64,000 nt of DNA, taken from Elusimicrobia bacterium RIFOXYA2_FULL_39_19 (GTDB lineage Bacteria; Elusimicrobiota; Endomicrobiia; CG1-02-37-114; XYA2-FULL-39-19). Location: contig MGVC01000005.1 in the NCBI GenBank assembly GCA_001800285.1, positions 18,476 to 82,475 on the forward strand. Reading direction: 5' to 3'. The position numbers and the translations under genes were made by a program. Under the pieces are notes generated by a model. It did no database searches, was not told the origin of the DNA, and saw only the letters and a program-made list of their open reading frames with translations. Below, one piece after another: positions 1 to 64,000 of this stretch. The number at the start of each line of letters is the position of its first letter. Positions within the stretch are counted from its first letter, which is position 1.

Positions 1-2837
1 TCTTTGTTTTCATTTACGGCTATTTCAAACAGCGTATCCTGGCCCTGCACCATTTTGTTTCTTCTTTCCAGCAGTTCTTCCAGCTGGTCTATGGCTTTTG
101 CGCGCACATAGGAAGGCAGGGAAATTTTATCTTTTAAACCGGTAAAATCAAAAGCGCCCGCTTTTATAAGCGATTCTATTACTTTTTTATTTACCTGGCG
201 GGTATCTACTCTCATGCAGAAATCCTGTAAAGATTTATACGGCCCGCTTTTGCGCCTTTGCTCAATTATTTCTTTTACTGCCATTTCACCAACGTTTTTA
301 ATTGCTAAAAGGCCGAAACGGATTTTTTCGCCTTCTACGGTAAAGGGCATATCGGATTTTAATACATCCGGCGGCAGAACTTCTATGCCGGATTCTTTGG
401 CTTCCTGAATGTAGCTTACCAGGCGCGAACCCTCTTCTTTTGCCAGGGAACTCCTGCCTATTTCACTTATCAAAAGCGCGCAGGTATATTCCAGCGGGTA
501 ATTTGCTTTCAAATAAGCGGTGCGGTAAGCCAGCAACCCGTAAGCGGCGGCGTGAGATTTATTAAACCCGTACCCGCCGAAATGCACCATGAGGTCCCAG
601 GTTTTTTTGGATATTTTTTTATCTACGCTGTTTTTATGCGCGCCTTCCATAAAGCTGACTTCCAGCTTTGCCATTTCTTCCGGAATTTTTTTACCCATGG
701 CCTTGCGCAGTACGTCAGCCTGTCCGGCTGTAAAGCCTGCCAGTTTTATGGCTATCTGCATAACCTGTTCCTGGTACACTATAACGCCGTAAGTATCTTT
801 AAGTATCGGCTCCAGGCAGGGATGGTCATACTTGATTTTGGTTTTCTGGTGTTTTCTGGACACAAAGTCATCTATCATACCGGAACCCATGGGGCCTGGG
901 CGGTACAGGGAAACCAGCGCAATAATATCTTCAAATATGGTAGGTTTAAGTTTTCGTAAAAGGTCTTTCATGCCGGAAGATTCCAGCTGAAACACGCCGG
1001 AAGTTCTGGCTTCCTGAAGCAGTTTGAAAGTATTTTTGTCATCCAGGGGCACTAAAGACAGGTCAAAGTTTTTATCCTTATTGGCATTTATAAGTTTCTG
1101 CGCTTCTTCAATAATGGTAAGCGTGCGCAGACCCAGAAAGTCCATTTTCAACATGCCTAATTTTATAAGAGCGTCATCATTATACTGTGTGGTTACTACT
1201 TCTTCATCGCCGATGGTTTTGCGCGTAGCGCGGATAAGAGGCGCAAACTTTGTAATTTCATCTTTGGCAATCACCAGCCCGGCGGCGTGCACGCCCTGGT
1301 GCCTTTTCAGGCCTTCCAGTTTCATGGAAATATCTATCATTCTTCTTATGCCTTCATCAGAATTATAAATATCTTTCAGTTCTTTTACGTTGGTTATAGA
1401 CTGGTAAAGCGTAGAGCCCTGCGGGATAAGTTTGGCTATGCGGTCGCCGTCTGCTACGGCAAAACCCATTACGCGCGCCACGTCGCGCACTACCAGGCGC
1501 GCCTGCATGGTGCCGAAAGTGATAATCTGGGCTACGTTTTTTTCGCCGTATTTGTTTCTTACATATTTTATTACTTTATCACGGCCGTAATCTGCAAAGT
1601 CTATGTCCAGGTCAGGCATGGTTTTTCTGTCGGGGTTTAAAAATCTTTCAAACAGCAGGCCGTATTTTAGCGGGCAGATATCCGTAATACCCAGTGAGTA
1701 GGAAACTATGGCTCCGGCACCGGAGCCTCTGCCGGGGCCAACGGGCACGCCGTTATTTTTAGCGTACTGCACAAAATCATTTACAATTAAAAAGTATTGC
1801 GAAAAACCCATTTTACTAATTACCGATAGCTCAAAATCCAGCCGCGCTTGTATTGCCGAGGTCACTTCTTTATATCTTTTCTTTAAACCTGCTTCGCAGA
1901 GTTTTCTTAAATAGGTATCTGCGGTTTCCCCTTTTGGAACTTCATAGTGGGGCAGGTAGGTCTGGTCAAAACTTAAGCGCAGATTGCACTTTTCGGCTAT
2001 TCTTATGGTGTTTTTTATGGCTTCAGGATAGGCGCTGAAAACTTTCATCATTTCTTCTGGCAGTTTATAATAAAACTGATTTGTGGAAAATTTCAAACGG
2101 GTCGGGTCATCAAGTTTTTTACCCGTGCCTATGCATAAAAGCGCATCGTGCGATGTGTAGGCGTCTTCTTTGTGCAGGTAGTGGCAGTCATTGGTGGCAA
2201 CAATGGGTGTTTCAGTTTTGTTGGCAAGCTCAATAAGCTTCGGTAGTACTGCCCTCTGCTCTACCATGCCGTTATCCATAATCTCTATATAAACATTTTC
2301 CGCGCCGAAAATATCTTTATACTTATCCAGCAAATCATACGCCAGTTCTTTATTGCCGGAAGCCAGCGCTTCGGGTATCTGGCCGTGCAGGCAGCCGGTC
2401 AGGCAGATAAGCCCCTTGCTGTATTTTCTAAGCACTTCATAATCAACGCGCGGTTTATAATAAAACCCTTCCAGAAAACCTATGCTGACTAAACGCATCA
2501 GATTATTATAACCTTCAAGGTCTTTTGAAAGCAGGGTTAAATGGAAAGTTTTGCCTATGGTTTCCGGTTTGCTTTTGTCTAAAATTCTGGTTTTATCGGT
2601 GACATAAACCTCACAGCCTACAATGGGTTTAATGCCTTCATTTATGCAGGTAGAGTAAAACTCTATGGCGCCGGACATATTGCCGTGGTCTGTAATGGCC
2701 AGGGCAGGCATTTTATAGCTGGATACAAATTTTATCAGCTCTGACGGGCCGCCTTTATCGTTTACAATACGGCAGGCGCCGTCAAGCAGTGAATATTCCG
2801 TATGATTGTGCAGATGTACAAACTGTGAATTCGGCAT
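1..2837 (-). CDS. dnaE: DNA polymerase III alpha subunit, N-terminal ~945 codons. The ORF leaves the window at position 1, so it is absent from the supplied ORF track.
   Basis: The reverse complement from 2837 reads MPNSQFVHLHNHTEYSLLDGACRIVNDKGGPSELIKFVSSYKMPALAITDHGNMSGAIEFYSTCINEGIKPIVGCEVYV. This is a PHP-domain N-terminus typical of DnaE (HLHxHTxYSxLDG, ITDHGxM). An AAAGGAA Shine-Dalgarno lies just upstream. The frame is still open at the window edge (..NKMVQGQDTLFEIAVNENKE). I checked the frame only at both ends. The + strand ORFs 214-2038 lie antisense to it. Confidence 0.85.
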   Translation of the reverse strand, partial: MPNSQFVHLHNHTEYSLLDGACRIVNDKGGPSELIKFVSSYKMPALAITDHGNMSGAIEFYSTCINEGIKPIVGCEVYVTDKTRILDKSKPETIGKTFHLTLLSKDLEGYNNLMRLVSIGFLEGFYYKPRVDYEVLRKYSKGLICLTGCLHGQIPEALASGNKELAYDLLDKYKDIFGAENVYIEIMDNGMVEQRAVLPKLIELANKTETPIVATNDCHYLHKEDAYTSHDALLCIGTGKKLDDPTRLKFSTNQFYYKLPEEMMKVFSAYPEAIKNTIRIAEKCNLRLSFDQTYLPHYEVPKGETADTYLRKLCEAGLKKRYKEVTSAIQARLDFELSVISKMGFSQYFLIVNDFVQYAKNNGVPVGPGRGSGAGAIVSYSLGITDICPLKYGLLFERFLNPDRKTMPDLDIDFADYGRDKVIKYVRNKYGEKNVAQIITFGTMQARLVVRDVARVMGFAVADGDRIAKLIPQGSTLYQSITNVKELKDIYNSDEGIRRMIDISMKLEGLKRHQGVHAAGLVIAKDEITKFAPLIRATRKTIGDEEVVTTQYNDDALIKLGMLKMDFLGLRTLTIIEEAQKLINANKDKNFDLSLVPLDDKNTFKLLQEARTSGVFQLESSGMKDLLRKLKPTIFEDIIALVSLYRPGPMGSGMIDDFVSRKHQKTKIKYDHPCLEPILKDTYGVIVYQEQVMQIAIKLAGFTAGQADVLRKAMGKKIPEEMAKLEVSFMEGAHKNSVDKKISKKTWDLMVHFGGYGFNKSHAAAYGLLAYRTAYLKANYPLEYTCALLISEIGRSSLAKEEGSRLVSYIQEAKESGIEVLPPDVLKSDMPFTVEGEKIRFGLLAIKNVGEMAVKEIIEQRRKSGPYKSLQDFCMRVDTRQVNKKVIESLIKAGAFDFTGLKDKISLPSYVRAKAIDQLEELLERRNKMVQGQDTLFEIAVNENK

Positions 2838-2847
2838 TTATTCCTTT

Positions 2848-4026
2848 CTATATTCCCAAATCTGTGGGCGCCCGGCCTATACTGCGCAGCAGGGCAATAA
2901 CTCTGCTGATATTAGCGGTTACTTTTATGTCTGTACCGGCTCTTTGGGGATAGATTTCATAAAGTTTCCGGTATTTTTCGGGTGTCAGGTTTATCATCAG
3001 CGAATTTCCGCCCGCCATTAAACCGCTTTTGGCGCCGTTTTCTTTATCCAGCGTTTCTAATGATGTGGTAACAAGTATTTTTGCTTCCGGGCAGGCAAGG
3101 CGCGCTTTGGCTATGGCGTTTAACGCCAGTTCCAAAGACGGTTTGTTTTCATTTGCCAGCGGTGTCTGCGGATGCGGTATAAAAGGCCCGAAAGAAAACA
3201 TATCCGTGCCAAGCGCTGTAGTAAGTTTGATATCATTTTCTAAATCTTCCCGGGTCTGCCCCGGCAGGCCTGCTAAAAATCCGGTAAAAATCAGGTAACC
3301 CATGTCCCGCAGCTGTTTAATCAGTTCCAGGCGTTTATTAAAATCACTGTCCGGTTTCATTTTTTTATATAACTGCGGATTGCTGGTTTCAAACCTTAAC
3401 AGCACGCCGCGGGCGCCTTCGTCATACAGGCGTTTATAAAAAGATATATCTTTTTCCCCTACGCTTAAAATAAGCAGTATGGGTGTTTTTTCCATTATGG
3501 ATTTTACTACAGAACCCATTATTTCTGCTGTATAGCTGTCATCTTCACCGGACTGCAGGACCAGCGCTTTAAAACCGTGCAGATTTATTGCGTCAGCCGC
3601 CGACTGAATAATTTCATCGGGCTCCATTTGGTATCTTTTAAGCTGTTTATTATCTTTTCTTAAACCGCAGTACAGGCAGTTATGTTTGCAGTAGTTTGAA
3701 AATTCTATTATTCCGTGCACACAGCAGGAATTGCCGGAATATTTATGGCGCACGGCATTGGCCTTTTCATACATGGTTTTTGTTTCCCGGGCAAGGTTTT
3801 TATCTACCTGTGCAAGCTCATGAAACATTTCTTTCCAGGACTCCAGCACCGGCAGGGCCTCGCGCTCTGATATTCTTTGGATTACCAGCCCGCCCTGGGC
3901 ATAAATGTATTCGCCTAAAGCAAGGTTATAAAATTCATTTCTTGCTTTCTTTTGCTCACCGAAGTATTCTACGGTGATTATTTTATCGTTAATTTCTACT
4001 ACTTTTCCCGGAATGGCGTAGCACAT
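2848..4026 (-). CDS. hydE: [FeFe]-hydrogenase maturase HydE (radical SAM) with an N-terminal HypC/HupF-like domain
   Basis: aa 1-~70, MCYAIPGKVVEINDKIITVEYFGEQKKARNEF..LGEYIYAQGGLVIQRISEREA, follow the HypC pattern (Met-Cys-x-AIPGKVVEI ... GDYVLVHxGxAI..EEA). aa ~95-392 match HydE as I recall it from Thermotoga: IIEFSNYCKHNCLYCGLRKDN (CX3CX2C), LQSGED, GLPGQT, FGPFIPHPQTPLANE. Confidence 0.8.
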   Translation of the reverse strand: MCYAIPGKVVEINDKIITVEYFGEQKKARNEFYNLALGEYIYAQGGLVIQRISEREALPVLESWKEMFHELAQVDKNLARETKTMYEKANAVRHKYSGNSCCVHGIIEFSNYCKHNCLYCGLRKDNKQLKRYQMEPDEIIQSAADAINLHGFKALVLQSGEDDSYTAEIMGSVVKSIMEKTPILLILSVGEKDISFYKRLYDEGARGVLLRFETSNPQLYKKMKPDSDFNKRLELIKQLRDMGYLIFTGFLAGLPGQTREDLENDIKLTTALGTDMFSFGPFIPHPQTPLANENKPSLELALNAIAKARLACPEAKILVTTSLETLDKENGAKSGLMAGGNSLMINLTPEKYRKLYEIYPQRAGTDIKVTANISRVIALLRSIGRAPTDLGI

Positions 4027-4040
4027 TTTGTTTTAGGGGT

Positions 4041-5411
4041 TCAGTAAAACAAATCCCGTTCTCCATTTTTTATCTGCGCCAGTTTATCTGTTACCTGCGC
4101 ACGCATTTTCTTATCTTCAATTTTGTTTAAATAATGGTTTATTAATTTATAGCCGGGTTTGTAGGCGCCGTTTTGTTTTGCAAAATCTTCCAGATATTCA
4201 GCAAAGGTCAGCAGGCCGTTTACCCGGCAGAATTTATGTATTTCACCTGGTTTGGACAGTTCCATGAAATGTTCACCGGTCCTGCCCAGCCGGTAACATG
4301 CCGTGCAGAAACTTGGCAGCAGTTTTTGCGGCAGAATGGATTTTATAACTTCGCTTAAAGAACGTTCATCACTTACTTCAAACTGCACGCCCTTTTTTTT
4401 GTTTCCGTAACCGCCCACTTCCGTAACACTGGCGGCGGACGCCTGGGAAATACCCAGTTTAAAAGCCTGTTTTCTTATCTGCGCGCTTTCCCGGGTGCTG
4501 ATAATCATGCCTGTGTAAGGGACAGCAAGGCGCAGTATGGCAATAAGTTTTAAAAAGTCATTATCTGCTACCGGATATTCCGGCTTATAAGTTACAGACG
4601 GCGCTGGCCGGAATCTGGGTACAGAAATAGTGTGCGGGCCGGTGCCGTGCTTTTTTTCCAGGTAATCTGCGTGCATAATAAGAGCCAGCACCTCAAAGCG
4701 CCAGTCATAAAGCCCGAATAAAACACCGAGGCCTATATCATCAAGGCCTGCTTTGAATGCTTTATCATACGCGGTTAACTGCCTTTGATAATCTGCTTTT
4801 AAGCCTGTATGCAGTTTTTCAAAAGTTTCTTTGTGGTAAGTTTCCTGAAAGAGCTGGTAGGTGCCTATTTTTGATTTTTTAAGTTTCCTGTAATTTTCTT
4901 CAGTGGTGGCGGCAATGTTTACGTTTATCCGGCGTATTGAACCCCTGGGTGTTTTTACAGAGTATATGGTTTCTATGGCTTTGGTTATGTAATCAATGGT
5001 ATTTTTTTCACTGTCTTCGCCAAGCTCCAGCAAGACTCTTTTGTGGCCTGCATTAATAAGGTACGTTACCTGGGCCTTAATTTCTTCAAAAGAAAGTTTT
5101 TTTCTTTTAAGCGCGGTATTTTCTTTATGAAAATTGCAATAATCGCAGTTATTAACGCAGTAATCGGAAATATACAGCGGGGCAAAAAATACAATTCTTT
5201 CGCCGTAAATTTCGTTTTTAATATGGTTTGCCGTTTCAAATAGCTTATTGATAAGTTTTTTGTTTTTTAGGTTTAGCAGTATGCCCGCTTCTTTAAGACT
5301 GAGGCCTTTTTTCTGACGGGCTTTTTTAAGTACTGCTAAAACAGCTTTATCAGCAGGACTTTGTGTCTGCTTTAAAATACCGTTTATAACCTGTTCATTT
5401 ATTATGTTCAT
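4041..5411 (-). CDS. hydG: [FeFe]-hydrogenase maturase HydG (tyrosine-lyase type radical SAM)
   Basis: Radical SAM motif CVNNCDYCNF. The C-terminal CTACYRLGRTGEHFMELSKPGEIHKFC is CX2CX22C, the auxiliary-cluster motif that distinguishes HydG from ThiH. The ORF opens at 5498, but the ATG at 5411 (MNIINEQ..) has an AGGAAAA RBS, and the 29 upstream codons overlap a hairpin, so I prefer 5411. Confidence 0.85.
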   Translation of the reverse strand: MNIINEQVINGILKQTQSPADKAVLAVLKKARQKKGLSLKEAGILLNLKNKKLINKLFETANHIKNEIYGERIVFFAPLYISDYCVNNCDYCNFHKENTALKRKKLSFEEIKAQVTYLINAGHKRVLLELGEDSEKNTIDYITKAIETIYSVKTPRGSIRRINVNIAATTEENYRKLKKSKIGTYQLFQETYHKETFEKLHTGLKADYQRQLTAYDKAFKAGLDDIGLGVLFGLYDWRFEVLALIMHADYLEKKHGTGPHTISVPRFRPAPSVTYKPEYPVADNDFLKLIAILRLAVPYTGMIISTRESAQIRKQAFKLGISQASAASVTEVGGYGNKKKGVQFEVSDERSLSEVIKSILPQKLLPSFCTACYRLGRTGEHFMELSKPGEIHKFCRVNGLLTFAEYLEDFAKQNGAYKPGYKLINHYLNKIEDKKMRAQVTDKLAQIKNGERDLFY

Positions 5412-5474
5412 AACATATTTTCCTGTTATTTTTCTGATCCTCTCCACTTGCAGATTGTGTCGCAATTTTGGAAT

Positions 5475-5611
5475 GTAGTGGCCAAGCTTGCTTGGCAATA
5501 TTAAATAGCACCGTCTTTTATCATCTGTCTGCCGACCAAGACCTACTATCCTTCCAAGCGGATGTCTGTAGGCACGAATAATGTTGCTGGTCGGCCACTA
5601 CCATTATAACA
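5475..5611 (-). promoter_or_regulatory. Nested inverted repeats plus an extended -10 (TGTTATAAT) in the hypA-hydG spacer
   Basis: Minus strand TGTTATAAT at 5603-5611. Inverted repeat pairs: GTAGTGGCC/GGCCACTAC (5593-5601 with 5475-5483), GCCGACCA/TGGTCGGC (5531-5538 with 5588-5595), CCTAC/GTAGG (5542-5546 with 5568-5572), ATCC/GGAT, and the hairpin GCCAAG-CTTG-CTTGGC (5481-5496). Confidence 0.35.
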
Positions 5612-5648
5612 CAGTATGTTGCGTGATGGCGAAGTGATGGGTGTGGCT

Positions 5649-5999
5649 TTACTTATCGCCTTCTATGCTTTCAAGATATATGTCTTTCCCCGAAACCAGC
5701 TCAATATTTTTGCTTTTACATTTCGGGCACCCATCAAAAGTAATGGTGTCCGCAGTAATTTCTTCCCCGCAATTCAGGCATTTTGAGCGCAGGGGCTCTT
5801 TTATTACAACAAGTTTTGCTTTGTCTGCTATGGTGCCGGGAAATATATGATCTATAAAACTGTGGCGCAACAGGTCTTCCAGCACACCGCCGGCTTCGCC
5901 TAGCTTTACTGTTACCTTGGTTACTTTTTTGAGGTTATTGTGCTTGGCTTCTATTAATAGTTTTTCAAACAAGTCTCTTGCTATACCGGTTTCATGCAT
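5649..5999 (-). CDS. hypA: [NiFe]-hydrogenase nickel-insertion protein HypA
   Basis: 116 aa with an MHETGIARDL N-terminus (the MHE metal-binding start typical of HypA) and a zinc site CLNCGEE..x..CPKCKS (CxxC-Xn-CxxC). Confidence 0.85.
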   Translation of the reverse strand: MHETGIARDLFEKLLIEAKHNNLKKVTKVTVKLGEAGGVLEDLLRHSFIDHIFPGTIADKAKLVVIKEPLRSKCLNCGEEITADTITFDGCPKCKSKNIELVSGKDIYLESIEGDK

Positions 6000-6064
6000 T
6001 GGAGTTTTCTCTTTCTTTGGGTTATTTAGGTTGATAAACGTTGGCAGGTGTTTCCTGTAGGAAC

Positions 6065-6093
6065 ATTCTACAAAATAAGGGCTCTCAATTCAA
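6065..6093 (-). promoter_or_regulatory. Sigma70-type promoter candidate for hypA
   Basis: Minus strand TTGAAT (6088-6093), 17 nt spacer, TAGAAT (6065-6070). It is followed by the near-palindrome TGTTCCTACAGGAAACA. Confidence 0.4.
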
Positions 6094-6137
6094 ACAAAAT
6101 GAAATCATGGTAGCCATTGCCGCCAGAACACGATTGA

Positions 6138-6166
6138 TTGACAATAATCTTCACTATTTATATAAT
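6138..6166 (+). promoter_or_regulatory. Consensus sigma70 promoter, TTGACA-17-TATAAT
   Basis: TTGACA at 6138-6143, a 17 nt spacer, TATAAT at 6161-6166. An ATG at 6173 lies only 6 nt after the -10. Confidence 0.5.
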
Positions 6167-6172
6167 TCTTTT

Positions 6173-6403
6173 ATGGCAGGCGAAATAGGAATTTCCAAAT
6201 GGTTGTCGTATTCTTCAGCGCAAAAAATAAAACATTTAAAAACTACCGAAAATAAACGCGCCGTTAAACTGCAGAAATTAACCTACGCACAAGCTGTAAA
6301 ACAAACCCACCAGTTGCTCCGTTATGTAGATTTATTGCCGCATAAAACACGCAGGCATAAACCTGTTGGTATTGGAGTTACCCTTGGCACACATAAAGTT
6401 TGA
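6173..6403 (+). CDS. Hypothetical small basic protein (76 aa), possibly leaderless. The coding status is uncertain.
   Basis: In-frame ATG (M45 of the listed ORF 6041-6403) directly after the consensus promoter. The Lys/Arg-rich sequence has no motif I recognise. Confidence 0.3.
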   Translation: MAGEIGISKWLSYSSAQKIKHLKTTENKRAVKLQKLTYAQAVKQTHQLLRYVDLLPHKTRRHKPVGIGVTLGTHKV

Positions 6404-6426
6404 AGACGGCGTGCTATTATTTCTGC

Positions 6427-6981
6427 TTACTTTTCCTGCAATAAAATAACGTTGCAATTCTTGTCAAATTCCTTTAAAACTTCCTGGCTGACTCTTTTAT
6501 AAATCTCAAAATCTTCATACACTATGGCAAACACACCGCTTTCTGACGGCTCTGCATTAATTGAAAGAATAGTTTTACCGTCATTCCATTTCAGCGTGCC
6601 GTCATTTATGCAGGCAGGCCCATAAATTGCATTATAATAATCGCATATTTTTCCGTGAAACCCGCAAAATTCATCCATAGAATCATTATCATTTATGGAA
6701 TAAATTGTATGTATGCTGTACAACTGCCTGTCGTAAAATATCAGATTAACATATTTCACATATTTGTTATCAACGTCGTTTAACAGTACATTGCCCCAAT
6801 GTTTACTGCTTTCCATATCCTTTTTATAGTTGCCGGTAAAAACCAGGTTGCTGAAACTGGTACCCAGCGTGTAGCCGTAAAGAGTGCGTTTCAGGCTTGG
6901 GCTTGAACGAAGAAGGGCCTGAGCGTTTAACATACTCATAAAACCGGATAAAACAATTAAAAACATTATAATCTTTTTCAT
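6427..6981 (-). CDS. Hypothetical secreted protein, last gene of the giant-protein operon
   Basis: N-terminal signal peptide MKKIIMFLIVLSGFMSMLNAQA. No recognisable domain. Confidence 0.6.
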   Translation of the reverse strand: MKKIIMFLIVLSGFMSMLNAQALLRSSPSLKRTLYGYTLGTSFSNLVFTGNYKKDMESSKHWGNVLLNDVDNKYVKYVNLIFYDRQLYSIHTIYSINDNDSMDEFCGFHGKICDYYNAIYGPACINDGTLKWNDGKTILSINAEPSESGVFAIVYEDFEIYKRVSQEVLKEFDKNCNVILLQEK

Positions 6982-7070
6982 AAAGCCTCCATTTTTTATA
7001 ACACCCTCACCTCAATCCTCTCCGATGAGGAAAGGATGAAAACAGAAGTATAATTTTGTTTTAATAAGTC

Positions 7071-8186
7071 TTATGGTGCAATATTATTTTCTGGCATGGG
7101 TAAACTTTCCAGCTTTTCTTCAGCCGGCACAACTTCCGGAACTGCTTGTATTTGTGGTTGCGTTTGGGTTTCCGGCGTTTTTTCTTCCTTTGCTTCTGGT
7201 ACAGTTGTCTGTACCAAATCTTTGCTTTTATTATATTTAAAAGGCATAGTCAGCGAAAGCCTGTAAGTATTTCCTAAATATCCGTACGGAGAAAAAGAGC
7301 AGTCCACATTTCCATAAGCACTGTTTATCCCAAACCCTGCAGACAACCCGCTGTCTGCCTGGTTGCGCCCGTTAAAACCAAGCCTTAGTTTTAGAATATG
7401 CAGTAAAGTATATTCAGCACCCATATTGATTATTAGCGGAACATCTTTTGAAAAGGTTGTATCAAAAGCAAAAAGCAGGTTTTGTTCAGGCAGAGTGTAT
7501 GCCGCGCCCAGTTTAAAATTTAACGGCAACTCTTCCTGCGTGCTGTAGAATTTTGCCCTTGTGCCAAGGTTTTGCAATACAGCTCCTGACTGAAAAACCT
7601 CATTGAATTTATACAAACATCCAATATCAATTGCTATTGCCTGTGTTTTTACAAAATCAATTCTTTCGTTTATATATTTCACGCTTAACCCGGCAGACAG
7701 CTTATCATTTAGTTGTTTTCCGCTGCCTAATGTCACCGCCATATCCTGTAAAAGATACTCACTCAGGCCATAGCCATTTCTATTTGAAATAGTAGTCCTT
7801 TGAATTGTGCCCCAGTCAACAATATTTATACTGCCGCCAAAACCAGTATTGGACACAAAGGCAAAATACCGCTGATTTATTTTCTGCAGCCAGAAAGTGT
7901 GCATAAAGTTTACTTCACTTCTTTTTATAACAGCCAAGCCGGCAGGATTATAGTACAAAGCATTAAAATCATCCGCTACGGCTGTAAAGGCCCCGCCCAT
8001 ACCTGCAGGCCTTATGCCTGTATCCAGCCTTAAAAAACCAAAAGGCGTAGTACCCGCACCTTCAGCAGACAAACGGATAGGCGCAGATAAAACACAGAAT
8101 ATACCGGCACAGAAAATCCAGAGCAGAACTCTGCTGTGTTTTCCTTTTAGAAATGAAAGTGTATTTTTTATAATTACCAGTTTCAT
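7071..8186 (-). CDS. PorV/PorQ-like outer-membrane beta-barrel protein
   Basis: Signal sequence followed by GFLRLDTGIRPAGMGGAFTAVADDFNALYYNPAGLA, which is the signature I associate with PorV-family barrels. The sequence alternates in beta-strand-like fashion down to an aromatic-rich end, followed by a Pro/Glu/Gln-rich tail. Its start codon overlaps the giant gene's stop codon (ATGA). Confidence 0.6.
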   Translation of the reverse strand: MKLVIIKNTLSFLKGKHSRVLLWIFCAGIFCVLSAPIRLSAEGAGTTPFGFLRLDTGIRPAGMGGAFTAVADDFNALYYNPAGLAVIKRSEVNFMHTFWLQKINQRYFAFVSNTGFGGSINIVDWGTIQRTTISNRNGYGLSEYLLQDMAVTLGSGKQLNDKLSAGLSVKYINERIDFVKTQAIAIDIGCLYKFNEVFQSGAVLQNLGTRAKFYSTQEELPLNFKLGAAYTLPEQNLLFAFDTTFSKDVPLIINMGAEYTLLHILKLRLGFNGRNQADSGLSAGFGINSAYGNVDCSFSPYGYLGNTYRLSLTMPFKYNKSKDLVQTTVPEAKEEKTPETQTQPQIQAVPEVVPAEEKLESLPMPENNIAP

Positions 8187-11100
8187 TTTATTATCCCCAG
8201 CTTAAATACTTTTCTCTCTCCCGTGCTTGACACAATAACCGCCAGATACCCGCCGCTTGCTAATTCAGAGCCGTTATTATTTTTTACATCCCAGTTAAAT
8301 GTACCGGATGATTCAATATAACTGTCAAAAACCAGTTCACCGCTTACCGTATAAATATATATTTTTACCGCTTCCGTAAGATTTTCAAATACTATACCGG
8401 ACTGCGAATTGCCCTGGCTGTAGGGAATACCGTTATCATCAGCACCGTCATAAGGCACATACGGGTTCGGATAAACCAACACATTATCAAGGTTATTTGA
8501 AGCAGCTGCAAATATACCAAAAAGGCTGAAATGGCCTACTTGTATAGATGCCGTATTATTAATTTTGTCTACTGTTGTTTCCGAATCCTTTTTCCAAATA
8601 CGGGATGATTCATCATAATAAAGGATTTTTATATTTTCTTCCCGCATATCCGTATCATCAATTATTCCGTCATTATCTTCATCTGCGTAAGCTATAATTA
8701 TAGTTACATTTTTCAATAAGGTTTTCTGCCCGCTTGCCAATTCAATACTTCTGAACATTCCCGCGGATTTATATTTCCTGTCTGATGACGGAATTGAAAG
8801 CGGGTTAATGGCTACTTTTACCAAATCAAAAGAACCGGAAAGAGCCCCCTCCGGGATAATAATTTCGGTAAAATGTTTTTTATTAATATCAGCTAACTTA
8901 ATGCTGTTTTCTACATTGTTATATATTTTCTGTGTTTTTTCCGGGACCCCATTTTGTATTTTTTCTTCCATATCAGGGCTTATTCTGTCAATGACTACAT
9001 TAACCGTTTCCGGATTATTGTCATAATTTCCTGTCTTATCATAAGCTACACACCTTAACTGATAATTCCCCTGCAAGAAATCAGATTCATTGCTTACATC
9101 CCAAAAATAGTTATAAGGGTATGTTGCATCCGGATTGGTAAACAACGAACCAGTAGAATAAATATTATGCCATTCATCCTCAGAAGCCTTCCTGTACTGG
9201 AAATAAACATACCTGATATCAGAACTCTCACCTGATGTTATCTCGCTGGTCAACGTTATCCTGTTGCCGCTTATTTTCTCGCCTTCTTTAGGCGCTGTTA
9301 TTTCAACCTTTGGCAAATCCACATAGTTTGATATATTTGTTATCCTGAATTCTGAAGACTTATAAGGAAATGTATTGTTTTTATCTGAAACCATAGTCTG
9401 GGGCACAATAGTCAAACCGCTAAACTCTTCAAGCCGTATACCGGTATAATCATTTTCTGTTGAATTCATTGAAAGATCTGTATAACCCACATCTCCTACA
9501 ATATATAGTTTTACTTCAGCGGTTGATATATAAAGACCGGTTGATTCTATTGATAGACTTGCCATTCCTGAAACGAAATTCATGTTTGGATTGGCTCCTG
9601 TTGAATGTGGAATGGATGAAATAAATACATCAGTTGTTGCATCAAATTTTCCATCACCATACGGAAAAGCAGCACTGGTTGCCTCTTTCCAGATACTCAG
9701 GCACGAAAAATCACCCTGGCCCTTTCCCGGAATAAGCGATGTTTCTACCGTACCTGTTTGTTTAAGCGTTATATTGGTAAGTAAAGCATGGTTAGTATTA
9801 GTTTTCAGCCGTAATAACATAAGCGGAACATTTTTGCTTCCATATTTCGTATATACAGGGGCATAATTTTCTGATTTTACAATCAGCCCTATAGGGGTTA
9901 CCGGGAGCAGGCTGGTTTTACAGTAATCAAAACTTGTTGAATTGCCTAACTGTACGCCGGTATTGGTTTCAAGTACCAATAATGGAGAAACATCGTGCGG
10001 CAATCTTAACTTTATCCAGCCGCTGTCTGGAATTTTCAGGCCTATTGTATTTCCAGCAACCGCATTATCACCCATATCGTAAGCTATGAAATATGTTTGA
10101 TTTGATGGATTAAGTTTCTGTATGTTTGTCAGATAAATCATTTTTGTTTTGCTTAAATCATTGCTTAAATCAAACATATCAACTTTTTTAATTAAATCAC
10201 CGGAATTTAATTGTTTTCTTACGGTACCGTACTTCCCGCGTTCAACTATCCTTAAAAACGGTTTCGGCCCTGTTGGCGTAATTGTAGTTCCCGCCAGGGA
10301 ATACCTCATAATCTCATCGCCTGCTTTTACAAGCAGCTGCTGTTGCCCGGTAGGGAAAGTTCCTGTAAGAGTAATCGTTGACTCAACTATCAAATCAAAA
10401 GGCAGTGGTGTATATATTGAGATATAATTATAGTATACCCCATCGGAACATAACGAACTTATTTTTGTTTCTGCCTCTGAGATGCACTGGTCATCGGCGT
10501 CAAGAATGTTGTTGTAGTTTGCGTCTCTAAATATTTTTATATACTTCACATCAGAGTTTCTTCCCTCCGGTTTTGTCTGGTCCAAAGGGCCGCCTGTGCC
10601 GGTACGCTCAACCTGAATAGCGTCCCAGTTACAATTGGATTTATCGGTACGCAGTTTTAGCCTCATCATTTCTACGTTTGACTGGGACTGAAATGCACCG
10701 CTTGCAAAATGCACGTAATAAGCGCTGTCTGATACAGTAGCAGATACAGCAACCTGAACTTCCTTTATTTCTGCTGTCTGAGTTATAAACGGAGCTGTAG
10801 GCCAGAGAAATTCTACACCATCCGGAACCTGTACAGTAAAATATGTTTTGTCCAGAATACTGGCTCCTACTGTTTTACTTATTTGGGCAAATTGGCTGAT
10901 ATCATAAGTTAAATAGTATGTCTGTAGTGTAGCGGTTATGGTTCTGGCGTCATAATAGTTGTCTTCTGTTTTAAGCAACAGCGTGGCAGCCTTTTCAGTG
11001 AACGTATCACTGCCATAAGTTATTAGGCCGCAAGGCTGGCTGTTTATCATAACTGTTGATTCAAACACGCTGTATTCAGAAGTAGATGTAATTACTTTCC

Positions 11101-14100
11101 AGATTTTAATCTTACTCACATCAGCATCTACTCCTGTCCCGGTTAAATTAACTTTTATGCTTTCCCATAAAGCGGTATTTCTATTTGTTTTCATTGACAA
11201 TTGTATTACTGGTACATTTTCTGCATAACGTTCTACAGTACTCATTAATTCTGATGAGGGGGTTATATACACAGTATCAACGGTTGCTACAATCGGCATA
11301 TTAGCAGTTTTTATAGGAAAGGCAGGTATCTCACCTAATCCAATAGGCACATAAGTTGATACTCTGTGCCGCATCTCTTCTGACGGATGATTTACGCCTA
11401 TTTTGTCCTCTCCTGTTATTTCTGCGCCAATTATTTCATTTTGCCAGGAAATAAGCGGATGAGAGAATTTAGCCGACGGGCTGACATCATAAGTTATGAA
11501 ATATGCCGTTGGCGTGGTAGTAACAAGTATATAACCCCTGTTAATTGCCGGGTCATTTAAGTAAAGGCGGCCTCTGGAATTATCATAAACGCCTGAACCA
11601 ACAAGCGTGTCAGCAGTTACAATTCCCCTGTATTCAGGTGAAGCAAATCTATCCAGCCTGCTGTTTCCATTATCATCACGGTAAACTTTTATATTTAGTA
11701 AATCACTGTCTGCACCGAATAATAAGTATGACGGCGTGGTACGGGTTATGGTAATGGTACCCATTTCCACCTGAAAACCGTCAGCCCATAAATCAAGTTT
11801 CTCTACTGCAAAGTTTTTCACTCCCTGAGTTACCTGCACGCCAAAAACTACACCCGATGAATGACTGGCAGCAAAACTGCCCAGAACACCACGGGTAATG
11901 CCTGTAATAGAATTTGCTGTTTTTCCCGTGTATTTTATAATTTCACTTTCTATAACTGCATAACCGCTTGCAGGAATTGCCAGTGTTGGCGTAGGACGGC
12001 CCAGGGAATCATTTGAAAACAGATAAAGGACATCTGCGCCTGCACTTAAATTTCCACTTAACCGCGGAACCTCGTAGGTTGAAAGTGTGCCTGTTTCTTT
12101 TGGGTCATCATCAGAAAAAATCGGGGCTGATTTTACAAATATAGTCCTGGGTGATGATGCTATTGTTTTTAAAGTGCTTTTCCAGGGAAGGCCGATGTCA
12201 TCCAGATTATCGGGTTCTGATATGAAATCATCTTCGGTTTGAACGAGATTATCTTCATCTGTCGGGAAGCTTTCTGCTGTAAGTCTTACACCAAGGTTTT
12301 TTGGGTCACCGGTTCTGGGGTTAGTGGTTAATGCAGTTTCGCTGATATCGTAAGTTATAAAGTATCTTTGCGATTTTGCTACTCCGGCTCTGGCGGCAGT
12401 AATTATTTCCTGTACCTTACTTGAATTAAATCTGATAAGGGTTGCTAACGCATCGCCGGCATTACTGAATGTTCCAGAACCTACCAAAACATCATAGTCT
12501 GTGCCTGCATAAAAATAAGGGGTTACCGGACTTTTATTTAACATTCTGTCATTATTTGCGTCATACCAGACTTTAACTACCGGTACTTCCTCCTGCACGG
12601 CGCCGCCATCGTAAGAGGCTGTACCGGTGGAATATATTCTGATTGCATACCACAAAGCTTCAGACAAATCCGTTTCCAGGGTAAACTGCGCCATAACATT
12701 ATCTACTGAACCCTGAACTAAATATTGTGTATAAATATAATCAGTTGGTTTCACCAATACATCATCAGGATATTCTTTAACCTGTGACACGTAAGATTCA
12801 GTCCACCCTGTTGCCGCCCATTCAGTGCCAATCCACTGGTTATTTCTAGGGCTTCTTAAACCTACCTGTGCCTGCACATTGCCCATATAATCCGGAGAAT
12901 TGATGGTGAAGTAACCGGTTGATGGAATTTCCACGCCCAGTTTAAGCGACGCATCTACCGTACAAACAGGGCTGTAATCAAAGGTAATAAAATAATTTTT
13001 AGGTGTTTGCCGGATTTCCTGCACCCCACTAACGTCACCTACTATATCCAGCCGTGCCGGGCCAGACACAATAGCTCCGCTGGTATGGGATTTAGCGGTA
13101 GTTTTATCCTGCCCGCGGACAACACCTGTAAACAAATTATTATCTTCATCAACCCCGGTATAAGTAACTATTTCAAGTTTTGACGGGTCCCCGTTATCAT
13201 CAATAATTAATTTACCCGGCGCCTTAGGCACAGAACAAAATGGCGGGAAGAAAACCCCAATATCAGCTACCTCAATTACACTGGCAGACTCATTAATACT
13301 TTCAGCTAATTCTGATACAGGAAACTCCATAAGTGAAAATTGCGGGTTCTGGTCAACCACCATCGAATCGGTAACTTCGAACATTCCGTCATTGTTGCTG
13401 TCATACCACAGCTGTATTTTATCTACATCTGTAGGCAGGCTGAGTGTTCCTTCCGGCACGCCTGATGTGGCATTTCTGTATATAGACCTATCAAGTTTCA
13501 GTCCGCCCCACAGGCCGGTTCTCTGAACTGTTGCCATGGTAAGTTTCATTACCGTTATGTTTGCATCACCCTGGGTTACTACCCCGGTTACAGTAAAATT
13601 CACGCTGGATACACTGGTTTCCTGTTTGTTTACGTTATAAACATTCAGTTCATCAACTGTGGCTGTCACTACAACTTTGGTAGATTCAATAGAGGCATAA
13701 GACTGCATAGCACCTTCTAATAAGGTTATGCCGTTTATCTGGGCACCGTGCGTATAACCGGGAGTAGCGGAATTTTCAATTTTGTAGGTTATAAAAAAGT
13801 ATCTGCTGGTACAATCAATTAACTGAGGTGTTGAAAGCATACACTGGGCGCTTCTGTCTGTAAACGGTACCCAGTTTGTCAACGCATCATCGCCTCCGGG
13901 TTCTAAAGCTCCGTTGGGGTTTGAACCAGCATCTATCCTGCCGTCATTCGGGCTGGAATCTTTTCCGTCCATATATATTTTTACGCCTACTATGTCATAA
14001 TCCTGGCCGGTGCCTGTTCTGCCTACTTTTATTTCGCTTATCGCCCCCTGAAACATAGGGGCGCTGAATGCTACCCTTAACATTCCAATATCAGATTCAC

Positions 14101-17100
14101 CCTGCTGCATGTAGGAGTAAGTAATAGGCTGTGTGGTGCCTTCAAGTTGGTAATAAGCGGCAATATCCGTTAACTGCGCATAAACTTTCGGCGGTGATTT
14201 TTCTACTGCCCAGGTGGTGGTAACTATTTCAAAATTGGCCTGGGACACACCAATAGTTCCTGAAGTTTGTATAGACTGGTAACTCTGCAACCGTAACCCA
14301 AAATATGTACCGGTAGTTGCGCTGGTGGCTATGCGCACTGCAATGAAATACGTTTTAGGTAAAGTATTTACTGAAACTTCTGGTTTTACGCTTAAATTTC
14401 TGAAGTACCAGGCGTCAGTGCCCGCATCATACTCAGCATCACAAAGTTTAGTGTCTGTTGGTTGGCCGCCACTTACAAGTTCCGGGTCAAAGTAATAGTT
14501 GCCGCTTGCGTCATAGTAAAGACTCATCTTACTAATACTGCTGGAAGGCGTATTGCCAAATTTTTCTACTTTTATCTGTTCCAGTTTTTCTGTAAGATTG
14601 GCTTCCACAGGCAGGGTTACCATAGTAAGTCCGGCCATACCAAACGGCTGGAAGTTTTCTACAATATCCCCGTCACCCTGATACACTTTCTTAGAAATAA
14701 CTCTTGATAGATAATTAGAACCTCTCAACAAATTTTCCGGGTCTAATATCGGTGTTACTTTTATGCCTGAAGTTACCAGGTTCGCATCTGAATGTGCTGT
14801 TTCAACTCTTGTGCTGTCATTAGTCCAGCCGTACACTACACCATCCGCAGGATAATCCAGCGCCTGAGTAACAGGAGATGCATAATGAGTAGCGCTGATT
14901 TTTAGTGATTCCTGCATCTGGTTGATTACCTGCAACCCCTGCCAGACACCGCTGTCACTTTCTGTATAAGCATAATAGGTTGCACTGCCGGGCATAGCTC
15001 TTAGTGTTACTGCGGTAGTGGAGCCGGTATGTGCAAACTTTATTATACCTTTATAATACTGACCGTTGGTGCTATCGCCGGATGCCACATTACCAAACCG
15101 GTCTCTGGCTTTTACGGTAACCGTGCCGTTTGAATTTACCGGCAATGGATTTGTTAAGGGATAACTGTGGTGAATTGTAAAAAACCTTGCAGGAGCAGGA
15201 GTGATATACTGGTTCTGTGTTGCAGATACTAACTGTATTGAACCGCAGGTTCCCTCAGCTCTCAATGTACTGGTACCGGCTTTTGTATCAAAGAAATATA
15301 TGGAATGCTCTGAAGAACCCGGGGGTATAATACCCGGCAGGAAACCGCCCTCGCAAATACTGGGCCAGTCAGCGCTAAGCATTAAATTTTTTAAAGGGTT
15401 TTCACCGGCACGGGCAGAAGTTGAATTTGTACAGGTATAAACTATGCTTGTAGCATCAGAAGAAATAGTAACATTATCTGACTGGTCCCTTAACTGGATA
15501 GTTATCACTGTAACGGTTTGAACACGGTTTGAATAAGAGCTTAATGGAACAGGTAAAACGGCTGATGAAAACGGATTGTAGCCTTGCACGGAATATGTAG
15601 AAACAACACTTCCTAAATTTCCGGAGCCGGTATACGCAATGGTTGTACCAGCAATTAATCTTCTTGATTCCGTTATAAAAACAAAATGATGGGGGTTCCC
15701 CGCAACTACTGAATAAGTCTGCACAGCTACAGCCCAATCTGTCTTTGCCGGGTTCTGCGCAGTTATTTGAAAATTCCCCAGATTGGTATCTATCATGTAA
15801 AAACTGGTGGTGTCATCACCTATATTTAACGTAACAATATCAACCGCAGGTTTTGCTACCCACCCGGAAGTAATATTTGGCGAAGCAAACCTCACATTCC
15901 CTGTACCGGTAGAATTAAGGTCAAAGATACTCATAACTTCTTCACCTGTAATTACCGGTGACGGGTTGGAAAACTTGTCCTGTGTCTGCAGTAAAAAAGC
16001 TGATGATGTAGTACCGGCCGCCAATATCTGATGAGATGATATTATGGCCAGTTTCTTTATTGGTGATGCCGTTATCGGTACGTATTGGCCGGAGCCCGGT
16101 GTTTCCCAACTTCCGCTTGAAGCTTTTACATGAGGCATGGTGGAAGCAGCAATATTATATGGCGGATAAGTTTTTGATGCTTTTGTATCTGCATACCAGA
16201 ACTGGGTGGCATATTGGCCGGCTGAAATTGAAGCCGTTGAGGTGTGCATCCACGGTGAAGATGTAAGTGAGAAGGAATAATTTCTGCCGTATTCCGTAGT
16301 GGCAATAGTATCCACTTCGCTTTCAAACGTTAACCTGTGCAAATAATCTATGCGCAATGAATTACCTGCCCCGGAATCACTCTGCAGGTTCATGGTAGTG
16401 TCTACGTTTACAGCTTTCGGGTTGCCGTAAGTATCCTGTGTTTCTATTTCAAGCACCTGCAAGCTATTCTGGTTGTTATAAACTATACCCGCCAGTAACG
16501 GCAGTGTGGTTGAAGGAATAACATCAAAACCTACCTGAGTTATAGCGCCCGGGTTTACATTAAATGTTGTTGAACCAACATAGATACCATACTCAACAGA
16601 AGCTGTCCATTTACCTATTGACGGACGCGCAGGCAGAGCGGCGGTAGCCGTGCCCTGAGAACCGTCTTCGCCTGCAGGCCATGAAGCATACATATCTGAA
16701 TACCTGAATGATGCCTGTGAATTGGCTGCAGGTACCGGCCATACTGCCGCGGACCATATAGGTATAGCTACATCATACATGCTCAGCATAGTATCGGTAG
16801 TTTTATTCCAATATTTCTTCTGTGAATTTAGTACAGAAGGTGAATCAGTTTTCAGCTGGGTGCCGATAGAAAGAGAAACTATGTTTGTTTCACCCGTCGG
16901 GTTATTCCAGTAATCGCGTTTTTCAAAAGTAAATACGGTAGATTTTATGTTACCCGCAGAAGCTTCAATGTCTGACGGTGTAGTTACAAACTGGAAGCGG
17001 TATAAATCACCGCCGGTAGTCATAATGTTTACAGATTTACCTGTAATGGTTGCACCCGCAGCGGTAGATACCTGCACCTTGGCATAATGGCCTCCGGTAG

Positions 17101-20100
17101 TGGATACCTCATAGTATAATTCTTTGCCTAGGCCGCCCACTTCACCATTGCTGTCGGTTGTAGTAGAAGTAATTACATTGCCGGAAGCATCTTTTATAGT
17201 TCCTGAAGAACCAAATACATCCACTACACTTAATACCGCGGAAATATTTGAACTTGAAACCTGGTTTTCATAAGAGTCGGCAATAAACGCTTTTACCTGC
17301 TGACGGTTAGGCACGCCGCCGGAGATGCCCGCTTTTACATAGATCGGGTCGGTCCACGGGCTTGGTATAGCAAATGCAAACTTGCTGGGGTCTCCCGGCC
17401 TTACTTCTATTACCGGTCTGTTTGAATATCCTGACCTATTGGCATCTATCAGGGAATCTGTGCTCTGGCGCCAGTTTATCCAGCGGGTACCAGCCTTTTT
17501 TAGTTGAATGGTAAATAAGTGTGAACCGGCATCTGCGTCAGTAAACACATAGTGTTCTCCGCCGCTGCCGGGTAGAGGTTCTGGATTCTGCAGTGAATTA
17601 TCAAAGTCCGTAGGAGCAATTTCTGCCAAGAACTGCACTTCACCGGTGTATCTGGTGCTTCCGGTAGAACATATATTGTGGTATCTGTCTTTTACATTTA
17701 TTCTTACATTGTAATCTGAACCAGCATAAGCCCAGGTAGAGCCGCGCACAGGGTCAATATAGCTTGTACCCTGCATGTAGTAGGCGGCGTCCGGCCATAT
17801 TCTTATCTGGCTGGATTCTTTAGAAGTATATTTTACAGCCGCGGTTGACCAGTCAACCGACACGCAGGTCCAGGAAGAAGAAGCAGTCAACGGCCTTACG
17901 CTGAAGGCTCTTGAACCGAAAGCCAAGCACTGTATGGTTGGCTCAGAATCCTGATAATCCCAGGTGGTTACCGTGCAGGAAGGCATATCTACACCTGACA
18001 TAATCCTGTTATACCAGATATCTGTTAATACAACATCTATGTTAAAGGCATCCCCGGCTGTATGCACAGTTGGCTGGGTATCGGTCCTGCCGTAAGGAGC
18101 AATGTTCCATTTTCCGGGAACGTGGGTTTCACCCGGCACCACCACAAGTAAAAATGCCGGCGAAGATGGATTTACTGTAAACTGCCTGCTGCTGACATCT
18201 GTAATATATCTCGGGTCAGAACCATCAACATCCTTGGTCCAGAGCATATGCCAGGTAGCAGCAGTTTTGAGCTGTATTTGAAAAGTATTGCTGGCGCTTA
18301 TGTCGCCGAGTGGTGACGTGGATGAATTGGCATCATAAGGGTCATTGGTTTCTACCGTCACTTCAGGCATGGTTATTCCGGGTAGTGACGGAAATATTCC
18401 TTTATTATAAGTATTGTAGTAGTTATCTACTAAGTTTACTGTTACTTCAAACACAGTACCGGCAGTCTGGGTTACCGGAGAACCTGTTTTACCGTTAGCA
18501 GTGCTAACATTTAAACCCCATGCCGGCGTTTCACCAGGAAGTATTATCTGGAGATGGTTCGGAGTGCCCGGTAGTACAGTGAAAGTGGATACGGTATAAT
18601 CCGGTGCACTGTTTGGATATTTTGTATAAGTACCATAAAGTTCTTCCGCAACTGCATAGTGGTAAGTGGCGGCACGTTTTAAACCAGTAGTGAAACTGGC
18701 TGTCTTGTAACCCGGGTCTGTACCGGTAATTGTTATCTGAGCTGGTTCTACATTATAAGGATCCGTAGGAGTGTATAGAACAATGGTTCCCTCTGCACCG
18801 GATACAATATTGAAGTTGCTGTCTGTAATGGCCACAGTAACATCAAATGGGGCACCAGCGGTTTGTTGTGATGGACTGCCTGTTTTACCATAAGGTGAGT
18901 TCATGTCAAAGTTTTGGCCTGGTAAAAGAACCAGAAGTTTTGAAGCTGTGTTGCTAACAACCGGGACCTTTGAGCTGGGCTGGGAATTAACCATAATTCC
19001 GGGATATCCCTCACCTTCCACCCAGCTAAATGCCGACATTCTTATACGCCAGCCGGTATTGCTGGATGTTGAAAAAACCCATTTTTCAGAATCATCTAAA
19101 ATATATTGTCCGTTTGAAACCCATATACTTCTCCCAGTTACCTGCGGGTCGTTAGGGTCACCGTCTGCTCCATCAGACATAAGTGTTAGAGTAGGATTTT
19201 CATCAGTCTGGTTATAACATTGGTCCAGGCATAAAACAGTTGTTTTAAAACCCACACCAGCAACCTGTGCTGTTGGGTTGGAAGCTTCCGTTTTTCCCGG
19301 TTGAGAGCCGGTAACTTTACCGTCAACATGGGTTTCACCCGGTACCAATATCTGAATTCTGTAGGGAACATTTGTAGTAATGGCTATGCTCTGGGTATAA
19401 TCATATTTATAATTACTGCAATAATCTGTAGTTGCTGTGATGATAGTATTTTTCTTTGTTACAAGCGTAATGCCAAATGTCGTAGTCCCGGAAAAAAGAG
19501 TTTTTGTACTGGGGTGCGTGTCATATAAATCATCGGTAATTATGCTGACATTTATTCCGGTAGTAGTTACTGAATTGTAATAGTCATCACATGCATCTAC
19601 GGTTACATTAAACGATTCTCCCGCTTTATGGCTGGTTGGATAATTATTGGACATTCTGCCTCTTGTAGAAATATTACCGGCATCCGGTAATTCCCCTGGA
19701 GCAAGAATTCTCAATCTTTTAGCACTTCCTGGAATTATGTTAACAATATTTGAATCATATGTACCCAGGCTTCCGGTTGCCCTAACTGTCCAGGTGGAAG
19801 CAGTATTCATCATTACGTTATTCCACACATTCTGTCCCATAGTTAAGCCCTGGCTTCTGGAATAACTACAATAAGGGTCTGTTACCGTTACAGACACCCC
19901 TCCCATTACAGCAGTGGAACATAAGTTATAATAATTATCCGTAACACGCACAGTTACAGGAAACACTACACCAGCTGTCTGAAAACTAACGCTATAATTT
20001 TTTCCTCCGGTTCCGTCACCAATTGGCTGCTGGGTTACATTTTCTCCATAAGGAGGCTTGCCGGGAGCAGGCACTTCATTCGGCAAGATTACATGGTAAC

Positions 20101-20917
20101 GTGTAACTAAATTCGGATAAACCCTTATTTCAGAACTTGTACCGGTTGATAACCAGATATCGTTGCCATTATAATTAAGAGCTTCTGTTGGATATGCTTT
20201 TACATAATGCGTTGCATAACCTGTCAGACCTGCCATTTCTGCATTAAAAACAGTTATGGTTGTTATACTTGAACCATTAATCAAACAAACATAATTTGTT
20301 TTTGATCCATATTGATCGGTAGATTCAACATACACTATGGGGTTTGCGTCAGAAATAGTATTCCATTGTAAATCTGTGGCTTTTATTGTTATGGCAAATG
20401 GTTGGCCTGCAGTAAATCTTGAAATCGGTGTTCCTGATTTTCCAGTTGAAGAACCCGGATTTTGTGTTTCGCCGGGAACTAAAATAAGCAACTTTGATGG
20501 ATCGGAAAGCGGGTAGGCTGTTGTATTATTTGAAACACCTGAAAATAATTCCAAGGGTCCTGAAGAGACCCAGATTCTAAAATAGTATAACTTATCGCTT
20601 TGAAGGCCTGTTATTACGTAATTCTGTCTGTTCCCGGAATTAACAGAACCTGTTGATAATACCAGATTTCCGCTTGTGCCCGTACTCCAGGCAATACTTT
20701 CAAAAGTTGATTTTTGAATTTCATACCTGCTCCCAACGGGTATAGTAAATGGGCCTGGATAGGTCCAAATTAAACGGACCTCATAAGAGTTCTGACCGGT
20801 AACAGCCGAAAGATCAGTTACCGCTAAAGATTGAGCAAATATGTTTTGAATACTTATAACAAGTATAAGAATACAAAACATAATTCTGATATTTATCACT
20901 TTATTCTTAAACATCAT
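8183..20917 (-). CDS. Giant (4244 aa) secreted cell-surface repeat protein / putative adhesin with a T9SS-type C-terminal sorting domain
   Basis: Uninterrupted 12.7 kb ORF with a GAGGAAAAATG RBS. Features: signal peptide (aa 1-28), an FN3-like segment (aa 33-120), two internal module families (listed separately below), Ig-like segments, and a C-terminal LVYPNP...GGYLAVIVSSTGERKVFKLGIIK. Confidence 0.9.
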   Translation of the reverse strand: MMFKNKVINIRIMFCILILVISIQNIFAQSLAVTDLSAVTGQNSYEVRLIWTYPGPFTIPVGSRYEIQKSTFESIAWSTGTSGNLVLSTGSVNSGNRQNYVITGLQSDKLYYFRIWVSSGPLELFSGVSNNTTAYPLSDPSKLLILVPGETQNPGSSTGKSGTPISRFTAGQPFAITIKATDLQWNTISDANPIVYVESTDQYGSKTNYVCLINGSSITTITVFNAEMAGLTGYATHYVKAYPTEALNYNGNDIWLSTGTSSEIRVYPNLVTRYHVILPNEVPAPGKPPYGENVTQQPIGDGTGGKNYSVSFQTAGVVFPVTVRVTDNYYNLCSTAVMGGVSVTVTDPYCSYSRSQGLTMGQNVWNNVMMNTASTWTVRATGSLGTYDSNIVNIIPGSAKRLRILAPGELPDAGNISTRGRMSNNYPTSHKAGESFNVTVDACDDYYNSVTTTGINVSIITDDLYDTHPSTKTLFSGTTTFGITLVTKKNTIITATTDYCSNYKYDYTQSIAITTNVPYRIQILVPGETHVDGKVTGSQPGKTEASNPTAQVAGVGFKTTVLCLDQCYNQTDENPTLTLMSDGADGDPNDPQVTGRSIWVSNGQYILDDSEKWVFSTSSNTGWRIRMSAFSWVEGEGYPGIMVNSQPSSKVPVVSNTASKLLVLLPGQNFDMNSPYGKTGSPSQQTAGAPFDVTVAITDSNFNIVSGAEGTIVLYTPTDPYNVEPAQITITGTDPGYKTASFTTGLKRAATYHYAVAEELYGTYTKYPNSAPDYTVSTFTVLPGTPNHLQIILPGETPAWGLNVSTANGKTGSPVTQTAGTVFEVTVNLVDNYYNTYNKGIFPSLPGITMPEVTVETNDPYDANSSTSPLGDISASNTFQIQLKTAATWHMLWTKDVDGSDPRYITDVSSRQFTVNPSSPAFLLVVVPGETHVPGKWNIAPYGRTDTQPTVHTAGDAFNIDVVLTDIWYNRIMSGVDMPSCTVTTWDYQDSEPTIQCLAFGSRAFSVRPLTASSSWTCVSVDWSTAAVKYTSKESSQIRIWPDAAYYMQGTSYIDPVRGSTWAYAGSDYNVRINVKDRYHNICSTGSTRYTGEVQFLAEIAPTDFDNSLQNPEPLPGSGGEHYVFTDADAGSHLFTIQLKKAGTRWINWRQSTDSLIDANRSGYSNRPVIEVRPGDPSKFAFAIPSPWTDPIYVKAGISGGVPNRQQVKAFIADSYENQVSSSNISAVLSVVDVFGSSGTIKDASGNVITSTTTDSNGEVGGLGKELYYEVSTTGGHYAKVQVSTAAGATITGKSVNIMTTGGDLYRFQFVTTPSDIEASAGNIKSTVFTFEKRDYWNNPTGETNIVSLSIGTQLKTDSPSVLNSQKKYWNKTTDTMLSMYDVAIPIWSAAVWPVPAANSQASFRYSDMYASWPAGEDGSQGTATAALPARPSIGKWTASVEYGIYVGSTTFNVNPGAITQVGFDVIPSTTLPLLAGIVYNNQNSLQVLEIETQDTYGNPKAVNVDTTMNLQSDSGAGNSLRIDYLHRLTFESEVDTIATTEYGRNYSFSLTSSPWMHTSTASISAGQYATQFWYADTKASKTYPPYNIAASTMPHVKASSGSWETPGSGQYVPITASPIKKLAIISSHQILAAGTTSSAFLLQTQDKFSNPSPVITGEEVMSIFDLNSTGTGNVRFASPNITSGWVAKPAVDIVTLNIGDDTTSFYMIDTNLGNFQITAQNPAKTDWAVAVQTYSVVAGNPHHFVFITESRRLIAGTTIAYTGSGNLGSVVSTYSVQGYNPFSSAVLPVPLSSYSNRVQTVTVITIQLRDQSDNVTISSDATSIVYTCTNSTSARAGENPLKNLMLSADWPSICEGGFLPGIIPPGSSEHSIYFFDTKAGTSTLRAEGTCGSIQLVSATQNQYITPAPARFFTIHHSYPLTNPLPVNSNGTVTVKARDRFGNVASGDSTNGQYYKGIIKFAHTGSTTAVTLRAMPGSATYYAYTESDSGVWQGLQVINQMQESLKISATHYASPVTQALDYPADGVVYGWTNDSTRVETAHSDANLVTSGIKVTPILDPENLLRGSNYLSRVISKKVYQGDGDIVENFQPFGMAGLTMVTLPVEANLTEKLEQIKVEKFGNTPSSSISKMSLYYDASGNYYFDPELVSGGQPTDTKLCDAEYDAGTDAWYFRNLSVKPEVSVNTLPKTYFIAVRIATSATTGTYFGLRLQSYQSIQTSGTIGVSQANFEIVTTTWAVEKSPPKVYAQLTDIAAYYQLEGTTQPITYSYMQQGESDIGMLRVAFSAPMFQGAISEIKVGRTGTGQDYDIVGVKIYMDGKDSSPNDGRIDAGSNPNGALEPGGDDALTNWVPFTDRSAQCMLSTPQLIDCTSRYFFITYKIENSATPGYTHGAQINGITLLEGAMQSYASIESTKVVVTATVDELNVYNVNKQETSVSSVNFTVTGVVTQGDANITVMKLTMATVQRTGLWGGLKLDRSIYRNATSGVPEGTLSLPTDVDKIQLWYDSNNDGMFEVTDSMVVDQNPQFSLMEFPVSELAESINESASVIEVADIGVFFPPFCSVPKAPGKLIIDDNGDPSKLEIVTYTGVDEDNNLFTGVVRGQDKTTAKSHTSGAIVSGPARLDIVGDVSGVQEIRQTPKNYFITFDYSPVCTVDASLKLGVEIPSTGYFTINSPDYMGNVQAQVGLRSPRNNQWIGTEWAATGWTESYVSQVKEYPDDVLVKPTDYIYTQYLVQGSVDNVMAQFTLETDLSEALWYAIRIYSTGTASYDGGAVQEEVPVVKVWYDANNDRMLNKSPVTPYFYAGTDYDVLVGSGTFSNAGDALATLIRFNSSKVQEIITAARAGVAKSQRYFITYDISETALTTNPRTGDPKNLGVRLTAESFPTDEDNLVQTEDDFISEPDNLDDIGLPWKSTLKTIASSPRTIFVKSAPIFSDDDPKETGTLSTYEVPRLSGNLSAGADVLYLFSNDSLGRPTPTLAIPASGYAVIESEIIKYTGKTANSITGITRGVLGSFAASHSSGVVFGVQVTQGVKNFAVEKLDLWADGFQVEMGTITITRTTPSYLLFGADSDLLNIKVYRDDNGNSRLDRFASPEYRGIVTADTLVGSGVYDNSRGRLYLNDPAINRGYILVTTTPTAYFITYDVSPSAKFSHPLISWQNEIIGAEITGEDKIGVNHPSEEMRHRVSTYVPIGLGEIPAFPIKTANMPIVATVDTVYITPSSELMSTVERYAENVPVIQLSMKTNRNTALWESIKVNLTGTGVDADVSKIKIWKVITSTSEYSVFESTVMINSQPCGLITYGSDTFTEKAATLLLKTEDNYYDARTITATLQTYYLTYDISQFAQISKTVGASILDKTYFTVQVPDGVEFLWPTAPFITQTAEIKEVQVAVSATVSDSAYYVHFASGAFQSQSNVEMMRLKLRTDKSNCNWDAIQVERTGTGGPLDQTKPEGRNSDVKYIKIFRDANYNNILDADDQCISEAETKISSLCSDGVYYNYISIYTPLPFDLIVESTITLTGTFPTGQQQLLVKAGDEIMRYSLAGTTITPTGPKPFLRIVERGKYGTVRKQLNSGDLIKKVDMFDLSNDLSKTKMIYLTNIQKLNPSNQTYFIAYDMGDNAVAGNTIGLKIPDSGWIKLRLPHDVSPLLVLETNTGVQLGNSTSFDYCKTSLLPVTPIGLIVKSENYAPVYTKYGSKNVPLMLLRLKTNTNHALLTNITLKQTGTVETSLIPGKGQGDFSCLSIWKEATSAAFPYGDGKFDATTDVFISSIPHSTGANPNMNFVSGMASLSIESTGLYISTAEVKLYIVGDVGYTDLSMNSTENDYTGIRLEEFSGLTIVPQTMVSDKNNTFPYKSSEFRITNISNYVDLPKVEITAPKEGEKISGNRITLTSEITSGESSDIRYVYFQYRKASEDEWHNIYSTGSLFTNPDATYPYNYFWDVSNESDFLQGNYQLRCVAYDKTGNYDNNPETVNVVIDRISPDMEEKIQNGVPEKTQKIYNNVENSIKLADINKKHFTEIIIPEGALSGSFDLVKVAINPLSIPSSDRKYKSAGMFRSIELASGQKTLLKNVTIIIAYADEDNDGIIDDTDMREENIKILYYDESSRIWKKDSETTVDKINNTASIQVGHFSLFGIFAAASNNLDNVLVYPNPYVPYDGADDNGIPYSQGNSQSGIVFENLTEAVKIYIYTVSGELVFDSYIESSGTFNWDVKNNNGSELASGGYLAVIVSSTGERKVFKLGIIK
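8186..8494 (-). other. C-terminal sorting domain (T9SS type A CTD / FlgD-Ig-like), aa 4142-4244 of the giant protein
   Basis: NLDNVLVYPNPYVP...VKIYIYTVSGELVFDSY...FNWDVKNNNGSELASGGYLAVIVSS...KVFKLGIIK. This matches the PNP start, the strand pattern and the terminal K-x-x-K typical of Por-secretion tails. Confidence 0.6.
9398..14644 (-). repeat. Eight divergent ~180-290 aa protein modules (aa ~2092-3840)
   Basis: Each module has [LM]xLx(8-12)Wxx[IL]xVxxTGTG..., then [IV]K[IVL][WY]xDxNxN/DGxxD, and ends in x-YF[IL]TYD[IV]S....G. The YF motif occurs at aa 2189, 2373, 2641, 2851, 3138, 3333 and 3608. Asp/Asn-rich loops occur at aa 2134-2144, 2313-2329, 2503-2514, 2783-2794, 3077-3089, 3460-3476 and 3750-3760. 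Confidence 0.7.
17768..20491 (-). repeat. Seven tandem ~120-140 aa protein modules (aa ~143-1050)
   Basis: Motif: LxI[LV][LVA]PGE-x(5-20)-GK[TS]G.P..QTAG..F.VTV...D..[YW]N. It starts at aa 143, 275, 402, 520, 660, 789 and 922. Examples: LLILVPGETQNPG..GKSGTPISRFTAGQPFAITIKATDLQWN and HLQIILPGETPAW..GKTGSPVTQTAGTVFEVTVNLVDNYYN. Confidence 0.75.
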
Positions 20918-21129
20918 TTTTCCTCAAATACCTACCCCGTGCAGTTTTCATCCTGATCTATCCTTTTACAATAGGATATCTGGATATTGCTCATAAAAAA
21001 AAACAATTTGAAAACTATCGCAGGGGTAAAGTGAAAACGATATCCTGTGAACAAAGATGTTTGGAATACAGGGTAAACGTCACACATGCATCCATCCGCG
21101 GGCGATCCCGTGAAAGTCTGCTGCCGTTT

Positions 21130-21168
21130 AAAAAACCGAGTGAAAGCATTGGAAAATGCCACTCGGTT
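21130..21168 (-). terminator. Intrinsic terminator in the giant-gene leader, candidate riboswitch expression platform
   Basis: The minus strand reads AACCGAGTG-GCATTTTCCAATGCTTT-CACTCGGTT followed by TTTTAAA: a perfect 9 bp stem plus a U tract. It lies ~70 nt after the aptamer and ~210 nt before the start codon. Confidence 0.65.
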
Positions 21169-21234
21169 GAGTTTACGACACTGTAACCTTACTGCGGTTT
21201 TTGGCGGCCTGGCGGTCATTGGACATTCCTCTTT

Positions 21235-21340
21235 TTTAGGCGTCTGCGCTTCAACTCCCTAGAACCGTTGGAGTCAGGCGTCCTTTAGACCCATAGCTTT
21301 GCGCCCGTCGGTTTCCCGGCGTTTGCTTTTATCAATTTTT
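21235..21340 (-). promoter_or_regulatory. c-di-GMP-I (GEMM-I) riboswitch-like aptamer
   Basis: The minus strand reads AAAAGCAAACGCCGGGAAACCGACGGGCGCAAAGCUAUGGGUCUAAAGGACGCCUGACUCCAACGGUUCUAGGGAGUUGAAGCGCAGACGCC. It lines up with the Vibrio Vc2 aptamer as I recall it (GGGCAAACCAUUCGAAAGAGUGGGACGCAAAGCCUCCGGCCUAAACC...). Shared elements: GCAAAC, a 6 bp hairpin capped by a GAAA tetraloop, G(A)CGCAAAGC, and a GGxCUAAA receptor-like segment. The long 3' helix closes as GGGUCU/AGAC(G)CC. Confidence 0.65.
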
Positions 21341-21398
21341 GTCAGTTTTGGTTTTGTAGAGCCAAGGTAATTTGTGCTTTTTGTCACACCCTGATATG

Positions 21399-21427
21399 TA
21401 TATAGTATGGAAAGATAGTAAAGTCAA
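21399..21427 (-). promoter_or_regulatory. Sigma70-type promoter candidate for the riboswitch / giant-protein transcript
   Basis: Minus strand TTGACT (21422-21427), 17 nt spacer, TATATA (21399-21404). Confidence 0.45.
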
Positions 21428-21450
21428 GGCTTATTTACATAAACTTTACC

Positions 21451-21494
21451 GATGATTACTGCGGATTTGGGGTTTTAGGATTTGAGGTGACTAA
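21451..21494 (+). repeat. Single-arm array of ~8 nt units related to the liv-region repeat units
   Basis: GATGATTA CTGCGGATTTG GGGTTTTA GGATTTGA GGTGACTA. I found no complementary arm nearby. Confidence 0.4.
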
Positions 21495-21514
21495 AATTTC
21501 TGCTATTTGGTGTG

Positions 21515-22141
21515 TTATTTTATGCCGTATTCATCAAAAAGATGAACCTGATGGCGGCATTTGGGGCATGATATTTTGAAGATGTCCGGCCTTGCAATGT
21601 CTTTTATTTCGGTTTTGGGTTTATTGTTTTGGCTTAAATCCATTGATTGCTGGTAGGTTGAAAAAAGCGCGTAATTTCCGTAAGCCATGTGGCCTAATTT
21701 ATTAAACACCCACAGCAACTGGCTTATAGGGGCAATTACAGTGCTGCATTTTTCACACAGGAGCAGTTCTTTTTCTACGCCGGAAAATAGCGTTTTTCTG
21801 TCAAAGGTTGCCAGGTCAAATTCTGTATTGGAAAGTTTTACGCCTTTCTGCGTGGTGCATAGGCGCTCGCACTGCCCGCAGAATACACAAAGGTCATAAT
21901 GCCAGATTATACTGCGGTTAAAAACACCATCATTATCAGCAGATTCTTTTACTTCTATGGCCTGTGCCGGGCAGACTTCTGCGCAGGCACCGCAGGCAAT
22001 ACATTCATCCTGATTAGGGATAGGTTTACCGCGGAATCTTTTTTCCGGGACGTGCGGTTCATAAGGGAACCTTGAAGTATAGGGCCCTTTGATTAACGCT
22101 TTTATTGCTTCGCCAAGTTCTCTAAGTTTTGGATATCTCAT
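21515..22141 (-). CDS. NuoI/HycF/MbhN-like 2x[4Fe-4S] hydrogenase subunit with a C-terminal Cys-rich extension
   Basis: CIACGACAEVCP and CVFCGQCERLC ferredoxin motifs, plus CEKCS...CPKCRH in the C-terminal third. The ORF opens with TTG at 22177. The ATG at 22141 (MRYPKLRELG) is preferred. Confidence 0.75.
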   Translation of the reverse strand: MRYPKLRELGEAIKALIKGPYTSRFPYEPHVPEKRFRGKPIPNQDECIACGACAEVCPAQAIEVKESADNDGVFNRSIIWHYDLCVFCGQCERLCTTQKGVKLSNTEFDLATFDRKTLFSGVEKELLLCEKCSTVIAPISQLLWVFNKLGHMAYGNYALFSTYQQSMDLSQNNKPKTEIKDIARPDIFKISCPKCRHQVHLFDEYGIK

Positions 22142-22200
22142 ATAAGTATTAACGCTGAACGCTAAATTGAAAATCAATAAATATAAAACCTACAATAAAG

Positions 22201-22524
22201 TTATTTGTCTTTTTCATAATGGTCACAGACTGATTTTTCCCACGGCTTTACGCCGGAAAGATGTGCGGCGCGTGAAATAGCGTGGGCAGATACCGGCGCT
22301 GTAAGCAGTAAAAATAATGCGCAAAATATTGCTTTTATACCCACATCAGTAAATCCGTGGATTACAAATACGCCCAGCATAATGCCGCAGGTGCCGAACG
22401 TTACACATTTTATTGAGGCATGAAGCCGGTTATATAAATCCGGAAGCCTTACTAAACCCAAGCAGCCAATAAAATCAAAGGTTATCCCTATTCCTATAAA
22501 TATATACCCTATTAAATCAATCAT
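22201..22524 (-). CDS. mnhG: Mrp/Mnh antiporter subunit G
   Basis: Small 3-TM protein containing GCLGLVRLPDLYNRLHA, typical of MnhG/PhaG. The ATG at 22524 overlaps the mnhF stop codon (ATGATTGA). Confidence 0.75.
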   Translation of the reverse strand: MIDLIGYIFIGIGITFDFIGCLGLVRLPDLYNRLHASIKCVTFGTCGIMLGVFVIHGFTDVGIKAIFCALFLLLTAPVSAHAISRAAHLSGVKPWEKSVCDHYEKDK

Positions 22525-22852
22525 CAAATTTTTTCCCCTCAAGATATTTTGCCAGGGCAATAGTTGCAATAAAAGACTGCAGCGCCCACGCTATGGCTAT
22601 TTCAATAAAAAATATTTTATCTGTAAATACCGTTAAAACTCCGCAAAAACCTATGACCAGAATACCCAGAATATCTATGGCTACTACGCGGTCCGCCGGG
22701 GTTGGCCCCTTGTAAATCCTCCACAGGCATAATATACAAGAAGGAATAAGAAAGTTCACCATTCTCATAAGAGGTGAAAACTCATATTTCAGATTTACGG
22801 CTATTATCAACGCTATAAGTATCAGCCCTATAAACCAGCGTAATAATTTCAT
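22517..22852 (-). CDS. mnhF: Mrp/Mnh antiporter subunit F
   Basis: 111 aa, 3 TM, with LWRIYKGPTPADRVVAIDILG typical of MrpF. Confidence 0.75.
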   Translation of the reverse strand: MKLLRWFIGLILIALIIAVNLKYEFSPLMRMVNFLIPSCILCLWRIYKGPTPADRVVAIDILGILVIGFCGVLTVFTDKIFFIEIAIAWALQSFIATIALAKYLEGKKFDD

Positions 22853-22863
22853 TTTATATACCT

Positions 22864-23358
22864 TTATTCAAATATTTTTCCCAATATTTTTTCGTATTTG
22901 CCTATTATTATTTCTGTTGCTTTATCAATATCTTCGGTTTCCACGTTCATCCAGTGAACATAGAGATAACCGTTTTCACTGTCTACGTCTACGGTGAAAG
23001 TGCCGGGGGTAAGCGTGATTGTGTTTGCCAGATAAGTCAGGGCAGAATCACTGCGTAAATTTGTTTTTACTTTTACAATACCGGGTTTTATAGGAAGGCC
23101 CGGGTGCAGTATTCTGTAGGCGCCGTCAATATTTCCTTTTACCATTTCCCATATAAATACCCATATATAATAAACCGCCCATATATATCTTGCATGCTGT
23201 TTGAATTTCCAGGGGTTACGAGTTAATATATCGCCTACAGCCCAGGCAATAAATAAACTGATAATAACACCTGTCAGTAAATACTGCCAGTCTAAAGACC
23301 AGGTAAGGGCTACCCAGAAAACAAATGCCAATAGAAATGATAACGCTCTGCTTTTCAT
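22864..23358 (-). CDS. mnhE: Mrp/Mnh antiporter subunit E
   Basis: 164 aa with two N-terminal TM segments and a soluble C-terminal part (TLTPGT motif). Its position between the D and F subunits supports the call. Confidence 0.65.
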   Translation of the reverse strand: MKSRALSFLLAFVFWVALTWSLDWQYLLTGVIISLFIAWAVGDILTRNPWKFKQHARYIWAVYYIWVFIWEMVKGNIDGAYRILHPGLPIKPGIVKVKTNLRSDSALTYLANTITLTPGTFTVDVDSENGYLYVHWMNVETEDIDKATEIIIGKYEKILGKIFE

Positions 23359-23372
23359 GACTCGCCTTTTAT

Positions 23373-24845
23373 TTATTTCATAACTGCATCAGCATAACTT
23401 GAACCGTTTATTAATACATTAACTGCCGGGTCAAGCACTATAGCTTTTAAAGCGGGAACGTAAAGCAAACCCAACCCAATACATACCGCCGCTAAAACAA
23501 TCATTGAAACACACATGGATACGGGTGCTTCCTTTATACCTGCCCACTTGCTTTTCAGCTCACCGAAAAACACGTGCTTTTGAAGCTTAAGATAATATGA
23601 CAGGGTAATTATACTTATGATTACGGCAATAAAAGCCCCCATATACTGACCGGCCTGTATGGCGGCAACAATTATCAGCAACTTGCTCCAGAAGCCGCCG
23701 AAGGGCGGTATGCCTGATATGGACATGGAACCTATTATTGAAGTTATGGAAGTAACGGGCATTTTTTTCCCGAAACCGCCCATTTCACGGATATCGCGGA
23801 TATCATCTGCGGCATTTACTACGGCACCGGCAGTCATAAACATTAATGCTTTTGCATAAGCATGGTTTACCAGGTGAAATAAAGCCGCAAAATAACCCAG
23901 CGGCGTACCCAAACCCAAAGCAAAAAAGATATAGCCAATCTGGCTGATGGTTGAATAAGCCAGCATACGTTTAATATCATTCTGATAAACTGCCAGTATA
24001 CCGCCAAGAATAATTGAAGCCGTGCCCATAATCAGAAATGTTTTGCTTATCAGCAGGGTTATACCAAACACGTTAAACATAACGCGCAGTAATGTATAAA
24101 TACCCAGGGATTTTACCAGCACACCGGATAATAATGCTGAAATAGGAGACGGCGCCGAAGAATGTGCGTCAGGCAGCCAGGCATGAAAAGGAACAATGGC
24201 TGATTTCATGCCGGCACCGATTAAAAATAATACAATTACAAAACTAATCAGTTTATTGTCAGGCTTTTGTGCCAATATCTGCGCCATGTCCGCCATATTC
24301 AAAGTTGATGTGTAAGCATAGAGAAGGCAGACACCCATTAGAATAAACAACAAACCAACAGTATTAAGAACCGCATATTTAAAAGATGCTTCCAACTCTT
24401 CTGCGCGAGTACCGAACGCCACCAGTGCATAAGATGCCACGCCGCCTACTTCTATCCAGATAAGCAGGTTGAATAAATCTCCGGTAAGCACTGCTGCGTT
24501 CATACTGGCAAGCATAACCAGATATAGGGCAAAGTAAGTCCATTTTGAAGTATATTTACCTATGTAGCCAATAGAATAATTGGCGGCAACAAAAACAATT
24601 GTATTTATAATAACAAGAATTAAAATGCTTAACCCGTCAGCTACCAGGTTTATGCCCAGAGGCGGCGCCCAGCCGCCGATGTTGTAGGAGGTAAACCCGC
24701 CTTTAATAAGAAGTTTTAACGATAACACCATAAGAACAAAAGTAACCAGCCAGGTTATGGTATAGCTGACTTTTCTGGAATATTTTCCTGTTACGGAAAT
24801 TATAAAAGCGCCTGCTAACGGAATGATTATAAATAAAGGAAGCAT
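23373..24845 (-). CDS. mnhD: Mrp subunit D, NuoM/N-type antiporter-like subunit
   Basis: 490 aa polytopic protein with the conserved segments HAWLPDAHSSAPSPISALLSG and MLAYSTISQIGY of proton-translocating NuoL/M/N-family subunits. Confidence 0.8.
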   Translation of the reverse strand: MLPLFIIIPLAGAFIISVTGKYSRKVSYTITWLVTFVLMVLSLKLLIKGGFTSYNIGGWAPPLGINLVADGLSILILVIINTIVFVAANYSIGYIGKYTSKWTYFALYLVMLASMNAAVLTGDLFNLLIWIEVGGVASYALVAFGTRAEELEASFKYAVLNTVGLLFILMGVCLLYAYTSTLNMADMAQILAQKPDNKLISFVIVLFLIGAGMKSAIVPFHAWLPDAHSSAPSPISALLSGVLVKSLGIYTLLRVMFNVFGITLLISKTFLIMGTASIILGGILAVYQNDIKRMLAYSTISQIGYIFFALGLGTPLGYFAALFHLVNHAYAKALMFMTAGAVVNAADDIRDIREMGGFGKKMPVTSITSIIGSMSISGIPPFGGFWSKLLIIVAAIQAGQYMGAFIAVIISIITLSYYLKLQKHVFFGELKSKWAGIKEAPVSMCVSMIVLAAVCIGLGLLYVPALKAIVLDPAVNVLINGSSYADAVMK

Positions 24846-24848
24846 ATT

Positions 24849-25193
24849 TTAACCCTTGAGTTTATTGAGCTCTCTTATGTCATACGTGCCGTACTTATCA
24901 TAAATTCTCATTGCAATTGTTATAAGCAGAAAAGTTACTGCAAGGCTCATGACAACAAGTGTTAATATCATAGCCTGCACTACAGGGTCTACCATGGCAT
25001 CCGGGCGCGGCTCTGTCAGTGAAGTAAACACAGGAATAGTAGCGCCGTTTTTATAACCTACTAAAATAAGAAAGACATTCATGGAGTATTCCATAATGGA
25101 TAAACCAATAATTATTTTTATAAGGTTTCTTTTTATCAGTATTGCATAGAGGCCTAAGGTAAATAGTATAAAAGTAAGAATGTATTCAATCAT
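24849..25193 (-). CDS. mnhC: Mrp subunit C (NuoK-like)
   Basis: 114 aa, 3 TM. Size and position match MrpC/NuoK. Confidence 0.7.
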   Translation of the reverse strand: MIEYILTFILFTLGLYAILIKRNLIKIIIGLSIMEYSMNVFLILVGYKNGATIPVFTSLTEPRPDAMVDPVVQAMILTLVVMSLAVTFLLITIAMRIYDKYGTYDIRELNKLKG

Positions 25194-25657
25194 TTTTTAT
25201 CCTCGCTAAGCCTGTAAAATATCAGCGCCAGAAACACGGAAAAAAAACCCGAGGCTACCGCCAGACATATTGCCAGGTTCATCAAAGGCATTATACCGGA
25301 ACTAAAAAGTGAAAATGGTTTTCCTATATAATCTACTCCCGGAGTGCGAAAAAAGTTATACATGAAATAACCTTTTGTCATTCCCAATATTCCCAGAATT
25401 AAAAAGGAAAGAGAACCTAACCCCACAAGAAACTGTATGGTTTTATCTGTTATTCTTTTCATAGCCACTTCTTTACCGAAAGCCAGCATAACGTGCATAT
25501 AAGAAAGAGCCACAATAATTCCGCCGGCAAAGCCGCCGCCGTGCACCAGATGGCCGTTCATAATGAAGTAAATACCAAACAACAGAATAAGCACCACCGT
25601 GTATCTGGTAATAGTTTTCACTATTATGGTCATGCCTTGTTCCGGTTTTTTAATCAT
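25190..25657 (-). CDS. mnhB: Mrp subunit B-like membrane protein
   Basis: 155 aa, 4 TM, containing HGGGFAGGI, typical of the MnhB domain. Confidence 0.65.
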   Translation of the reverse strand: MIKKPEQGMTIIVKTITRYTVVLILLFGIYFIMNGHLVHGGGFAGGIIVALSYMHVMLAFGKEVAMKRITDKTIQFLVGLGSLSFLILGILGMTKGYFMYNFFRTPGVDYIGKPFSLFSSGIMPLMNLAICLAVASGFFSVFLALIFYRLSEDKK

Positions 25658-25669
25658 ATTTTTTTCCTG

Positions 25670-26191
25670 TTATTGTTTCTCTTTATAGACTTTCTTCCTT
25701 ATAATCATCAGCACCGCAATAATTGAGGCAAACGCTATAGATACCTGTGCCAGCATATCAAAAGCCCTGTAATCAAGAATAATTGCAGATACAATGTTGG
25801 GCACGCCGGTTTGTACAAACCCGTTTTTAAGGTACTCTGAACCTATTTTCATAATAGGAGTTCCGAAACCCGGTATTTCAAGCAGGGCAATGTTAGCAAA
25901 TGTAAGAAAAATACCCATCAGGATAATGCTGATAGTTGTTGCAATAAATCTTCTTTCACGCACGTTTACCTTATCTTTTATTCCTACGGCACGGATAATA
26001 ATAACAAGTGAAAGAATTTCCACTACCAGCTGTAATATTGCCAGATCCGGGGATTGTAATAAAAGAAATACAATGGATAATCCCAGCCCCACTGCGCCAA
26101 TAGCTACCACCGAACCAAGTAAATCAGCCGTACCTATGGCTATAGCGGCCGCAATAATCATAAACACCAGAATAATCTGTATCTGAATCAT
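25670..26191 (-). CDS. MbhD-like / MrpA C-terminal-domain-like membrane protein
   Basis: 173 aa hydrophobic protein located between the NuoL-like subunit and the MnhB-like gene, as in Mbh/Mrp operons. Confidence 0.55.
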   Translation of the reverse strand: MIQIQIILVFMIIAAAIAIGTADLLGSVVAIGAVGLGLSIVFLLLQSPDLAILQLVVEILSLVIIIRAVGIKDKVNVRERRFIATTISIILMGIFLTFANIALLEIPGFGTPIMKIGSEYLKNGFVQTGVPNIVSAIILDYRAFDMLAQVSIAFASIIAVLMIIRKKVYKEKQ

Positions 26192-26192
26192 A

Positions 26193-28040
26193 TTACTTTC
26201 CTAAAAAAACGTACAACAGAATGGTTAAACCCATAATGCTCATGGCAAGGTAAATATGCATATTACCTGTATGCATCAGTGCTAACGCTGAAGCGAAAGC
26301 ATTCACAATAGCTTTTCCCCAGTCATAAATATCAAACACTTTTTTCTGGGCCAGCGCATAAGTTTGATCAAATATTTTTATTTCCTTAATAGTCTGGTAA
26401 AAATCTACGCCTGTTACCCTCTGGTTTTCCGGCAGCACTTCTCCGCCGATAAATATTTTATGCCGTTTTATTACAGACCCGAGACTGAAACTCGCCAGGA
26501 AAATAATAATGCCTATAATAATACACGCTATCAGAAGCATTGTGGCCAGTTCCGGCTGCCAGAAACCAATAAGATTTCCGCTTAACTGCAGATTAAATGC
26601 TGATAATGAAGGAATAATAAAATACTTTAAAGGAAGCGCAAAGGCAAACACGCCAAACACAATACAAAGCCCGGCAAGTAAAAGCTGGGGCAGCCACATC
26701 TGCCAGTTTACTTCGCCTTTTTGTTCATTTTTTTTCTGAGCGAAAAATATTGCATGAATAAGTTTCATAAAGCTTGCCAGTGTAAGGGCGGACCCAAACA
26801 TAGCCGCCACCAAACACACTAAAGCAATAATTTGAAATTTGGGTGATGCATTTTGAAATTGTGTTATCAGCCCCTGGTAAATCATCCACTTGGAAACAAA
26901 ACCGTTAAATGGCGGAACACCTGAAATAGACATAGACGCTATAAAAAACGCCGCAAAAGTCAGCGGCATGCCCGCTTTGCCTGCCAACGCGCCCAGTTTA
27001 TCTAAATCTGTGGTACCGGTTTTCTTTTCTATGGAACCGCCGCATAAAAAAAAGCAGGATTTGTATATTGCGTTATTTAACATATGAAATATTCCGCCTG
27101 CTATGCCCACCGGGTTTCCCGTGGCAAGGCCTAATATCATATAACCAACTTGTGAAACAGCGTGATAGGAAAGCAGTTTTTTCAGGTCATGTTGTATCAT
27201 GGCCATAAAAACAGCGGCAATAATCGTAACTGCACCTATAAACATAAGAAAAGCCGTTAACGGCAAACTTAAAGAAAACAAATTAAGTGAAATTCTGGCA
27301 AGCAGATAAATACCCAGCAGTTTATCCAGTGATGCCGGAAGAAGGGCAATTACCGGGGCAGGCGTTACAGGAGCCATATCTGGTATCCATGTATGAAAAG
27401 GCATAGCCCCTGCTTTTGCAAACGCTCCTATAGCCAAACATAAAAACGCTGTAAGAGCCAGCGTTGAATCTGCGGTTGAAAGAAATATTTTATCCATCTG
27501 CAAAGTACCGGTTAAAACCCAGATAATTGCAATACCTAAAATCATAAGGCAGTCTGAACCACCTACTATGATAAAGGTTTTCTTTGCCGCATCTTTTGAA
27601 TCCGGCGAATTTGATTGTATGAGAACATAAAGCGTTAAACCCAGAAAACCCCAGAAAACAAGCATTAATATCAGATTGTTTGCCAGCACACAGCCCAACG
27701 CCGCACTTATTGACCATAAAACAGATGTATAATAAAAACTTGAAATTGAAAATTTGTCTGTTTTAGGAAAGAATTTTGTTGAATATAGTATTACCAGTAT
27801 ACCAAACAAAGCAATGAACAGCACCAGAAAACGGTTGAAATTATCTATACGGAAAAGTTCTAAACCAAAAAGCTGAAAGTTAACGGGATTTGTTCTAAAA
27901 ATAATAAAAGTCATCAGAAATACAGCAATGGAACCGGCAAGTGCAAGCAGCTCGGCAATTAGCCTCTGCTTTTTAGGAATAACTGCGCAGACAAGCCCTG
28001 CGACAAACGGCACAGCTAATAAATATAAAATTAAATCCAT
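26193..28040 (-). CDS. MrpA/NuoL-type antiporter-like subunit
   Basis: 615 aa polytopic protein with HTWIPDMAPVTPAPVIALLPAS and LLSYHAVSQVGYM conserved segments. Confidence 0.8.
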   Translation of the reverse strand: MDLILYLLAVPFVAGLVCAVIPKKQRLIAELLALAGSIAVFLMTFIIFRTNPVNFQLFGLELFRIDNFNRFLVLFIALFGILVILYSTKFFPKTDKFSISSFYYTSVLWSISAALGCVLANNLILMLVFWGFLGLTLYVLIQSNSPDSKDAAKKTFIIVGGSDCLMILGIAIIWVLTGTLQMDKIFLSTADSTLALTAFLCLAIGAFAKAGAMPFHTWIPDMAPVTPAPVIALLPASLDKLLGIYLLARISLNLFSLSLPLTAFLMFIGAVTIIAAVFMAMIQHDLKKLLSYHAVSQVGYMILGLATGNPVGIAGGIFHMLNNAIYKSCFFLCGGSIEKKTGTTDLDKLGALAGKAGMPLTFAAFFIASMSISGVPPFNGFVSKWMIYQGLITQFQNASPKFQIIALVCLVAAMFGSALTLASFMKLIHAIFFAQKKNEQKGEVNWQMWLPQLLLAGLCIVFGVFAFALPLKYFIIPSLSAFNLQLSGNLIGFWQPELATMLLIACIIIGIIIFLASFSLGSVIKRHKIFIGGEVLPENQRVTGVDFYQTIKEIKIFDQTYALAQKKVFDIYDWGKAIVNAFASALALMHTGNMHIYLAMSIMGLTILLYVFLGK

Positions 28041-28042
28041 TT

Positions 28043-29257
28043 TTATTCCGTAATACCCATTTTCTTTTTCAGTTCCCGGGTTTTTTCCTGGCTGAGTTTT
28101 ATTAAATCACTGCCGCCTAATATTTTCTTATTGGTGTTTTTATCAATTACAACGCATCTTTCTGTACAGCAATAGCACGGGTCTACCGCTCCTAAGGTGA
28201 TAGCGGCGTCAGAAATAGTTCCCTTGATTGCGGTAATTTCATTTGTTGGCACATTTACATAAGAAGGGGCGCGGATTTTATGCCTTACCGGCCTGTTGGA
28301 ACCGTCTGAACGCACAAAGTGGAACACTTCCCCTCTGGGCGCTTCGTGCCGGCCTATGCCTTCACCTGCAGGAATGTTTTTTATTTTAAGATCAAAATTG
28401 CCTTCCGGCTCTTTTTTCAGGCCGTTTAAACAACCGCGTATTATTTTCACAGATTCGTACATCTCTAAAACACGTACTACAATTTTATCAAAGATATCAC
28501 CGTTAACGGCAGTAATAACTTTCCAATCTACCATACCGTAAGCGGCATATGGATTATCCCTGCGGATATCAATATCTACGCCGCTTGCTCTTGCTAGCGG
28601 GCCGACAGCGCAGAAATCTATAGCTTCTTTTTTTGTAAGCGGACAGATGCCTTTGGCTCTGGCTTGAATTACCGGGTCATCCATGACAGCGCCCTTGAAA
28701 AGGTCTATATAAGGAAGCAGGCCATCAAGCATTTTTTCCATTCTGGGAATATCTTCATTCAAAATATCTAAACGGACCCCACCGATTTTAAACATTGAAT
28801 AATGCTGGCGGTTACCGGTAATGTACTCCATAACATCTAATAACGGCTCTCTGGCTTTCCAGACCCACATCCATACAGTATTGTATCCTATAAAATGCCC
28901 CGCAAGTCCCAGCCAAAGCAAATGCGAGTGCAGTCTTTCAAGTTCGCCAACTATGGAACGGATATATTTGGTTCTGTCGGTCACTTCTATGCCTGCAAGA
29001 TCTTCTACGGCATTTACATAAGCAAACGGGTGTGAAGTGGAACAAATACCGCAGATTCTTTCAACAGTGAAAGCTACCTGGTCAAAGTGTTTGCTTTCGG
29101 AAATTTTTTCTATGCCACGGTGGTTATAACCGATTTCTATATCCAGTTTTTCCACTTTTTCGCCGTTTACAAACAGCTTGAAAAATTCAGGCTCTTCCTG
29201 AAGCGGATGATACGGCCCTATCGGTATAACAGTTTGTTTTTTCTTTTCTTCTTCCAT
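28043..29257 (-). CDS. Group 4 [NiFe]-hydrogenase large (catalytic) subunit, NuoD/MbhL/EchE-like
   Basis: N-terminal Ni-Fe ligand motif RICGICSTSH and C-terminal motif DPCYCCTER, followed by a 37 aa tail. Confidence 0.9.
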   Translation of the reverse strand: MEEEKKKQTVIPIGPYHPLQEEPEFFKLFVNGEKVEKLDIEIGYNHRGIEKISESKHFDQVAFTVERICGICSTSHPFAYVNAVEDLAGIEVTDRTKYIRSIVGELERLHSHLLWLGLAGHFIGYNTVWMWVWKAREPLLDVMEYITGNRQHYSMFKIGGVRLDILNEDIPRMEKMLDGLLPYIDLFKGAVMDDPVIQARAKGICPLTKKEAIDFCAVGPLARASGVDIDIRRDNPYAAYGMVDWKVITAVNGDIFDKIVVRVLEMYESVKIIRGCLNGLKKEPEGNFDLKIKNIPAGEGIGRHEAPRGEVFHFVRSDGSNRPVRHKIRAPSYVNVPTNEITAIKGTISDAAITLGAVDPCYCCTERCVVIDKNTNKKILGGSDLIKLSQEKTRELKKKMGITE

Positions 29258-29272
29258 TTGCTTTCCCTTGCC

Positions 29273-29333
29273 CCGTCTGCCTTTGCAGGACGGATAATTC
29301 TAATGCTCTAAGCTCTAATTTCTAATGCTCTAC
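29273..29333 (-). repeat. Intercistronic hairpin plus an array of five UAG-containing 7-8 nt units
   Basis: The minus strand after the stop codon reads TAG AGCAT TAG AAAT TAG AGCT TAG AGCAT TAG AAT. Next comes CCGTCCTGC-AAAG-GCAGACGG (an 8 bp stem with one bulge), and then the RBS of the large-subunit gene. Confidence 0.5.
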
Positions 29334-29764
29334 TTCTCCGTCTGCCTTAACGGGTATTTGCCTTCCGGCCAGTCTTCTGCCAGAAGCAATCTTTTCATAT
29401 TCGGATGATTTTTAAAATTTATGCCCAGCATTTCCCAGATTTCACGCTCAATCCATTCGGCTCCGCGGATAAGCGGTGTGATAGAATCTATTTCCGGTTT
29501 ATCTTTTTCGTTTAAGTAAACGCGCAGGGTTATGACTTCGCCTGTTTTGTCATAAGAAAAATGGTACATTATTTCAAACCCGGTCCTTAAATGAACCCCG
29601 GTGGCTGTAATGAAACGGCTTTCTAAACCGTTAAACATTATTTTTGTGCATTCAATGATGTCATGCGGATTTATTTCCAGATAATGGCGTTTCTCGTTTT
29701 TCTTGAAATAATTTTTTACTTTATTTCCCAGTTTTTCTCTTGCTTTTTCTATAATGCTTTCCAT
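29330..29764 (-). CDS. NuoC/MbhK-like hydrogenase subunit
   Basis: 144 aa with ...AEWIEREIWEMLGINFKNHPNMKRLL..., typical of the 30 kDa NuoC family. Confidence 0.8.
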   Translation of the reverse strand: MESIIEKAREKLGNKVKNYFKKNEKRHYLEINPHDIIECTKIMFNGLESRFITATGVHLRTGFEIMYHFSYDKTGEVITLRVYLNEKDKPEIDSITPLIRGAEWIEREIWEMLGINFKNHPNMKRLLLAEDWPEGKYPLRQTEK

Positions 29765-29775
29765 TTTATTCCTGT

Positions 29776-30201
29776 TTATAAACCTTTAAGTTTTTTTATC
29801 AGCTTTACCACGCCCATTATCATGGCTTCAGGCTTCGGCGGGCAGCCCGGGACATACGCATCAACGGGTATTATTTCATCCAGTGGTTTTACGAAATTAT
29901 AGGAATCCCTGAACATATTACCTCCGCAGGCGCAGCTGCCTATGGCTATAACAACACCGGGCTTGGGCATCTGTTCATAAACTTCTTTTATCCTGGGGGC
30001 TGTTTTCATGTTTGGTACGCCGGTAACCAGCATGGCATCGGCATGTTTTATACTGCCTACCAGAGATATACCAAAACGTTCCACGTCATGCCTGGGTGTA
30101 AGCAGGTCAAGAATTTCTATATCGCAGTTGTTGCACGGGCTACAAGCCGCGTGATAAACCCAGATTGATTTGGTAAGCGCTTTGATAACTATTTTTTTCA
30201 T
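29776..30201 (-). CDS. NuoB/MbhJ-like [NiFe]-hydrogenase small subunit
   Basis: Cys ligands CSPCNNC ... GSCACGG ... GCPPKPE. Confidence 0.85.
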   Translation of the reverse strand: MKKIVIKALTKSIWVYHAACSPCNNCDIEILDLLTPRHDVERFGISLVGSIKHADAMLVTGVPNMKTAPRIKEVYEQMPKPGVVIAIGSCACGGNMFRDSYNFVKPLDEIIPVDAYVPGCPPKPEAMIMGVVKLIKKLKGL

Positions 30202-31110
30202 TTATAATCCGATTAACGCCAGAATTACTGCAATTAAGGACAATCCTGCGCCGTAGGTCCAGAAAAACTTTACGGCCTGGTCTATTCTTAAACGCGGATT
30301 TGTGTTTTTTATAAGTATTATTATTACAAGAACTCCAGCAAATTTAAGTAAGTTGTACAAAAAATCTGCAGAAGGCATAAACAGGGCTACAAGAAAACTA
30401 GGCAAAACAAAAAGCATAATCCATTTTGTAAGCTTAAATATTGCCAGAGGCGTGCCGGAATATTCTACTGCCGGGCCTGCAATAATTTCCTGTTCCGCTT
30501 CCGGAATGTCAAAAGGTGTCAAGCAAAGTTTTGCCTGGATACATAAAATTGCCACAATAAAAGCAATTATGCCTGAAGCTGATGTAATAACTGCCGGATT
30601 TGCCAACTGATAAGTTACTATGTCGCCCATTCTTATACTGCCTGTTTTTATGATGACAGTGAGAATACTTAAAATAAAAGGAATCTCATAAGAAAGAATT
30701 AGTTTCATTTCTCGGCTTGCGCCGATAGATGCTATAGGATTATTGGAAGCAAAACCGCCAATTATTACCGCTATTGAAGGAATGGCCAGCAGATAGATTA
30801 CTACAATTAAATCTCCTATAAAGGTTTTGCCGGGTACAAGCATGGCATTCCATACTATTACTGACACCAGGGTGATAGCGGCCAGCCCGAAAACCGGAGC
30901 GGACAAAAACGTAAATACAGAGGTCTGTTCCGGCACAGAAATTTCTTTGCCCAGCAATTTTACGAAATCATAAACCGGTTGTAACAAAGGAGGGCCTTTA
31001 CGCCACTGGACCCTGGCTGATACCTTTCTGTCAATATAAACAGCCAGCATTCCGAAAACTGCGGAAAACAAAAAACCCGGAAAAATTAAATAATCAAAAA
31101 ATGTGCTCAT
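30202..31110 (-). CDS. NuoH/HycD/MbhM-like membrane subunit
   Basis: 302 aa polytopic protein with RKVSARVQWRKGPP and EAEQEIIAGPAVEYSG segments typical of the NuoH family. Confidence 0.8.
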   Translation of the reverse strand: MSTFFDYLIFPGFLFSAVFGMLAVYIDRKVSARVQWRKGPPLLQPVYDFVKLLGKEISVPEQTSVFTFLSAPVFGLAAITLVSVIVWNAMLVPGKTFIGDLIVVIYLLAIPSIAVIIGGFASNNPIASIGASREMKLILSYEIPFILSILTVIIKTGSIRMGDIVTYQLANPAVITSASGIIAFIVAILCIQAKLCLTPFDIPEAEQEIIAGPAVEYSGTPLAIFKLTKWIMLFVLPSFLVALFMPSADFLYNLLKFAGVLVIIILIKNTNPRLRIDQAVKFFWTYGAGLSLIAVILALIGL

Positions 31111-31111
31111 T

Positions 31112-31645
31112 TTATTTTACTACTCCGGCTTTTGCATCTTTTTTCCATGGTATACCATGGACTGCCAGGTGGTCATTTATTATATAAATGTTTTTTTCTG
31201 CCGATTCTTCAACTTCAACATATTTAAGCGCTTTGTTTGGGCAGGTTTCTACACAGAGCGGGTCTTTATCATCAGACCTTCCCGCACAATAATCACAACC
31301 GGAAGATTTATAAGGAAGTATGTCAGGATATATTGTACCAAACGGGCAAGCTACGCTGCAGGATTTACAGGAAGTGCATTTCATCATAAACCGCTGTAAT
31401 ATACCCGCATCATCTTTGCCCAGGGCTTCCTGCGGGCAGGCATTAACACAGAACTTTTCTTCGCATCTTCTGCAGACTACGTACTGGGCCGCTTTTGAAA
31501 GCATCTTTTCCGGGCCGTTGTTTGTTATAGGCGTTTTTAAAAGGTTTTCTGTGTTATGATAAAAGTAACTGCATTTGGCAGAACAGCACTTATCCTGATT
31601 TTTGCATTTGTAGCAGATTTCTATGTCTAAAAGTATTCTTTTCAT
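31112..31645 (-). CDS. HycB/HydN-like poly-[4Fe-4S] ferredoxin
   Basis: Four Cys clusters, including CRRCEEKFCVNACP, CTSCKSCSVACP and CDYCAGR...PLCVETCP. Confidence 0.75.
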   Translation of the reverse strand: MKRILLDIEICYKCKNQDKCCSAKCSYFYHNTENLLKTPITNNGPEKMLSKAAQYVVCRRCEEKFCVNACPQEALGKDDAGILQRFMMKCTSCKSCSVACPFGTIYPDILPYKSSGCDYCAGRSDDKDPLCVETCPNKALKYVEVEESAEKNIYIINDHLAVHGIPWKKDAKAGVVK

Positions 31646-31647
31646 GT

Positions 31648-32475
31648 TTAATCCCAGATTTCCGGTTCATCCTTCAGTTGTTCATAAGTGAAAACCGGAC
31701 CATCTTTACAACAATAGTGAGGGCCGACACCGCAATGCCCGCATTTTCCCAGCCCGCAGCTCATATTTCTTTCCATGGAAAGATACGTATTTTCAGGGTT
31801 ATAACCCTGCTGGTATATTTTAAGCGTGGCAAATTTCATCATTATCGGCGGCCCGCAGACAATTACCGCGGCATTATCTCTGTCTGCATTTACTTTATCA
31901 AGCAAACAGGTGACTAAGCCCACTGTTTCATCCCATTTTACATTTTCCGGACATTTATCTACGCTTCTTACAATTTCAAGGCCCTTTATTTCTTTCCATT
32001 TCGGGAAAAGATATTTATAAACTACATCATCCGGTGTTTTGGAACCGTAACATAAAGTAATTTTTTTGAATTTTTCAATTTGTTCAATCAAAGTCAGAAG
32101 CAGTGACCGCAGAGGAGCCAACCCTACCCCTCCGCCGACTATCAGCACTTCATGGTTAAAATATTTTTCTACCGGGTAGCCTTTGCCGTAAGGGCCTCTT
32201 AAACCAACAGTATCTCCGGGTTTAAGGGCATGAATTTTTTCTGTGTTTACACCCACCTTCATTATGGTAAATTCCATGGTATCTTTAACTGAAGGAGAAG
32301 ATGACGGCGTAAAGGCAGATTCTCCGATACCCGCTATTGTAACCAGCATGAACTGGCCGGTTTGAAAAGCTATAGGCTGTTTGGGCCTGAAGACAAAAGT
32401 TTTGATGGAAGCTGTTTCATCAATTACTTTTTCAACCGTTGCTTCTATGGGAAGATAGGGATTAACCTGGCTCAT
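31648..32475 (-). CDS. FAD/NAD(P)-binding oxidoreductase with a C-terminal [2Fe-2S]. Resembles AsrB, sulfhydrogenase gamma and PyrK.
   Basis: FNR-like fold signatures (VLIVGGGVGLAPLRSLL, VIVCGPP) and C-terminal CGLGKCGHCGVGPHYCCKDGPVF. Confidence 0.75.
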   Translation of the reverse strand: MSQVNPYLPIEATVEKVIDETASIKTFVFRPKQPIAFQTGQFMLVTIAGIGESAFTPSSSPSVKDTMEFTIMKVGVNTEKIHALKPGDTVGLRGPYGKGYPVEKYFNHEVLIVGGGVGLAPLRSLLLTLIEQIEKFKKITLCYGSKTPDDVVYKYLFPKWKEIKGLEIVRSVDKCPENVKWDETVGLVTCLLDKVNADRDNAAVIVCGPPIMMKFATLKIYQQGYNPENTYLSMERNMSCGLGKCGHCGVGPHYCCKDGPVFTYEQLKDEPEIWD

Positions 32476-32479
32476 ATAG

Positions 32480-33490
32480 TTAACTTTCTGCGCTTAGTTT
32501 TTTTACTACGTCGCGGATATCAATTTTGCCGGGGCATACAGAAATACAGCGGCCGCAGCCGGTACAAGCATAGATGCCAAAATTAGTTTTTCTGTAATTT
32601 AATTTGCACTGGTACCTGTTTCTGAATCTTTCATGGATTTTCGGCCTGGCATTTCCGCCGCCGGCCACTTTGCCGTGAGTAGTGTAATGGCAGGCGTCCC
32701 AGTAGCGATACTTAGCATTAGCTTCAGTTAAGTAGAAACAATAACAGCTGGGGCAGATGTTGTTGCAGCCGGTGCACTGAACACAGGTTTTACAGTATTC
32801 TTTCCAGCTTTCTGATAGATACTTTCTTCCTGCTAAACCCTTAAAATCAATATCTTTTATACTTTTATAATTAACATTTATGCGGTCAAGCGTTTTTACT
32901 GCAGAGTCACGCATTTCTTCTCTTTTAGATAGCTCTGTATCAACTGCATCCCTGAAAAACGCCTGGGCCTGAGCTATGATTTCTTCTGCAACAACTGAAA
33001 TCACATCTACTACATAACCGTCATCAACTGGAGAAAAATTAAGGTCAAAACTTTTATTTTCATAGGCCTGAGCAAACGGATTGCCGCCTATAAAGGTGCA
33101 GAAACAGGTATCTTTTGGGGTTGGGCAATCTGAAGCAAAGATGAGCGTATTAGCCAGCTTGTTTTCTACAAACGGGTCAGTGCATACTCCGCCTAAATAT
33201 ACTTCTTTTATTATTTTCAGGGCATTCAAGTCACAGGCTTTTACACCAAAGATTATTGTTTTCTTTTCCAAATTAAGAGAGGCCGTATCCAGTTTTTCGT
33301 TGTGATTAAAGAAAAAAGACCTTAAGGGCAGGTTGGCGCGGACATTATCGATGCTTATATCAATTGACGGGCCATTAGCGGAATACTTTTTGTAGGCATC
33401 ATTATCAGCAAGGTAGTAGATATCATTATCTACCGATAGCGTGCCTAAAAAATCGTTTAAATCTTTCTTAAAAATAAATTGTGATTTCAT
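32480..33490 (-). CDS. AsrA / sulfhydrogenase beta-like iron-sulfur subunit
   Basis: CKTCVQCTGCNNICPSCYC and CTGCGRCISVCPGKIDI motifs, paired with the gamma-like gene 4 nt downstream. Confidence 0.7.
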   Translation of the reverse strand: MKSQFIFKKDLNDFLGTLSVDNDIYYLADNDAYKKYSANGPSIDISIDNVRANLPLRSFFFNHNEKLDTASLNLEKKTIIFGVKACDLNALKIIKEVYLGGVCTDPFVENKLANTLIFASDCPTPKDTCFCTFIGGNPFAQAYENKSFDLNFSPVDDGYVVDVISVVAEEIIAQAQAFFRDAVDTELSKREEMRDSAVKTLDRINVNYKSIKDIDFKGLAGRKYLSESWKEYCKTCVQCTGCNNICPSCYCFYLTEANAKYRYWDACHYTTHGKVAGGGNARPKIHERFRNRYQCKLNYRKTNFGIYACTGCGRCISVCPGKIDIRDVVKKLSAES

Positions 33491-33519
33491 AAGATTAGTT
33501 AAATTATTTGAATTATCAG

Positions 33520-33548
33520 ATTAAACAAAATTATTCCATTTATGTCAA
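33520..33548 (-). promoter_or_regulatory. Sigma70-type promoter candidate for the 16-gene hydrogenase operon
   Basis: Minus strand TTGACA (33543-33548), 17 nt spacer, TTTAAT (33520-33525), about 30 nt upstream of the ATG at 33490. Confidence 0.4.
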
Positions 33549-33623
33549 GAAAATGCACTCAAAACATGCTTTTGTTAATCCACGCGGGCAGAGCCAGTGG
33601 TATTCTGTTGCCGTTTTACGGGG

Positions 33624-34343
33624 TTAGGCCTCGGTTTTTTCTATTTCTTTGGCAAGAATTACAGCTTCAGCTACGGCACGAAGGGTTTTACGGGCATCCA
33701 TACTTTTTTTCTGCAGCAGCCTGTAGGCATCTTCTTCAGAATGACCATACTGTTTCATAATGATACCTTTGGCTTTTTCTACAAGCTTGCGGGTTTCAAG
33801 CTCTTCTTTTAAAATATTTGATGTGACCAGCAGGTTCGCATTTTCTATAACTACGGCCGCCTGGTTTGCAACAGTTGTTAAGACAGCTATTTCTGAATCA
33901 GTAAACTTATGAAAAAATGAAGTATAACAATTTAAAGCTCCAATGGGTTTACCTTTTACGTCCAGCGGCACGCACAGCAAGGACTTTAAACCCAGTTTTT
34001 TTGCCATATCCTTAAATTTAAACTCCGGTTCATTTAAAACATCTAAAACCTGAATAGGTTTATTTTCCTTGAGTACTTTACCTGCAATGCCTTCCCCTAT
34101 TTTTAAAGAACCCTTTTTTATATATTCCTCACTCATGCTTTGGGTAGCTTTAATGTCCAGGGCTCCCTGCTTTACATCAAATAACATTATTGAACAGATC
34201 TCTGATTTCATTACCTGTGCGGTTACGGTGACAATAAGCTTTAAAATATCTTCCAAGTAAAGGTCTGATGTGATGGCTTTGCTGATTTTTGAGACAGCGT
34301 TAATGAAATCATTGTGGTCAGTCTTGTTTCTTGTTTTTTTCAT
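33624..34343 (-). CDS. GAF-ANTAR RNA-binding antitermination regulator
   Basis: Central GAF-like region and a C-terminal ANTAR signature, LETRKLVEKAKGIIMKQYGHSEEDAYRLLQKKSMDARKTLRAVAEAVI. The start overlaps the radical SAM gene's stop codon (ATGA). Confidence 0.8.
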   Translation of the reverse strand: MKKTRNKTDHNDFINAVSKISKAITSDLYLEDILKLIVTVTAQVMKSEICSIMLFDVKQGALDIKATQSMSEEYIKKGSLKIGEGIAGKVLKENKPIQVLDVLNEPEFKFKDMAKKLGLKSLLCVPLDVKGKPIGALNCYTSFFHKFTDSEIAVLTTVANQAAVVIENANLLVTSNILKEELETRKLVEKAKGIIMKQYGHSEEDAYRLLQKKSMDARKTLRAVAEAVILAKEIEKTEA

Positions 34344-35377
34344 TGTATTTTTGATTGTATTTCTGCAATTTTGCAGGCTGTCTTTGATTTTCCGGTTATT
34401 TTTCCTGTTTCAAGCAGCGCAATTCCCGGGCATCTTCTACACGCTTTAATGTTACTACATTTCAAACACTCTTTGCAATCTTTTGTACTGTATTTTCTAA
34501 GCCTTTTTGCTTTTTTTGATTTATGCCATATATTTCTGAAACTTTGATTTTTCAAATTTCCAAGCGGATATAATAACTGCAAACATGGATAAACAATTCC
34601 CTGCGGTGAAATACCGGCAAAAACTTTGCCTGCATTGCAAAACAAATCAGGAACATCCTGTAATGAAACATCTGTTGAAACTTCGTACTGGTTTATCAGA
34701 TATTTATTTAACTTTTTATCCGTATAAATGGTTTTAAGCTTTTCGGCGCTTAACTGAAACCTCTGGATTGTGCAGTCACCGTTATTTTGGGGGGCAAGGA
34801 CCGGGTCAAGCCTGTATTCAAACTTATTTTTTTTGGCAAATTTTATCAGCCATTTGTAATCGTTGAAGTTTATATTCAGAAGCGGCGCTTTAATTCTAAC
34901 CGGAACCTTGTATTTCTTTAATAATTTCAATGCAACAAGTGTTTTTTTAAAAGAATTGTTTTTTGCCGTTATCTGTTCATGACTTTTTTTTCTTCCGTAC
35001 AAACTTATCTCTACAGCGCTTAACCCGATTTCCGATAACATTTTTGCGTGTTCTTTTGTTATTAAAGTACCGTTTGAAAAAAGCCGGAGATCAAAATTTA
35101 ATTTCCTGGCGTAAGCGCATAATTCTAACAAGTCTTTGCGTAAAAATATCTCTCCACCGGTAAAACATAAGTACAGGCAACCGGCGCGGGCAAGCTTATC
35201 AAGGATTGTTTTTACTTCCTTCGTGTTTAATTCGCTTTTGTTTTGTTTTATCAGGTAGCAATGCAGGCATTTCAGGTTACATCTATGCGTAAGTTCAAAT
35301 ACGGTATAAAGCGGCAGGTTATTTTTATATGCAGCTTCTGTTAAACTGTTTGATGGGCTAATCATTTTGTATTTCAA
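34340..35377 (-). CDS. Radical SAM / SPASM-domain peptide-maturase-like enzyme
   Basis: CNLKCLHCY cluster motif. The C-terminal Cys-rich SPASM-like region reads CNAG..G.VYPC..., CKECLKCSNIKACRRCPG. Confidence 0.8.
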   Translation of the reverse strand: MKYKMISPSNSLTEAAYKNNLPLYTVFELTHRCNLKCLHCYLIKQNKSELNTKEVKTILDKLARAGCLYLCFTGGEIFLRKDLLELCAYARKLNFDLRLFSNGTLITKEHAKMLSEIGLSAVEISLYGRKKSHEQITAKNNSFKKTLVALKLLKKYKVPVRIKAPLLNINFNDYKWLIKFAKKNKFEYRLDPVLAPQNNGDCTIQRFQLSAEKLKTIYTDKKLNKYLINQYEVSTDVSLQDVPDLFCNAGKVFAGISPQGIVYPCLQLLYPLGNLKNQSFRNIWHKSKKAKRLRKYSTKDCKECLKCSNIKACRRCPGIALLETGKITGKSKTACKIAEIQSKIQ

Positions 35378-35624
35378 TCAAACCTTTTTCTTTCAATTCT
35401 GAAATAAACCCTGTCACATCATCAGCAGCTACTGTTTTTTCAACATCATATTCCTTTAACAGTAAATCAACCAGTTTGGCGGCACTGCACTTTTTATGCA
35501 GTTTCTGCCAGATAAAAGCGCCCACCTCATCCAATGAATGCAAACAAGATGTTCCTGTGTTTACAATATAGGCCTTGCCGTCAATAACTCTCCAGGCAAT
35601 ATTTTTTGAATGGCTTATTAGCAT
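35358..35624 (-). CDS. PqqD-family peptide-binding (RRE) protein
   Basis: 88 aa; ..YIVNTGTSCLHSLDEVGAFIWQKL...LVDLLLKEYDV....DVTGFISELKEKGLI is the typical PqqD pattern. It overlaps both neighbouring genes. Confidence 0.75.
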   Translation of the reverse strand: MLISHSKNIAWRVIDGKAYIVNTGTSCLHSLDEVGAFIWQKLHKKCSAAKLVDLLLKEYDVEKTVAADDVTGFISELKEKGLIEIQND

Positions 35625-36412
35625 AATTTCTCCGCAGAAATATTTTTAGGAAAAAATAGTGTTTGAAAAATCAGCTTGTTTTTCATTGAGAGAATTGTAT
35701 CTATCATTTTACTTATCAATTTTGGGTCTTTACTGAAAAACAGTATGTTGGGAAGCAGTTTTTTTATAAATGCCGGGCTGAATTCATTTTTTACAAAATA
35801 CTTTTTGCTCTTTTGTATAAAACAAATCTTTTTAAGCTTCAGGGTCAGATTTGTTTTTCCGGGTTTCAGTTCTCCCCAAAATGGTGTACTGGAAGCTTTT
35901 ATTATTCCGTTAATATTTTGCACAAGAACCAGCTCATCAGAAAGTACAGCTGAAGGTTTAAACTTTTTTGCTATGGTTGACTTGCCTGCATTTGTTTTAC
36001 CAATAAATAAATTAGCAGCATTTCTGAATTTAATACCGGAAGCATGCACTAAAAAACCGTTATTTATTACAGAAAACACCGAAAAAACAACTCTCAGCAG
36101 GGAATCAAGCGAATATATGTTTTCCCTTAGTTGGGCAACAGCCTTTAATTTAGAAGTGTCAAAACTTAATTGAAAATCATTTCTTGAAAAACAATGAACA
36201 CCTTTTATGTTTTTATATGTTACTTCCTTATTCTGATTCAATTTATCAGGAACAAATACTAATTTTAAATCAAGAACTTTCTGTTTTTTGAATGATCTTA
36301 CAAAAAATGGCCCATATCTTTCCGTTATTTTATTTAGGATACTACGATTTACAGAATTATTTATCTGTAAATTTAATGCAAGTTTTGTACCTAAAAGAAT
36401 TTTATAATTCAC
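35618..36412 (-). CDS. HprK-related kinase-like P-loop protein
   Basis: LVHASGIKFRNAANLFIGKTNAGKSTIA resembles the HPr kinase C-terminal nucleotide-binding segment. It has a GTG start. Its context, with PqqD and rSAM/SPASM genes, supports the call. Confidence 0.55.
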   Translation of the reverse strand: MNYKILLGTKLALNLQINNSVNRSILNKITERYGPFFVRSFKKQKVLDLKLVFVPDKLNQNKEVTYKNIKGVHCFSRNDFQLSFDTSKLKAVAQLRENIYSLDSLLRVVFSVFSVINNGFLVHASGIKFRNAANLFIGKTNAGKSTIAKKFKPSAVLSDELVLVQNINGIIKASSTPFWGELKPGKTNLTLKLKKICFIQKSKKYFVKNEFSPAFIKKLLPNILFFSKDPKLISKMIDTILSMKNKLIFQTLFFPKNISAEKLC

Positions 36413-36441
36413 AGGTTTTCCGGTAAGCTAAGGCAAGGAGG

Positions 36442-37554
36442 TCAGATGGTTTTTACCCACCATCTTCTGGCTTTCAGTTCCAGTGCGAGTTTTTTATCTT
36501 CTAATTTCAATTTTGTTTCATCTACAGCTTCCGTTATATAGATAACGCTGTTTTTGCTTAAATCCACCAGCTTTTCTGTTGGCACTCTTTTATTTTCACT
36601 GTCAATTACTATTTTAAGTTTGGGCCTTGTGGGTAGTCCGGGGTTTGAGCCTACAACCCGGGCTATTTCGTCAGTATTTACCCGGACATAACTGCCTATA
36701 GGATAAAGTGAAACCTTTTCTATGAATAACTTTACCAGATTCATATCAAAATTCATGTCAGCCATATCAATCATTTTCTTAAGCGCGTCATGTGACAGTA
36801 TGCTTTCTCTCCAGGACCGCGGATGGGTAAATGCTTCAAACACGTCAGCTACGCTGATAATTTTTGACATTATGTCTATTTCTTCTCCGGAAAGACCTTT
36901 TGGATAACCGGCGCCGTCTCTGCGTTCGTGTACCTGGGATATAATTACGGAAACTGCGGTTTTGGTTTGCGGAGACATTATTACATTTTCCAGCAATTGT
37001 TTATTATACATAGTGTGTTTTTTGATTTCGCTGAATTCTGAACCATTTACCTTGCCTTGTTTTGCCGCAAGTTCTACAACTTTAAGCATTCCGATGTCAT
37101 GCAGGAATGCTGAAATGGTAAGTTTTTCCAGCTGTTCTGAAGAATAGCCGTAGGCAAAACCAAGGGCTGTAGAAAGAATAGCGGTATTAACACTGTGGCT
37201 ATGCAGATATAAGTCCGGCGTAGTATATCTGCACATGGCAATCAGTTCATCATTGTTGGCTACTATTAAAGCTATTATTTTTCTTGCTACATTTAAAAGC
37301 GGGTTTATGTCTACTTTGTTTTTTTCAATATTCAGAAGGAACTTTCTTTGCGTATCAATACCTTCCGTATAGACTTTTTCCGCTGAATCTACACGGTGTA
37401 TCTCCTGAACAAACTGTACCTTGTCCAGTTGGGGCTCTTCGGTTTTTTCTTCAACAATTTCTTCGGGTTCTAATTCGGATACTTCTTGAGGGGTTAAATC
37501 TTCAGTGGATTTATTTTGGACGGATTTTTTCTTAAGTATGTCTGAAAGTCGCAT
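36442..37554 (-). CDS. HD-GYP domain protein, predicted c-di-GMP phosphodiesterase
   Basis: FLHDIGM (HD) and VHERRDGAGYPKGL (HHExxDGxGYP-type) motifs. Confidence 0.8.
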   Translation of the reverse strand: MRLSDILKKKSVQNKSTEDLTPQEVSELEPEEIVEEKTEEPQLDKVQFVQEIHRVDSAEKVYTEGIDTQRKFLLNIEKNKVDINPLLNVARKIIALIVANNDELIAMCRYTTPDLYLHSHSVNTAILSTALGFAYGYSSEQLEKLTISAFLHDIGMLKVVELAAKQGKVNGSEFSEIKKHTMYNKQLLENVIMSPQTKTAVSVIISQVHERRDGAGYPKGLSGEEIDIMSKIISVADVFEAFTHPRSWRESILSHDALKKMIDMADMNFDMNLVKLFIEKVSLYPIGSYVRVNTDEIARVVGSNPGLPTRPKLKIVIDSENKRVPTEKLVDLSKNSVIYITEAVDETKLKLEDKKLALELKARRWWVKTI

Positions 37555-37559
37555 GGTTT

Positions 37560-37588
37560 AATATATAAAATACTTGGCTGTATGTCAA
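37560..37588 (-). promoter_or_regulatory. Sigma70-type promoter directly abutting the HD-GYP start codon
   Basis: Minus strand TTGACA (37583-37588), 17 nt spacer, TATATT (37560-37565), then AAACC and ATG (37554). Confidence 0.45.
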
Positions 37589-37594
37589 TTTATC

Positions 37595-37617
37595 TGAAGG
37601 CAGATTTCTGCACTTCA
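37595..37617 (-). terminator. Hairpin overlapping the histidine-kinase stop codon; weak terminator candidate
   Basis: The minus strand reads TGAAGtGCAG-AAAT-CTGCcTTCA. The downstream sequence is A/T-rich but has no clean U tract. Confidence 0.3.
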
Positions 37618-39687
37618 ACCGTCGTAGGGCAGTTCAATGATAAAGGTAGTTCCTTTCTTTAGTTCGCTTTCAATTTCTATATTCCCGCCATGCTCTTTAA
37701 TAATTCTGAAACTTGTAGATAAACCAAGCCCGGTACCTTTTGTTTTGGTAGTAAAAAATGGTTTGAATAACTGTTTTATGTTTTCTTTGGAAATACCAGG
37801 CCCGGTGTCTTTTACTTTTATCTTGAGATTTTCTTTGTTACTGTCTTCCAGCATTATACTGATAATTCCCTGGCCGGGAATAGCCTGTATGGCATTTAAT
37901 ATAATATTCATTAAAACTTGTTTTATCTGGGCGGGGTCTGCATAAATAGTAATGTCTTTTCTCGAATATTCTTTGACTACTTTTATATTTTTCTTTGCCG
38001 CTTCATGGCTTAAAAGCATAAGAATATTTTCAATTATATAATCTACATTTATTCTTTCAAACTGGTTCTTTTGAAGCCTGCTATAATCTGAAAGGCTATT
38101 CAATATTGTTTCCAAATGATCCAGTTCCTGAGGCACAATACTGCTGAACTTTTCCCGGTACTCTTTATCTTCAAATTTCCGAGTTAGAAGCTGAGTAAAA
38201 GTTTTTATAGCTACCAGCGGATTTTTTATTTCATGTACTACTGTGGAAGCCAGTGTGCCCAATGCTACCATTTTATCCGCCTGATACATGCTTTTTTCAA
38301 AATTACGCAATTGTTCGGTAAGCCTGGCGTTTTCTATAGCAACTGAAGACTGGGATGCTATTGAAGAAATAAAATCCAGGTCCTGCCTTAAAAAAGCATC
38401 TTCCGACATTTTTTCTCCAACACAAATTATTCCTATAAGTTCTTTATTTAATTTTACGGGAACCATGAGCATACTTTTAAGTTTAAATATTTTTCTTTCA
38501 AATTCACCTTTAATTTCATTAAGTTCGTTAAAAAATATTTTGTTTTTGTGTTTTTCAAACCAGCTTGTAATGTAGTCACCTTTTTCAAAACACACTTCTT
38601 CACTGTTAAGTAGATTAAAATTTCTGGACATTCTTATTGTATATTTTTCATTTTCTTCATTAATAAGAAGAATGGAAATCTTTTTTACAAACAGGGTATT
38701 GGTTATGGTATCAGCTATATGATCCAGTAAGGGGCCCAGCACCATCAAAGAACTTAATTTGTCGCTGAAGGCAGATAATATTTTCTGAGAATCATACTTT
38801 GTCTTGAAAAACAGTTTATCTACTATGTTTTGAAGCCAATTACGCACAGGAACAAAACCTGCAGCAACAATAATAGCAGTAGCCGTATTAACAAGAATTG
38901 AATTAAACCTTAAATATTCCAGGCCAAATGCCAGAGAAACGGCAACTATTAGTGTATATATACCTGCTACTATGGTAGTCAGTGCTGTATAAACTATAGC
39001 GCGTTTAATGACTACGCGGATATCAAAAGCCTGGTATTTTAGAATGGAATAAGCAATAAGCCCGGTCCAGATAATATTTATAAATCCGCTAACAGGATAA
39101 ATTTCAAATCCAAGAGAAAGAGCAAACAATGTAAATCCGAAAAAAACAAAAAGACTGATACCGATAAAAAAATATTTTAACTGGTTTTTAACCATGAATG
39201 ATTCTGTAACTTTAAAGGTCTTAACAAGATGGGCTAATCCATAGGATATCCAGAAAGCAACATTTAATGCAGACAGGATGTAAAGCAGAGTAGGTTTTGG
39301 TGCATAGGTCACACCTACTCTAATGTATTCTTTTGTCATTAACCCAAAAAAACCCAATATTGTAAAAAGTATTCCTATACCGTAGGACAGGTATATTAGC
39401 TTTTTGTTTCTTTCACTTATATTTCTTGATAATATCAGCATAAAATGGAATCCAGCTGCTGGTCCTAACAAGAAACCAAATCTGAATGTATCTGCCCATG
39501 TTTTGGCTAATACAGCATTTGGCATGACGTATAGTCCAAATAAGTCAAAAGACCACATTGCAATACAAAACGCAAAAAAAGCAAATATTCTGTTAAGCGG
39601 GCTTTTTGTATTTTTTTGAAACACAAAAACAGACAGGACTAAATTGACTATTGTTGAAGTTAACCAGGGAATGCAATGTATGTTCAT
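37615..39687 (-). CDS. Sensor histidine kinase (multi-TM N-terminus, GAF-like region, HisKA, HATPase)
   Basis: ~7 N-terminal TM helices, H-box VVHEIKNPL, N-box NAIQA, G-boxes DTGPGI and GTGLGLS. Confidence 0.85.
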   Translation of the reverse strand: MNIHCIPWLTSTIVNLVLSVFVFQKNTKSPLNRIFAFFAFCIAMWSFDLFGLYVMPNAVLAKTWADTFRFGFLLGPAAGFHFMLILSRNISERNKKLIYLSYGIGILFTILGFFGLMTKEYIRVGVTYAPKPTLLYILSALNVAFWISYGLAHLVKTFKVTESFMVKNQLKYFFIGISLFVFFGFTLFALSLGFEIYPVSGFINIIWTGLIAYSILKYQAFDIRVVIKRAIVYTALTTIVAGIYTLIVAVSLAFGLEYLRFNSILVNTATAIIVAAGFVPVRNWLQNIVDKLFFKTKYDSQKILSAFSDKLSSLMVLGPLLDHIADTITNTLFVKKISILLINEENEKYTIRMSRNFNLLNSEEVCFEKGDYITSWFEKHKNKIFFNELNEIKGEFERKIFKLKSMLMVPVKLNKELIGIICVGEKMSEDAFLRQDLDFISSIASQSSVAIENARLTEQLRNFEKSMYQADKMVALGTLASTVVHEIKNPLVAIKTFTQLLTRKFEDKEYREKFSSIVPQELDHLETILNSLSDYSRLQKNQFERINVDYIIENILMLLSHEAAKKNIKVVKEYSRKDITIYADPAQIKQVLMNIILNAIQAIPGQGIISIMLEDSNKENLKIKVKDTGPGISKENIKQLFKPFFTTKTKGTGLGLSTSFRIIKEHGGNIEIESELKKGTTFIIELPYDG

Positions 39688-39787
39688 AAATTATTAATTT
39701 TATAAAATATAAATTTCAAACCTTAAATAGTAGTATATCAAATGAACATGCATTTTCAAAACATCAGCAAATATCTTCTTTACTTGA

Positions 39788-41125
39788 CTAATATTTGTAC
39801 GCCTCTTTTATTGACATATACAACTGTTCATAGATGGGTTTTGAAACCGGGACCGACTTACCAGCACTTCCTTTTGTATAGGTTCTTAAGTACAAATCCG
39901 CCAAGCATTCATAAAATTTTTCTCTTGGTAATTTCGTAGGAAATATTGAATGAATAAAATCAAAAAGATTATAATTGTAAGTCACAAATTCTTTGTACCT
40001 TTCATGATACAAATCTGTTCCGGGTAACGGCGTCAGGACAGAAAATATCGGGTGCGGAAGATTCATTTTTTCAACATAATCACCTAACTCTATAAAATCC
40101 TTTTCCAAGTAATCGGGATTTACAATGAACTGGGCAACTACTGTAATATTATTTTGGTGCAAAATATTTATAGCTTCTTCATTGTTTTTTACTGAATTGC
40201 TTTTGTTAAAAACCTTTAGTTCTTCATCCCTGAAAGACTCAATACCCAACAGTACCATTTCCGCTCCAATCTCTTTCCATTTTGCTATTAAATCGGGATG
40301 TTTTACTATAGTATCTGACCTGGCAATAAGTTTGTATGTCTTTTTTATTCCTTTTTCTTTTAGTAATTCGTACAGTTTTTCTGCTCTGTTAACATCATGC
40401 AGAAAATTATCATCACAAATACTTATATAAGGTTCTTCTATAGTTTGAATCTCTTTAACAATACTTTCTGCGCTTCTTAATCTATACCGGCCCCTTTCAT
40501 GCTTCCAGACTGCACAGAAATTACATCTAAACGGGCAACCTCTTGAAGTTAGTAAAGATGCTACCGGCCTCCAGGCTGCCCTGAAATATTTTTCACGGTA
40601 TTTTTTGGTTAAATGTCTTACTGGGAAGGGCATATCGTCAAGATTTTCCATAAAATCTCTTTCCTGAGTTATTTTAAGTTTACAATTTTCCTGAATACCT
40701 ATACCCTTTATTTTTGAAAAATCTTTTTTAAATTCTACTGCATCAACTATTTCACTGAATGTCGCCTGGCCTTCACCAATCACAACAAAATCTATGCAGG
40801 CTTTATTAAAATCCTCAGGAATTAGTGTAGGGTGGTGGCCGCCTACTACAGTAATAACATCTTTATTGAATTTTTTAATGTTTTCAAATATTTCACAAGC
40901 CGCATATACATCGGGAGTTAAAGCTGTTATGCCTACAATATCTGGTTTAAATGTGTCCAGGTCTTCTTTCAATAGTTTATCTATCCTCATATCCAGGATT
41001 TTAACGTTATGTTTATCTAAAACACCTGCTGCAATTGTTTCCAGAGCTAAAGGTTCTGGCAAATATAACACCCCGGATCCTACTAAATTTTCATTTAACG
41101 GCGGTTGAATAAGTAAAATGTTCAT
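39788..41125 (-). CDS. B12-binding-domain radical SAM enzyme (class B-like)
   Basis: N-terminal Rossmann-like B12-binding-type region (MNILLIQPP...DIVGITALT...VVGGHHPT) followed by TSRGCPFRCNFCAV. Confidence 0.8.
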   Translation of the reverse strand: MNILLIQPPLNENLVGSGVLYLPEPLALETIAAGVLDKHNVKILDMRIDKLLKEDLDTFKPDIVGITALTPDVYAACEIFENIKKFNKDVITVVGGHHPTLIPEDFNKACIDFVVIGEGQATFSEIVDAVEFKKDFSKIKGIGIQENCKLKITQERDFMENLDDMPFPVRHLTKKYREKYFRAAWRPVASLLTSRGCPFRCNFCAVWKHERGRYRLRSAESIVKEIQTIEEPYISICDDNFLHDVNRAEKLYELLKEKGIKKTYKLIARSDTIVKHPDLIAKWKEIGAEMVLLGIESFRDEELKVFNKSNSVKNNEEAINILHQNNITVVAQFIVNPDYLEKDFIELGDYVEKMNLPHPIFSVLTPLPGTDLYHERYKEFVTYNYNLFDFIHSIFPTKLPREKFYECLADLYLRTYTKGSAGKSVPVSKPIYEQLYMSIKEAYKY

Positions 41126-41926
41126 TTAATTCTCCTGTAATAAATTTATTTCCAAACATTTTCTGTTAAAAAGATCTACTAACGAACAGTTCGGTACTAC
41201 TATCGGTTTTCTTTTGTCTAATAACATTAAAACAGTTTCAAGCACCAACAGAGATCCCGCTAAGGAACATATAGGGCTTATTACTGAAGGAGTTATATCC
41301 CTGTTTGTCAGCTCAACTATTTTGTTGTGAGGAATATAATCGGGAAGTTTCACGCTGAGTTTTTTGAATATTTTATAAAAATCCGGCTCGGTGCCGGCAT
41401 CAACACCAAAAAACTTTTCCATTGTCAAACCTTTTGGGTCAAACACCAGCAATGGACTGCTATAAGCAATAGCACCTGACAAAATAACATAAAGATTTTT
41501 CTCCCGGGCCTTCGGATAAAGGGCCATACGGGCTTCAAAAGTGAAAAACTCTATGGCATCTATTACCAGATTGGCGCCCTGCAAAAACTCATCCACATTA
41601 TCTTTATTTACTCCTTCAGAGAAAACATCTACTTTAATTTCTGGATTGATATCTCTAACTATTTCAGCTATTACTTCCGCTTTTTTTCTGTTTAAGGTTT
41701 TAATGGAAGAACCAAACTGCCTGTTAAAATCTGTTGCTGAAAAAACTTCAGGGTCTGCGATTTTTATATGCCCCACACCCAATCGGGCAAGGCGTTCTGC
41801 CGGAAAGCCCCCTACTCCACCGACTCCCGCTATGCAGACAGTAGAATTTTTTAGTTTTTCCTGTTCTGCTTCTGTAAGCAGGCCTATGTTTCTGTTGGTA
41901 ATTTCAGTATATGCGGGTTTATTCAT
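41126..41926 (-). CDS. ThiF/MoeB/HesA-family E1-like adenylyltransferase
   Basis: VCIAGVGGVGGFPAERLARLGVGHIKIADPEVFSATDFNRQ nucleotide-binding motif. Confidence 0.75.
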   Translation of the reverse strand: MNKPAYTEITNRNIGLLTEAEQEKLKNSTVCIAGVGGVGGFPAERLARLGVGHIKIADPEVFSATDFNRQFGSSIKTLNRKKAEVIAEIVRDINPEIKVDVFSEGVNKDNVDEFLQGANLVIDAIEFFTFEARMALYPKAREKNLYVILSGAIAYSSPLLVFDPKGLTMEKFFGVDAGTEPDFYKIFKKLSVKLPDYIPHNKIVELTNRDITPSVISPICSLAGSLLVLETVLMLLDKRKPIVVPNCSLVDLFNRKCLEINLLQEN

Positions 41927-42483
41927 AGTATAAAAGGAATCAGGGCATACGTTTCTTTACGGTATTGCCTGTATTCATCCCCCAATTTAGAAATTAGTGC
42001 TTTTTCTTCAAACGGAATTCTGGAATAAATAGCAAGCACCATCAGTACAGCTCCTGAGGAAAGCATGTAATATGCATTTGCTATCAAAGCTACCGCTATC
42101 ACATCAATTACATTGCTTAAATAAACGGGATGCCTTAAAAACTTATACGGGCCTTTTCTAATTACCCTATGGTTTTCCCGTATTTCTATATCAGCGCTCC
42201 AGAATTCTGATAAAGTTGTTGCTCCCCACCTTTTGAGAAAAAAACGCGCAACCCACAACACCATACCTATGGCAGCAACAGTATAATTTATCTGCCTGTT
42301 TACTACCAGAAATTCCACAACTACCAGTACAAGGTAACTGGAATAAGCAATACCCAGAAAGTTAATGGTCCACTTGTCGCGGATTTCTCCTTTAGTTTTT
42401 TTCTTTTCATAAAGACTTATTTCAAAATACCTAAGCAAAATCATAAAAACCATAAACAACGCAAAAAAAATCTGATAATTCAT
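41923..42483 (-). CDS. ICMT/PEMT-like integral-membrane methyltransferase
   Basis: 186 aa, ~5 TM, with VIRKGPYKFLRHPVYLSNVI typical of the isoprenylcysteine carboxyl methyltransferase family. Confidence 0.65.
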   Translation of the reverse strand: MNYQIFFALFMVFMILLRYFEISLYEKKKTKGEIRDKWTINFLGIAYSSYLVLVVVEFLVVNRQINYTVAAIGMVLWVARFFLKRWGATTLSEFWSADIEIRENHRVIRKGPYKFLRHPVYLSNVIDVIAVALIANAYYMLSSGAVLMVLAIYSRIPFEEKALISKLGDEYRQYRKETYALIPFIL

Positions 42484-42499
42484 GTCTTTTTTCTCCTTT

Positions 42500-43897
42500 T
42501 TAGAATAATCTTAAATTCATCAACTTACCTGAAAACAAATTTGATATTTTAAACTGCGAGGTTTTGCACAGCCCTCCACCGCTATTTCCGTACATTTCAG
42601 GAAAAATACCGGCATTAATAGCCGCAGTATTTTTTACACCCTGATAATCAACTCTTTTTACTATCATGGAGATATTATTCCCGCCTAAACCAAAAGAATT
42701 AATAAGAGCTGAATTAACTTCGTTTCTTCGGCTTTTATTAGGCACATAATCCAAATCACAGTCAGGATCTTCCTCTTCATAATTAATGGTTGGCGGCAGA
42801 TGGTTTTCCTGTATAGACATCAATGTTGCCGCCATTTGAATAGCGCCTGTAGAGGCAAGCGGCTGGCCTATCATGGACTTTATAGAGCTTACAGGTATAT
42901 CATAAGCAGATTCCCCGAAAACTTCTTTTATAGCCATAGTTTCTCTTTTATCCGACACCTGGGAGGAACTGCCATGCGCATTTACATAATCTATGTCTTC
43001 TGGCTCCAACCCGGATTCATCCAATGCAAGATTTATAGCTTTTACAACTTCCTTGCCTGTCGGTTCCATTTTAAAAATATTATATCCATCATTTGTTACA
43101 CCGTAACCTGAAACTTCCGCATACATCTTTGCTTTGCGTTTCATAGCAAATTCATAACTTTCCATTACTACCACTCCTGCCCCTTCTGATAAAATATATC
43201 CTTCTCTGGATTTTTCAAAAGGCCTGCTAACAGTTTTCGGGTTTTCTTTTCCTTTTCCTTTTGCCAGCACCTGAGCAGCACAGAACGTATCAAAAGCAAA
43301 CGGAGTAATAGGTGTTTCACTTCCTCCGGCTATTACCACATCGGCCCGGCCGTTTTTTATTAAATCATAACCATACGCTATTGCATTTAAAGCTGAAGAA
43401 CAACCGGTGCAAATGGTCATGTTAGGGCCTTTTATACGAAATTCCTGGGCTATTACACCCAGCGCTGTATTGTTGTTTATTACGCTTACACATAAAGGAT
43501 TAATACCGTTTACACCTTTTTCTCTGAAAACATCATACTGTTGTTCATTTAGTTCCTGGCCCCCAATAGAAGTAGCAAAAGATATACCTGTCCGGTAAGA
43601 CAAGTCCTCATCAGAACCGTCAAGTTTTAATGAAGCGTCATCTACTGCCATCCTGGTTGCCGCAAGGGCAAACTGCGCAAACCGGCTTAACCGCCGGCCC
43701 AATTTATAATCCATATACTTTGAAGCATCAAAATCTTTTACTTCTCCAGCTACCTGGCTGGGATATTCGCTTGGGTCAAATCTTGTAACCCTGCCAATTC
43801 CTGACTCACCTGAAACTGTTGAATTCCAAAACTCATCCTTACCTATGCCATTTGGTGCAATTACACCAATACCTGTAATAACTACTCTTTTGCTCAT
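42500..43897 (-). CDS. FabF-like beta-ketoacyl synthase with a noncanonical active-site triad and a C-terminal tail
   Basis: MSKRVVITGIGVIAPNG start. Active-site Cys in TGCSS (C166), His in NAHGSS (H308), but KSMIGQPLASTG where FabF/FabB carry KSMxGHxLGAAG (Q345 in place of the second His). About 55 extra C-terminal residues follow SFGLGGNN. Confidence 0.8.
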   Translation of the reverse strand: MSKRVVITGIGVIAPNGIGKDEFWNSTVSGESGIGRVTRFDPSEYPSQVAGEVKDFDASKYMDYKLGRRLSRFAQFALAATRMAVDDASLKLDGSDEDLSYRTGISFATSIGGQELNEQQYDVFREKGVNGINPLCVSVINNNTALGVIAQEFRIKGPNMTICTGCSSALNAIAYGYDLIKNGRADVVIAGGSETPITPFAFDTFCAAQVLAKGKGKENPKTVSRPFEKSREGYILSEGAGVVVMESYEFAMKRKAKMYAEVSGYGVTNDGYNIFKMEPTGKEVVKAINLALDESGLEPEDIDYVNAHGSSSQVSDKRETMAIKEVFGESAYDIPVSSIKSMIGQPLASTGAIQMAATLMSIQENHLPPTINYEEEDPDCDLDYVPNKSRRNEVNSALINSFGLGGNNISMIVKRVDYQGVKNTAAINAGIFPEMYGNSGGGLCKTSQFKISNLFSGKLMNLRLF

Positions 43898-43959
43898 TCT
43901 GTCTTCACCTTTCCTTTAAGTATTTTAAATCCAATGAGAAGCGTGTTAAAACAGTATGC

Positions 43960-43974
43960 GCAATTAGTTTGCCA
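43960..43974 (-). promoter_or_regulatory. Sigma54 (-24/-12) promoter candidate
   Basis: Minus strand TGGCAA-ACTAA-TTGC, matching the spacing of TGGCAC-N5-TTGC. It lies ~63 nt upstream of the ketosynthase ATG. Confidence 0.55.
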
Positions 43975-43993
43975 GGCACCTTCCTATATAAAC

Positions 43994-44047
43994 AAAAAAA
44001 GAGAAGCATACCTATTTGTGCATCAAGTACAAATAGGTATGCTTCTC
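43994..44047 (-). terminator. Strong intrinsic terminator after the sigma54 activator gene (structurally bidirectional)
   Basis: Perfect 19 bp stem GAGAAGCATACCTATTTGT / ACAAATAGGTATGCTTCTC (44001-44047) with a 9 nt loop. It is followed on the minus strand by TTTTTTT. Confidence 0.8.
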
Positions 44048-44073
44048 AAAATGTTTTTAAAACTCTAAAACTT

Positions 44074-45465
44074 CTATTTTGCGGATTGTATTCCAAGTAT
44101 CTTCATCTTATATATGAGGGTGTTTCTGTGAATACCCATTAATTTTGCGGCTTTTGTCTGGTTCCAGTTAACTTTTTCCAATATCCCTATGACAAACTTC
44201 TTTTCATACTGGCCGCAGACATAATTTACCAGGGACCTTTTTTCTTCGGGAACTGTTTCTTTATCAAACTCTTCAGGCATAAAAATATCTAATGGAAACC
44301 TGTTGTGTGTTATCACGCTATCTTTGCTTAATGCCACCATTCTTTCCACAATGTTTTTAAGTTCCCGCACATTTCCCGGCCAGTCATAATTTTTCAATAT
44401 GTTCATGGCCTGTTTGGAAATACTTGTGATATTCTTTGAAAACTTTTTATTGAAAAACTTTATGTAATAATCAATCAGAAGAGAAAGGTCTTTCTTCCTT
44501 TCACGTAACGGCGGAAGATTTATAGGAACTACGTTTAAGCGGTAATATAAATCTTCCCTGAACTTTCCATCCTTGATAGCTTTTTTAATATCCATATTTG
44601 TAGCTGAAATAATACGGGCATTTATTTTTAAATCTTTTATACCGCCTACGCGCTGAAATTCGCGGGTTTCAATTACTCTAAGCAGTTTTGACTGCAGGTT
44701 CATGGGCAGGGTGCCTATTTCATCAAGAAAAACAGTACCGTTATCCGCTAGTTCAAACTTCCCAAGTTTCTGGGAAATTGCATCTGTAAATGCGCCTTTT
44801 TCATGTCCGAAAAGCTCGCTTTCAATAAGGTTTTCTGGTATGGACGCGCAATCAACTACCACGAAAGGTCCATTCTTCCTGTTACTGTTATAGTGAAGGG
44901 CTTTTGCCACCAAATCTTTTCCCGTACCACTTTCTCCCAGAACCATTACATTTGAATCTGTTTTACACATTTCAAATACAAGTTCAAAGATTCTTTTCAT
45001 GGGTTCGCTGTTGCCGATTATATTTTCAAACGCAGTCGGTTTTATTTCAGATCTCAGATAAACTACTTCTTTATTGAGCCTTTTTCTTTCAAACGCTCTT
45101 TCTACAGACAAAAGCATTTCGTCGGCATCAAAAGGTTTCATGATATAGTCATAAGCGCCAAGTTTCATGGCTTCAATAGCGGTTTTCACTGTTTTTACGG
45201 CAGTAACTACGATTATTTCTACATCAGAATTAATGGCCCTTATTCTCTTTAAGGTTTCAAGGCCGTCCATACCTTCCATTAAAATATCAAGAATTATCAA
45301 ATCAACATTCTGTTTATTTACTACATCAATAGCGGCCGGGCCGCTGTTTACACCCAAAACATTGTACTTATCCAGCAAAACCTTGAATGTTTCAACAACA
45401 TTTACTTCATCGTCAACTACCATAACAACCAGCGAATCTTTGTCTAACAACTTCTTGTTTTCCAT
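44074..45465 (-). CDS. Sigma54-dependent response regulator (REC, AAA+, Fis-type HTH), NtrC family
   Basis: REC domain (DDEV...DLIILDILMEGMDG), Walker A GESGTGKD, ESELFGHEKGAFTDA (GAFTGA-type loop), and a C-terminal HTH QTKAAKLMGIHRNTLIYKM. Confidence 0.9.
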   Translation of the reverse strand: MENKKLLDKDSLVVMVVDDEVNVVETFKVLLDKYNVLGVNSGPAAIDVVNKQNVDLIILDILMEGMDGLETLKRIRAINSDVEIIVVTAVKTVKTAIEAMKLGAYDYIMKPFDADEMLLSVERAFERKRLNKEVVYLRSEIKPTAFENIIGNSEPMKRIFELVFEMCKTDSNVMVLGESGTGKDLVAKALHYNSNRKNGPFVVVDCASIPENLIESELFGHEKGAFTDAISQKLGKFELADNGTVFLDEIGTLPMNLQSKLLRVIETREFQRVGGIKDLKINARIISATNMDIKKAIKDGKFREDLYYRLNVVPINLPPLRERKKDLSLLIDYYIKFFNKKFSKNITSISKQAMNILKNYDWPGNVRELKNIVERMVALSKDSVITHNRFPLDIFMPEEFDKETVPEEKRSLVNYVCGQYEKKFVIGILEKVNWNQTKAAKLMGIHRNTLIYKMKILGIQSAK

Positions 45466-45604
45466 AATAATCTCCTAGATTTGTACATTAATTTATGCAA
45501 TGATTATACCTTATTTGCCTATGTTTTTCAAGTATTCCAAATTTATCCAACCGCTTCTTTTAATAAATATTTTAAATATTTATTTCATTAAATATATATA
45601 ATAA

Positions 45605-45633
45605 TTGATTTACGCTGTAAAATAATGTATATT
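45605..45633 (+). promoter_or_regulatory. Sigma70-type promoter candidate for glmS
   Basis: TTGATT (45605-45610), 17 nt spacer, TATATT (45628-45633). Confidence 0.35.
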
Positions 45634-45658
45634 AATTGAGAAAGGCGGGAAACTAAGG

Positions 45659-47485
45659 ATGTGCGGAATTGTAGGTTATATAGGAAACAAATTTGTTGAT
45701 TCAGTCCTTGTGGTAGGGCTTGAAAGGCTTGAATACAGGGGCTATGATTCAGCTGGCATCGCCACCATATCTTCCGGTGAACTTTTTGTCTGTAAAAAGA
45801 AAGGCAAATTAAAAGCCTTGAATGACTGCCTTAAAGAAGCCGGCCTTGGCGGAAACATCGGTATAGGCCATACCAGGTGGGCCACTCACGGAGAACCTTC
45901 TGAGATTAACGCTCATCCGCACACTGACTGCAAAAATGAAATAGCCGTAGTTCATAATGGAATTATTGAAAATTACCAGACACTTAAAGAAGACCTCGTT
46001 GCCAGAGGCCATTTTTTTAAATCAGAAACAGACACTGAAGTTATACCGCATCTTATAGAAGAAAATATTTCTGAAGGCCTGGAAACAGCGGTCAGAAAAG
46101 CTGTTGCAAAAATAAAAGGCTCTTTCTCAATCTGTGTAATAAGCGAAAGTGAACCGGATAAAATCATAACCGCCAAATTCGGCAGCCCTTTGGTAATAGG
46201 TCTGGGAAAAAACGAAAATTTTATTGCATCAGATGTTACAGCCATTCTTCCCCATACGAAACAGGTTATTGTTTTAAACGACGGCGAAATAGGTATTGTT
46301 TCAGAAGAAAAAATAACCGTCACAACCCCCTGGGGTGACACCATAAACAAGGAAGTAGAAACCGTTTCCTGGAAAGCTGAAGATATTGAAAAAGGCAATT
46401 ATCAATTTTTCATGCAGAAGGAAATTTTTGAACAACCTAAAATAATTGAAACTGTAATTTCCAAAAAAGTAACTGCCGGAAATATAATAACGCTTGAAGA
46501 AATGAATTTAAGCAATAATTACCTGGCAAAAGTCAAAAGGATAATTATTCAGGCCTGCGGCACTTCCTGGCATGCCGGGCTTATAGGAAAATACTGGCTT
46601 GAAAAATACGCGCATATTCATACTGAAGTTGACGTGTCCAGCGAATACAGATACAGAAACCCCATAGCTGAAGGCGACACTTTAATGCTTGCCATTTCCC
46701 AGTCCGGAGAAACAGCCGACACGCTTGCCGGTATCCGTGAAGGCAAAAGCAAGTTTATAAAAGTTTTATCTATTGTGAACGTTGTGAAAAGCACTATTGC
46801 CCGTGAATCTGACGGCATCATTCCTATCATGGCGGGCCCTGAAATCGGCGTAGCTTCAACAAAAGCTTTTACCGCGCAACTAACTGCTCTTTATCTGTTT
46901 GCCCTTCAACTGGGCAAACTTAACTACACTATAAGCGACACTGAAGCAAAAAACAAACTTGAAGGCTTAATAGAAATCCCCAAAATAATGAATGCTGTTT
47001 TAAAAAGACAGGATGAAATCATAAAACTTTCTGAAAAATATTATCAGAAAAAGAATTTTATTTTTCTCGGCAGGGGCATTAATTATCCCAATGCACTCGA
47101 AGGTGCACTTAAGCTAAAAGAAATTTCCTACATCCATTCTACGGGTTACCCGGCCGGTGAGTTTAAGCATGGTCCTATTGCGCTAATTTGTGAAGATACA
47201 CCGGTAATATGTCTGGCACCTAAGGATGAATTGTATATCAAAATGATAAGTAATATAGAAGAAGTAAAAGCAAGAAAAGGAAAAATTATTTCCATCGCCA
47301 CTCAAGGAGACACAAGAATTCAGAGCCTTTCGGAAGATGTTTTTTTTATTCCTGAATGCCATGAAGATATATCGCCTATTGTAACCGTTTTACCGCTTCA
47401 GCTGTTGGCTTACCATATAGCTGTAAAGCTGGGCTTTGATGTTGATAAACCAAGGAATTTAGCAAAAAGCGTTACCGTAGAGTAA
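45659..47485 (+). CDS. glmS: Glutamine--fructose-6-phosphate aminotransferase
   Basis: MCGIVGYIG N-terminal nucleophile, two SIS domains, and a C-terminal ...KPRNLAKSVTVE. Confidence 0.95.
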   Translation: MCGIVGYIGNKFVDSVLVVGLERLEYRGYDSAGIATISSGELFVCKKKGKLKALNDCLKEAGLGGNIGIGHTRWATHGEPSEINAHPHTDCKNEIAVVHNGIIENYQTLKEDLVARGHFFKSETDTEVIPHLIEENISEGLETAVRKAVAKIKGSFSICVISESEPDKIITAKFGSPLVIGLGKNENFIASDVTAILPHTKQVIVLNDGEIGIVSEEKITVTTPWGDTINKEVETVSWKAEDIEKGNYQFFMQKEIFEQPKIIETVISKKVTAGNIITLEEMNLSNNYLAKVKRIIIQACGTSWHAGLIGKYWLEKYAHIHTEVDVSSEYRYRNPIAEGDTLMLAISQSGETADTLAGIREGKSKFIKVLSIVNVVKSTIARESDGIIPIMAGPEIGVASTKAFTAQLTALYLFALQLGKLNYTISDTEAKNKLEGLIEIPKIMNAVLKRQDEIIKLSEKYYQKKNFIFLGRGINYPNALEGALKLKEISYIHSTGYPAGEFKHGPIALICEDTPVICLAPKDELYIKMISNIEEVKARKGKIISIATQGDTRIQSLSEDVFFIPECHEDISPIVTVLPLQLLAYHIAVKLGFDVDKPRNLAKSVTVE

Positions 47486-47509
47486 CTAAAAGGAAAGGAG
47501 GTGTTTGAT

Positions 47510-47761
47510 ATGGTAGAAAAAAGACGTGAAATGACACAGGATGTAATGCTTGAAATCAACAAGGAAGAAACCGGCAAAAGCATGTACATACTCAGAGTTG
47601 TCAGCTGGAACAAGCAGAAACCCAAGCTTGAAAAAAGAGCTTTCTGGAAAAAATCCGATGAAGAAGAAATGAAAATGAGCAAAATAATCGGATTAAGCGC
47701 AAATGACATCAGAATAATCACAGAAAGGAAAGACGAAATTTTAAAAGCTCTGGAAAAATAA
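47510..47761 (+). CDS. YdbC-like (PC4-fold) small nucleic-acid-binding protein
   Basis: LRVVSWNKQKPKLEKRAFW....M.K.IGLSANDI resembles the L. lactis YdbC pattern as I recall it (LNRVSWNDAEPKYDIRTW...MGKGITLSEEE). The ATG at 47510 has a GGAGG RBS. The listed ORF starts 9 nt earlier at a GTG. Confidence 0.5.
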   Translation: MVEKRREMTQDVMLEINKEETGKSMYILRVVSWNKQKPKLEKRAFWKKSDEEEMKMSKIIGLSANDIRIITERKDEILKALEK

Positions 47762-47768
47762 AACTACT

Positions 47769-48455
47769 ATGGGCAGGCGCATACTTGTTATTGACGACGA
47801 ACAGTCGGTAGTTGAATCTGTAAGAATGATCCTTCAAGATGAGGATTGTATAACATACGGAGCCCAAACCGGAAAGAAAGGGCTGAGTAAATCAAAAGAA
47901 TTGCATCCGGACCTGATAATTCTTGACCTGAATCTTCCTGACATTGACGGCATTAAAATATGCGAGCATTTAAGAAAAAGTAACAAAACTTTTTCTATAC
48001 CTATTATAATGCTTACAGCCAGAGACAATACAAAAGACATTAAAAAAGGGCTTGAAACAGGCGCCGACGATTACATCACAAAACCTTTTGATGTAGATGA
48101 GTTTTCAGCCAGAGTAAAAGCATTATTCAGAAGGATTGAATACATTCACACCCCCTCAGATATACTTACCTGTGACGATATAGTCATCAACATTCCAAAT
48201 TTCAGCGTTACCTTAAAAGGCAAAGAAATTTCCCTCACACAAAAAGAATTTAAACTACTTTGTGTTTTAATAAAAAACAAAAACAAACTGCTTTCTCAGC
48301 AATTTCTTTACCAGGAAGTCTGGGGATTTAAAGAACAACCTTACGGTTCGTTTACATTACAGGCTCACATTTCAAATTTACGCGAAAAAATGGGTCCATC
48401 TATCGCTTCAAGAATAACTGTAATTGAAGGCAAGGGCTACAAACTCAAAAGTTAA
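47769..48455 (+). CDS. OmpR/PhoB-family response regulator
   Basis: REC domain (ILVIDDE...DLIILDLNLPDIDG...KPF) plus a winged-helix C-terminal domain (LTQKEFKLL...). Confidence 0.9.
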   Translation: MGRRILVIDDEQSVVESVRMILQDEDCITYGAQTGKKGLSKSKELHPDLIILDLNLPDIDGIKICEHLRKSNKTFSIPIIMLTARDNTKDIKKGLETGADDYITKPFDVDEFSARVKALFRRIEYIHTPSDILTCDDIVINIPNFSVTLKGKEISLTQKEFKLLCVLIKNKNKLLSQQFLYQEVWGFKEQPYGSFTLQAHISNLREKMGPSIASRITVIEGKGYKLKS

Positions 48456-48603
48456 CCGGGTTCGTTTTTGCTGTACTTATGGTTTCTCCCTCTCTTATAC
48501 TTGATTTAAAAAAAATAAAATGCTAAATTCCTTAAGGTAATTTTAGCAACGCATACGCTAAAATCAAATCTAATCAAACTTCAGACAATTTCCGGGTATC
48601 ATA

Positions 48604-49698
48604 ATGAAAGCTTTAAACAACTACGCCATACTTGCGCTTGAAGACGGCACTGTGTTTGAAGGCAGAGCTTTCGGCGCACAAGGTGAAAAAACGGGCGAAG
48701 TCGTTTTTAACACCAGCATGACAGGCTATCAGGAAATTCTTACAGACCCCTCCTACAAAGGCCAGATAGTCACCATGACTTATCCTCTCATTGGCAACTA
48801 CGGTATAAACGATGAAGATTTTGAATCAACTAAACCCTGGGTTGAAGGTTTTGTAGTAAAAGAATACTCAAAAATTGTCAGCAACTGGCGCTCTACATCC
48901 AGCCTGGGCGACTTCCTGAAAAAATATAACATTTTAGGCATTGAAGGCATAGACACCCGCGCCCTTACCAGACACATCCGGGAAAAAGGGTCTATGAAAG
49001 GTATTATTTCTACAAAAAAACAGGACATTAAAAAAATAATTCAAAAAGCCAAAAACGCACCCGGACTGGAAAACAAAGACCTGGCAAAAGAAGTGTCCTG
49101 CCATAAAGCTTACGAATGGAATAAAAAAGGAAAACATAAAGTTGTTGTAATTGATTGCGGAGTAAAATATAACATATTAAACGAATTAGCCAAAAATAAC
49201 TGCCACGTTGTAGTAGTTCCTTCCAAAACCACAGCCAAACAAATACTTGAATATAAACCTGACGGCCTTATGCTTTCAAACGGCCCCGGGGACCCGGCCG
49301 GTGTACAAACTGTAGTTGAAACTGTAAGAACCTTGCTTGATAAAATGCCCATTTTCGGTATTTGTTTAGGCCACCAAATGCTGGGGCTGGCGCTTGGCGG
49401 CAAAACTTTCAAGCTAAAATTCGGCCATCATGGCGGTAATCATCCAGTGAAAGATTTAAAAACAAATAAAGTTGATATTACTGTTCAAAACCATAACTTC
49501 TGCGTTGATATTGAAACCCTTAATAAACAGGATATTGAAATTACTCATATGAACTTAAATGACCGCACCCTGGAAGGCATGAGGCATAAAAAACTTCCTG
49601 TTTTCAGCGTTCAGTTTCACCCGGAATCTTCACCCGGCCCGCATGATTCAAGTTATTTATTTGAAAACTTTGTAAAACTTATTGAAACCAAAACATAA
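48604..49698 (+). CDS. carA: Carbamoyl-phosphate synthase small (glutaminase) subunit
   Basis: LEDGTVFEGRAFGA start, the class I amidotransferase motif GICLGHQ, and HPE. Confidence 0.95.
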   Translation: MKALNNYAILALEDGTVFEGRAFGAQGEKTGEVVFNTSMTGYQEILTDPSYKGQIVTMTYPLIGNYGINDEDFESTKPWVEGFVVKEYSKIVSNWRSTSSLGDFLKKYNILGIEGIDTRALTRHIREKGSMKGIISTKKQDIKKIIQKAKNAPGLENKDLAKEVSCHKAYEWNKKGKHKVVVIDCGVKYNILNELAKNNCHVVVVPSKTTAKQILEYKPDGLMLSNGPGDPAGVQTVVETVRTLLDKMPIFGICLGHQMLGLALGGKTFKLKFGHHGGNHPVKDLKTNKVDITVQNHNFCVDIETLNKQDIEITHMNLNDRTLEGMRHKKLPVFSVQFHPESSPGPHDSSYLFENFVKLIETKT

Positions 49699-49707
49699 AA
49701 GGAAATT

Positions 49708-51357
49708 ATGCCTAAAAGAAACGATATAGAAAAAATTTTAATCATAGGTTCGGGCCCTATTGTTATCGGCCAGGCCTGCGAATTTGATTACTCCGGCACC
49801 CAGGCCTGCAAAGCACTGCGCGCCGAAGGATATAAAATCATACTGGTAAACAGCAACCCCGCCACCATTATGACAGACCCGGAAATAGCTGACAGAACCT
49901 ATGTGGAACCCGTCACTTCAGACGTTGTTGCCAAAATTATAGAAAAAGAACGCCCTGACGCGCTTCTTCCCACCCTTGGAGGCCAGACCGCACTTAACGT
50001 AACTGTAGAACTGCATGAAAAAGGTGTGCTTGATAAATATAAGGTAGAACTTATCGGAGCAAAAATCCACGCCATTAAAAAAGCCGAAGACCGCGAACTT
50101 TTTAAAGCGGCTATGGAAAAAATAGGCCTTGAACTACCTAAAAGCGGCCATGCCTATAATATGAAGGAAGCCACGGAGATTGCAAAAGAAATTGGCTTTC
50201 CTATTATTATCAGGCCCAGCTTTACACTTGGCGGCACCGGCAGCGGCATAGCCTATAACCTTGAAGAATTCAACGAAATGGCGCCCCGCGCCATTGAAAG
50301 CAGCATGATTAGCGAAATTCTGGTAGAAGAATCTGTTATCGGCTGGAAAGAATTTGAACTGGAAGTAATGCGTGACATTAAAGATAACGTAGTTATAATC
50401 TGTTCCATAGAAAATCTGGACCCTATGGGCGTGCATACCGGTGACAGCATTACCGTTGCCCCGGCCCAGACCTTAAGCGACAAAGAATATCAGCTAATGC
50501 GTGATGCCGCTCTTAAAATTATCCGTGAAATCGGCGTAGAAACCGGCGGTTCAAATATTCAGTTTGCAGTAAACCCTGATAACGGCAAAATAGTAATCAT
50601 AGAAATGAACCCGCGCGTTTCCAGAAGCTCTGCACTAGCTTCCAAAGCCACGGGTTTTCCCATAGCAAAAATAGCCGCCAAACTTGCTGTAGGTTATACA
50701 CTTGATGAAATATCAAATGATATCACCAAAGAAACACCGGCCTGTTTTGAACCCAGCATAGATTACTGTGTAGTAAAAATTCCCAGGTTTACTTTTGAAA
50801 AATTTCCTGCCGCAGATAAAACCCTTACAACTTCCATGAAATCCGTAGGCGAAGTTATGGCTATCGGCAGAACCTTTAAAGAAGCCTTACAAAAAGGGTT
50901 AAGAGCGCTTGAAACAGGCAAAAGAGGCCTGGATGATATTAACGGAAAAAATAACGGGCTGTCTCTTGAAGCCTTAAAAGAAAAATTAAGAATTCCCACC
51001 CCGGACCGCATTTTTTATTTAAAATACGCCATGCAGAAAAACATGAACCTTGATGAAATATTTGACCTGACCAAAATAGACCGCTGGTTCCTTTATAATA
51101 TAAAGCAGATCCTGGAACTTGAAAATAAAATCAAAAAAAACAAAAAAATCAGCCCCGAACTTTTAAGAAATGCTAAAGAATACGGCTTTTCTGACAGACA
51201 GCTTGCGCACCTTTTGTCAAAAACAGAACTGGAAATTTACTCACTGCGTAAAAAACATAATATTATCCCCACATACAAAGTGGTGGATACCTGCGGCGCC
51301 GAATTTGAAGCTTATACGCCGTATTATTACTCCACATACGAATCCGAGGACGAATAG
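49708..51357 (+). CDS. carB: Carbamoyl-phosphate synthase large subunit, N-terminal half only (split carB)
   Basis: [24 protein letters not shown] start with one ATP-grasp unit and the oligomerisation region. It ends at ..[24 protein letters not shown]. As I recall E. coli CarB (~aa 550), this is the junction before the second ATP-grasp half. Confidence 0.9.
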
Positions 51358-51372
51358 TCCTCAAAATCCCGC

Positions 51373-51411
51373 CTGACTGTCCGCAGGGCGGACAAGGCGG
51401 ACAGCTGTCAG
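51373..51411 (+). repeat. GC-rich palindromic element after carB
   Basis: CTGACTGTCCGC-AGG-GCGGACAAGGCGGACAGCTGTCAG. GTCCGC can pair with either of two GCGGAC copies, and the outer arms CTGAC..GTCAG also pair. There is no U tract. Confidence 0.5.
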
Positions 51412-51481
51412 TAAATAATCACCCTTTCGTTTAAGTAATTATTAAGTGCAAAACCTAAGCCAATTTCTTTGAGGTTTTAAT

Positions 51482-54477
<2,996 letters not shown>

Positions 54478-54503
54478 TCCCGGTAATTTTCTAAACAAAA
54501 AAA

Positions 54504-54595
54504 GTGATTAGGTGATTACGTGTTTGGTTAAATGTTTAAATTTATTTCATCCTTCACTAACCACCTAATAACTAATCACATAACCACTTAATCAC
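54504..54595 (+). repeat. Intergenic palindromic element E1 (pyrG-livK spacer), built of 7-8 nt tandem units
   Basis: 5' arm GTGATTAG GTGATTAC GTGTTTGG TTA. 3' arm CACTAAC CACCTAAT AACTAAT CACATAAC CACTTAAT CAC, which contains no G. The arms pair with G:U wobbles in + strand RNA. Confidence 0.7.
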
Positions 54596-54627
54596 CGCTA
54601 TGTATAAATCATTTGTAGGAGACACCG

Positions 54628-55740
54628 ATGTATAAATTAATCTCAGTTTTGTTTTTAGGCTTAATACTTATCGCAGGCTGTGCCAAACAGGATAAAAATG
54701 TAATTAAAGTTGCCCTTGCAGGGCCCTTAACCGGAGATATTGCCGCTATGGGGCAGGGCATGAAAAAAGCCATAGAGATTGCCGTAGAAGAAGCAAACCA
54801 GTCAGGCGTTTTGAAAGATAAAAAATTTCAGGCAGTTATTTTTGATGACCGCGCAGACCCCAAAGAAGCGGTAAGCGTAGCAAACCAGATAGTTTCAGAC
54901 CCGCAGATTTACGGCATTGTAGGCCACTTAAACAGCGGCTGTTCCATACCTGCCAGCCAGATTTATGCAAAATACAATCTTGTTATCATCACACCCGCTT
55001 CCACAAACCCCAAACTTACACAACAGGGACTAAAAAATGTTTTCAGAGTCTGCACCACGGATGATGTGCAGGGAAGCGCCGCCGCCAATTATGTTATTGA
55101 TAAATTAAAAATAAAAAATGTTTCCATAATACACGACAAAACCCCTTACGGCCAGGGCATAGCAGAAAACTTTAAAGCAACCTTTGAAAACCGCAAAGAC
55201 AAAGTGTTAAGTTATGACGGCATAAATACGGGAGATAAAGATTTCAAAGCCCTGCTTACAAAAATAAAAACCTTTAAACCCCAGCTGATTTATTTCGGCG
55301 GTGTTTACAGCGAATATGGCCTGCTTTCCAAGCAGGCAAAAGAACTGGGGCTTAACGCCGTATTTTTCAGCGATGACGGATCTTCATCACCGGAATATAT
55401 TAAAATTGCCGGCAGTGCTTCAGAAGGCAACTATGTTTCCATGATAGGCATTCCTCCGGCTAAACTGAAAAAAGCAAAGGCATTTTTAGATACCTTTGCT
55501 TCCAAATACCCGGGCACTGACTTACAGCCGTATGACACCTACACCTATGAAACCTCAAAAATACTTATTGACGCTATTGTAAAAACAAACATGGACAAAT
55601 CAAAAATTGCCGATTATCTTGCAACGGTTAAATTTGACGGAATTCTAGGCATAACTTCTTTTGATGCAAACGGCGATACGCTGAACAAATCTATCAGTAT
55701 TTACAAAGCAAAAAACGGCAAGTTTGAATACTGCGAATAA
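54628..55740 (+). CDS. livK: Branched-chain amino acid ABC transporter substrate-binding lipoprotein
   Basis: Lipobox LIAGC and a type I periplasmic binding fold pattern (ALAGPLTGD..., HLNSG). Confidence 0.85.
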   Translation: MYKLISVLFLGLILIAGCAKQDKNVIKVALAGPLTGDIAAMGQGMKKAIEIAVEEANQSGVLKDKKFQAVIFDDRADPKEAVSVANQIVSDPQIYGIVGHLNSGCSIPASQIYAKYNLVIITPASTNPKLTQQGLKNVFRVCTTDDVQGSAAANYVIDKLKIKNVSIIHDKTPYGQGIAENFKATFENRKDKVLSYDGINTGDKDFKALLTKIKTFKPQLIYFGGVYSEYGLLSKQAKELGLNAVFFSDDGSSSPEYIKIAGSASEGNYVSMIGIPPAKLKKAKAFLDTFASKYPGTDLQPYDTYTYETSKILIDAIVKTNMDKSKIADYLATVKFDGILGITSFDANGDTLNKSISIYKAKNGKFEYCE

Positions 55741-55781
55741 ATTTCCCGATTACATCGAAAATAATCAGACAATAAATTTGT

Positions 55782-55819
55782 TTGATAATTGATAAATGCT
55801 TTTTCTTATCAACTTATCA
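55782..55819 (+). repeat. Intergenic palindromic element E2 (livK-livH spacer)
   Basis: TTGATAA TTGATAA ... CTTATCAA CTTATCA: tandem 7-8 nt units forming a hairpin. Confidence 0.55.
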
Positions 55820-55845
55820 TCATCCCAACATATCAACCGTCTCTC

Positions 55846-56736
55846 ATGTTCATCCAGCAACTAATTAACGGACTTACACTCGGCAGCATTTATGCACTGA
55901 TTGCTCTCGGCTACACCATGGTTTACGGCGTTTTATTAATGATAAATTTTGCTCACAGCGAAATTTTTATGATAGGCGCCTACATCGGCCTTTGGGCTTT
56001 AACCGCCATTCCTGCCTTTGCCTCCTTTACTATTACCGGTTTCATAATAACTTTTCTGGTTGTACTGCTTTTTTCAGGCCTGCTGGCTGTTTCGGTAGAA
56101 AAATTAGCATACAAACCGCTCCGCCAGGCCCCGCGCCTTTCCCCCTTAATAAGCGCTATAGGCGTTTCCATAGTTTTACAGAACCTCATTATGCTTTTTG
56201 TCAGCAACCAGTCAATGCCTCTTCCGGAATTTAAAACCACCCGTTATCAGATATTCAGTGCTGAAGTAGATACCCTGCAGATATTTATTTTTTGTTTTTC
56301 TATTGCACTTATGCTTCTGCTGAACCTTTTTATCAGTAAAACAAAGTTCGGCAAAGCTATGCGCGCCACAGCACACAGCCACAGCGTTTCCCAGCTGATG
56401 GGTATAAATTCAAGCTCTATGATAGCTATGGTATTTTTTATCGGCGGCGCTTTAGGCGGCATTGCCGGCATGTTAAACGGCATGTACTACGGAAGTATAA
56501 AATATAATATGGGTTTTTTCCCTGGTATAAAAGCATTTACCGCGGCGGTGCTGGGAGGTATAGGAAATGTTAAAGGCGCTATGCTGGGTGGTTTTCTGTT
56601 AGGCCTGATTGAAACCTTTTCCGCCGGCTACATATCATCCCAGAACAAAGATGTAATCACTTTCTGCGTACTTATACTCATGCTTGTCTTTAAACCTACC
56701 GGAATTTTAGGTGAAAATGTAACTGAAAAAGTATGA
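55846..56736 (+). CDS. livH: Branched-chain amino acid ABC transporter permease
   Basis: MFIQQLINGLTLGSIYALIALGYTMVYG is a typical LivH start. The listed ORF begins 57 nt earlier, at a TTG inside repeat E2. Confidence 0.9.
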   Translation: MFIQQLINGLTLGSIYALIALGYTMVYGVLLMINFAHSEIFMIGAYIGLWALTAIPAFASFTITGFIITFLVVLLFSGLLAVSVEKLAYKPLRQAPRLSPLISAIGVSIVLQNLIMLFVSNQSMPLPEFKTTRYQIFSAEVDTLQIFIFCFSIALMLLLNLFISKTKFGKAMRATAHSHSVSQLMGINSSSMIAMVFFIGGALGGIAGMLNGMYYGSIKYNMGFFPGIKAFTAAVLGGIGNVKGAMLGGFLLGLIETFSAGYISSQNKDVITFCVLILMLVFKPTGILGENVTEKV

Positions 56737-57713
56737 AATTTAAAAACATTGCTATTATTACAGCCTTTATCACCGCGATTGTACTGCCCTTAATCATGCA
56801 GGCGTCAGCCAATTATTACGCCATACACGTGCTTGGGTTGCTGGGTATCTACGCTATATTGTGTGTCGGGCTTAATATTACTATAGGTTATACCGGCTTG
56901 CTGGATTTAGGGTTTATGGCATTCTATGCTATAGGCGCTTATATCGGAATAATTCTTAGTGCGAAGGGCATTTCATTCTGGTATATTATTCCTATCAGTC
57001 TGTTTATCGGCGGTACTTTTAGATATTTACTTGGCGCACCGGTATTACGTTTACGCGGTGATTATCTTGCCATAGTAACACTGGCGTTTGGTGAAATTAC
57101 CCGCCTACTATTAAACAACCTGGATTTTTTAACTAACGGGCCTAAAGGCCTGCCCCGCGTAGGTGAAACGGTTTTACCTATCAGTATTTTTTCCTTTACT
57201 TTAAGAAACGATATTCATTTCTACTACCTTATCGTATTTTTTCTGGCGCTTGCAATTATTGTCAGCTACCGGCTTGAGCACTCGCGCCTTGGCAGGGCGT
57301 TTGTAGCTATACGGGAAGATGAAACAGCCGCAGAACTTTCCGGCATAAACGTATCAAACACAAAACTGCTGGCTTTTGTAATAAGCGGTATGTTCGGCTC
57401 TCTGGCAGGAACCATTTACGCGCACTGGATAGGTTTTATTTCACCGGAATCTTTTACTTTCTGGGAATCCATATTTCTGGTGTGCATGCTGGTTATCGGC
57501 GGAATGGGCAGTATTTCTGGCGCCATACTGGGCGCCTTTATACTTGCCGGCATACCGGAATTTCTGCGTCCGGTGCTGGGCTCGGGTTTTATAGATTACA
57601 GAATGCTTATTTTCGGGCTGCTGCTTGTAGTTGTAATTATTTTCAGGCCCCAGGGTTTGCTTCCTTCAAAAAGAAGAAACCTGGAGTTGCGTATGAATAA
57701 AAACAGTGAATAA
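56733..57713 (+). CDS. livM: Branched-chain amino acid ABC transporter permease
   Basis: Polytopic protein with GYTGLLDLGFMAFYAIGAY, typical of LivM. It overlaps livH by 4 nt. Confidence 0.9.
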   Translation: MKFKNIAIITAFITAIVLPLIMQASANYYAIHVLGLLGIYAILCVGLNITIGYTGLLDLGFMAFYAIGAYIGIILSAKGISFWYIIPISLFIGGTFRYLLGAPVLRLRGDYLAIVTLAFGEITRLLLNNLDFLTNGPKGLPRVGETVLPISIFSFTLRNDIHFYYLIVFFLALAIIVSYRLEHSRLGRAFVAIREDETAAELSGINVSNTKLLAFVISGMFGSLAGTIYAHWIGFISPESFTFWESIFLVCMLVIGGMGSISGAILGAFILAGIPEFLRPVLGSGFIDYRMLIFGLLLVVVIIFRPQGLLPSKRRNLELRMNKNSE

Positions 57714-57727
57714 ATTATTTCAAACAC

Positions 57728-57794
57728 GGTGATTAGTGGTTACGTGATTAGTAACATCTTTGCTAATCACTTAAACACATAACCACTTTATTAG
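57728..57794 (+). repeat. Intergenic palindromic element E3 (livM-livG spacer)
   Basis: GGTGATTA GTGGTTAC GTGATTAG taacatctttg CTAATCAC ttaaa CACATAAC CAC. Confidence 0.65.
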
Positions 57795-57816
57795 AAATAA
57801 CCAGACTAATAACCTT

Positions 57817-58575
57817 ATGTTATTATCCATTAATTCAGTAAACAAACATTTTGGCGGATTAAGTGCACTTGCAGACATGAACATGTCTGCTGCCGATAAA
57901 GAAATTGTCGGACTTATCGGCCCCAACGGCGCTGGTAAAACTACGCTATTTAACGTAATTACCGGCGTATATCCTATTGATAGCGGTGAAATAGTATTTA
58001 AAAACAAAAATATTCACAACCATAAACCGCATAAAATAGTAAAAAACGGCATAGCCAGAACTTTCCAGAACATCCGCCTGTTTTCAAACATGACGGCCCT
58101 GGAAAATGTAATGGCTGGCAGGCACTGCCGCACCAAATCAGAACTTTTCCCGGCATTACTGCGCACAAAAGCGTTTTCAAAAGAAGAAAAAGAAATACAG
58201 GACTCTTCAAAAGAAATACTGGATTTCGTAGGGCTTCTTAAATCCGGCAATGAGCTGGCAAAAAACCTTGCTTATGGCCAGCAGAGGAAACTGGAAATTG
58301 CTCGCGCCCTGGCCACAAACCCGTCATTGCTTCTTTTAGATGAACCCACGGCGGGAATGAACCACAGCGAATGCAACGGTTTGATAGAACTTATATACAA
58401 AATCCGTGAAAAAAATACGGCTATCATAGTCATTGAACACCAGATGAACGTAATAATGAACATTTCTGATAAAATAGTTGTAATGGATTACGGTGAAAAA
58501 ATAGCAGAAGGCAGCCCCGCACAAATTCAGAAAAATCCGAAAGTTATAGAAGCGTATCTTGGCAGGAATAACTAA
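57817..58575 (+). CDS. livG: Branched-chain amino acid ABC transporter ATP-binding protein
   Basis: Walker A GPNGAGKTT, LAYGQQRKLEIARAL, Walker B LLLLDEP. Confidence 0.9.
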   Translation: MLLSINSVNKHFGGLSALADMNMSAADKEIVGLIGPNGAGKTTLFNVITGVYPIDSGEIVFKNKNIHNHKPHKIVKNGIARTFQNIRLFSNMTALENVMAGRHCRTKSELFPALLRTKAFSKEEKEIQDSSKEILDFVGLLKSGNELAKNLAYGQQRKLEIARALATNPSLLLLDEPTAGMNHSECNGLIELIYKIREKNTAIIVIEHQMNVIMNISDKIVVMDYGEKIAEGSPAQIQKNPKVIEAYLGRNN

Positions 58576-58578
58576 AAA

Positions 58579-58637
58579 GGTGGATAAGTGGTTGGTAACA
58601 CCTTAACTAACCACATAGTGACTAAACACTTAATCAC
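58579..58637 (+). repeat. Intergenic palindromic element E4 (livG-livF spacer)
   Basis: GGTGGATAA GTGGTTGG TAACACC TTAA CTAACCAC ATAGTGAC TAAACAC TTAATCAC. The 3' half is nearly identical to that of E5. Confidence 0.65.
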
Positions 58638-58661
58638 TATCTTAGGCATCAAAAAACAATT

Positions 58662-59384
58662 ATGGGAAATTATCTTTTAGAGATTCGGGACATTTATACT
58701 TACTACGATAAAATAGCCGCGCTTAAAGGCGTGTCTCTTAACCTGCAAAAGGGTGAGATAGTAGCCATTATCGGTGCCAACGGTGCCGGAAAAACCACGC
58801 TAATAAACACTATTTCAGGTTTAATTCATCCGGCACAGGGCCGGATATTATTTGAAAACAATGTAATCAGCGGTATGCCTGCATACAAAATTGCCCGTAA
58901 AGGCATAGTGCAAATACCGGAAGGGCGCAAGCTTTTTCCTAAACTAACTGTGCTTGAAAATATGGAGTTGGGCGCTTTTTCGCAGAATAATAAAAAAGAA
59001 ATAAATGAGAACATTGAAAAGATGTATGCTTTGTTTCCCATTTTAAAACAAAGAAGCAAACAGTATGCAGGCACCATGAGCGGCGGAGAACAGCAAATGC
59101 TGGCTCTGGCGCGCGGGCTTATGGCAAAACCGAAAGTCCTGCTAATTGATGAGCCGTCAATGGGACTGGCGCCCGTACTAGTAGAAAAAACTTTTCAGAT
59201 AATAAAAGAAATTAATGCGCAGGGCATAGCAATTCTGCTGGTTGAGCAAAATGCAAAAAAGTCCCTGGAAATTGCCAGCCGTGCCTATGTAATTGAAACA
59301 GGAAAGATAATAATGACTGATAACGCACATAAACTGCTTGAAAATGATATAATCAAAAAAGCTTACTTGGGTGAAATGCTTTAA
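58662..59384 (+). CDS. livF: Branched-chain amino acid ABC transporter ATP-binding protein
   Basis: Walker A GANGAGKTT, MSGGEQQMLALARGL, Walker B VLLIDEP. Confidence 0.9.
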   Translation: MGNYLLEIRDIYTYYDKIAALKGVSLNLQKGEIVAIIGANGAGKTTLINTISGLIHPAQGRILFENNVISGMPAYKIARKGIVQIPEGRKLFPKLTVLENMELGAFSQNNKKEINENIEKMYALFPILKQRSKQYAGTMSGGEQQMLALARGLMAKPKVLLIDEPSMGLAPVLVEKTFQIIKEINAQGIAILLVEQNAKKSLEIASRAYVIETGKIIMTDNAHKLLENDIIKKAYLGEML

Positions 59385-59397
59385 TTGGATAAAAACC

Positions 59398-59517
59398 GTG
59401 ATTAGGTGATTGCGGGTAGCACCCTTGTATCATCTAATAAAAGAAAAAATAAGGGTTACGTGGTTAGGTGTTTGGCAACACCTTAACTAACCACCTAATG
59501 ACTAAACACTTAATCAC
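59398..59517 (+). repeat. Intergenic palindromic element E5 (livF-nfeD spacer), composite
   Basis: GTGATTAG GTGATTGC GGGTAGCACCC ... GGGTTAC GTGGTTAG GTGTTTG GCAACACC TTAA CTAACCAC CTAATGAC TAAACAC TTAATCAC. The outer GTGATTAGGTGATT pairs with AAACACTTAATCAC. Confidence 0.65.
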
Positions 59518-59538
59518 TATTCCAGAAATGAGGTTGAA

Positions 59539-60876
59539 ATGAAAAAAATAACGTTTTTTGTTTGTTTTATCTTTAACTACTTACTACTTACCACTTCCGG
59601 ATTTTTGGTTTCCCAGCTTCACGCAGAAACCTACCTGATGGAAATTGACGGAATTATTAACCCTGTAGTAGCGGATTACATATCTGACGGGATGAAACAA
59701 ACCAAAGAAGGTGATACTGTAATAATCAGGATGAACACTCCCGGCGGTCTGATGGATTCCATGCAGCAGATAATAAAATCTATGCTTAATTCCCCTAATC
59801 CGGTAATAGTGTGGGTTGGCCCTCCCGGTTGCAGAGCGGCTTCAGCCGGTGTATTTATTACTATGGCAAGTGATATTGCCTGCATGGCTCCCGAAACAAA
59901 CATAGGGGCAGCACACCCCGTACAAATGGGCGGAGGCGGCACACCTGCGGCGCCCGGAGCAGAAAACAAAAAGAACCCTTCGCAGGATAAAATAATGGAA
60001 GGCAAAATTACTAATGACGCGGCAGCCTATATGCGCTCCATTGCCAGTGAAAAAAACCGCAACTGGCGCTGGGCAGAGTTATCCGTTACAAAAAGTTTGT
60101 CCATCACATCCCGCGAAGCTCTGGACAAAAAAGTAATTGAATATATTTTTTCTAATATGGATGATCTGCGCGCAAAACTTAACGGGAAAAAAATTAAAAA
60201 ACTTAAAAAAGAATTTAAAATAGATACAAAGAGTGAAATTATAAATATTCAAATGAAACCTTTTAAAAAATTCCTGAATATGATAGCACACCCGAATATT
60301 GCTTTCATTTTTCTCACTTTGGGTATCTACGGCCTTATTTATGAGTTTTCCTCACCTGGCATAGGGTTGGGCGCAATAGTAGGCGGCAGCTGCCTTATAC
60401 TTGCATTTTTTTCCATGCAGTTATTACCGGTAAACACAGCAGGACTGCTTATGCTGATACTGGGGCTTATACTTATGGCCATTGATGTGTTTAACCCTAC
60501 CGTTATTTTAACTATTGGCGGGATTGCTTCCTTTATAATGGGCGCATTAATGCTTTTTGATTTTCCCGGAAATTTTATTTCTGTTTCTTTGAGTCTTATC
60601 TTTACCGTTGCCCTTGTTACGGTACTGCTTTTTATATTTGTGCTGAGATCAATTGTAAAAGTACGCAAAACAAAAGTAACTACCGGCAAAGAAGGCCTGA
60701 TAGGTGAAAAAGGCATTGCTAAATCTGTTTTTAGCGGCGTAAATACCCGCGGTATGGTTTTTGTACAGGGAGAGCTGTGGAGTGCAGAGCTGACCGAACC
60801 CTCAGAAATAAAAGAGGGCGATACTGTAGAAGTAGTAAATGTAGAAAGCAATTTGTTAAAAATCAAGAAACCGTAA
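59539..60876 (+). CDS. nfeD: NfeD-family membrane-bound serine protease (ClpP-like N-domain, TM region, C-terminal OB domain)
   Basis: Signal/TM start, then INPVVADYI...RMNTPGGLMDSM...GCRAASAGVFI, central TM helices, and a C-terminal beta-rich tail, GELWSAE...GDTVEVVNVE. Confidence 0.8.
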   Translation: MKKITFFVCFIFNYLLLTTSGFLVSQLHAETYLMEIDGIINPVVADYISDGMKQTKEGDTVIIRMNTPGGLMDSMQQIIKSMLNSPNPVIVWVGPPGCRAASAGVFITMASDIACMAPETNIGAAHPVQMGGGGTPAAPGAENKKNPSQDKIMEGKITNDAAAYMRSIASEKNRNWRWAELSVTKSLSITSREALDKKVIEYIFSNMDDLRAKLNGKKIKKLKKEFKIDTKSEIINIQMKPFKKFLNMIAHPNIAFIFLTLGIYGLIYEFSSPGIGLGAIVGGSCLILAFFSMQLLPVNTAGLLMLILGLILMAIDVFNPTVILTIGGIASFIMGALMLFDFPGNFISVSLSLIFTVALVTVLLFIFVLRSIVKVRKTKVTTGKEGLIGEKGIAKSVFSGVNTRGMVFVQGELWSAELTEPSEIKEGDTVEVVNVESNLLKIKKP

Positions 60877-60883
60877 TACGGAA

Positions 60884-60933
60884 GTCGTCAGTGGTAAGTA
60901 ATTACTATTTACCACTTACAATTTACCATTCAC
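60884..60933 (+). repeat. Intergenic palindromic element E6 (nfeD-stomatin spacer), heptamer variant
   Basis: GTCGTCA GTGGTAA GTAATTA CTATTTA CCACTTA CAATTTA CCATTCA C. GTGGTAA pairs with TTACCAC. Confidence 0.55.
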
Positions 60934-60952
60934 GGCATTCAGGAGGTAAGAC

Positions 60953-61699
60953 ATGTTTTCAGGACCAAGTATTACATTAGTAATCATCGGCGTAATTATA
61001 CTGATGAATGCAGTACGCGTAGTAAATGAGTATGAAAGAGGTGTAATTTTCAGATTGGGCAGGTTAATTGGCGCAAAAGGCCCGGGTTTGTTTTTTCTTA
61101 TTCCTATTGTAGACAGAATGATAAAAATCAGCCTAAGAACAACCACTATGGACATCCCCACCCAGGAAGTTATTACCAAAGATAACGTGCCGGCTAAAGT
61201 AAATGCTGTTTGTTATTTCAGGGTTGTTGACCCTAATAAAGCAGTTGTAAGCATTGAAAATTATATTTATGGTACAAATCAAATTGCACAAACAACACTA
61301 AGAAGTGTTCTAGGCCAGGTAGAACTGGATACACTTTTAGGGGAAAGAGAACAGATTAACCTTAAACTTCAGCAGATTATTGATCAGCAGACTGAACCTT
61401 GGGGCATAAAGGTAAGCGTAGTTGAAGTTAAAGATGTGCAGATACCTGAACAAATGCAGAGAGCCATAGCCCGCCAGGCAGAAGCTGAAAGAGAAAGGCG
61501 TGCAAAAGTTATCAATGCTGAAGGCGAATTTCAGGCATCCACCAAACTGGCGGAAGCAGCGGAAATTATCGGCAAAAATCCGGCGGCTATCCAGCTAAGA
61601 TTTTTACAGACAGTTACTGAAGTTGCCTCAGAAAAAAGCACAACCCTGGTACTTCCTATACCAATAGACCTTTTAAAAGCTTTCACTGAAAAAAGATAA
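60953..61699 (+). CDS. SPFH/Band 7 stomatin-like protein (partner of NfeD)
   Basis: [31 protein letters not shown]...[20 protein letters not shown] and a coiled-coil C-terminus, [12 protein letters not shown]. Confidence 0.85.
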
Positions 61700-61733
61700 T
61701 TTTTCATATACACTATTTAAACAATTACTTTTC

Positions 61734-61760
61734 TCCCCTTGGGGGGATTTATACTATTTT
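61734..61760 (+). terminator. Candidate intrinsic terminator after the stomatin gene
   Basis: TCCCC-TTGG-GGGGA followed by TTTATACTATTTT. Confidence 0.4.
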
Positions 61761-61768
61761 AAAAACCT

Positions 61769-61795
61769 GATTCTGCCAATTACAATTGCAGAATC
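61769..61795 (+). promoter_or_regulatory. Inverted repeat upstream of pyk (operator or terminator-like)
   Basis: GATTCTGC-CAATTACAATT-GCAGAATC: 8 bp perfect arms around an internally palindromic centre. Confidence 0.35.
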
Positions 61796-61889
61796 TTCTG
61801 TTTGTTCCAGTTTTTCATACAGACATTTTAACATTTGGCAATATTTATAAATAATCTTATCTTATACATAAGTACAGGGACATAATAAA

Positions 61890-62894
61890 ATGGTCAAAAC
61901 AAAAATAGTTTGTACTATCGGACCGGCAAGCGAATCAAAGACAGTGCTGCGTAAAATGATGTTCATGGGCATGGATGTTGCCAGGCTGAATTTCTCGCAC
62001 GGTTCCCAGCAAGAACATAAAAAACGCATATTAACTATCAGAGATTTAAACAAAAAATACAGGCGCCATATACGAATATTACAGGACCTGGAAGGATTCC
62101 GTATCAGGGTAGGCAAATTAAAATACAGTCTTGATTTAAAAAGAAAAACTATAGTATATCTAGCTAAAAATAGCATTACCGGAAAAACAAATACTCTACC
62201 TTTTGATTATGAAGGTTCCCTGGCAGACATCCCCGTTAATAGCCAGATATTCATTGATGACGGAAATATTTCCTTGTTAGTAAAAGGAAGGACAAAAAAT
62301 CACTTAATAACAGAAGTTGTTATTCCCGGGATAGTAAAAGAACATAAAGGCATAAATATTCCCGGTGTGAACCTGAAATTTAAAGGACTTACAGATAAAG
62401 ATATTTATGATTTGAAATTTGGAATTGAAAACAAGGTGGATTATATTGCTCAATCGTTTGTCAGAAACAAGGAAGACATACTTCTGGTAAAAGAAGTGCT
62501 GGCTGATTATAAATTTAATTGTAAAGTTATAGCAAAAATAGAAAATCGTCAGGGCATAGATAATATTGATGAAATAATAAAAGTATCAGACGGTATAATG
62601 ATAGCCCGCGGAGACATGGGTGTTTCAATCCCGATATATCAGATACCTGTCGTACAGAAACAAATAATAAAAAAATGCAACCATGCCGGAAAATTCGTTA
62701 TTACCGCCACACAAATGCTTGAAAGCATGACAGAAAATAAAAGGCCTACCAGGGCAGAGGTTACCGATGTGGCCAACGCTGTTTTAGACGGCACTAACTT
62801 TGTAATGCTTTCAGCCGAAACCGCCTCCGGGAAAAACCCTGTTGAAACAGTAGATATGATGAACAAAATACTCAAGTTTACAGAAAATTCATAA
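61890..62894 (+). CDS. pyk: Pyruvate kinase, short form lacking the C-terminal (C) domain
   Basis: [57 protein letters not shown] and [14 protein letters not shown] are all present. The protein ends ~20 aa after the last motif, at 334 aa. Confidence 0.85.
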
Positions 62895-62919
62895 TGAATA
62901 AATATTAAGGAGGTAGTAT

Positions 62920-63810
62920 ATGGAAATCACACAAGTTTTGTATGTGGTTAGCTCTGTAGCAATTTTTATTTTTCTATTTGGTATCAGGATAGTCAGGCCT
63001 ACAAAAAGAGGTTTGATTGAAAGATTAGGGAAATACAACAGATTTGCTTACCCGGGATTTCAATGGATTATTCCAATAATTGACCACTTATACTATGTAA
63101 ATGTAACCGAGCAAATGGTAGATGCTGAACCGCAGGAAATTATAACCAATGACAATCTTAATGCCAGGGTGGATGCTCAGGTATATTTTAAAGTAAAACT
63201 CGATGAAGAAAGCGTAAAAAACTCTATTTACAATGTAAATGACTACTATTTCCAGATAGTGAATTTAGCCAGAACTACATTAAGAAATATCATAGGCACT
63301 CTAACTTTAAAATCTGCTAATAGTGAAAGAGGTAAAATCAATTCCGAACTTCATAAAATACTTCGTGAAGAAACAAAACTCTGGGGCATAGAGATAGTCC
63401 GTACAGAATTAAAAGAAATTGACCCTCCCAAAGATGTTCAGGAAACAATGAATAAAGTAGTTAAAGCAGAAAATGAAAAAATTGCCGCCATAGATTTTGC
63501 AACAGCCACAGAAACCGTTGCCGATGGCCAGAAAAGAGCTGAAATAAAAAAAGCAGAAGGCATTAAACAAGCCAGAATATTACAGGCCGAAGGTGAAGCT
63601 GAAGCAATAAGGTCAGTCAATGAAGCGGCAGAAAAATATTTTATTGGAAATGCACAAGTCCTTAGAAAGCTTGAAGCTGTAGAAAAATCTCTTGCAAATA
63701 ATGCAAAAGTTATTATCCCTTCAAATACCGAGCTGGTGAATGTAATAGGCGAGCTTGCGGGTGTATTGCCTTTAAAAATAGATAAAGACAAACCCTTTTC
63801 TACAAGGTAA
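62920..63810 (+). CDS. SPFH/Band 7 family protein (second paralog)
   Basis: N-terminal TM segment, then RGLIERLGKYNRFAYPGFQWIIPIIDH...TNDNLNARVDAQVYFKV, and a Glu/Ala/Lys-rich coiled-coil region. It has a strong RBS, AAGGAGG. Confidence 0.85.
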   Translation: MEITQVLYVVSSVAIFIFLFGIRIVRPTKRGLIERLGKYNRFAYPGFQWIIPIIDHLYYVNVTEQMVDAEPQEIITNDNLNARVDAQVYFKVKLDEESVKNSIYNVNDYYFQIVNLARTTLRNIIGTLTLKSANSERGKINSELHKILREETKLWGIEIVRTELKEIDPPKDVQETMNKVVKAENEKIAAIDFATATETVADGQKRAEIKKAEGIKQARILQAEGEAEAIRSVNEAAEKYFIGNAQVLRKLEAVEKSLANNAKVIIPSNTELVNVIGELAGVLPLKIDKDKPFSTR

Positions 63811-64000
63811 ATATAGTATTTCAAAACCAATATTCACCCTGATAATTATATTAAAGGTTCTTACCGCTAAATTGCAAATTCTTTTATTAAAAACCAAGCT
63901 TATAATTCTGCAGTGAAGCGGGTCTTTATAATCTATGGGGAAGTATAGGCATAGTTGTGGAAAGGTGTTCTATTTCAAGAATGCAGAAATATTTAAGAAT

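Follow-up and report, generated by a model that had tools for sequence, protein, structure and literature searches.

We found that a gene of Elusimicrobia bacterium RIFOXYA2_FULL_39_19 encodes a HypC-like domain fused to the N-terminus of a HydE-type radical SAM protein, and that such fusions are widespread and frequently encoded within [NiFe] hydrogenase operons. HypC belongs to [NiFe] hydrogenase maturation and HydE to [FeFe] hydrogenase maturation, and the gene neighborhood suggests an unrecognized way of building the iron-carbonyl-cyanide center of [NiFe] hydrogenases. No description of the fusion, or of HydG/HydE in [NiFe] operons, was found in the searchable literature. The window analyzed here is a 64,000-nucleotide stretch of contig MGVC01000005.1 (assembly GCA_001800285.1), and the features discussed below are listed in Table 1.

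Table 1. Positions of the fusion gene, its predicted domains and motifs, and associated genes in the window
Feature	Position	Strand	Extent	Remarks
HypC::HydE fusion gene	2848..4026	minus	392 aa plus stop	Identical to NCBI OGS23056.1
HypC-fold carrier domain (predicted)	3829..4026	minus	aa 1-66	N-terminal Met-Cys, Pro6 and invariant Y42-A-Q44-G-G motif, with Gln where HypC has its conserved His
Helical connector (model)	3736..3828	minus	aa 67-97	HypC C-terminal helix runs on into a shortened HydE N-terminal helix (model helices H54-78 and H85-97); relatives of about 430 aa keep roughly 40 more residues here
Clade-specific C101-C102-V-H104 motif	3715..3726	minus		Start of barrel strand beta-1; replaces V51-H52-I-R54 of T. 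maritima HydE
Radical SAM CX3CX2C motif	3667..3690	minus	C113, C117, C120	Aligns to C63/C67/C70 of T. maritima HydE
HydE (beta-alpha)8 barrel (predicted)	2851..3735	minus	aa 98-392	Met relay retained (M276 = M224, M344 = M291), as are R211 and T320/T321; G207 replaces R155 and I186 replaces T134; no auxiliary-cluster cysteines
HydG	4041..5411	minus	456 aa from the ATG at 5411	Stop codon 14 nt before the fusion's ATG; database protein OGS23057.1
HypA	5649..5999	minus		Nickel-insertion metallochaperone of [NiFe] maturation, upstream of HydG
Group-4 [NiFe] hydrogenase (Mbh) operon	21515..33490	minus		In relatives it directly precedes the cassette
[NiFe] large-subunit precursor	28043..29257	minus	404 aa	Presumed client of the maturation genes

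To confirm the domain assignments, we examined the two parts of the protein separately. The ORF starts MCYAIPGKVVEI, contains no internal stop, and has no alternative start upstream of the preceding stop. Pfam HupF_HypC matched aa 1-63 (E=7.8e-12, 45.6 bits against a gathering score of 28.5) and scored 50 bits when aa 1-90 were searched alone, whereas NCBIfam TIGR00074 scored 41.9-46.3, just below its cutoff of 48. Further, aa 1-67 matched HypC of T. kodakarensis (PDB 2z1c) at E=4e-9. The nine best PDB matches of a model of aa 1-80 (pLDDT 91.4) were all HypC structures (TM 0.76-0.81), led by 2z1c (TM 0.76/0.81, rmsd 2.4 A). In the radical SAM part, Radical_SAM covered aa 107-268 with a weak BATS hit, and the HydE profile TIGR03956 scored 256.2 bits, marginally above its cutoff of 254.6, compared with 126 for PylB and 80 for BioB. 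Residues 65-387 matched Thermotoga maritima HydE (TmHydE) at E=1e-76, and the core was about 39% identical to this protein. The AF2 model of the full-length protein (pLDDT 91.9, pTM 0.91) matched TmHydE best (TM 0.84 normalized to the target), followed by PylB and BioB. Thus, both domain assignments of the sequence-only reading were correct, and the radical SAM half did not group with BioB or PylB.

We next asked whether the fusion resulted from an assembly or gene-calling artefact. The identical protein occurred on several independently assembled contigs, and the same architecture (PF01455 plus PF04055) was present in all 120 best database homologs at 58-100% identity and in 160 loci fetched from two collections (80 genome loci and 80 metagenome loci). 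At least 399 species-level genomes across many bacterial phyla and DPANN archaea encoded a relative. No evidence for an artefact was found, and an assembly error is excluded. These genes are automatically annotated as '[FeFe] maturase HydE', 'biotin synthase' or 'HypC'. Scoring HydE or HydG as evidence of [FeFe] hydrogenase capacity may be misleading in Omnitrophota, Elusimicrobiota, Planctomycetota and DPANN archaea.

The HypC-like domain was as conserved as the HydE core (column conservation 0.74). In a 30-sequence alignment, M1, C2, Y3, I5, P6, Y42, Q44 and G46 were invariant, and 77 of 80 genome-set loci started with MC. The domain shares with the HypC/HybG/HupF chaperones (PDB 2z1c, 2ot2, 3vyr) its size, the Met-Cys-x-x-x-Pro N-terminus and, in the model, an OB-like five-strand barrel plus a C-terminal helix. 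In contrast to those chaperones, it is covalently fused to a radical SAM enzyme, and the conserved His of HypC (probably His51 in E. coli) is replaced by an invariant Gln within YAQGG, as judged from an alignment made by eye. The carrier chemistry may therefore differ from that of HypC. This replacement, and the many loci without a hydrogenase gene within 10 kb, would also fit a structural or regulatory appendage without a metal-carrying role, for example for oligomerization or stability, or a cassette that makes a cofactor for a non-hydrogenase client. However, we consider these possibilities very unlikely, because the HypC hallmark N-terminus is invariant in the alignment, the domain co-varies perfectly with the Cys/His change in the barrel described below, and it is strongly enriched next to hydrogenase genes.

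The adjacent HydG was canonical. TIGR03955 scored 547 bits against a cutoff of 312, and HydG of T. italicus (PDB 4wcx) matched at 505 bits over the full length. The GPHTISVP motif and the C-terminal CX2CX22C motif (CTACYRLGRTGEHFMELSKPGEIHKFC) were present in the translation. HydG was adjacent to the fusion in 105 of the 160 loci, with median gaps of 6-25 nt in the genome set. Further, single polypeptides consisting of HypC-HydE-HydG were found (proteins P0122 and P0135). These results support a functional unit of the fusion with HydG.

We then examined the neighboring genes of the 160 loci by tblastn of seeds and six-frame motif scans. [NiFe] hydrogenase genes were detected within 10 kb in 65 loci, namely in 38 of 80 genome loci (34 of the 38 on the same strand) and in 27 of 80 metagenome loci. 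The neighbor families were confirmed by Pfam, and the large subunits carried Ni-Fe motifs. The order was typically [NiFe] structural genes, HycI protease or HypA/HypB, HydG and the fusion. A HycI-type protease was nearby in 21-22 loci of the genome set and 12-14 of the metagenome set, HypA in 17 loci (5 and 12, respectively) and HypB in 6-7, often directly abutting the fusion. The linkage involved two hydrogenase groups (3 and 4), both gene orders, both linker variants and several phyla, although many loci came from related Omnitrophota and the counts are thus not fully independent. The triple fusion followed beta-gamma-small-large-HycI of a group-3 [NiFe] operon, and an unfused member of the same clade overlapped the stop codon of a [NiFe] large-subunit gene. 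In contrast, HydF was detected in only 3 of 160 loci, and HydA with H-cluster motifs or Pfam domains in about 4. Note that the HydA N-terminal seed also hit HoxU-like subunits of group-3d [NiFe] enzymes, and true HydA was therefore counted by H-cluster motifs only. HypD, HypE and HypF were not detected in about 2.1 Mb of flanks, either by E. coli seeds or by signature motifs (GPGCPVC and GFETT for HypD), although HypCDEF, HydF and HydA may all be encoded elsewhere in these genomes. Contig-length fingerprinting with HydF homologs, to detect HydF elsewhere on fusion-bearing contigs, gave no match but was not conclusive; HydF is about 70% identical across phyla. About half of the loci with long flanks showed neither hydrogenase type nearby, and the DPANN cassettes examined stood alone.

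The window harbored the Mbh operon 15.5 kb upstream, HypA (Pfam HypA, 87.6 bits) and the cassette, but no HydA or HydF. Seeds taken from cassette-linked operons hit the operon at 40-69% identity, apart from a weaker 26% match to the Fer4_22 beta subunit. This type of hydrogenase is described for Elusimicrobia (bioRxiv 10.1101/765248). The large subunit possessed RICGICSTSH and DPCYCCTER motifs and a 37-aa C-terminal tail, and was 69% identical to the large subunit next to the cassette in locus L010. In the nearest relative, locus L100, these genes were contiguous (Mbh...MrpF-Fer4-HypA-HydG-fusion) without the inserted genes, and HypA was next to the cassette in the closest relatives L099-L101. 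The remainder of the source contig encoded DnaE, ComEC and other genes on one side and ended just beyond the window on the other, and no hyp or hyd genes were found there. Promoter, terminator and Rex-box scans around the cassette gave counts at chance level.

To determine how the HydE part differs from canonical HydE, we compared conserved residues. The fusion shares with TmHydE (PDB 3cix, 7o1o) the CX3CX2C motif and the LQSGED, RFET, GLPGQT and GPFIPHP motifs. The residues of the complex-B pocket and methionine relay (M224, M291; R159, T268/T269) were 81-98% conserved in the fusion clade. In contrast, the residues of the lower (S3) cavity that hold the 2Fe product in canonical HydE, R54, T134 and R155 (PMC10114646; PMC11826987), were replaced. 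At position 54, where the arginine contacts the CN ligands of the 2Fe product in TmHydE (PMC11826987), His was 100% conserved, and at position 155 Gly was 93% conserved, whereas position 134 was variable; canonical HydEs had R 91%, R 91% and T 88% at positions 54, 155 and 134, respectively. Further, position 52 was an invariant Cys (C102), compared with H 39% in canonical HydE. The C-x-H signature was present in 18 of 18 HypC-bearing representatives in which the motif could be located, whereas canonical HydEs had x-x-R. One NJ bipartition held all 26 HypC-bearing representatives; a midpoint-rooted MRCA test of monophyly was uninformative. Thus, the sequence-only reading, which treated the radical SAM half as a standard [FeFe] HydE, did not recognize that it belongs to a separate clade with a rebuilt product-holding site.

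On the basis of these results, we propose, with moderate confidence at most, that the gene encodes a member of a distinct, monophyletic HydE subfamily that together with HydG forms a two-gene, and in some organisms a single-gene, cassette that makes an organometallic iron fragment and delivers it to hydrogenase apoproteins. In most lineages, including this one, the recipient is probably a [NiFe] large subunit. HydG would cleave tyrosine and build [Fe(Cys)(CO)2(CN)], as is established for canonical HydG and inferred here from about 55% identity and intact cluster motifs. The HydE barrel would then adenosylate the cysteine sulfur and strip the cysteine backbone, giving a mononuclear Fe(CO)2(CN)S species passed along Met276 and Met344, as is established for TmHydE and inferred here from the conserved pocket. 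Canonical HydE holds two such units in the cavity and forms the 2Fe dimer for HydF. Because this clade has replaced the cavity residues and gained an invariant Cys, we infer that the fragment stays mononuclear, is caught by Cys102/His104 at the bottom of the barrel and is then taken by Cys2 of the tethered HypC-like domain. As inferred from the gene neighborhoods, that domain would dock on the large-subunit precursor as HypC does and insert the fragment, after which HypA and HypB add nickel and a HycI-type protease trims the C-terminus. On this reading, the cassette does the job of HypC, HypD, HypE and HypF, with the diatomic ligands derived from tyrosine by radical SAM chemistry rather than, for cyanide, from carbamoyl phosphate through HypF/HypE with assembly on HypC-HypD. 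Where HydF and HydA are present, as in a few Omnitrophota, the same cassette may also feed [FeFe] maturation. However, the canonical HydE pocket and HydG predict an Fe(CO)2(CN) product, whereas standard [NiFe] sites need Fe(CN)2(CO), and this difference is not explained. The stronger possibility, that the cassette fully replaces HypCDEF in many uncultivated anaerobic bacteria and DPANN archaea as a second, evolutionarily independent solution for [NiFe] active-site assembly, is not excluded but remains doubtful. A cassette that could mature [NiFe] enzymes would simplify heterologous hydrogenase production, and the attached carrier and rebuilt exit cavity may offer a handle for trapping the HydE intermediate.

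The sequence-only reading had suggested substrate channelling or cross-talk between the two maturation pathways. The adjacency logic was correct, and cross-talk is supported in a more specific form, in that the cassette is embedded in [NiFe] operons next to HycI, HypA and HypB, with HydF and HydA almost never nearby. Channelling from HydG to HydE remains possible, but the attachment of the domain just before strand beta-1, together with the changed residues, points to the product-exit side rather than the substrate-entry side, as inferred from topology.

The main alternative is that the protein is the ordinary [FeFe] maturase HydE of the organism, with a carrier or docking arm that passes its product to HydF or HydA or receives the HydG synthon. 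In this case, the position next to [NiFe] operons would reflect co-regulation or clustering of hydrogen-metabolism genes, and [NiFe] maturation would still use HypCDEF encoded elsewhere. Consistent with this, the HydE profile scores above its cutoff, the pocket and Met relay are conserved, and HydG is canonical. Further, in loci L003/L020 and L045 the cassette lay 4 kb from HydF and about 10 kb from a trimeric-type HydA, without another HydE in that locus. The relative in L003 scored 265.4 with TIGR03956, and a 730-aa radical SAM protein between the fusion and HydF in L003 was not HydE but showed only weak HxsC/MoaA-like hits. In loci L054 and L146 a HydA-like gene directly preceded the fusion. 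Thus, the protein may serve [FeFe] maturation at least there. Carrier phyla and DPANN archaea are known to have [FeFe] hydrogenases (bioRxiv 10.1101/765248; PMC11216029), and it is unknown whether the Fe units fuse in HydE or in HydF (PMC10114646), so that a non-dimerizing HydE is still compatible with [FeFe] maturation. However, [NiFe] genes were about 20 times more frequent neighbors than HydF, typically in the same direction with short gaps, HypA, HypB and HycI abutted the cassette while HypCDEF were never found to do so in the flanks examined, and the added domain is specifically the predicted fold of the [NiFe] large-subunit chaperone. The triple fusion and an unfused clade member both sit inside [NiFe] operons, and the residues that hold the 2Fe product destined for HydF are lost. 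We therefore regard this alternative as less likely than the proposed [NiFe] route, although it cannot be dismissed.

Alternatively, the cassette may supplement the canonical Hyp pathway by supplying only the CO ligand, or a CO-bearing iron, to HypC/HypD-type assembly under anoxic conditions. The same neighborhood evidence applies, HydG is a proven biological generator of CO and CN (PMC10114646), anaerobes lack HypX, and the source of CO for their [NiFe] sites is unresolved. This reading also avoids the CO/CN stoichiometry problem. However, it gives no reason for a HydE barrel and a HypC-like carrier if only free CO were needed, and HypD, HypE and HypF were never found to co-localize with the cassette in the flanks searched, although HypA and HypB were. 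It is not distinguishable from the proposed route with the present data, but we consider it improbable.

We also examined apparent unfused and differently fused forms. A stand-alone HypC-like gene in locus L084 was a truncated duplicate of the first 36 codons of the fusion. The 89-aa ORF before the unfused clade member P0141 looked by eye, without a profile search, like a small HTH-type regulator rather than a split HypC. A HydE-HydG fusion, P0150, possessed the canonical H-x-R signature and no HypC domain. Together with what is probably a comparable case, HydEF of Chlamydomonas reinhardtii, it provides a precedent for fusing consecutive H-cluster maturases into one chain. Those fusions join [FeFe] maturases only, whereas the triple HypC-HydE-HydG proteins follow the same logic with the HypC-like domain included.

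The ORF encoded on the minus strand comprises 392 residues beginning MCYAIPGKVVEI and contains no stop or frame break. To determine whether its two halves belong to the HypC and HydE families, as the sequence-only reading had claimed, we performed profile searches. Pfam HupF_HypC matched residues 1-63 (E=7.8e-12, above the gathering score) and Radical_SAM matched residues 107-268, with a weak BATS hit. The NCBIfam HydE equivalog TIGR03956 was the best radical SAM family (256.2 bits against a cutoff of 254.6), far ahead of PylB (126) and BioB (80). Further, when compared with solved structures, residues 65-387 matched T. maritima HydE (TmHydE; E=1e-76) and residues 1-67 matched T. kodakarensis HypC (E=4e-9). 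An AlphaFold model built with 30 homologs was confident as a single chain (pLDDT 91.9, pTM 0.91), in which five strands at residues 6-52 were followed by a long helix at 54-78 that leads into the barrel. The best structural match of this model was TmHydE (TM 0.84, normalised to the target), and the N-terminal 80 residues modelled alone (pLDDT 91.4) had HypC structures as their nine best PDB matches. Thus, both halves were supported independently, and none of the three outcomes that the sequence-only reading had listed as contradicting a HypC-HydE fusion was observed. The coordinates of this and the other features are listed below.

Coordinates of features in the window and in related loci (L, a locus encoding the fusion or a relative; P, a protein representative or homolog)
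Location	Feature	Coordinates	Strand	Size or remark
Window	HypC-HydE fusion	2848..4026	minus	392 aa
Window	HydG	4041-5498	minus	485 aa from a TTG at 5498; 456 aa from the ATG at 5411, the likely start
Window	Giant ORF	8183-20917	minus	4244 aa
Window	Group-4 Mbh-Mrp-oxidoreductase operon	21515-33490	minus	
Window	[NiFe] large subunit	28043-29257		37-residue tail
Window	GAF-ANTAR regulator gene and radical SAM/SPASM enzyme gene	33624-35377	minus	
Window	Cluster of four genes	39788-43897	minus	
L003	Radical SAM protein	12224-14416	plus	730 aa
L003	HydF	15282-16514		
L054	HydA-like gene	3-1628		
L146	HydA-like gene	6460-8271		
L084	Truncated duplicate of the fusion and S-adenosylmethionine synthetase gene	8318-8566 and 8520-9722	plus and minus	
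L093	C-x-H HydE without the HypC-like domain (P0142)	147-1244		
L097	C-x-H HydE without the HypC-like domain (P0141)	4766-5824		

The identical protein is NCBI OGS23056.1, from an Elusimicrobia MAG, and it occurs on several independent assemblies. All 120 of the best database homologs (58-100% identity) carry PF01455 plus PF04055, although their source names vary between "HydE", "biotin synthase", "radical SAM protein" and "HypC" or "HypC/HybG/HupF chaperone". TIGR03956 passes its cutoff by only 1.6 bits for the window protein, so no dedicated family model seems to exist. When one genome per species was scanned, 399 genomes with a relative were found. The best 80 all cover the HypC-like part; 78 align from residue 1, and the other two start at a contig end. 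The carriers include Omnitrophota, Planctomycetota (including anammox lineages), Elusimicrobiota, Lentisphaerota, WOR-3, Firestonebacteria, Saganbacteria, Margulisbacteria and Spirochaetes, as well as Aenigmatarchaeota, Altiarchaeota, Woesearchaeota, Micrarchaeota and Nanoarchaeota. The HypC-like domain is as conserved as the enzyme core (mean column conservation 0.74 against 0.73). M1, C2, Y3, I5, P6 and a YAQGG motif are invariant, and in that motif Gln replaces the conserved His of HypC. In the literature that we searched, which covered hydrogenases, Elusimicrobia, Omnitrophota, Saganbacteria and archaeal hydrogenases but was incomplete, so that prior description elsewhere cannot be excluded, we found no description of the fusion, of the rebuilt S3 site described below, or of HydG/HydE inside [NiFe] operons.

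We next examined the relationship of the fusion to canonical HydE. Among the 150 best 50%-identity representatives, 21 carry the HypC-like domain. In a neighbour-joining tree of barrel cores, one bipartition contained all 26 HypC-bearing sequences plus one N-truncated fragment. Every HypC-bearing sequence in which the motif could be located has C-x-H just before the IIEFSN strand, whereas canonical HydEs have [H/Y/F]-x-R. A group comparison in TmHydE numbering identified only a handful of positions that are conserved in both groups yet different, including R54 to His (100% against R 91%) and R155 to Gly (93% against R 91%). In addition, T134 is conserved only in canonical HydE (88%), and the change of H52 to Cys is 100% in the fusion clade. 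In contrast, the methionine relay M224/M291, R159 and T268/T269 are retained. The auxiliary-cluster cysteines are absent. Note that a Thr and two Arg define the S3 site at the bottom of the barrel, where an iron species is seen and from which the product is thought to leave toward HydF (PMC10114646). Thus, the clade keeps the chemistry that consumes the HydG synthon but has replaced the cradle for the 2Fe product with Cys, His and Gly. The HypC-like domain is tethered immediately upstream of strand beta-1, whose first residues are this Cys-Cys-Val-His motif, which, by inference from topology, places the domain on the exit face of the barrel. Two members of the C-x-H clade, P0142 and P0141, lack the HypC-like domain. 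One directly follows a [NiFe] large-subunit gene, and the other, which is archaeal, follows a small ORF that looks like an HTH regulator. No separate HypC-like gene was seen next to either.

HydG lies 14 nt upstream of the fusion in the window and scores 547 bits to TIGR03955 and 505 bits to T. italicus HydG, with all cluster motifs present. The database protein OGS23057.1 and the alignments to solved HydG structures begin at the ATG rather than at the upstream TTG of the mechanically called ORF. HydG is adjacent to the fusion, in either order, in 56 of 80 genome loci and 49 of 80 metagenome loci, and the median gaps in the genome set are 6-25 nt. Further, two representatives, P0122 (906 aa; loci L094-L096) and P0135 (881 aa), are single HypC-HydE-HydG polypeptides, whereas P0150 (803 aa) is a HydE-HydG fusion of the canonical type without HypC. 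In DPANN archaea and Saganbacteria, the pair stands alone among housekeeping genes. In a Scalindua MAG (L084), a truncated duplicate of the first 36 codons of the fusion lies 1.5 kb upstream of the real gene, and an archaeal-type S-adenosylmethionine synthetase gene is encoded between them on the opposite strand. This looks like a rearrangement scar beside two SAM-consuming enzymes.

To determine which genes accompany this cassette, we clustered all flanking ORFs from the 80 genome loci without bias. The most frequent neighbour families after HydG were a HycI-type [NiFe] maturation endopeptidase, a group-3 [NiFe] large subunit, its small subunit and diaphorase subunits, and a group-4 large subunit with Mrp antiporter subunits, all of which were confirmed by Pfam. 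We then counted neighbours by tblastn with seeds, and those for the hyp and hyc genes were taken from the annotated E. coli K-12 hyp/hyc region.

Hydrogenase and maturation genes in the flanks of the cassette (rows 1 to 4, within 10 kb)
Gene	Genome set (80 loci)	Metagenome set (80 loci)
[NiFe] genes	38 (34 of them on the same strand)	27
[NiFe] genes, long-flank loci only	16 of 32 (at least 8 kb on both sides)	18 of 40 (at least 5 kb on one side)
HydF	2	1 (the same contig as a genome locus)
HydA confirmed by H-cluster motifs or Pfam domains	L020, L045, L054	L146, plus L135 (the same contig as L045)
HypA	5 loci plus the window	12 loci
HypB	3 loci	3-4 loci
HycI	22 loci	12-14 loci
HypD, HypE, HypF	0	0

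The usual order was [NiFe] structural genes, HycI, HydG, fusion, often with gaps under 100 nt. The association held for both hydrogenase groups, both gene orders, both linker-length variants and several phyla. The triple fusion follows beta-gamma-small-large-HycI of a group-3 operon, with a cNMP-binding protein gene also preceding P0122, and an unfused member of the same C-x-H clade overlaps the stop codon of a [NiFe] large-subunit gene and is followed by HydG. We roughly estimate that a random 22-kb stretch would touch a [NiFe] operon in about 5% of cases, although this is an inference and not a computed control. HypA and HypB often touch the fusion directly, as in fusion-HypA-HypB in locus L051 and HycI-HypA-fusion in loci L110, L112 and L152. 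In contrast, HypD, HypE and HypF were never found in about 2.1 Mb of flanks, either by sequence or by signature motif. The nickel-insertion and processing genes therefore co-localise with the cassette, and the cassette occupies the place that hypCDE(F) takes in classical hyp clusters.

These results suggest a tyrosine-based radical SAM route that would give a mononuclear Fe-CO/CN fragment, which the HypC-like Cys2 delivers to [NiFe] large subunits in place of or alongside HypCDEF. We consider this the most likely reading, although a [NiFe] role is only about as likely as not, and the presence of HypCDEF, HydF and HydA could not be assessed across whole genomes. The HydG and HydE chemistry is established for the canonical enzymes and was inferred here from conservation, and capture by Cys102/His104, transfer to Cys2 and insertion into the large subunit were inferred from residue changes, topology and gene context. 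Against this reading, the expected product has 2 CO and 1 CN, whereas [NiFe] sites have 1 CO and 2 CN. The finding differs from known HydE in its HypC-like domain and rebuilt product site, and if the cassette replaces HypCDEF, it would be a categorically new maturation pathway.

A purely [FeFe] role, with the HypC-like domain as a carrier arm, is possible but less likely, and a CO-supply variant or other functions are less likely still. In support of an [FeFe] role, the cassette lies near HydF and HydA in two Omnitrophota genomes, with no other HydE in the locus. In one such [FeFe] locus (L003), a radical SAM protein with only weak HxsC/MoaA-like matches in its C-terminal third lies between the cassette and HydF. 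HydF of this locus is 68-74% identical to HydF proteins (P0272-P0391) labelled Eremiobacterota, Pseudomonadota, Dehalococcoidia and Firmicutes. It is far more conserved across phyla than the fused HydE, which may indicate recent horizontal spread of HydF. In L054 and L146, a HydA-like [FeFe] hydrogenase gene, whose first H-cluster motif reads TSCSPGW with Ser where the proton-relay Cys usually is, lies directly upstream of the fusion, and HypB lies directly downstream. This mixed [FeFe]/[NiFe] context occurs in Firestonebacteria-type contigs.

The window itself contains a group-4 Mbh-Mrp-oxidoreductase operon, a type reported for some Elusimicrobia lineages (bioRxiv 10.1101/765248). Its large subunit has RICGICSTSH and DPCYCCTER and is 69% identical to cassette-linked large subunits. 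No HydA, HydF or HypB-F occur in the 64 kb or in the rest of the contig. In L100, the closest relative with flanks, whose fusion is 72% identical, the order is Mbh...MrpF-Fer4-HypA-HydG-fusion, and only about 0.85 kb of small ORFs lie between the Fer4 gene and HypA. In the window, in contrast, the giant ORF and two smaller genes sit between the Fer4 gene (21515) and HypA (5999). The giant ORF has a signal-like N-terminus and a repetitive surface-protein look and is absent from L100, so it looks like an insertion into a formerly continuous hydrogenase and maturation locus. The GAF-ANTAR regulator gene and the radical SAM/SPASM enzyme gene sit immediately upstream of the Mbh-Mrp-oxidoreductase operon on the same strand. 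Further, the cluster of four genes encodes a B12-binding radical SAM enzyme, a ThiF-family protein, an ICMT/PEMT-like membrane methyltransferase and a beta-ketoacyl synthase, and could be a lipid or small-molecule modification cassette.

Follow-up and report, generated by a model that had tools for sequence, protein, structure and literature searches.

The window analysed here is a 64-kb stretch of DNA from Elusimicrobia bacterium RIFOXYA2_FULL_39_19, and the locus of interest consists of three genes located on its minus strand. These encode a giant secreted protein of 4,244 aa (8183..20917), a barrel protein of 371 aa (7071..8186) and a small secreted protein of 184 aa (6427..6981). The TGA stop codon of the giant gene (8183-8185) and the ATG of the barrel gene (8184-8186) share a 4-nt overlap, an ATGA at 8183..8186 on the minus strand in the local sequence ...ATAAAATGAAACTG..., which can be read directly and agrees with the stop/start overlap given in the initial annotation. 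No alternative in-frame start is present ahead of the barrel's signal peptide, and the barrel ORF holds the motif GMGGAFTAVADDFNALYYNPAGLA quoted in the same annotation. The small ORF follows the barrel gene after 89 nt and is preceded by a GGAGG ribosome-binding site. In the best reading, the three genes form a single minus-strand operon headed by a leader in which a riboswitch is followed by a terminator hairpin.

A c-di-GMP-I (GEMM-I) riboswitch aptamer (21200..21337, minus strand) precedes the giant gene in its 5′ leader, on the same strand and 283 nt ahead of the ATG. The match to RF01051 spans the full model (positions 1-87) at 61.3 bits, compared to a gathering score of 35 (E 1.5e-9), with one of the hairpins accommodating a 54-nt insertion. 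The match leaves both c-di-GMP and cGAMP possible as the ligand. The riboswitch is an addition to the picture drawn by the initial annotation. A terminator-type hairpin, AACCGAGUG / CACUCGGUU followed by a U-run (21130..21168, minus strand), is a candidate expression platform; it appears in both the MFE and the centroid folds and was missed by a terminator scan because its loop is 17 nt long. Since the aptamer and the terminator are present together in the MFE fold, the switching logic is not apparent from the fold, and any direction assigned to the riboswitch control over the operon is inferential. Upstream of the riboswitch, a TTGACT-17 nt-TATATA element (21399..21427, minus strand) recognized by eye is a putative promoter, passed over by the consensus promoter scan since its −10 hexamer has A as the last base. 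A riboswitch was not found in 13 of the 14 other related loci scanned, and in locus L091 the gene of the closest CTD relative is closely preceded by a variant aptamer (RF03167).

The barrel protein is built of a signal peptide, an N-terminal plug with an NPA motif, a 14-strand barrel and a 55-aa Pro/Glu/Gln-rich C-terminal tail, and it is a PorV/PorQ-family outer-membrane protein, not a FadL-like one. It matches NF033709, the PorV/PorQ family of NCBIfam, over profile positions 1-325 of 326 with 163.1 bits (cutoff 90, E 1.2e-47). The two equivalog models are matched below their cutoffs, PorV (NF033710) with 70.4 bits out of the required 250 and PorQ (NF033711) with 107.2 bits out of 220 and only over profile positions 7-214 of 335, the PorQ model being the higher-scoring of the two. 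The PorP/SprF family is not among the Pfam or NCBIfam matches of the barrel at E≤0.1; UPF0164 of Pfam scores 40.9 bits, and Toluene_X (PF03349) reaches 26.5 bits against a gathering cutoff of 29.7 and only for 30 residues around the NPA motif. When compared to the PDB, a profile of the barrel family aligns over its full length with the Flavobacterium johnsoniae PorV (6h3i_F, E 9.9e-41) and more weakly with TodX (E 5.6e-5), with no match to FadL. The AF2 model (pLDDT 84) shows 14 long strands and, at the N-terminus, a helical plug carrying the NPA motif, and the best matches in a fold search of the PDB are the PorV chains 8gl6_F (E 6e-15) and 6h3i_F, with FadL behind. The PorV-like assignment of the initial annotation is therefore upheld by family score, profile alignment and fold alike, and the proposed check, whether the barrel would instead score as FadL/OmpP1, favoured PorV, although the contrast is partly a false one since PorV itself has the FadL fold. 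The barrel is only about 20% identical to PorV and shorter than the F. johnsoniae protein (homologous barrels have approximately 300 aa), and PorV residues ~256-319 are skipped in the profile alignment with the barrel family, so that its loops may differ from those of PorV, whose extracellular loops are bound by CTDs (PMC10994853).

The last ~105-110 aa of the giant protein (8186..8515, minus strand) correspond to a T9SS-type CTD of the PorZ/PorU-like subtype. The T9SS CTD fold is defined as an extreme C-terminal, 7-strand Ig-like beta-sandwich of ~80-100 aa (PMC11285876), and this is what is found in the giant's tail: the AF2 model (pLDDT 87) has seven strands, and its best match in the PDB is PorZ (TM 0.67, rmsd 2.8), followed by the translocon-bound CTDs of NucA, RemZ and RemA. 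In sequence, the tail matches the CTD part of the PorZ model with E 3e-10, and a profile of the CTD family finds residues 667-758 of PorZ (5m11, E 1e-11) and PorU (6za2, E 3e-5) in the PDB. The C-termini of PorZ and PorU are matched by 41 and 36 of the 47 family members, respectively, and TIGR04183 (type-A CTD) by 29 of them at E<0.01; in all of the best 150 of 2,654 matches the CTD is at the extreme C-terminus. The tail itself scores 15.3 bits with TIGR04183 (cutoff 23) and likewise stays below the curated cutoff of PF13585, PF18962 (type-A CTD) is not reported for it, and TIGR04131 (type-B CTD) has no match in the giant and weak ones in 2 of the 47 members. FlgD matches are also drawn by the tail, with FlgD_ig (PF13860) at 18.2 bits below its cutoff of 27. 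The tail is thus homologous to T9SS CTDs and nearest to those of PorZ and PorU, though below the curated type-A cutoffs; the T9SS-type CTD of the initial annotation stands as regards homology and the seven-strand fold, and the proposed check of the last 100 aa against CTD profiles gave matches, although none at the curated cutoffs.

The CTD is part of a larger C-terminal module of ~375 aa (aa 3870-4244; 8186..9310, minus strand) that is common to the nearest Elusimicrobia relatives. In BLASTP, aa ~3848/3870-4244 are 31-37% identical to the upstream ORFs of five loci (L011, L012, L013, L015 and L017), and the part of the giant N-terminal of the module gives no BLASTP alignment to the same ORFs. 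Starting from the N-terminus, the giant has a signal peptide, about five repeats with a PGET/PGEL motif, six matches to a YFITYD-like motif and the conserved C-terminal module. The passenger region has no significant match among Pfam, NCBIfam or PDB sequences, including the C25 peptidase and the PorZ beta-propeller. The giant is likely a Sec-exported surface protein, an adhesin or a matrix protein; of these, we infer an adhesin function from its size, repeats, signal peptide and riboswitch. The small protein was correctly placed after the barrel by the initial annotation and does have an N-terminal signal-peptide-like segment, but it does not belong to the conserved module: it has no family match in Pfam or NCBIfam, a search among 5.8 billion proteins found only the protein itself, and in the nearest relative the barrel gene is followed by that of a Fic protein instead. 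It is a secreted ORFan, possibly co-transcribed with the giant and barrel genes.

The pairing of a CTD gene with a barrel is conserved. Of the 73 testable loci, 53 have a CTD gene as the immediate upstream neighbour of the barrel (20 out of 25 in Elusimicrobiota), with the ATGA overlap present in 16 of the 53 pairs and gaps of ≤30 nt in 25. An overlap of four nucleotides is by itself common in bacterial operons, but the adjacency in 53/73 loci together with the identical ATGA in 16 pairs places the one observed here beyond chance. When viewed in reverse, six of eight sampled CTD genes have a PorV/PorQ-type barrel directly downstream. With 20 of the 73 barrels lacking an adjoining CTD gene, one of which follows LptE, and two of the eight CTD genes lacking a barrel, the pairing is frequent and not obligatory. 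The passengers across the pairs are mutually unrelated and include an S8 protease, Kelch, beta-helix and ubiquitin-like proteins, and two separate barrel loci occur in single MAGs (L009 and L019; L031 and L088). Similar pairs are also found in the FCB-group phyla Ignavibacteria, Calditrichota, Zixibacteria, Gemmatimonadota and Bacteroidota. Some homologous barrels have C-terminal TPR or OmpA domains, at the position taken here by the Pro/Glu-rich tail, and in locus L020 a WD40+TPR gene overlaps the barrel's stop. The suggestion that a dedicated cargo-PorV pair forms a private module is strongly supported by this combination of conserved pairing and changing passengers.

The locus probably encodes an adhesin under cyclic-dinucleotide control together with a cognate carrier/anchor barrel of its own, with the CTD kept uncleaved. 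The giant would be exported by Sec and made together with its outer-membrane carrier/anchor, the ATGA overlap coupling the synthesis of the two. The last ~105 residues, folded as a 7-strand CTD, would dock non-covalently on the extracellular face of the barrel and remain uncleaved, thereby holding the 4,000-residue passenger at the cell surface in a manner modelled on PorQ-PorZ, PorV-PorU and SprF-SprB of Bacteroidota. The periplasmic Pro/Glu-rich tail of the barrel may connect the complex with the periplasm or the cell wall, and the cyclic-dinucleotide level would set whether the operon is read through. The physical binding of the CTD to the barrel and its retention are proposed by analogy with PorU and PorZ, the CTDs of which are uncleaved and held by PorV and PorQ, respectively (PMC10947112, PMC10202324).

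Among the known systems, the PorZ-PorQ and PorU-PorV pairs of the Porphyromonas gingivalis attachment complex share an uncleaved 7-strand CTD held by a 14-strand PorV/PorQ-family barrel, as proposed here, and the window CTD is closest to that of PorZ in both sequence and fold, with PorU next. They differ in that the passenger here is not PorZ or PorU, the barrel scores under both equivalog cutoffs, an Elusimicrobia bacterium is the host, the genes overlap and an A-LPS sortase context is not visible; in P. gingivalis, porZ and porQ are not known to be adjacent. Type-B CTD cargo has cognate PorP/SprF carriers encoded next door, and, as in PG1035-PorP-PorE, the carrier joins a periplasmic TPR/WD40/OmpA partner (PMC9143113, PMC12618676). 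The order of a giant adhesin gene followed by that of its carrier/anchor barrel, as for SprB-SprF, is thus shared, and a parallel to the periplasmic partner is seen in relatives of the present locus, where the barrel has TPR/OmpA fused to it or a WD40+TPR gene as its neighbour; however, the CTD here is not of the TIGR04131 type and the barrel is of the PorV/PorQ and not the PorP/SprF family. PorV bound to SprA (6h3i, 8gl6) is the best match of the barrel in sequence and fold and has the NPA plug motif in common, whereas one PorV serves dozens of cargo proteins in place of the one barrel per cargo seen here, and no SprA is known in this organism. FadL/TodX and BamG of the Bacteroidota BAM share the 14-strand barrel and N-terminal plug; in contrast, their sequence similarity is far weaker, a transport-substrate context is absent and the partner here is a CTD protein.

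A tentative yet serious alternative is that the barrel is a cargo-specific carrier of a complete, unrecognised T9SS encoded elsewhere in the genome, docking on the lateral opening of the translocon, taking the giant by its CTD and carrying it off, which would refine the preferred reading by supplying an export route (SprA/Sov, PorK/L/M/N). Both the CTD and the barrel are homologous to T9SS parts, like pairs exist in the five FCB-group phyla named above, carriers load substrate within SprA in F. johnsoniae (PMC10994853), and a 4,244-aa passenger requires some large translocon. However, none of the T9SS core genes (sprA/sov, porK/L/M/N or gldK-N, porU, porZ, porT, porW) is present within the 64-kb window, as the initial annotation had noted and a survey of the remaining ORFs confirmed; these encode HypA, HydG, HydE, an Mbh/Mrp-type hydrogenase, Fe-S and flavin subunits, regulators, a radical-SAM/SPASM cluster, nucleotide biosynthesis enzymes, an ABC transporter and others. 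Also, TXSScan detected T9SS only in Bacteroidetes among 1,528 diderm genomes (PMC4793230), and the literature searched holds no report linking Elusimicrobia to T9SS or PorV.

An autonomous two-gene display system, where a BAM-assembled barrel and the CTD would expose and hold the passenger without a T9SS motor or translocon, akin to a split autotransporter or a BamG-BamH style barrel/surface-protein assembly, seems unlikely. The near 1:1 pairing of cargo and barrel, their tight coupling in a phylum without a described T9SS and the shortness of the barrels (~300 aa) relative to PorV speak for it, and BamG offers a precedent for a FadL-type fold acting as a surface-protein platform within BAM (PMC12578637). 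On the other hand, no plugged 14-strand barrel moving a multi-thousand-residue protein is known, and identical pairs occur in FCB-group phyla such as Ignavibacteria and Bacteroidota where T9SS is described (PMC12398890), so that autonomy is not needed to explain them. It is a doubtful though arguable proposition that Elusimicrobiota, together with Lindow- and Desantisbacteria, lack the T9SS translocon and motor and that the CTD-barrel pair is a self-contained modular surface display; if true, the barrel of each pair, with BAM or a further factor, would export and anchor whatever passenger is fused to the CTD, and the pair would be a candidate evolutionary precursor of the T9SS carrier/attachment parts and in effect a new outer-membrane secretion/anchoring pathway.

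We regard it as improbable that the giant is an ordinary type-A cargo of a single general PorV, its CTD cleaved by a PorU-like sortase for LPS attachment or release and its adjacency to the barrel incidental. The TIGR04183 matches of 29 of the 47 family CTDs fit such a reading, as does the Lys-containing motif at the C-terminus of the CTD, a typical type-A feature (PMC10994853), but most loci have one barrel per cargo gene and single MAGs have two barrel loci, the CTD is nearest to the uncleaved PorZ/PorU type, and the barrel misses the PorV equivalog cutoff by far (70 vs 250 bits). Finally, it is very improbable that the barrel is a channel of the FadL/TodX type for hydrophobic compounds, or is LPS-related, and has no functional relation to a giant with a generic Ig-like/FlgD-like tail: the common fold and NPA plug motif, the Toluene_X and UPF0164 scores, the FlgD matches and the one barrel after LptE are outweighed by PorV being ahead by ~35 orders of magnitude in E-value and the best structural match, by Toluene_X staying under its cutoff, and by adjacency and overlap being conserved across phyla while the passengers change.

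The preferred reading of a cyclic-dinucleotide-controlled adhesin also invites comparison with LapA, a giant, c-di-GMP-controlled adhesin retained in the outer-membrane pore LapE, and GEMM-I riboswitches occur upstream of adhesin or pilus genes. The LapA-LapE pair shares with the proposed reading of the present locus a very large repeat-rich surface protein, an outer-membrane barrel as its holder and c-di-GMP control. There is, however, no homology, as LapA is exported by a T1SS and anchored through a retention module at its N-terminus, and its control is post-translational (LapD/LapG) compared to the leader riboswitch here.

So far, the established cognate carrier barrels are those of the type-B PorP/SprF, PorZ/PorQ and PorU/PorV pairs, all within Bacteroidota. 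The locus and its ~50 relatives suggest that PorV/PorQ barrels and PorZ-like CTDs form a general modular mount for large and diverse passengers, among them proteases, Kelch propellers, beta-helices and unknown folds, and the pairing is found in a phylum with no T9SS described in the literature searched. This poses the question of whether a T9SS-type CTD and its carrier need SprA and the Gld/Por motor; if they do, T9SS would reach well past the FCB group, and if not, the pair would represent a minimal, ancestor-like system. The riboswitch provides a direct regulatory handle by which surface display in this uncultured lineage is tied to second-messenger signals.

The best-supported reading of the operon is that of a giant surface protein expressed together with its own carrier or anchor barrel under cyclic-dinucleotide control. 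The 4,244-aa secreted giant protein (8183..20917, minus strand) and the 371-aa outer-membrane barrel (7071..8186, minus strand), both defined by ORF translation, overlap by 4 nt at 8183-8186, where the TGA stop of the giant falls inside the ATG of the barrel (ATAAAATGAAACTG). No other in-frame start is found ahead of the hydrophobic signal segment of the barrel, and the motif GMGGAFTAVADDFNALYYNPAGLA, quoted earlier for the barrel, is present in its ORF. The initial annotation had proposed a CTD-bearing cargo coupled to a PorV-like partner, and this interpretation is essentially right: besides the overlap itself, in 53 of the 73 loci testable with the CTD profile the barrel is immediately preceded by a same-strand gene ending in a T9SS-type C-terminal domain (CTD). 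The loci were obtained by searching one genome for each GTDB species with a narrower barrel alignment, A2, the broad A1 being too diverse; this yielded 80 loci, 25 of them in Elusimicrobiota and the others in Zixibacteria, Ignavibacteria, Calditrichota, Gemmatimonadota, Fermentibacteria, Bacteroidota, Lindowbacteria, Desantisbacteria and further lineages. Within Elusimicrobiota, the CTD gene precedes the barrel in 20 of the 25 loci and lies directly downstream in one more. The ATGA overlap is seen in 16 pairs, including all the closest relatives, and a gap of at most 30 nt separates another 25; the nearest barrel relative (54% identity) likewise overlaps the upstream CTD gene by 4 nt and is followed by a Fic protein.

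The pairing is also apparent from the side of the CTD. A word-index search with the last 200 residues of the giant returned no matches, not even the protein itself, which is a limit of the word index, since phmmer, run exhaustively with the 110-aa tail against 1.84 billion representatives, recovered 2,654 proteins at E≤1e-3, 408 of them at E≤1e-10. Among the best 150 of these, the CTD is always at the extreme C-terminus of proteins of up to 6,616 aa. A PorV/PorQ-family barrel lies directly downstream in six of eight sampled CTD proteins, fused to OmpA in three of the six; of the remaining two, one has no adjoining barrel and one is at a contig end. Giant CTD proteins without an adjacent barrel are found at L096 4001-17404 (4,467 aa) and L093 4818-24668 (6,616 aa), the L-numbers denoting homologous loci with their own coordinates. 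Elsewhere, two or three CTD genes stand in tandem before a single barrel (L092 3-2441 and 2801-19900; L053 5046-9870), thus some barrels may serve several cargos.

Other arrangements of the family were also encountered. Barrels without a CTD neighbour were considered as tolB-pal followers, an assignment rejected on the Pfam matches, which show amidohydrolase and LptE, or ABC permease genes. One of them, in Zixibacteria (L079 9395-10903), directly follows the gene for the LPS-assembly protein LptE, which suggests a second, housekeeping context of the family. A conserved block of a ~920-aa protein, a ~1,000-1,200-aa CTD protein and a PorV-family barrel recurs in ~19-20 loci (L032, L039, L043, L044, L046, L047, L053, L055, L057, L058, L064 and others) from Ignavibacteria, Calditrichota, Chlorobiales and related MAGs; the Pfam and NCBIfam scan covered the CTD protein of the block, which matches no family in either and cannot be recognised as PorU. 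The ~1,000-1,200-aa upstream ORFs of FCB phyla were considered as parts of porU-porV operons, but eight have no NCBIfam match at 1e-6 and three no Pfam match, and they are therefore not recognisable PorU. In L015, a related pair is followed after ~3 kb by a group II intron domain (RF02003, 75 bits; L015 10989-11157).

The route by which the giant would be exported allows for more than one explanation. No T9SS core gene is present among the ORFs of the 64-kb window, in which the CTD and barrel families have one member each. Detections of T9SS by TXSScan are confined to Bacteroidetes (PMC4793230), a 2025 review highlights T9SS discovery in the FCB superphylum (PMC12398890), and no paper in the literature searched connects Elusimicrobia with T9SS or PorV. 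Given this scope of TXSScan and the review, the literature result and a gene search confined to the window, a hidden T9SS that uses the barrel as a cargo-specific carrier is a real possibility, if on balance an improbable one, and an autonomous giant/barrel pair is more doubtful still.

The nature of the CTD bears on how the cargo would be held. The tail of the giant alone is below the curated cutoffs (TIGR04183 15.3 vs 23, FlgD_ig 18.2 vs 27, CHU_C 15.7 vs 27), so that the previously proposed match to CTD profiles fails for the window sequence at this level but stands by more sensitive comparison. First, the last 105 residues match the PorZ model over its CTD (E 3e-10), as well as the C-termini of an M6-like T9SS substrate model and of the PorU model. 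Next, among 47 aligned CTD sequences from related loci, 41 match the C-terminus of PorZ, 36 that of PorU and 29 TIGR04183, and in the PDB the 47-sequence profile finds PorZ (5m11, residues 667-758, E 1.1e-11) and PorU (6za2, residues 1082-1154, E 2.9e-5). Finally, an AF2 model of the CTD (pLDDT 87), built from an alignment of 20 short database homologue fragments, is a 7-strand sandwich with PorZ as the closest fold (E 8e-6, TM 0.67, rmsd 2.8 Å), followed by the CTDs of translocon-bound NucA, RemZ and RemA and then by FlgD and PorU. A 7-strand 3+4 sandwich is what defines T9SS CTDs (PMC11285876), and the two proteins with uncleaved CTDs in T9SS, PorU and PorZ, are held by PorV and PorQ (PMC10947112, PMC10202324). 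A general PorV serving cleaved type-A cargo is an unlikely description of the pair.

The barrel scores 163 bits against the NCBIfam PorV/PorQ family NF033709 (cutoff 90) and is below the equivalog cutoffs for PorQ (107 vs 220), PorV (70 vs 250) and PorV2 (41 vs 325); in Pfam, UPF0164 is above threshold, Toluene_X, over 30 residues at the NPA motif, slightly under, and PorV (PF19572) under. A 30-sequence barrel profile matches Flavobacterium johnsoniae PorV (6h3i_F) over the whole protein with an E-value of 9.9e-41, whereas TodX is found only at 5.6e-5 and FadL is absent. In the AF2 model (pLDDT 84), a helical plug at the N-terminus and 14 long strands are followed by a disordered tail of 55 residues rich in Pro, Glu and Gln. 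The PDB folds closest to this model are PorV chains, from 8gl6 (E 6e-15) and 6h3i (E 6e-13), both with a TM of ~0.6, and after them FadL and TodX. Although PorV too has the FadL fold (PMC12578637), both profile and fold searches favour PorV, as had been anticipated, and an unrelated FadL-type channel is unlikely. By its family scores and predicted fold, together with the failed equivalogs, the barrel is therefore a member of the PorV/PorQ family orthologous to neither named protein.

Extensions of TPR, OmpA or fn3 type are present at the C-terminus of many homologous barrels, and in the Lindowbacteria locus L020 a WD40+TPR gene overlaps the barrel stop; at the corresponding position the window barrel has only its Pro/Glu-rich tail. 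Barrels with an OmpA/TPR fusion or an overlapping WD40+TPR gene include L020 6670-7953, L091 7833-9266, L097 5176-6570, L098 11200-12594 and the homologues P0010-P0034. PorE is composed of TPR, WD40 and OmpA domains. In PorP-PorE-PG1035, a cargo-bound barrel is tied to periplasmic PorE, a proposed peptidoglycan anchor (PMC9143113), and the fused or WD40+TPR-adjoined barrels of the relatives resemble PorE attached to PorP.

The passenger of the giant (residues 1 to ~3870) has a signal peptide, ~5 PGET/PGEL-containing repeats and six matches to a YFITYD-like motif; self-BLAST shows no internal repeats, which appear as motifs only, and no significant match was found in Pfam, NCBIfam or PDB sequences. 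Likeness to related loci is confined to the last 105-397 residues, and the proteins upstream of the barrels form many unrelated groups, exemplified by an S8 subtilase with FG-GAP, Kelch propellers with fn3, a beta-helix with fn3 and a ubiquitin-family domain. The last, PF00240 (E 2e-23), is at the N-terminus of an Elusimicrobia CTD protein with a barrel partner (L009 1206-3761), ahead of a NosD-type beta-helix, and is unusual in a secreted bacterial protein. A recurrent feature of several giant CTD proteins (L092, L093, L096) is a PLD-like (PLDc_2) domain, located at the N-terminus or immediately upstream.

Upstream of the giant gene, a 597-nt gap contains a c-di-GMP-I aptamer (RF01051, 21200-21337, minus strand, Rfam 61.3 bits vs 35), a regulatory layer which is an addition to the initial annotation and lies outside its coordinates. 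On the same strand, a promoter-like TTGACT-17-TATATA precedes the aptamer within 21130-21427, and a terminator-like hairpin, AACCGAGUG...CACUCGGUU, seen in the sequence and the RNA fold, is followed by a U-run (21168-21130), with GAGGA and the giant ATG ~210 nt beyond. The aptamer belongs to the GEMM-I class, with c-di-GMP or 3'3'-cGAMP as candidate ligand; the RNA fold shows no evident ON or OFF direction. The closest CTD relative has a c-di-GMP-I-GGC variant aptamer in its operon (L091 2487-2569), 87 nt upstream of the start; this is the one riboswitch detected among the 14 other related loci scanned.

The 184-aa secreted protein (6427..6981, minus strand, ORF translation), which had been noted to follow the barrel, is indeed present 89 nt past the barrel gene with a GGAGG ribosome-binding site, but a database-wide search finds no family or homologue, which places it outside the conserved module, and a Fic protein follows instead in the nearest relative. 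It is identical (100%) to A2252_08040 of Elusimicrobia bacterium RIFOXYA2_FULL_39_19, as the barrel is to A2252_08045 of that organism, and the window sequence also occurs on several JGI, ENA (ANAN16) and Logan metagenome contigs. Between the small gene and hypA, antisense toward the former, a perfect sigma-70 consensus TTGACA-17-TATAAT (12/12) lies at 6138-6166 (plus strand) inside a 120-aa plus-strand ORF (6041-6403) that has no family match; searches there for Rfam families and tRNAs were negative. The [FeFe]-hydrogenase maturases HydE and HydG and HypA (2848-5999) are on one side of the putative adhesin operon and an Mbh/Mrp-type membrane-bound hydrogenase cluster (21515-33490) is on the other. 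At 33624-36412 (minus strand), radical-SAM/SPASM, PqqD and ScmC-family genes adjoin a GAF-ANTAR regulator, a possible peptide-maturation cluster unconnected to the pair. The window further encodes a partial DnaE, Fe-S and flavin subunits, two-component and sigma-54 regulators, nucleotide-biosynthesis enzymes, a branched-chain amino-acid ABC transporter, NfeD, band-7 proteins and pyruvate kinase.

In the favoured model of a giant surface protein with its own barrel, the CTD would bind the barrel and be retained, and the giant may act as an adhesin. The pair would function like PorQ-PorZ and PorU-PorV and would be organised like SprB-SprF and PG1035-PorP (PMC9143113, PMC12618676, PMC10202324). 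Cognate carriers as a type are known; what would be new is such a carrier from the PorV/PorQ family, serving a PorZ-like CTD borne by diverse giant passengers, in an arrangement widespread in Elusimicrobiota.

Follow-up and report, generated by a model that had tools for sequence, protein, structure and literature searches.

The locus analysed here raises the question of what a single gene of 12.7 kb builds in an uncultured groundwater bacterium of the Elusimicrobiota, and how its product would reach and stay at the cell surface. Judged from its sequence, the 4244-residue product is a cell-surface protein of this organism and one member of a conserved family of giants that are labelled "hypothetical". 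Our preferred reading, to which we give a probability of roughly 0.55, is that it forms a giant acidic secreted surface fibre, most likely a second-messenger-regulated adhesin that is anchored by a C-terminal sorting-type domain (CTD) and a PorV-family partner. The sequence-only reading had suggested two unnamed module families that make up a giant adhesin or S-layer-like fibre, and the results support that proposal without a choice between adhesin and S-layer.

Integrity and N-terminus of the giant ORF

All coordinates refer to the window, the whole 64-kb stretch of DNA analysed, and every feature given with coordinates lies on the minus strand. The giant ORF (8183..20917) begins with ATG and stays open without interruption for 12.7 kb, encoding 4244 aa (462 kDa, pI 4.84; Ser+Thr = 20%). 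Its C-terminal 8272 nt and 6752 nt recur with 100% identity and no gaps in two assemblies made independently from the same population (the Logan assembly of SRR3989308 and JGI 3300002146), the share of the ORF identical in both being the C-terminal 65%. The earlier claim of one intact 12.7 kb ORF is borne out, with an uninterrupted frame in both assemblies over the C-terminal part that they cover. The N-terminal third (~4.4 kb, with the family-1 repeats described below) had no counterpart in other assemblies when metagenomes were scanned with the N-terminal 400 aa, a metagenome scan with the exact riboswitch sequence gave no matches, and the contigs of other samples end within the giant gene. 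Since the ORF contains no tandem repeats at the DNA level, repeat collapse in assembly is unlikely. Recent tandem amplification of the modules was also ruled out, by the lack of DNA repeats, by an identity of 18-35% between modules and by the collinearity of orthologues.

A Sec-type signal peptide is predicted at aa 1-29 (20831..20917; ...IQNIFA/QS) from Kyte-Doolittle hydropathy, with aa ~5-33 as the only stretch of the 4244-aa protein in which the value exceeds 2; it has a basic n-region and an AQS-type site, and the cleavage site was placed by inspection. It is followed by an FN3-like domain at aa 32-116 (20570..20824) with a sub-threshold match to Pfam fn3 (23.6 bits, E 6e-5, cutoff 25). 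The signal peptide proposed earlier thus held up on hydropathy and inspection, and the FN3-like segment proposed with it stayed below threshold. Solved structures searched with the whole 4244-aa protein gave no match.

Two module families outside the curated libraries

The family-1 array consists of seven modules of ~130 aa at aa 135-1053 (17759..20515), which were delimited by an HMM made from their own copies and by self-BLAST. The HMM finds seven full modules with per-domain E values of 1e-39 to 1e-51, which are circular because it was built from these copies, and it also matches weakly a degenerate eighth module at aa 1063-1115. In pairwise self-BLAST the modules share 25-45% identity (best E 1.5e-11). 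Both the number of modules and their consensus (KLQxLxPGETxxPG...GKTGxPxxQxAGxxFxVTVxxxDxYWN) agree with the seven modules and the motif described before. Family 1 gave only sub-threshold single matches in Pfam, to Big_13 (2 of 39 members), Big_3_5, Big_15, Big_1 and Filamin, while a PDB profile search returned FN3 monobodies with E about 0.5 at best, and word-indexed searches with family-1 profiles returned 1 and 4 short fragments only. The middle region (aa 1054-2059; 14741..17758) has no Pfam matches and is composed of about seven degenerate beta-rich modules, each of which keeps a D-x-[YF]-x-N motif at a spacing of about 130-160 aa. Weak as these signals are, they make divergent bacterial Ig-like domains the probable identity of family 1 and of the middle region.

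The second array (family 2; aa 2060-3862; 9332..14740) contains eight beta-jelly-roll modules of ~180-290 aa, located at aa 2060-2236, 2237-2422, 2423-2716 and 2717-2905 (modules 1-4) and at aa 2906-3200, 3201-3384, 3385-3662 and 3663-3862 (modules 5-8). The count of eight stands as first read from the sequence; the start of the array moves from aa ~2092 to about aa 2060, and modules 3, 5 and 7 carry an additional inserted domain of about 70-100 aa. The modules share the consensus ...QG..N..M..L.L.T....LW..IKV.RTGT....DV..IKIW.DAN....YFITYDIS. (best self-BLAST E 6.5e-8) and a Ca-binding-like loop, DxNGxGxxD. This loop had been ascribed to every module; it is present in the family, with the conservation D(59/67)-x-N/D(47/67)-G-N/D(49/67)-G(38/67)-x-F-D/N/E(46/67), and modules 6 and 8 have a degenerate version of it or none. 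The inserted small domains are of one type, with the motif E-I-x-Y...RG..GT.A..H..G given for module 3, and lie at approximately aa 2540-2625 (module 3; 13043..13300), aa 2960-3030 (module 5; 11828..12040) and aa 3520-3585 (module 7; 10163..10360). They weakly resemble the phage tail-tip protein J (8rk3_o, E 0.019) and match Pfam Rcc01698_C below threshold in 5 of 30 members.

Neither family reached a curated Pfam or NCBIfam cutoff, whether the whole protein, isolated modules or single members (39 of family 1, 67 of family 2) were searched, which agrees with the earlier statement that neither is a named domain. In all 4244 aa, a Big_7 bacterial Ig domain at aa ~3869-3947 (9077..9313; PF17957, 26.9 bits, cutoff 24.1, E 7.5e-6) is the sole Pfam domain above the gathering threshold, so the modules do not all fall into well-known families and the protein is not reduced to a standard adhesin.

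A structure model of family 2 from a 67-sequence alignment is all-beta and confident (pLDDT 82.6, pTM 0.83); it replaced a model of module 4 from only 8 aligned internal copies (pLDDT 54), which was discarded. The nearest folds to this model are sialidase N-terminal domains, CBM32, CBM6 and F5/8 type C domains, with a TM of about 0.4-0.48 at 10-14% identity to the sialidase N-terminal domains and of about 0.45 at 10-13% identity to carbohydrate-binding domains. At the sequence level, BNR_assoc_N (PF14873) is matched below threshold by 5 of 67 modules (E 0.02-0.1) and by the homologue P0014 (E 0.0057). PF14873 is the N-terminal domain of the GH33 BNR-repeat sialidases of Bacteroidales, for example those of P. 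gingivalis (8gn6), T. forsythia (NanH, 7qxo) and B. thetaiotaomicron (BTSA, 4bbw). The V-K-[LIV]-[YW] and Y-F-[IW]-[IT] strands of the sialidase domain and family 2 are in register in sub-threshold matches, but the sialidase sequence lacks the DxNGxGxxD loop (one alignment, Sialidase26), and family 2, unlike the sialidases, occurs as eight tandem copies with no catalytic domain attached. According to the model, the family-2 modules adopt a beta jelly roll and are remote kin of BNR_assoc_N, with a relation at the fold level that is real but distant. Such distant likeness to carbohydrate-binding domains is no demonstration that the family-2 modules bind sugars.

A conserved family with one fixed and one variable array

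A family-2 profile found 914 homologous cluster representatives at E<=1e-3 among 1.84 billion, far above chance. They were found by exhaustive profile search only, a word-indexed search with aa 2231-2900 being empty. The named top matches are "hypothetical" giants of 2000-7000 aa from Elusimicrobiota, and collinear orthologues are 29-44% identical across 2000-4000 columns. For example, P0005 and P0038 are collinear with the 4244-aa protein over aa 338-3878 and aa 140-3874, respectively, the family-1 region included. As far as sequence comparison goes, both module families recur beyond this gene and mark out a family of giant proteins conserved in Elusimicrobiota. The comparison of copy number across relatives, which had been suggested as a check, shows that 29 of 51 complete-looking homologues have eight modules of family 2, and that the copies of family 1 range from 1 to 29.

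The C-terminal domains and the PorV-family neighbour

Behind the Big_7 domain lies an unassigned ~150-aa domain (aa 3990-4140; 8498..8950) with an EF-hand-like DEDNDGIIDD loop and a weak match to EF-hand_8 (E 0.004), which is shared with the homologues P0072, P0128 and P0147. The protein ends in a sorting-type domain at aa ~4169-4244 (8186..8413) that starts with VYPNPY. In isolation this CTD scores 23.0 bits with FlgD_ig, 21.1 bits with CHU_C and 16.1 bits with Por_Secre_tail (PF18962), all below the cutoff of 27. On the 4244-aa protein, TIGR04183 reaches 11.1 bits (cutoff 23), short of a type A CTD of the type IX secretion system (T9SS), and TIGR04131 (type B CTD) has no match at E<=1 in the NCBIfam scan. 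A related YPNP...IGV[IV][HR] domain ends all homologues inspected, and that of P0014 clears the FlgD_ig cutoff (31.1 bits). The C-terminal sorting domain named in the sequence-only reading is therefore consistent with these signals, and in this protein it stays below every curated cutoff. Other ways of anchoring and export were rejected: an RTX/T1SS adhesin of the LapA type has no HemolysinCabind or related match at E<=1, and autotransporter, SLH or LPXTG anchoring has no such matches either (Pfam and NCBIfam, whole protein).

Directly downstream lies a gene for an outer-membrane beta-barrel of the PorV/PorQ family (371 aa; 7071..8186), whose ATG overlaps the TGA of the giant gene (ATGA). The barrel matches NCBIfam NF033709 (PorV_fam) with 163.1 bits (cutoff 90) over model positions 1-325 of 326, and Pfam UPF0164 also matches it. 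Because the equivalog cutoffs are unreached (PorV 70 vs 250, PorQ 107 vs 220), it is classed as a member of the PorV/PorQ family with no assigned orthologue. PorP/SprF is absent among its five NCBIfam matches at E<=0.01. Genome contigs searched with the PorV-like protein yielded distant Bacteroidota PorV genes only.

The window contains no T9SS component other than the PorV/PorQ-family gene and no Mot, ExbB or FliG-like genes; the remaining scanned ORFs are housekeeping genes. A mobile-element or phage context was ruled out by neighbours for an Mrp-type antiporter, hydrogenase maturation, nucleotide biosynthesis and two-component regulators. Among seven homologue loci, a PorV-family gene is also found 3' of the giant gene at two distant ones (L012 and L013) and is missing from five, one of which (L015) has no flanking DNA at all. 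At L012 and L013, the genes downstream of the giant gene on the same strand encode PorV-like+TPR, MotA_ExbB, MotB_plug/OmpA and FliG_M/FliG_C(+TPR) proteins, and at L009 MotB/OmpA and MotA/ExbB genes lie directly downstream on the opposite strand, so Mot genes are near the giant gene at three of the seven loci.

This arrangement resembles the T9SS of Bacteroidota in several respects. T9SS cargo has an N-terminal signal peptide and a C-terminal beta-sandwich of ~80 aa starting with YPNP, as the 4244-aa protein does, with FlgD_ig, CHU_C and Por_Secre_tail below threshold here. The giant gene and the translationally coupled PorV/PorQ-family gene are reminiscent of T9SS cargo-partner pairs such as sprB-sprF, which is said to combine a giant protein, a CTD and a cognate outer-membrane partner. 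SprB is giant and repetitive as well, but its repeat modules are unrelated. T9SS partners are PorV for type A CTDs or SprF/PorP-like for type B, whereas the barrel here is of the PorV/PorQ family and not PorP/SprF; the host belongs to the Elusimicrobiota rather than the Bacteroidota, and the window holds no SprA/Sov, PorK/L/M/N or PorU. We know of no established T9SS in Elusimicrobiota, and in the literature on T9SS or giant adhesins in this phylum we found nothing specific to this protein family.

A GEMM-I riboswitch in the leader

Riboswitches of the c-di-GMP-I (GEMM-I) class typically govern genes for adhesion, pili and motility. An aptamer of this class (21200..21337) lies in the leader of 597 nt that precedes the giant ORF and matches Rfam RF01051 over the full model (1-87 of 87) with 61.3 bits (gathering 35; E 1.5e-9 over the whole window), with a 54-nt insertion within one hairpin loop. 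At RF01051 model position 11, directly 5' of the first G-C pair, which by our own numbering of Vc2 we take to be the equivalent of G20, the aptamer has A in place of the G of c-di-GMP-specific aptamers. Variants of this riboswitch class with G20A bind cGAMP or both ligands (PMC6140456), and because of this A the ligand of the present aptamer may be cGAMP or both. An intrinsic-terminator-like hairpin (ACCGAGUG...CACUCGGU then U6; 21130..21167) is located 33 nt past the aptamer and is present in both the MFE and the centroid fold; with a loop longer than 8 nt, it escaped a simple terminator scan. The hairpin is a putative expression platform of the riboswitch. The sequence-only reading had overlooked the riboswitch with its hairpin, the coupled PorV-family gene and the MotA/MotB/FliG-like genes that some relatives have downstream. 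No RF01051 riboswitch was found at four homologue loci, three of which have no upstream DNA.

Discussion

Taken as a regulated adhesin, the system might work as follows. Transcription would cross the leader with the riboswitch and the terminator hairpin, and we therefore propose that synthesis tracks the cellular level of a cyclic dinucleotide; the ligand would be either c-di-GMP or, in view of the A found where Vc2 has G20, 3',3'-cGAMP, and the switch may act in either direction. The 462-kDa chain would be exported through Sec by its predicted signal peptide, and its YPNP-type CTD would be recognised by the coupled PorV/PorQ-family barrel, which may deliver the protein to the surface or retain it there, in analogy to the PorV or PorP/SprF partners of type IX secretion cargo. 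The eight Ca-loop jelly-roll modules, three of them with the phage-tail-J-like insert, would then sit close to the membrane and might bind glycans, while about fourteen Ig-like modules, species-variable in number, and the FN3-like tip would point outward.

Among known systems, adhesins controlled by c-di-GMP (LapA, CdrA, Bap/Esp) likewise have a long stalk of tandem beta-sandwiches in variable copies, a surface anchor and predicted Ca loops, and riboswitch-controlled adhesins and pili (Clostridioides difficile; Vibrio cholerae GbpA) have a GEMM-I leader like that of the giant gene. The giant protein differs from these systems in having no RTX/T1SS signal, LPXTG or autotransporter barrel, in its anchor-proximal conserved block, in its unnamed domain families and in the A of the aptamer at the G20-equivalent position. 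A conserved eight-module block at the presumed cell-proximal end is also unusual for an adhesive tip.

This last point suits another reading, in which the protein is structural, an S-layer- or sheath-like canopy of the envelope with a self-assembled, Ca-stabilised lattice of the eight modules near the outer membrane, Ig-like spacers and a primary role other than adhesion. Family 2 held at eight across deep divergence, with position-specific orthology and inserts at modules 3, 5 and 7, would fit a defined quaternary assembly better than a flexible stalk; the Ca-binding-type loop is conserved, and the block lies next to the anchor. Yet a cyclic-dinucleotide riboswitch is unexpected for a constitutive layer, SLH or other S-layer anchoring motifs are absent among the Pfam matches, and there is no sign of high expression. 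We consider an envelope layer unlikely.

Slightly less likely again is a multivalent scaffold for glycan capture or for contact with prey or partner, whose eight CBM-like modules would attach to polysaccharide or to another cell's envelope and serve nutrient acquisition, or epibiotic or predatory contact. The nearest folds are carbohydrate-binding modules, and the inserts recall the tail-tip J motif of phage host-recognition proteins. West-Roberts et al. (bioRxiv 10.1101/2023.11.21.568195) describe very large, mostly unannotated proteins, predicted to be extracellular, from Omnitrophota and other PVC-related phyla including Elusimicrobiota, and interspecies recognition or cell-wall degradation is proposed for such giants of Omnitrophota and Elusimicrobiota there and in PMC12057145. 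But the giants of the Omnitrophota type in the preprint are far larger (at least 10,000-30,000 aa, against 4244 aa here), its searched text does not mention T9SS or PorV, and PMC12057145 does not describe this family. Besides, the protein has no catalytic, toxin or peptidoglycan-hydrolase domain (Pfam and NCBIfam), and the fold similarity is distant.

The genes next to the homologues at L012, L013 and L009 would allow a third reading, improbable to a further degree, of a motor-coupled mobile surface adhesin or dedicated cargo, functionally analogous to SprB in Bacteroidota gliding. Through the PorV-like barrel the fibre would be connected with an inner-membrane stator of the MotA/MotB type and with a FliG-like/TPR protein, and these would move or export it through the proton-motive force, and giant size, CTD and cognate outer-membrane partner would be the parallel to sprB-sprF. 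This has to be set against the window, with its lack of Mot, ExbB and FliG-like genes, and against the presence of Mot genes at just three of seven loci; Mot/Exb/Tol stators are widespread and their adjacency could be due to chance or be Tol-Pal-like, no GldK/L/M/N or SprA homologue was observed, and the barrel belongs to the PorV/PorQ rather than the PorP/SprF family. It is hardly credible that faulty assembly created the long ORF or that it is a pseudogene in decay: its N-terminal ~4.4 kb recurs in no other assembly and other contigs break within the gene, but against this stand the open frame of 12.7 kb, the C-terminal 65% identical in two independent assemblies, the absence of DNA-level repeats to mis-assemble, and P0005 and P0038, collinear over almost the full length including the family-1 region.

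Beyond the second-messenger-regulated adhesin that we prefer, it is conceivable, at rather long odds, that the family represents a phylum-wide surface organelle of Elusimicrobiota not described before, a fibre with an invariant core of eight Ca-jelly-roll modules, exported or anchored by a dedicated PorV-like barrel independently of the Bacteroidota T9SS, physically coupled to Mot/FliG in many lineages and controlled by a riboswitch that possibly senses cGAMP. If this is true, the PorV-TPR/MotA/MotB/FliG-like coupling would be a new machine for motor-driven secretion or surface motility. If the protein is merely another adhesin, what is gained in practice is the definition of two new domains and a correction of the annotation.

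In the genomes of candidate phyla, no part is annotated as poorly as the giant surface proteins. Two domain families absent from curated libraries are now delimited here, one of them with a confident fold, and a collinear Elusimicrobiota family of 2000-7000 aa, merely "hypothetical" in databases, is defined. How CTD-type sorting operates outside Bacteroidota is a question raised by the PorV-family gene coupled to the giant gene and by the Mot/FliG-like genes of relatives. The fixed eight-copy array beside a variable one leads to the hypothesis of a defined assembly plus an adjustable stalk, and the riboswitch offers a testable handle on when such a fibre would be deployed by an uncultured groundwater bacterium.

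Architecture of the giant gene and its two module families

The open reading frame at 8183..20917 (-) is open over 4244 codons from an ATG start and encodes a protein of 462 kDa (pI 4.84, Ser+Thr 20%), whose sole strongly hydrophobic stretch by hydropathy, aa ~5-33, is read as a putative signal peptide. The C-terminal 8272 and 6752 nt of the gene recur at 100% identity with zero gaps in contigs of two further assemblies (the Logan assembly of SRR3989308 and JGI 3300002146) from the same population, which is associated with the Rifle aquifer. Metagenome scans found the N-terminal ~4.4 kb in no second assembly; the collinearity of orthologues runs through this part. No DNA repeats were detected within the gene by Tandem Repeats Finder.

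The sequence-only reading had described a giant ORF built from two module families, and this is real, with both arrays delimited by self-comparison and HMM search. Family-1 copies are 25-45% identical at ~130 aa spacing over aa 140-1060 (E down to 1.5e-11), and the HMM built from them places seven modules in aa 135-1053, followed by an eighth, degenerate one (aa 1063-1115). Eight family-2 modules tile aa 2060-3862. The stretch that separates the two arrays, aa 1054-2059, repeats the motif D-x-[YF]-x-N every ~130-160 aa and probably consists of more beta-sandwiches of this kind in degenerate form.

Scanning the whole protein against Pfam and NCBIfam gave only sub-threshold matches (fn3, FlgD_ig, CHU_C and Por_Secre_tail), and in a piecewise scan the sole match above the gathering score was Big_7 at aa ~3869-3947 (26.9 vs 24.1 bits). 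Scattered matches to Big_13, Big_3_5, Big_15, Big_1 and Filamin among 39 family-1 modules were sub-threshold, as were GEVED (7 modules) and BNR_assoc_N (5 modules) among 67 family-2 modules scanned singly. PDB sequence searches with the whole protein and with both family profiles returned nothing significant. Both families stay below Pfam and NCBIfam thresholds, which bears out the earlier reading, in which neither was recognised as a named domain.

Fold of family 2 and the inserted domain

When only the eight internal copies were supplied as alignment, AlphaFold modelled a family-2 module at pLDDT 54; with 67 diverse modules aligned, it gave an all-beta domain at pLDDT 82.6 and pTM 0.83. Foldseek with this model ranked Bacteroidales GH33 sialidases first (4fj6, 4q6k, 6mrv, 7qxo and 4bbw; E 1.4e-4 to 1e-3, TM 0.40-0.48). 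The best PDB sequence match of the family-2 profile is the N-terminal domain of Sialidase26 (residues 39-166, E 0.41), in which the V-K-L-Y and Y-F-W-I strands are in register. From the predicted model we conclude that the family-2 module is a beta jelly roll, a remote relative of BNR_assoc_N and no member of it. The consensus loop D-x-N/D-G-N/D-G-x-F-D, with positions kept in 38-59 of the 67 modules, is presumably a Ca2+-binding loop of the DxDxDG type. In the giant protein, modules 1-5 and 7 still show this loop and modules 6 and 8 have lost it; Ca2+ may stabilise the protein.

Modules 3, 5 and 7 owe ~100 aa of extra length to an inserted domain, marked by the motif E-I-x-Y...RG..GT.A..H..G and located on the (-) strand at 13043-13300 (aa ~2540-2625), 11828-12040 (aa ~2960-3030) and 10163-10360 (aa ~3520-3585), respectively. 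A profile built on 30 copies of this domain matches, at borderline significance (E 0.019), the phage tip attachment protein J (8rk3_o), which shares the motif E-I...RG..T.A.H..G, and 5 of the 30 copies give sub-threshold matches to the gene transfer agent domain Rcc01698_C. Possible kinship to either is a lead rather than an assignment. The motif recurs in homologues (64 matches among the 150 best profile matches).

Homologues and module copy number

An exhaustive search of 1.84 billion cluster representatives with the eight-module family-2 profile recovered 914 proteins at E<=1e-3, of which 195 reach E<=1e-30; many of the proteins recovered are 2000-7000 aa long. Ten top-scoring homologues were looked up, and every one with a named source comes from Elusimicrobiota or Endomicrobiia MAGs, under names such as "hypothetical", "fibronectin type III domain-containing" and "VCBS repeat-containing". 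Weaker matches to partial modules occur in Planctomycetota and Wallbacteria. Collinear orthologues include P0003 (44% identity over 2030 alignment columns), P0005 (35% over 3683) and P0038 (29% over 4008).

Of the 51 homologues that carry a YPNP motif at the C-terminus and have 250 aa or more before the final array begins, 29 contain exactly eight family-2 modules and 5 contain seven; in a subset, the modules match those of the giant protein position by position, including the insertions at 3, 5 and 7. Family-1 copies range from 1 to 29; the design therefore combines an adjustable array at the N-terminus with a block fixed at eight modules.

C-terminal domain, PorV-family neighbour and genomic context

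No curated model scores the C-terminal sorting-type domain (CTD) of the giant protein above its threshold. Since all homologues inspected nevertheless end in a clearly related YPNP...IGV[IV][HR] domain, and one passes FlgD_ig, we describe the protein as resembling CTD-sorted surface proteins in the way it works, without classing it among T9SS substrates. Before the CTD lies an unassigned ~150-aa domain (8498-8950 (-), aa 3990-4140) that contains the EF-hand-like loop DEDNDGIIDD, ends in the strand ...VGHFSLFG and is common to few homologues only (P0072, P0128 and P0147); FN3 domains occupy this position in most family members.

The ATG of the next gene, 7071-8186 (-), overlaps the TGA of the giant gene, and its product is an outer-membrane barrel of the PorV/PorQ family (NF033709, 163 bits vs a cutoff of 90). 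Seven homologue loci (L009-L015) were inspected. In L012 and L013, a gene for a PorV-like barrel fused to TPR repeats directly follows the giant gene (blastp to the PorV-family protein of the window, E 3e-19 and 1e-23), and then come MotA_ExbB, MotB_plug/OmpA and a large FliG_M/FliG_C(+TPR/MgtE_N) protein (L012 25389-30045; L013 8156-12640). MotB and MotA adjoin the giant gene in L009 (11679-13187). Neither PorV-like nor Mot genes lie beside it in L010, L011 and L014, and L015 is without flanks. The stator/FliG-like cluster, which looks non-flagellar, recurs in related Elusimicrobiota loci and is absent from the window. L014 carries two giant genes head to tail (1-4937, >3978 aa; 5001-20390, the 5129-aa P0038). 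Next come genes for a HEAT/PBS-like repeat protein and a CHASE2-guanylate-cyclase-type signalling protein.

On the same strand, 89 nt downstream of the PorV-family gene, lies a 184-aa ORF (6427-6981 (-)) whose N-terminus looks like a signal sequence and which all six contigs retrieved for this population carry. Neither Pfam nor NCBIfam matches it, and it could form part of one operon with that gene. The rest of the window is chromosomal housekeeping (Mrp-type antiporter, hydrogenase maturation and pyrimidine biosynthesis genes, and regulators). Within the hydrogenase maturation genes, a 392-aa protein (2848-4026 (-)) looks like an unusual fusion of N-terminal HupF/HypC with Radical_SAM, plus a weak match to BATS, and adjoins a second radical-SAM/BATS protein (4041-5498) and HypA (5649-5999).

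Leader riboswitch

A c-di-GMP-I riboswitch occupies 21200-21337 (-) in the 597-nt leader of the giant gene; it matches the full model at 61.3 bits (gathering score 35), and one hairpin loop of the aptamer has a 54-nt insertion. A terminator-like hairpin with U6 stands 33 nt past the aptamer, at ~21167-21130 (-). Immediately 5' of the aptamer's first G-C pair the alignment has an A, at a position which we take, in our own numbering, to be equivalent to G20 of Vc2. Natural cGAMP riboswitches have A at the G20 position, and G20A variants bind both c-di-GMP and cGAMP (PMC6140456). The ligand is therefore uncertain and could be 3',3'-cGAMP or both dinucleotides. The sequence-only reading was right on the protein architecture and missed both this riboswitch and the coupled PorV-family gene.

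Proposed role

Starting from the established architecture, family-2 fold class, family distribution, riboswitch aptamer and overlapping PorV-family neighbour, we propose that the giant protein would be exported via Sec and its CTD recognised by the cognate PorV-family barrel, by analogy with T9SS cargo and its PorV or PorP/SprF partners. It would then be displayed on the cell surface with its C-terminus membrane-proximal, and would probably act in adhesion under cyclic-dinucleotide control. The CTD-type end and the PorV-family partner gene resemble those of T9SS cargo, although the CTD is sub-threshold and the host lies outside Bacteroidota.

Three other roles carry lower weight, namely a structural lattice, a motor-coupled adhesin, and a scaffold for glycan or prey contact; they are retained because the constant block of eight modules and the Mot/FliG genes beside some homologues are still unexplained. 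The cautious earlier reading as a giant adhesin or S-layer-like fibre holds, and we regard the product as a giant fibrillar protein, probably surface-displayed, of an already known kind. New here are two undefined domain families, an architecture conserved at the level of the phylum, control by an element that is unusual here, and a PorV-family partner coupled to the gene in a phylum other than Bacteroidota.
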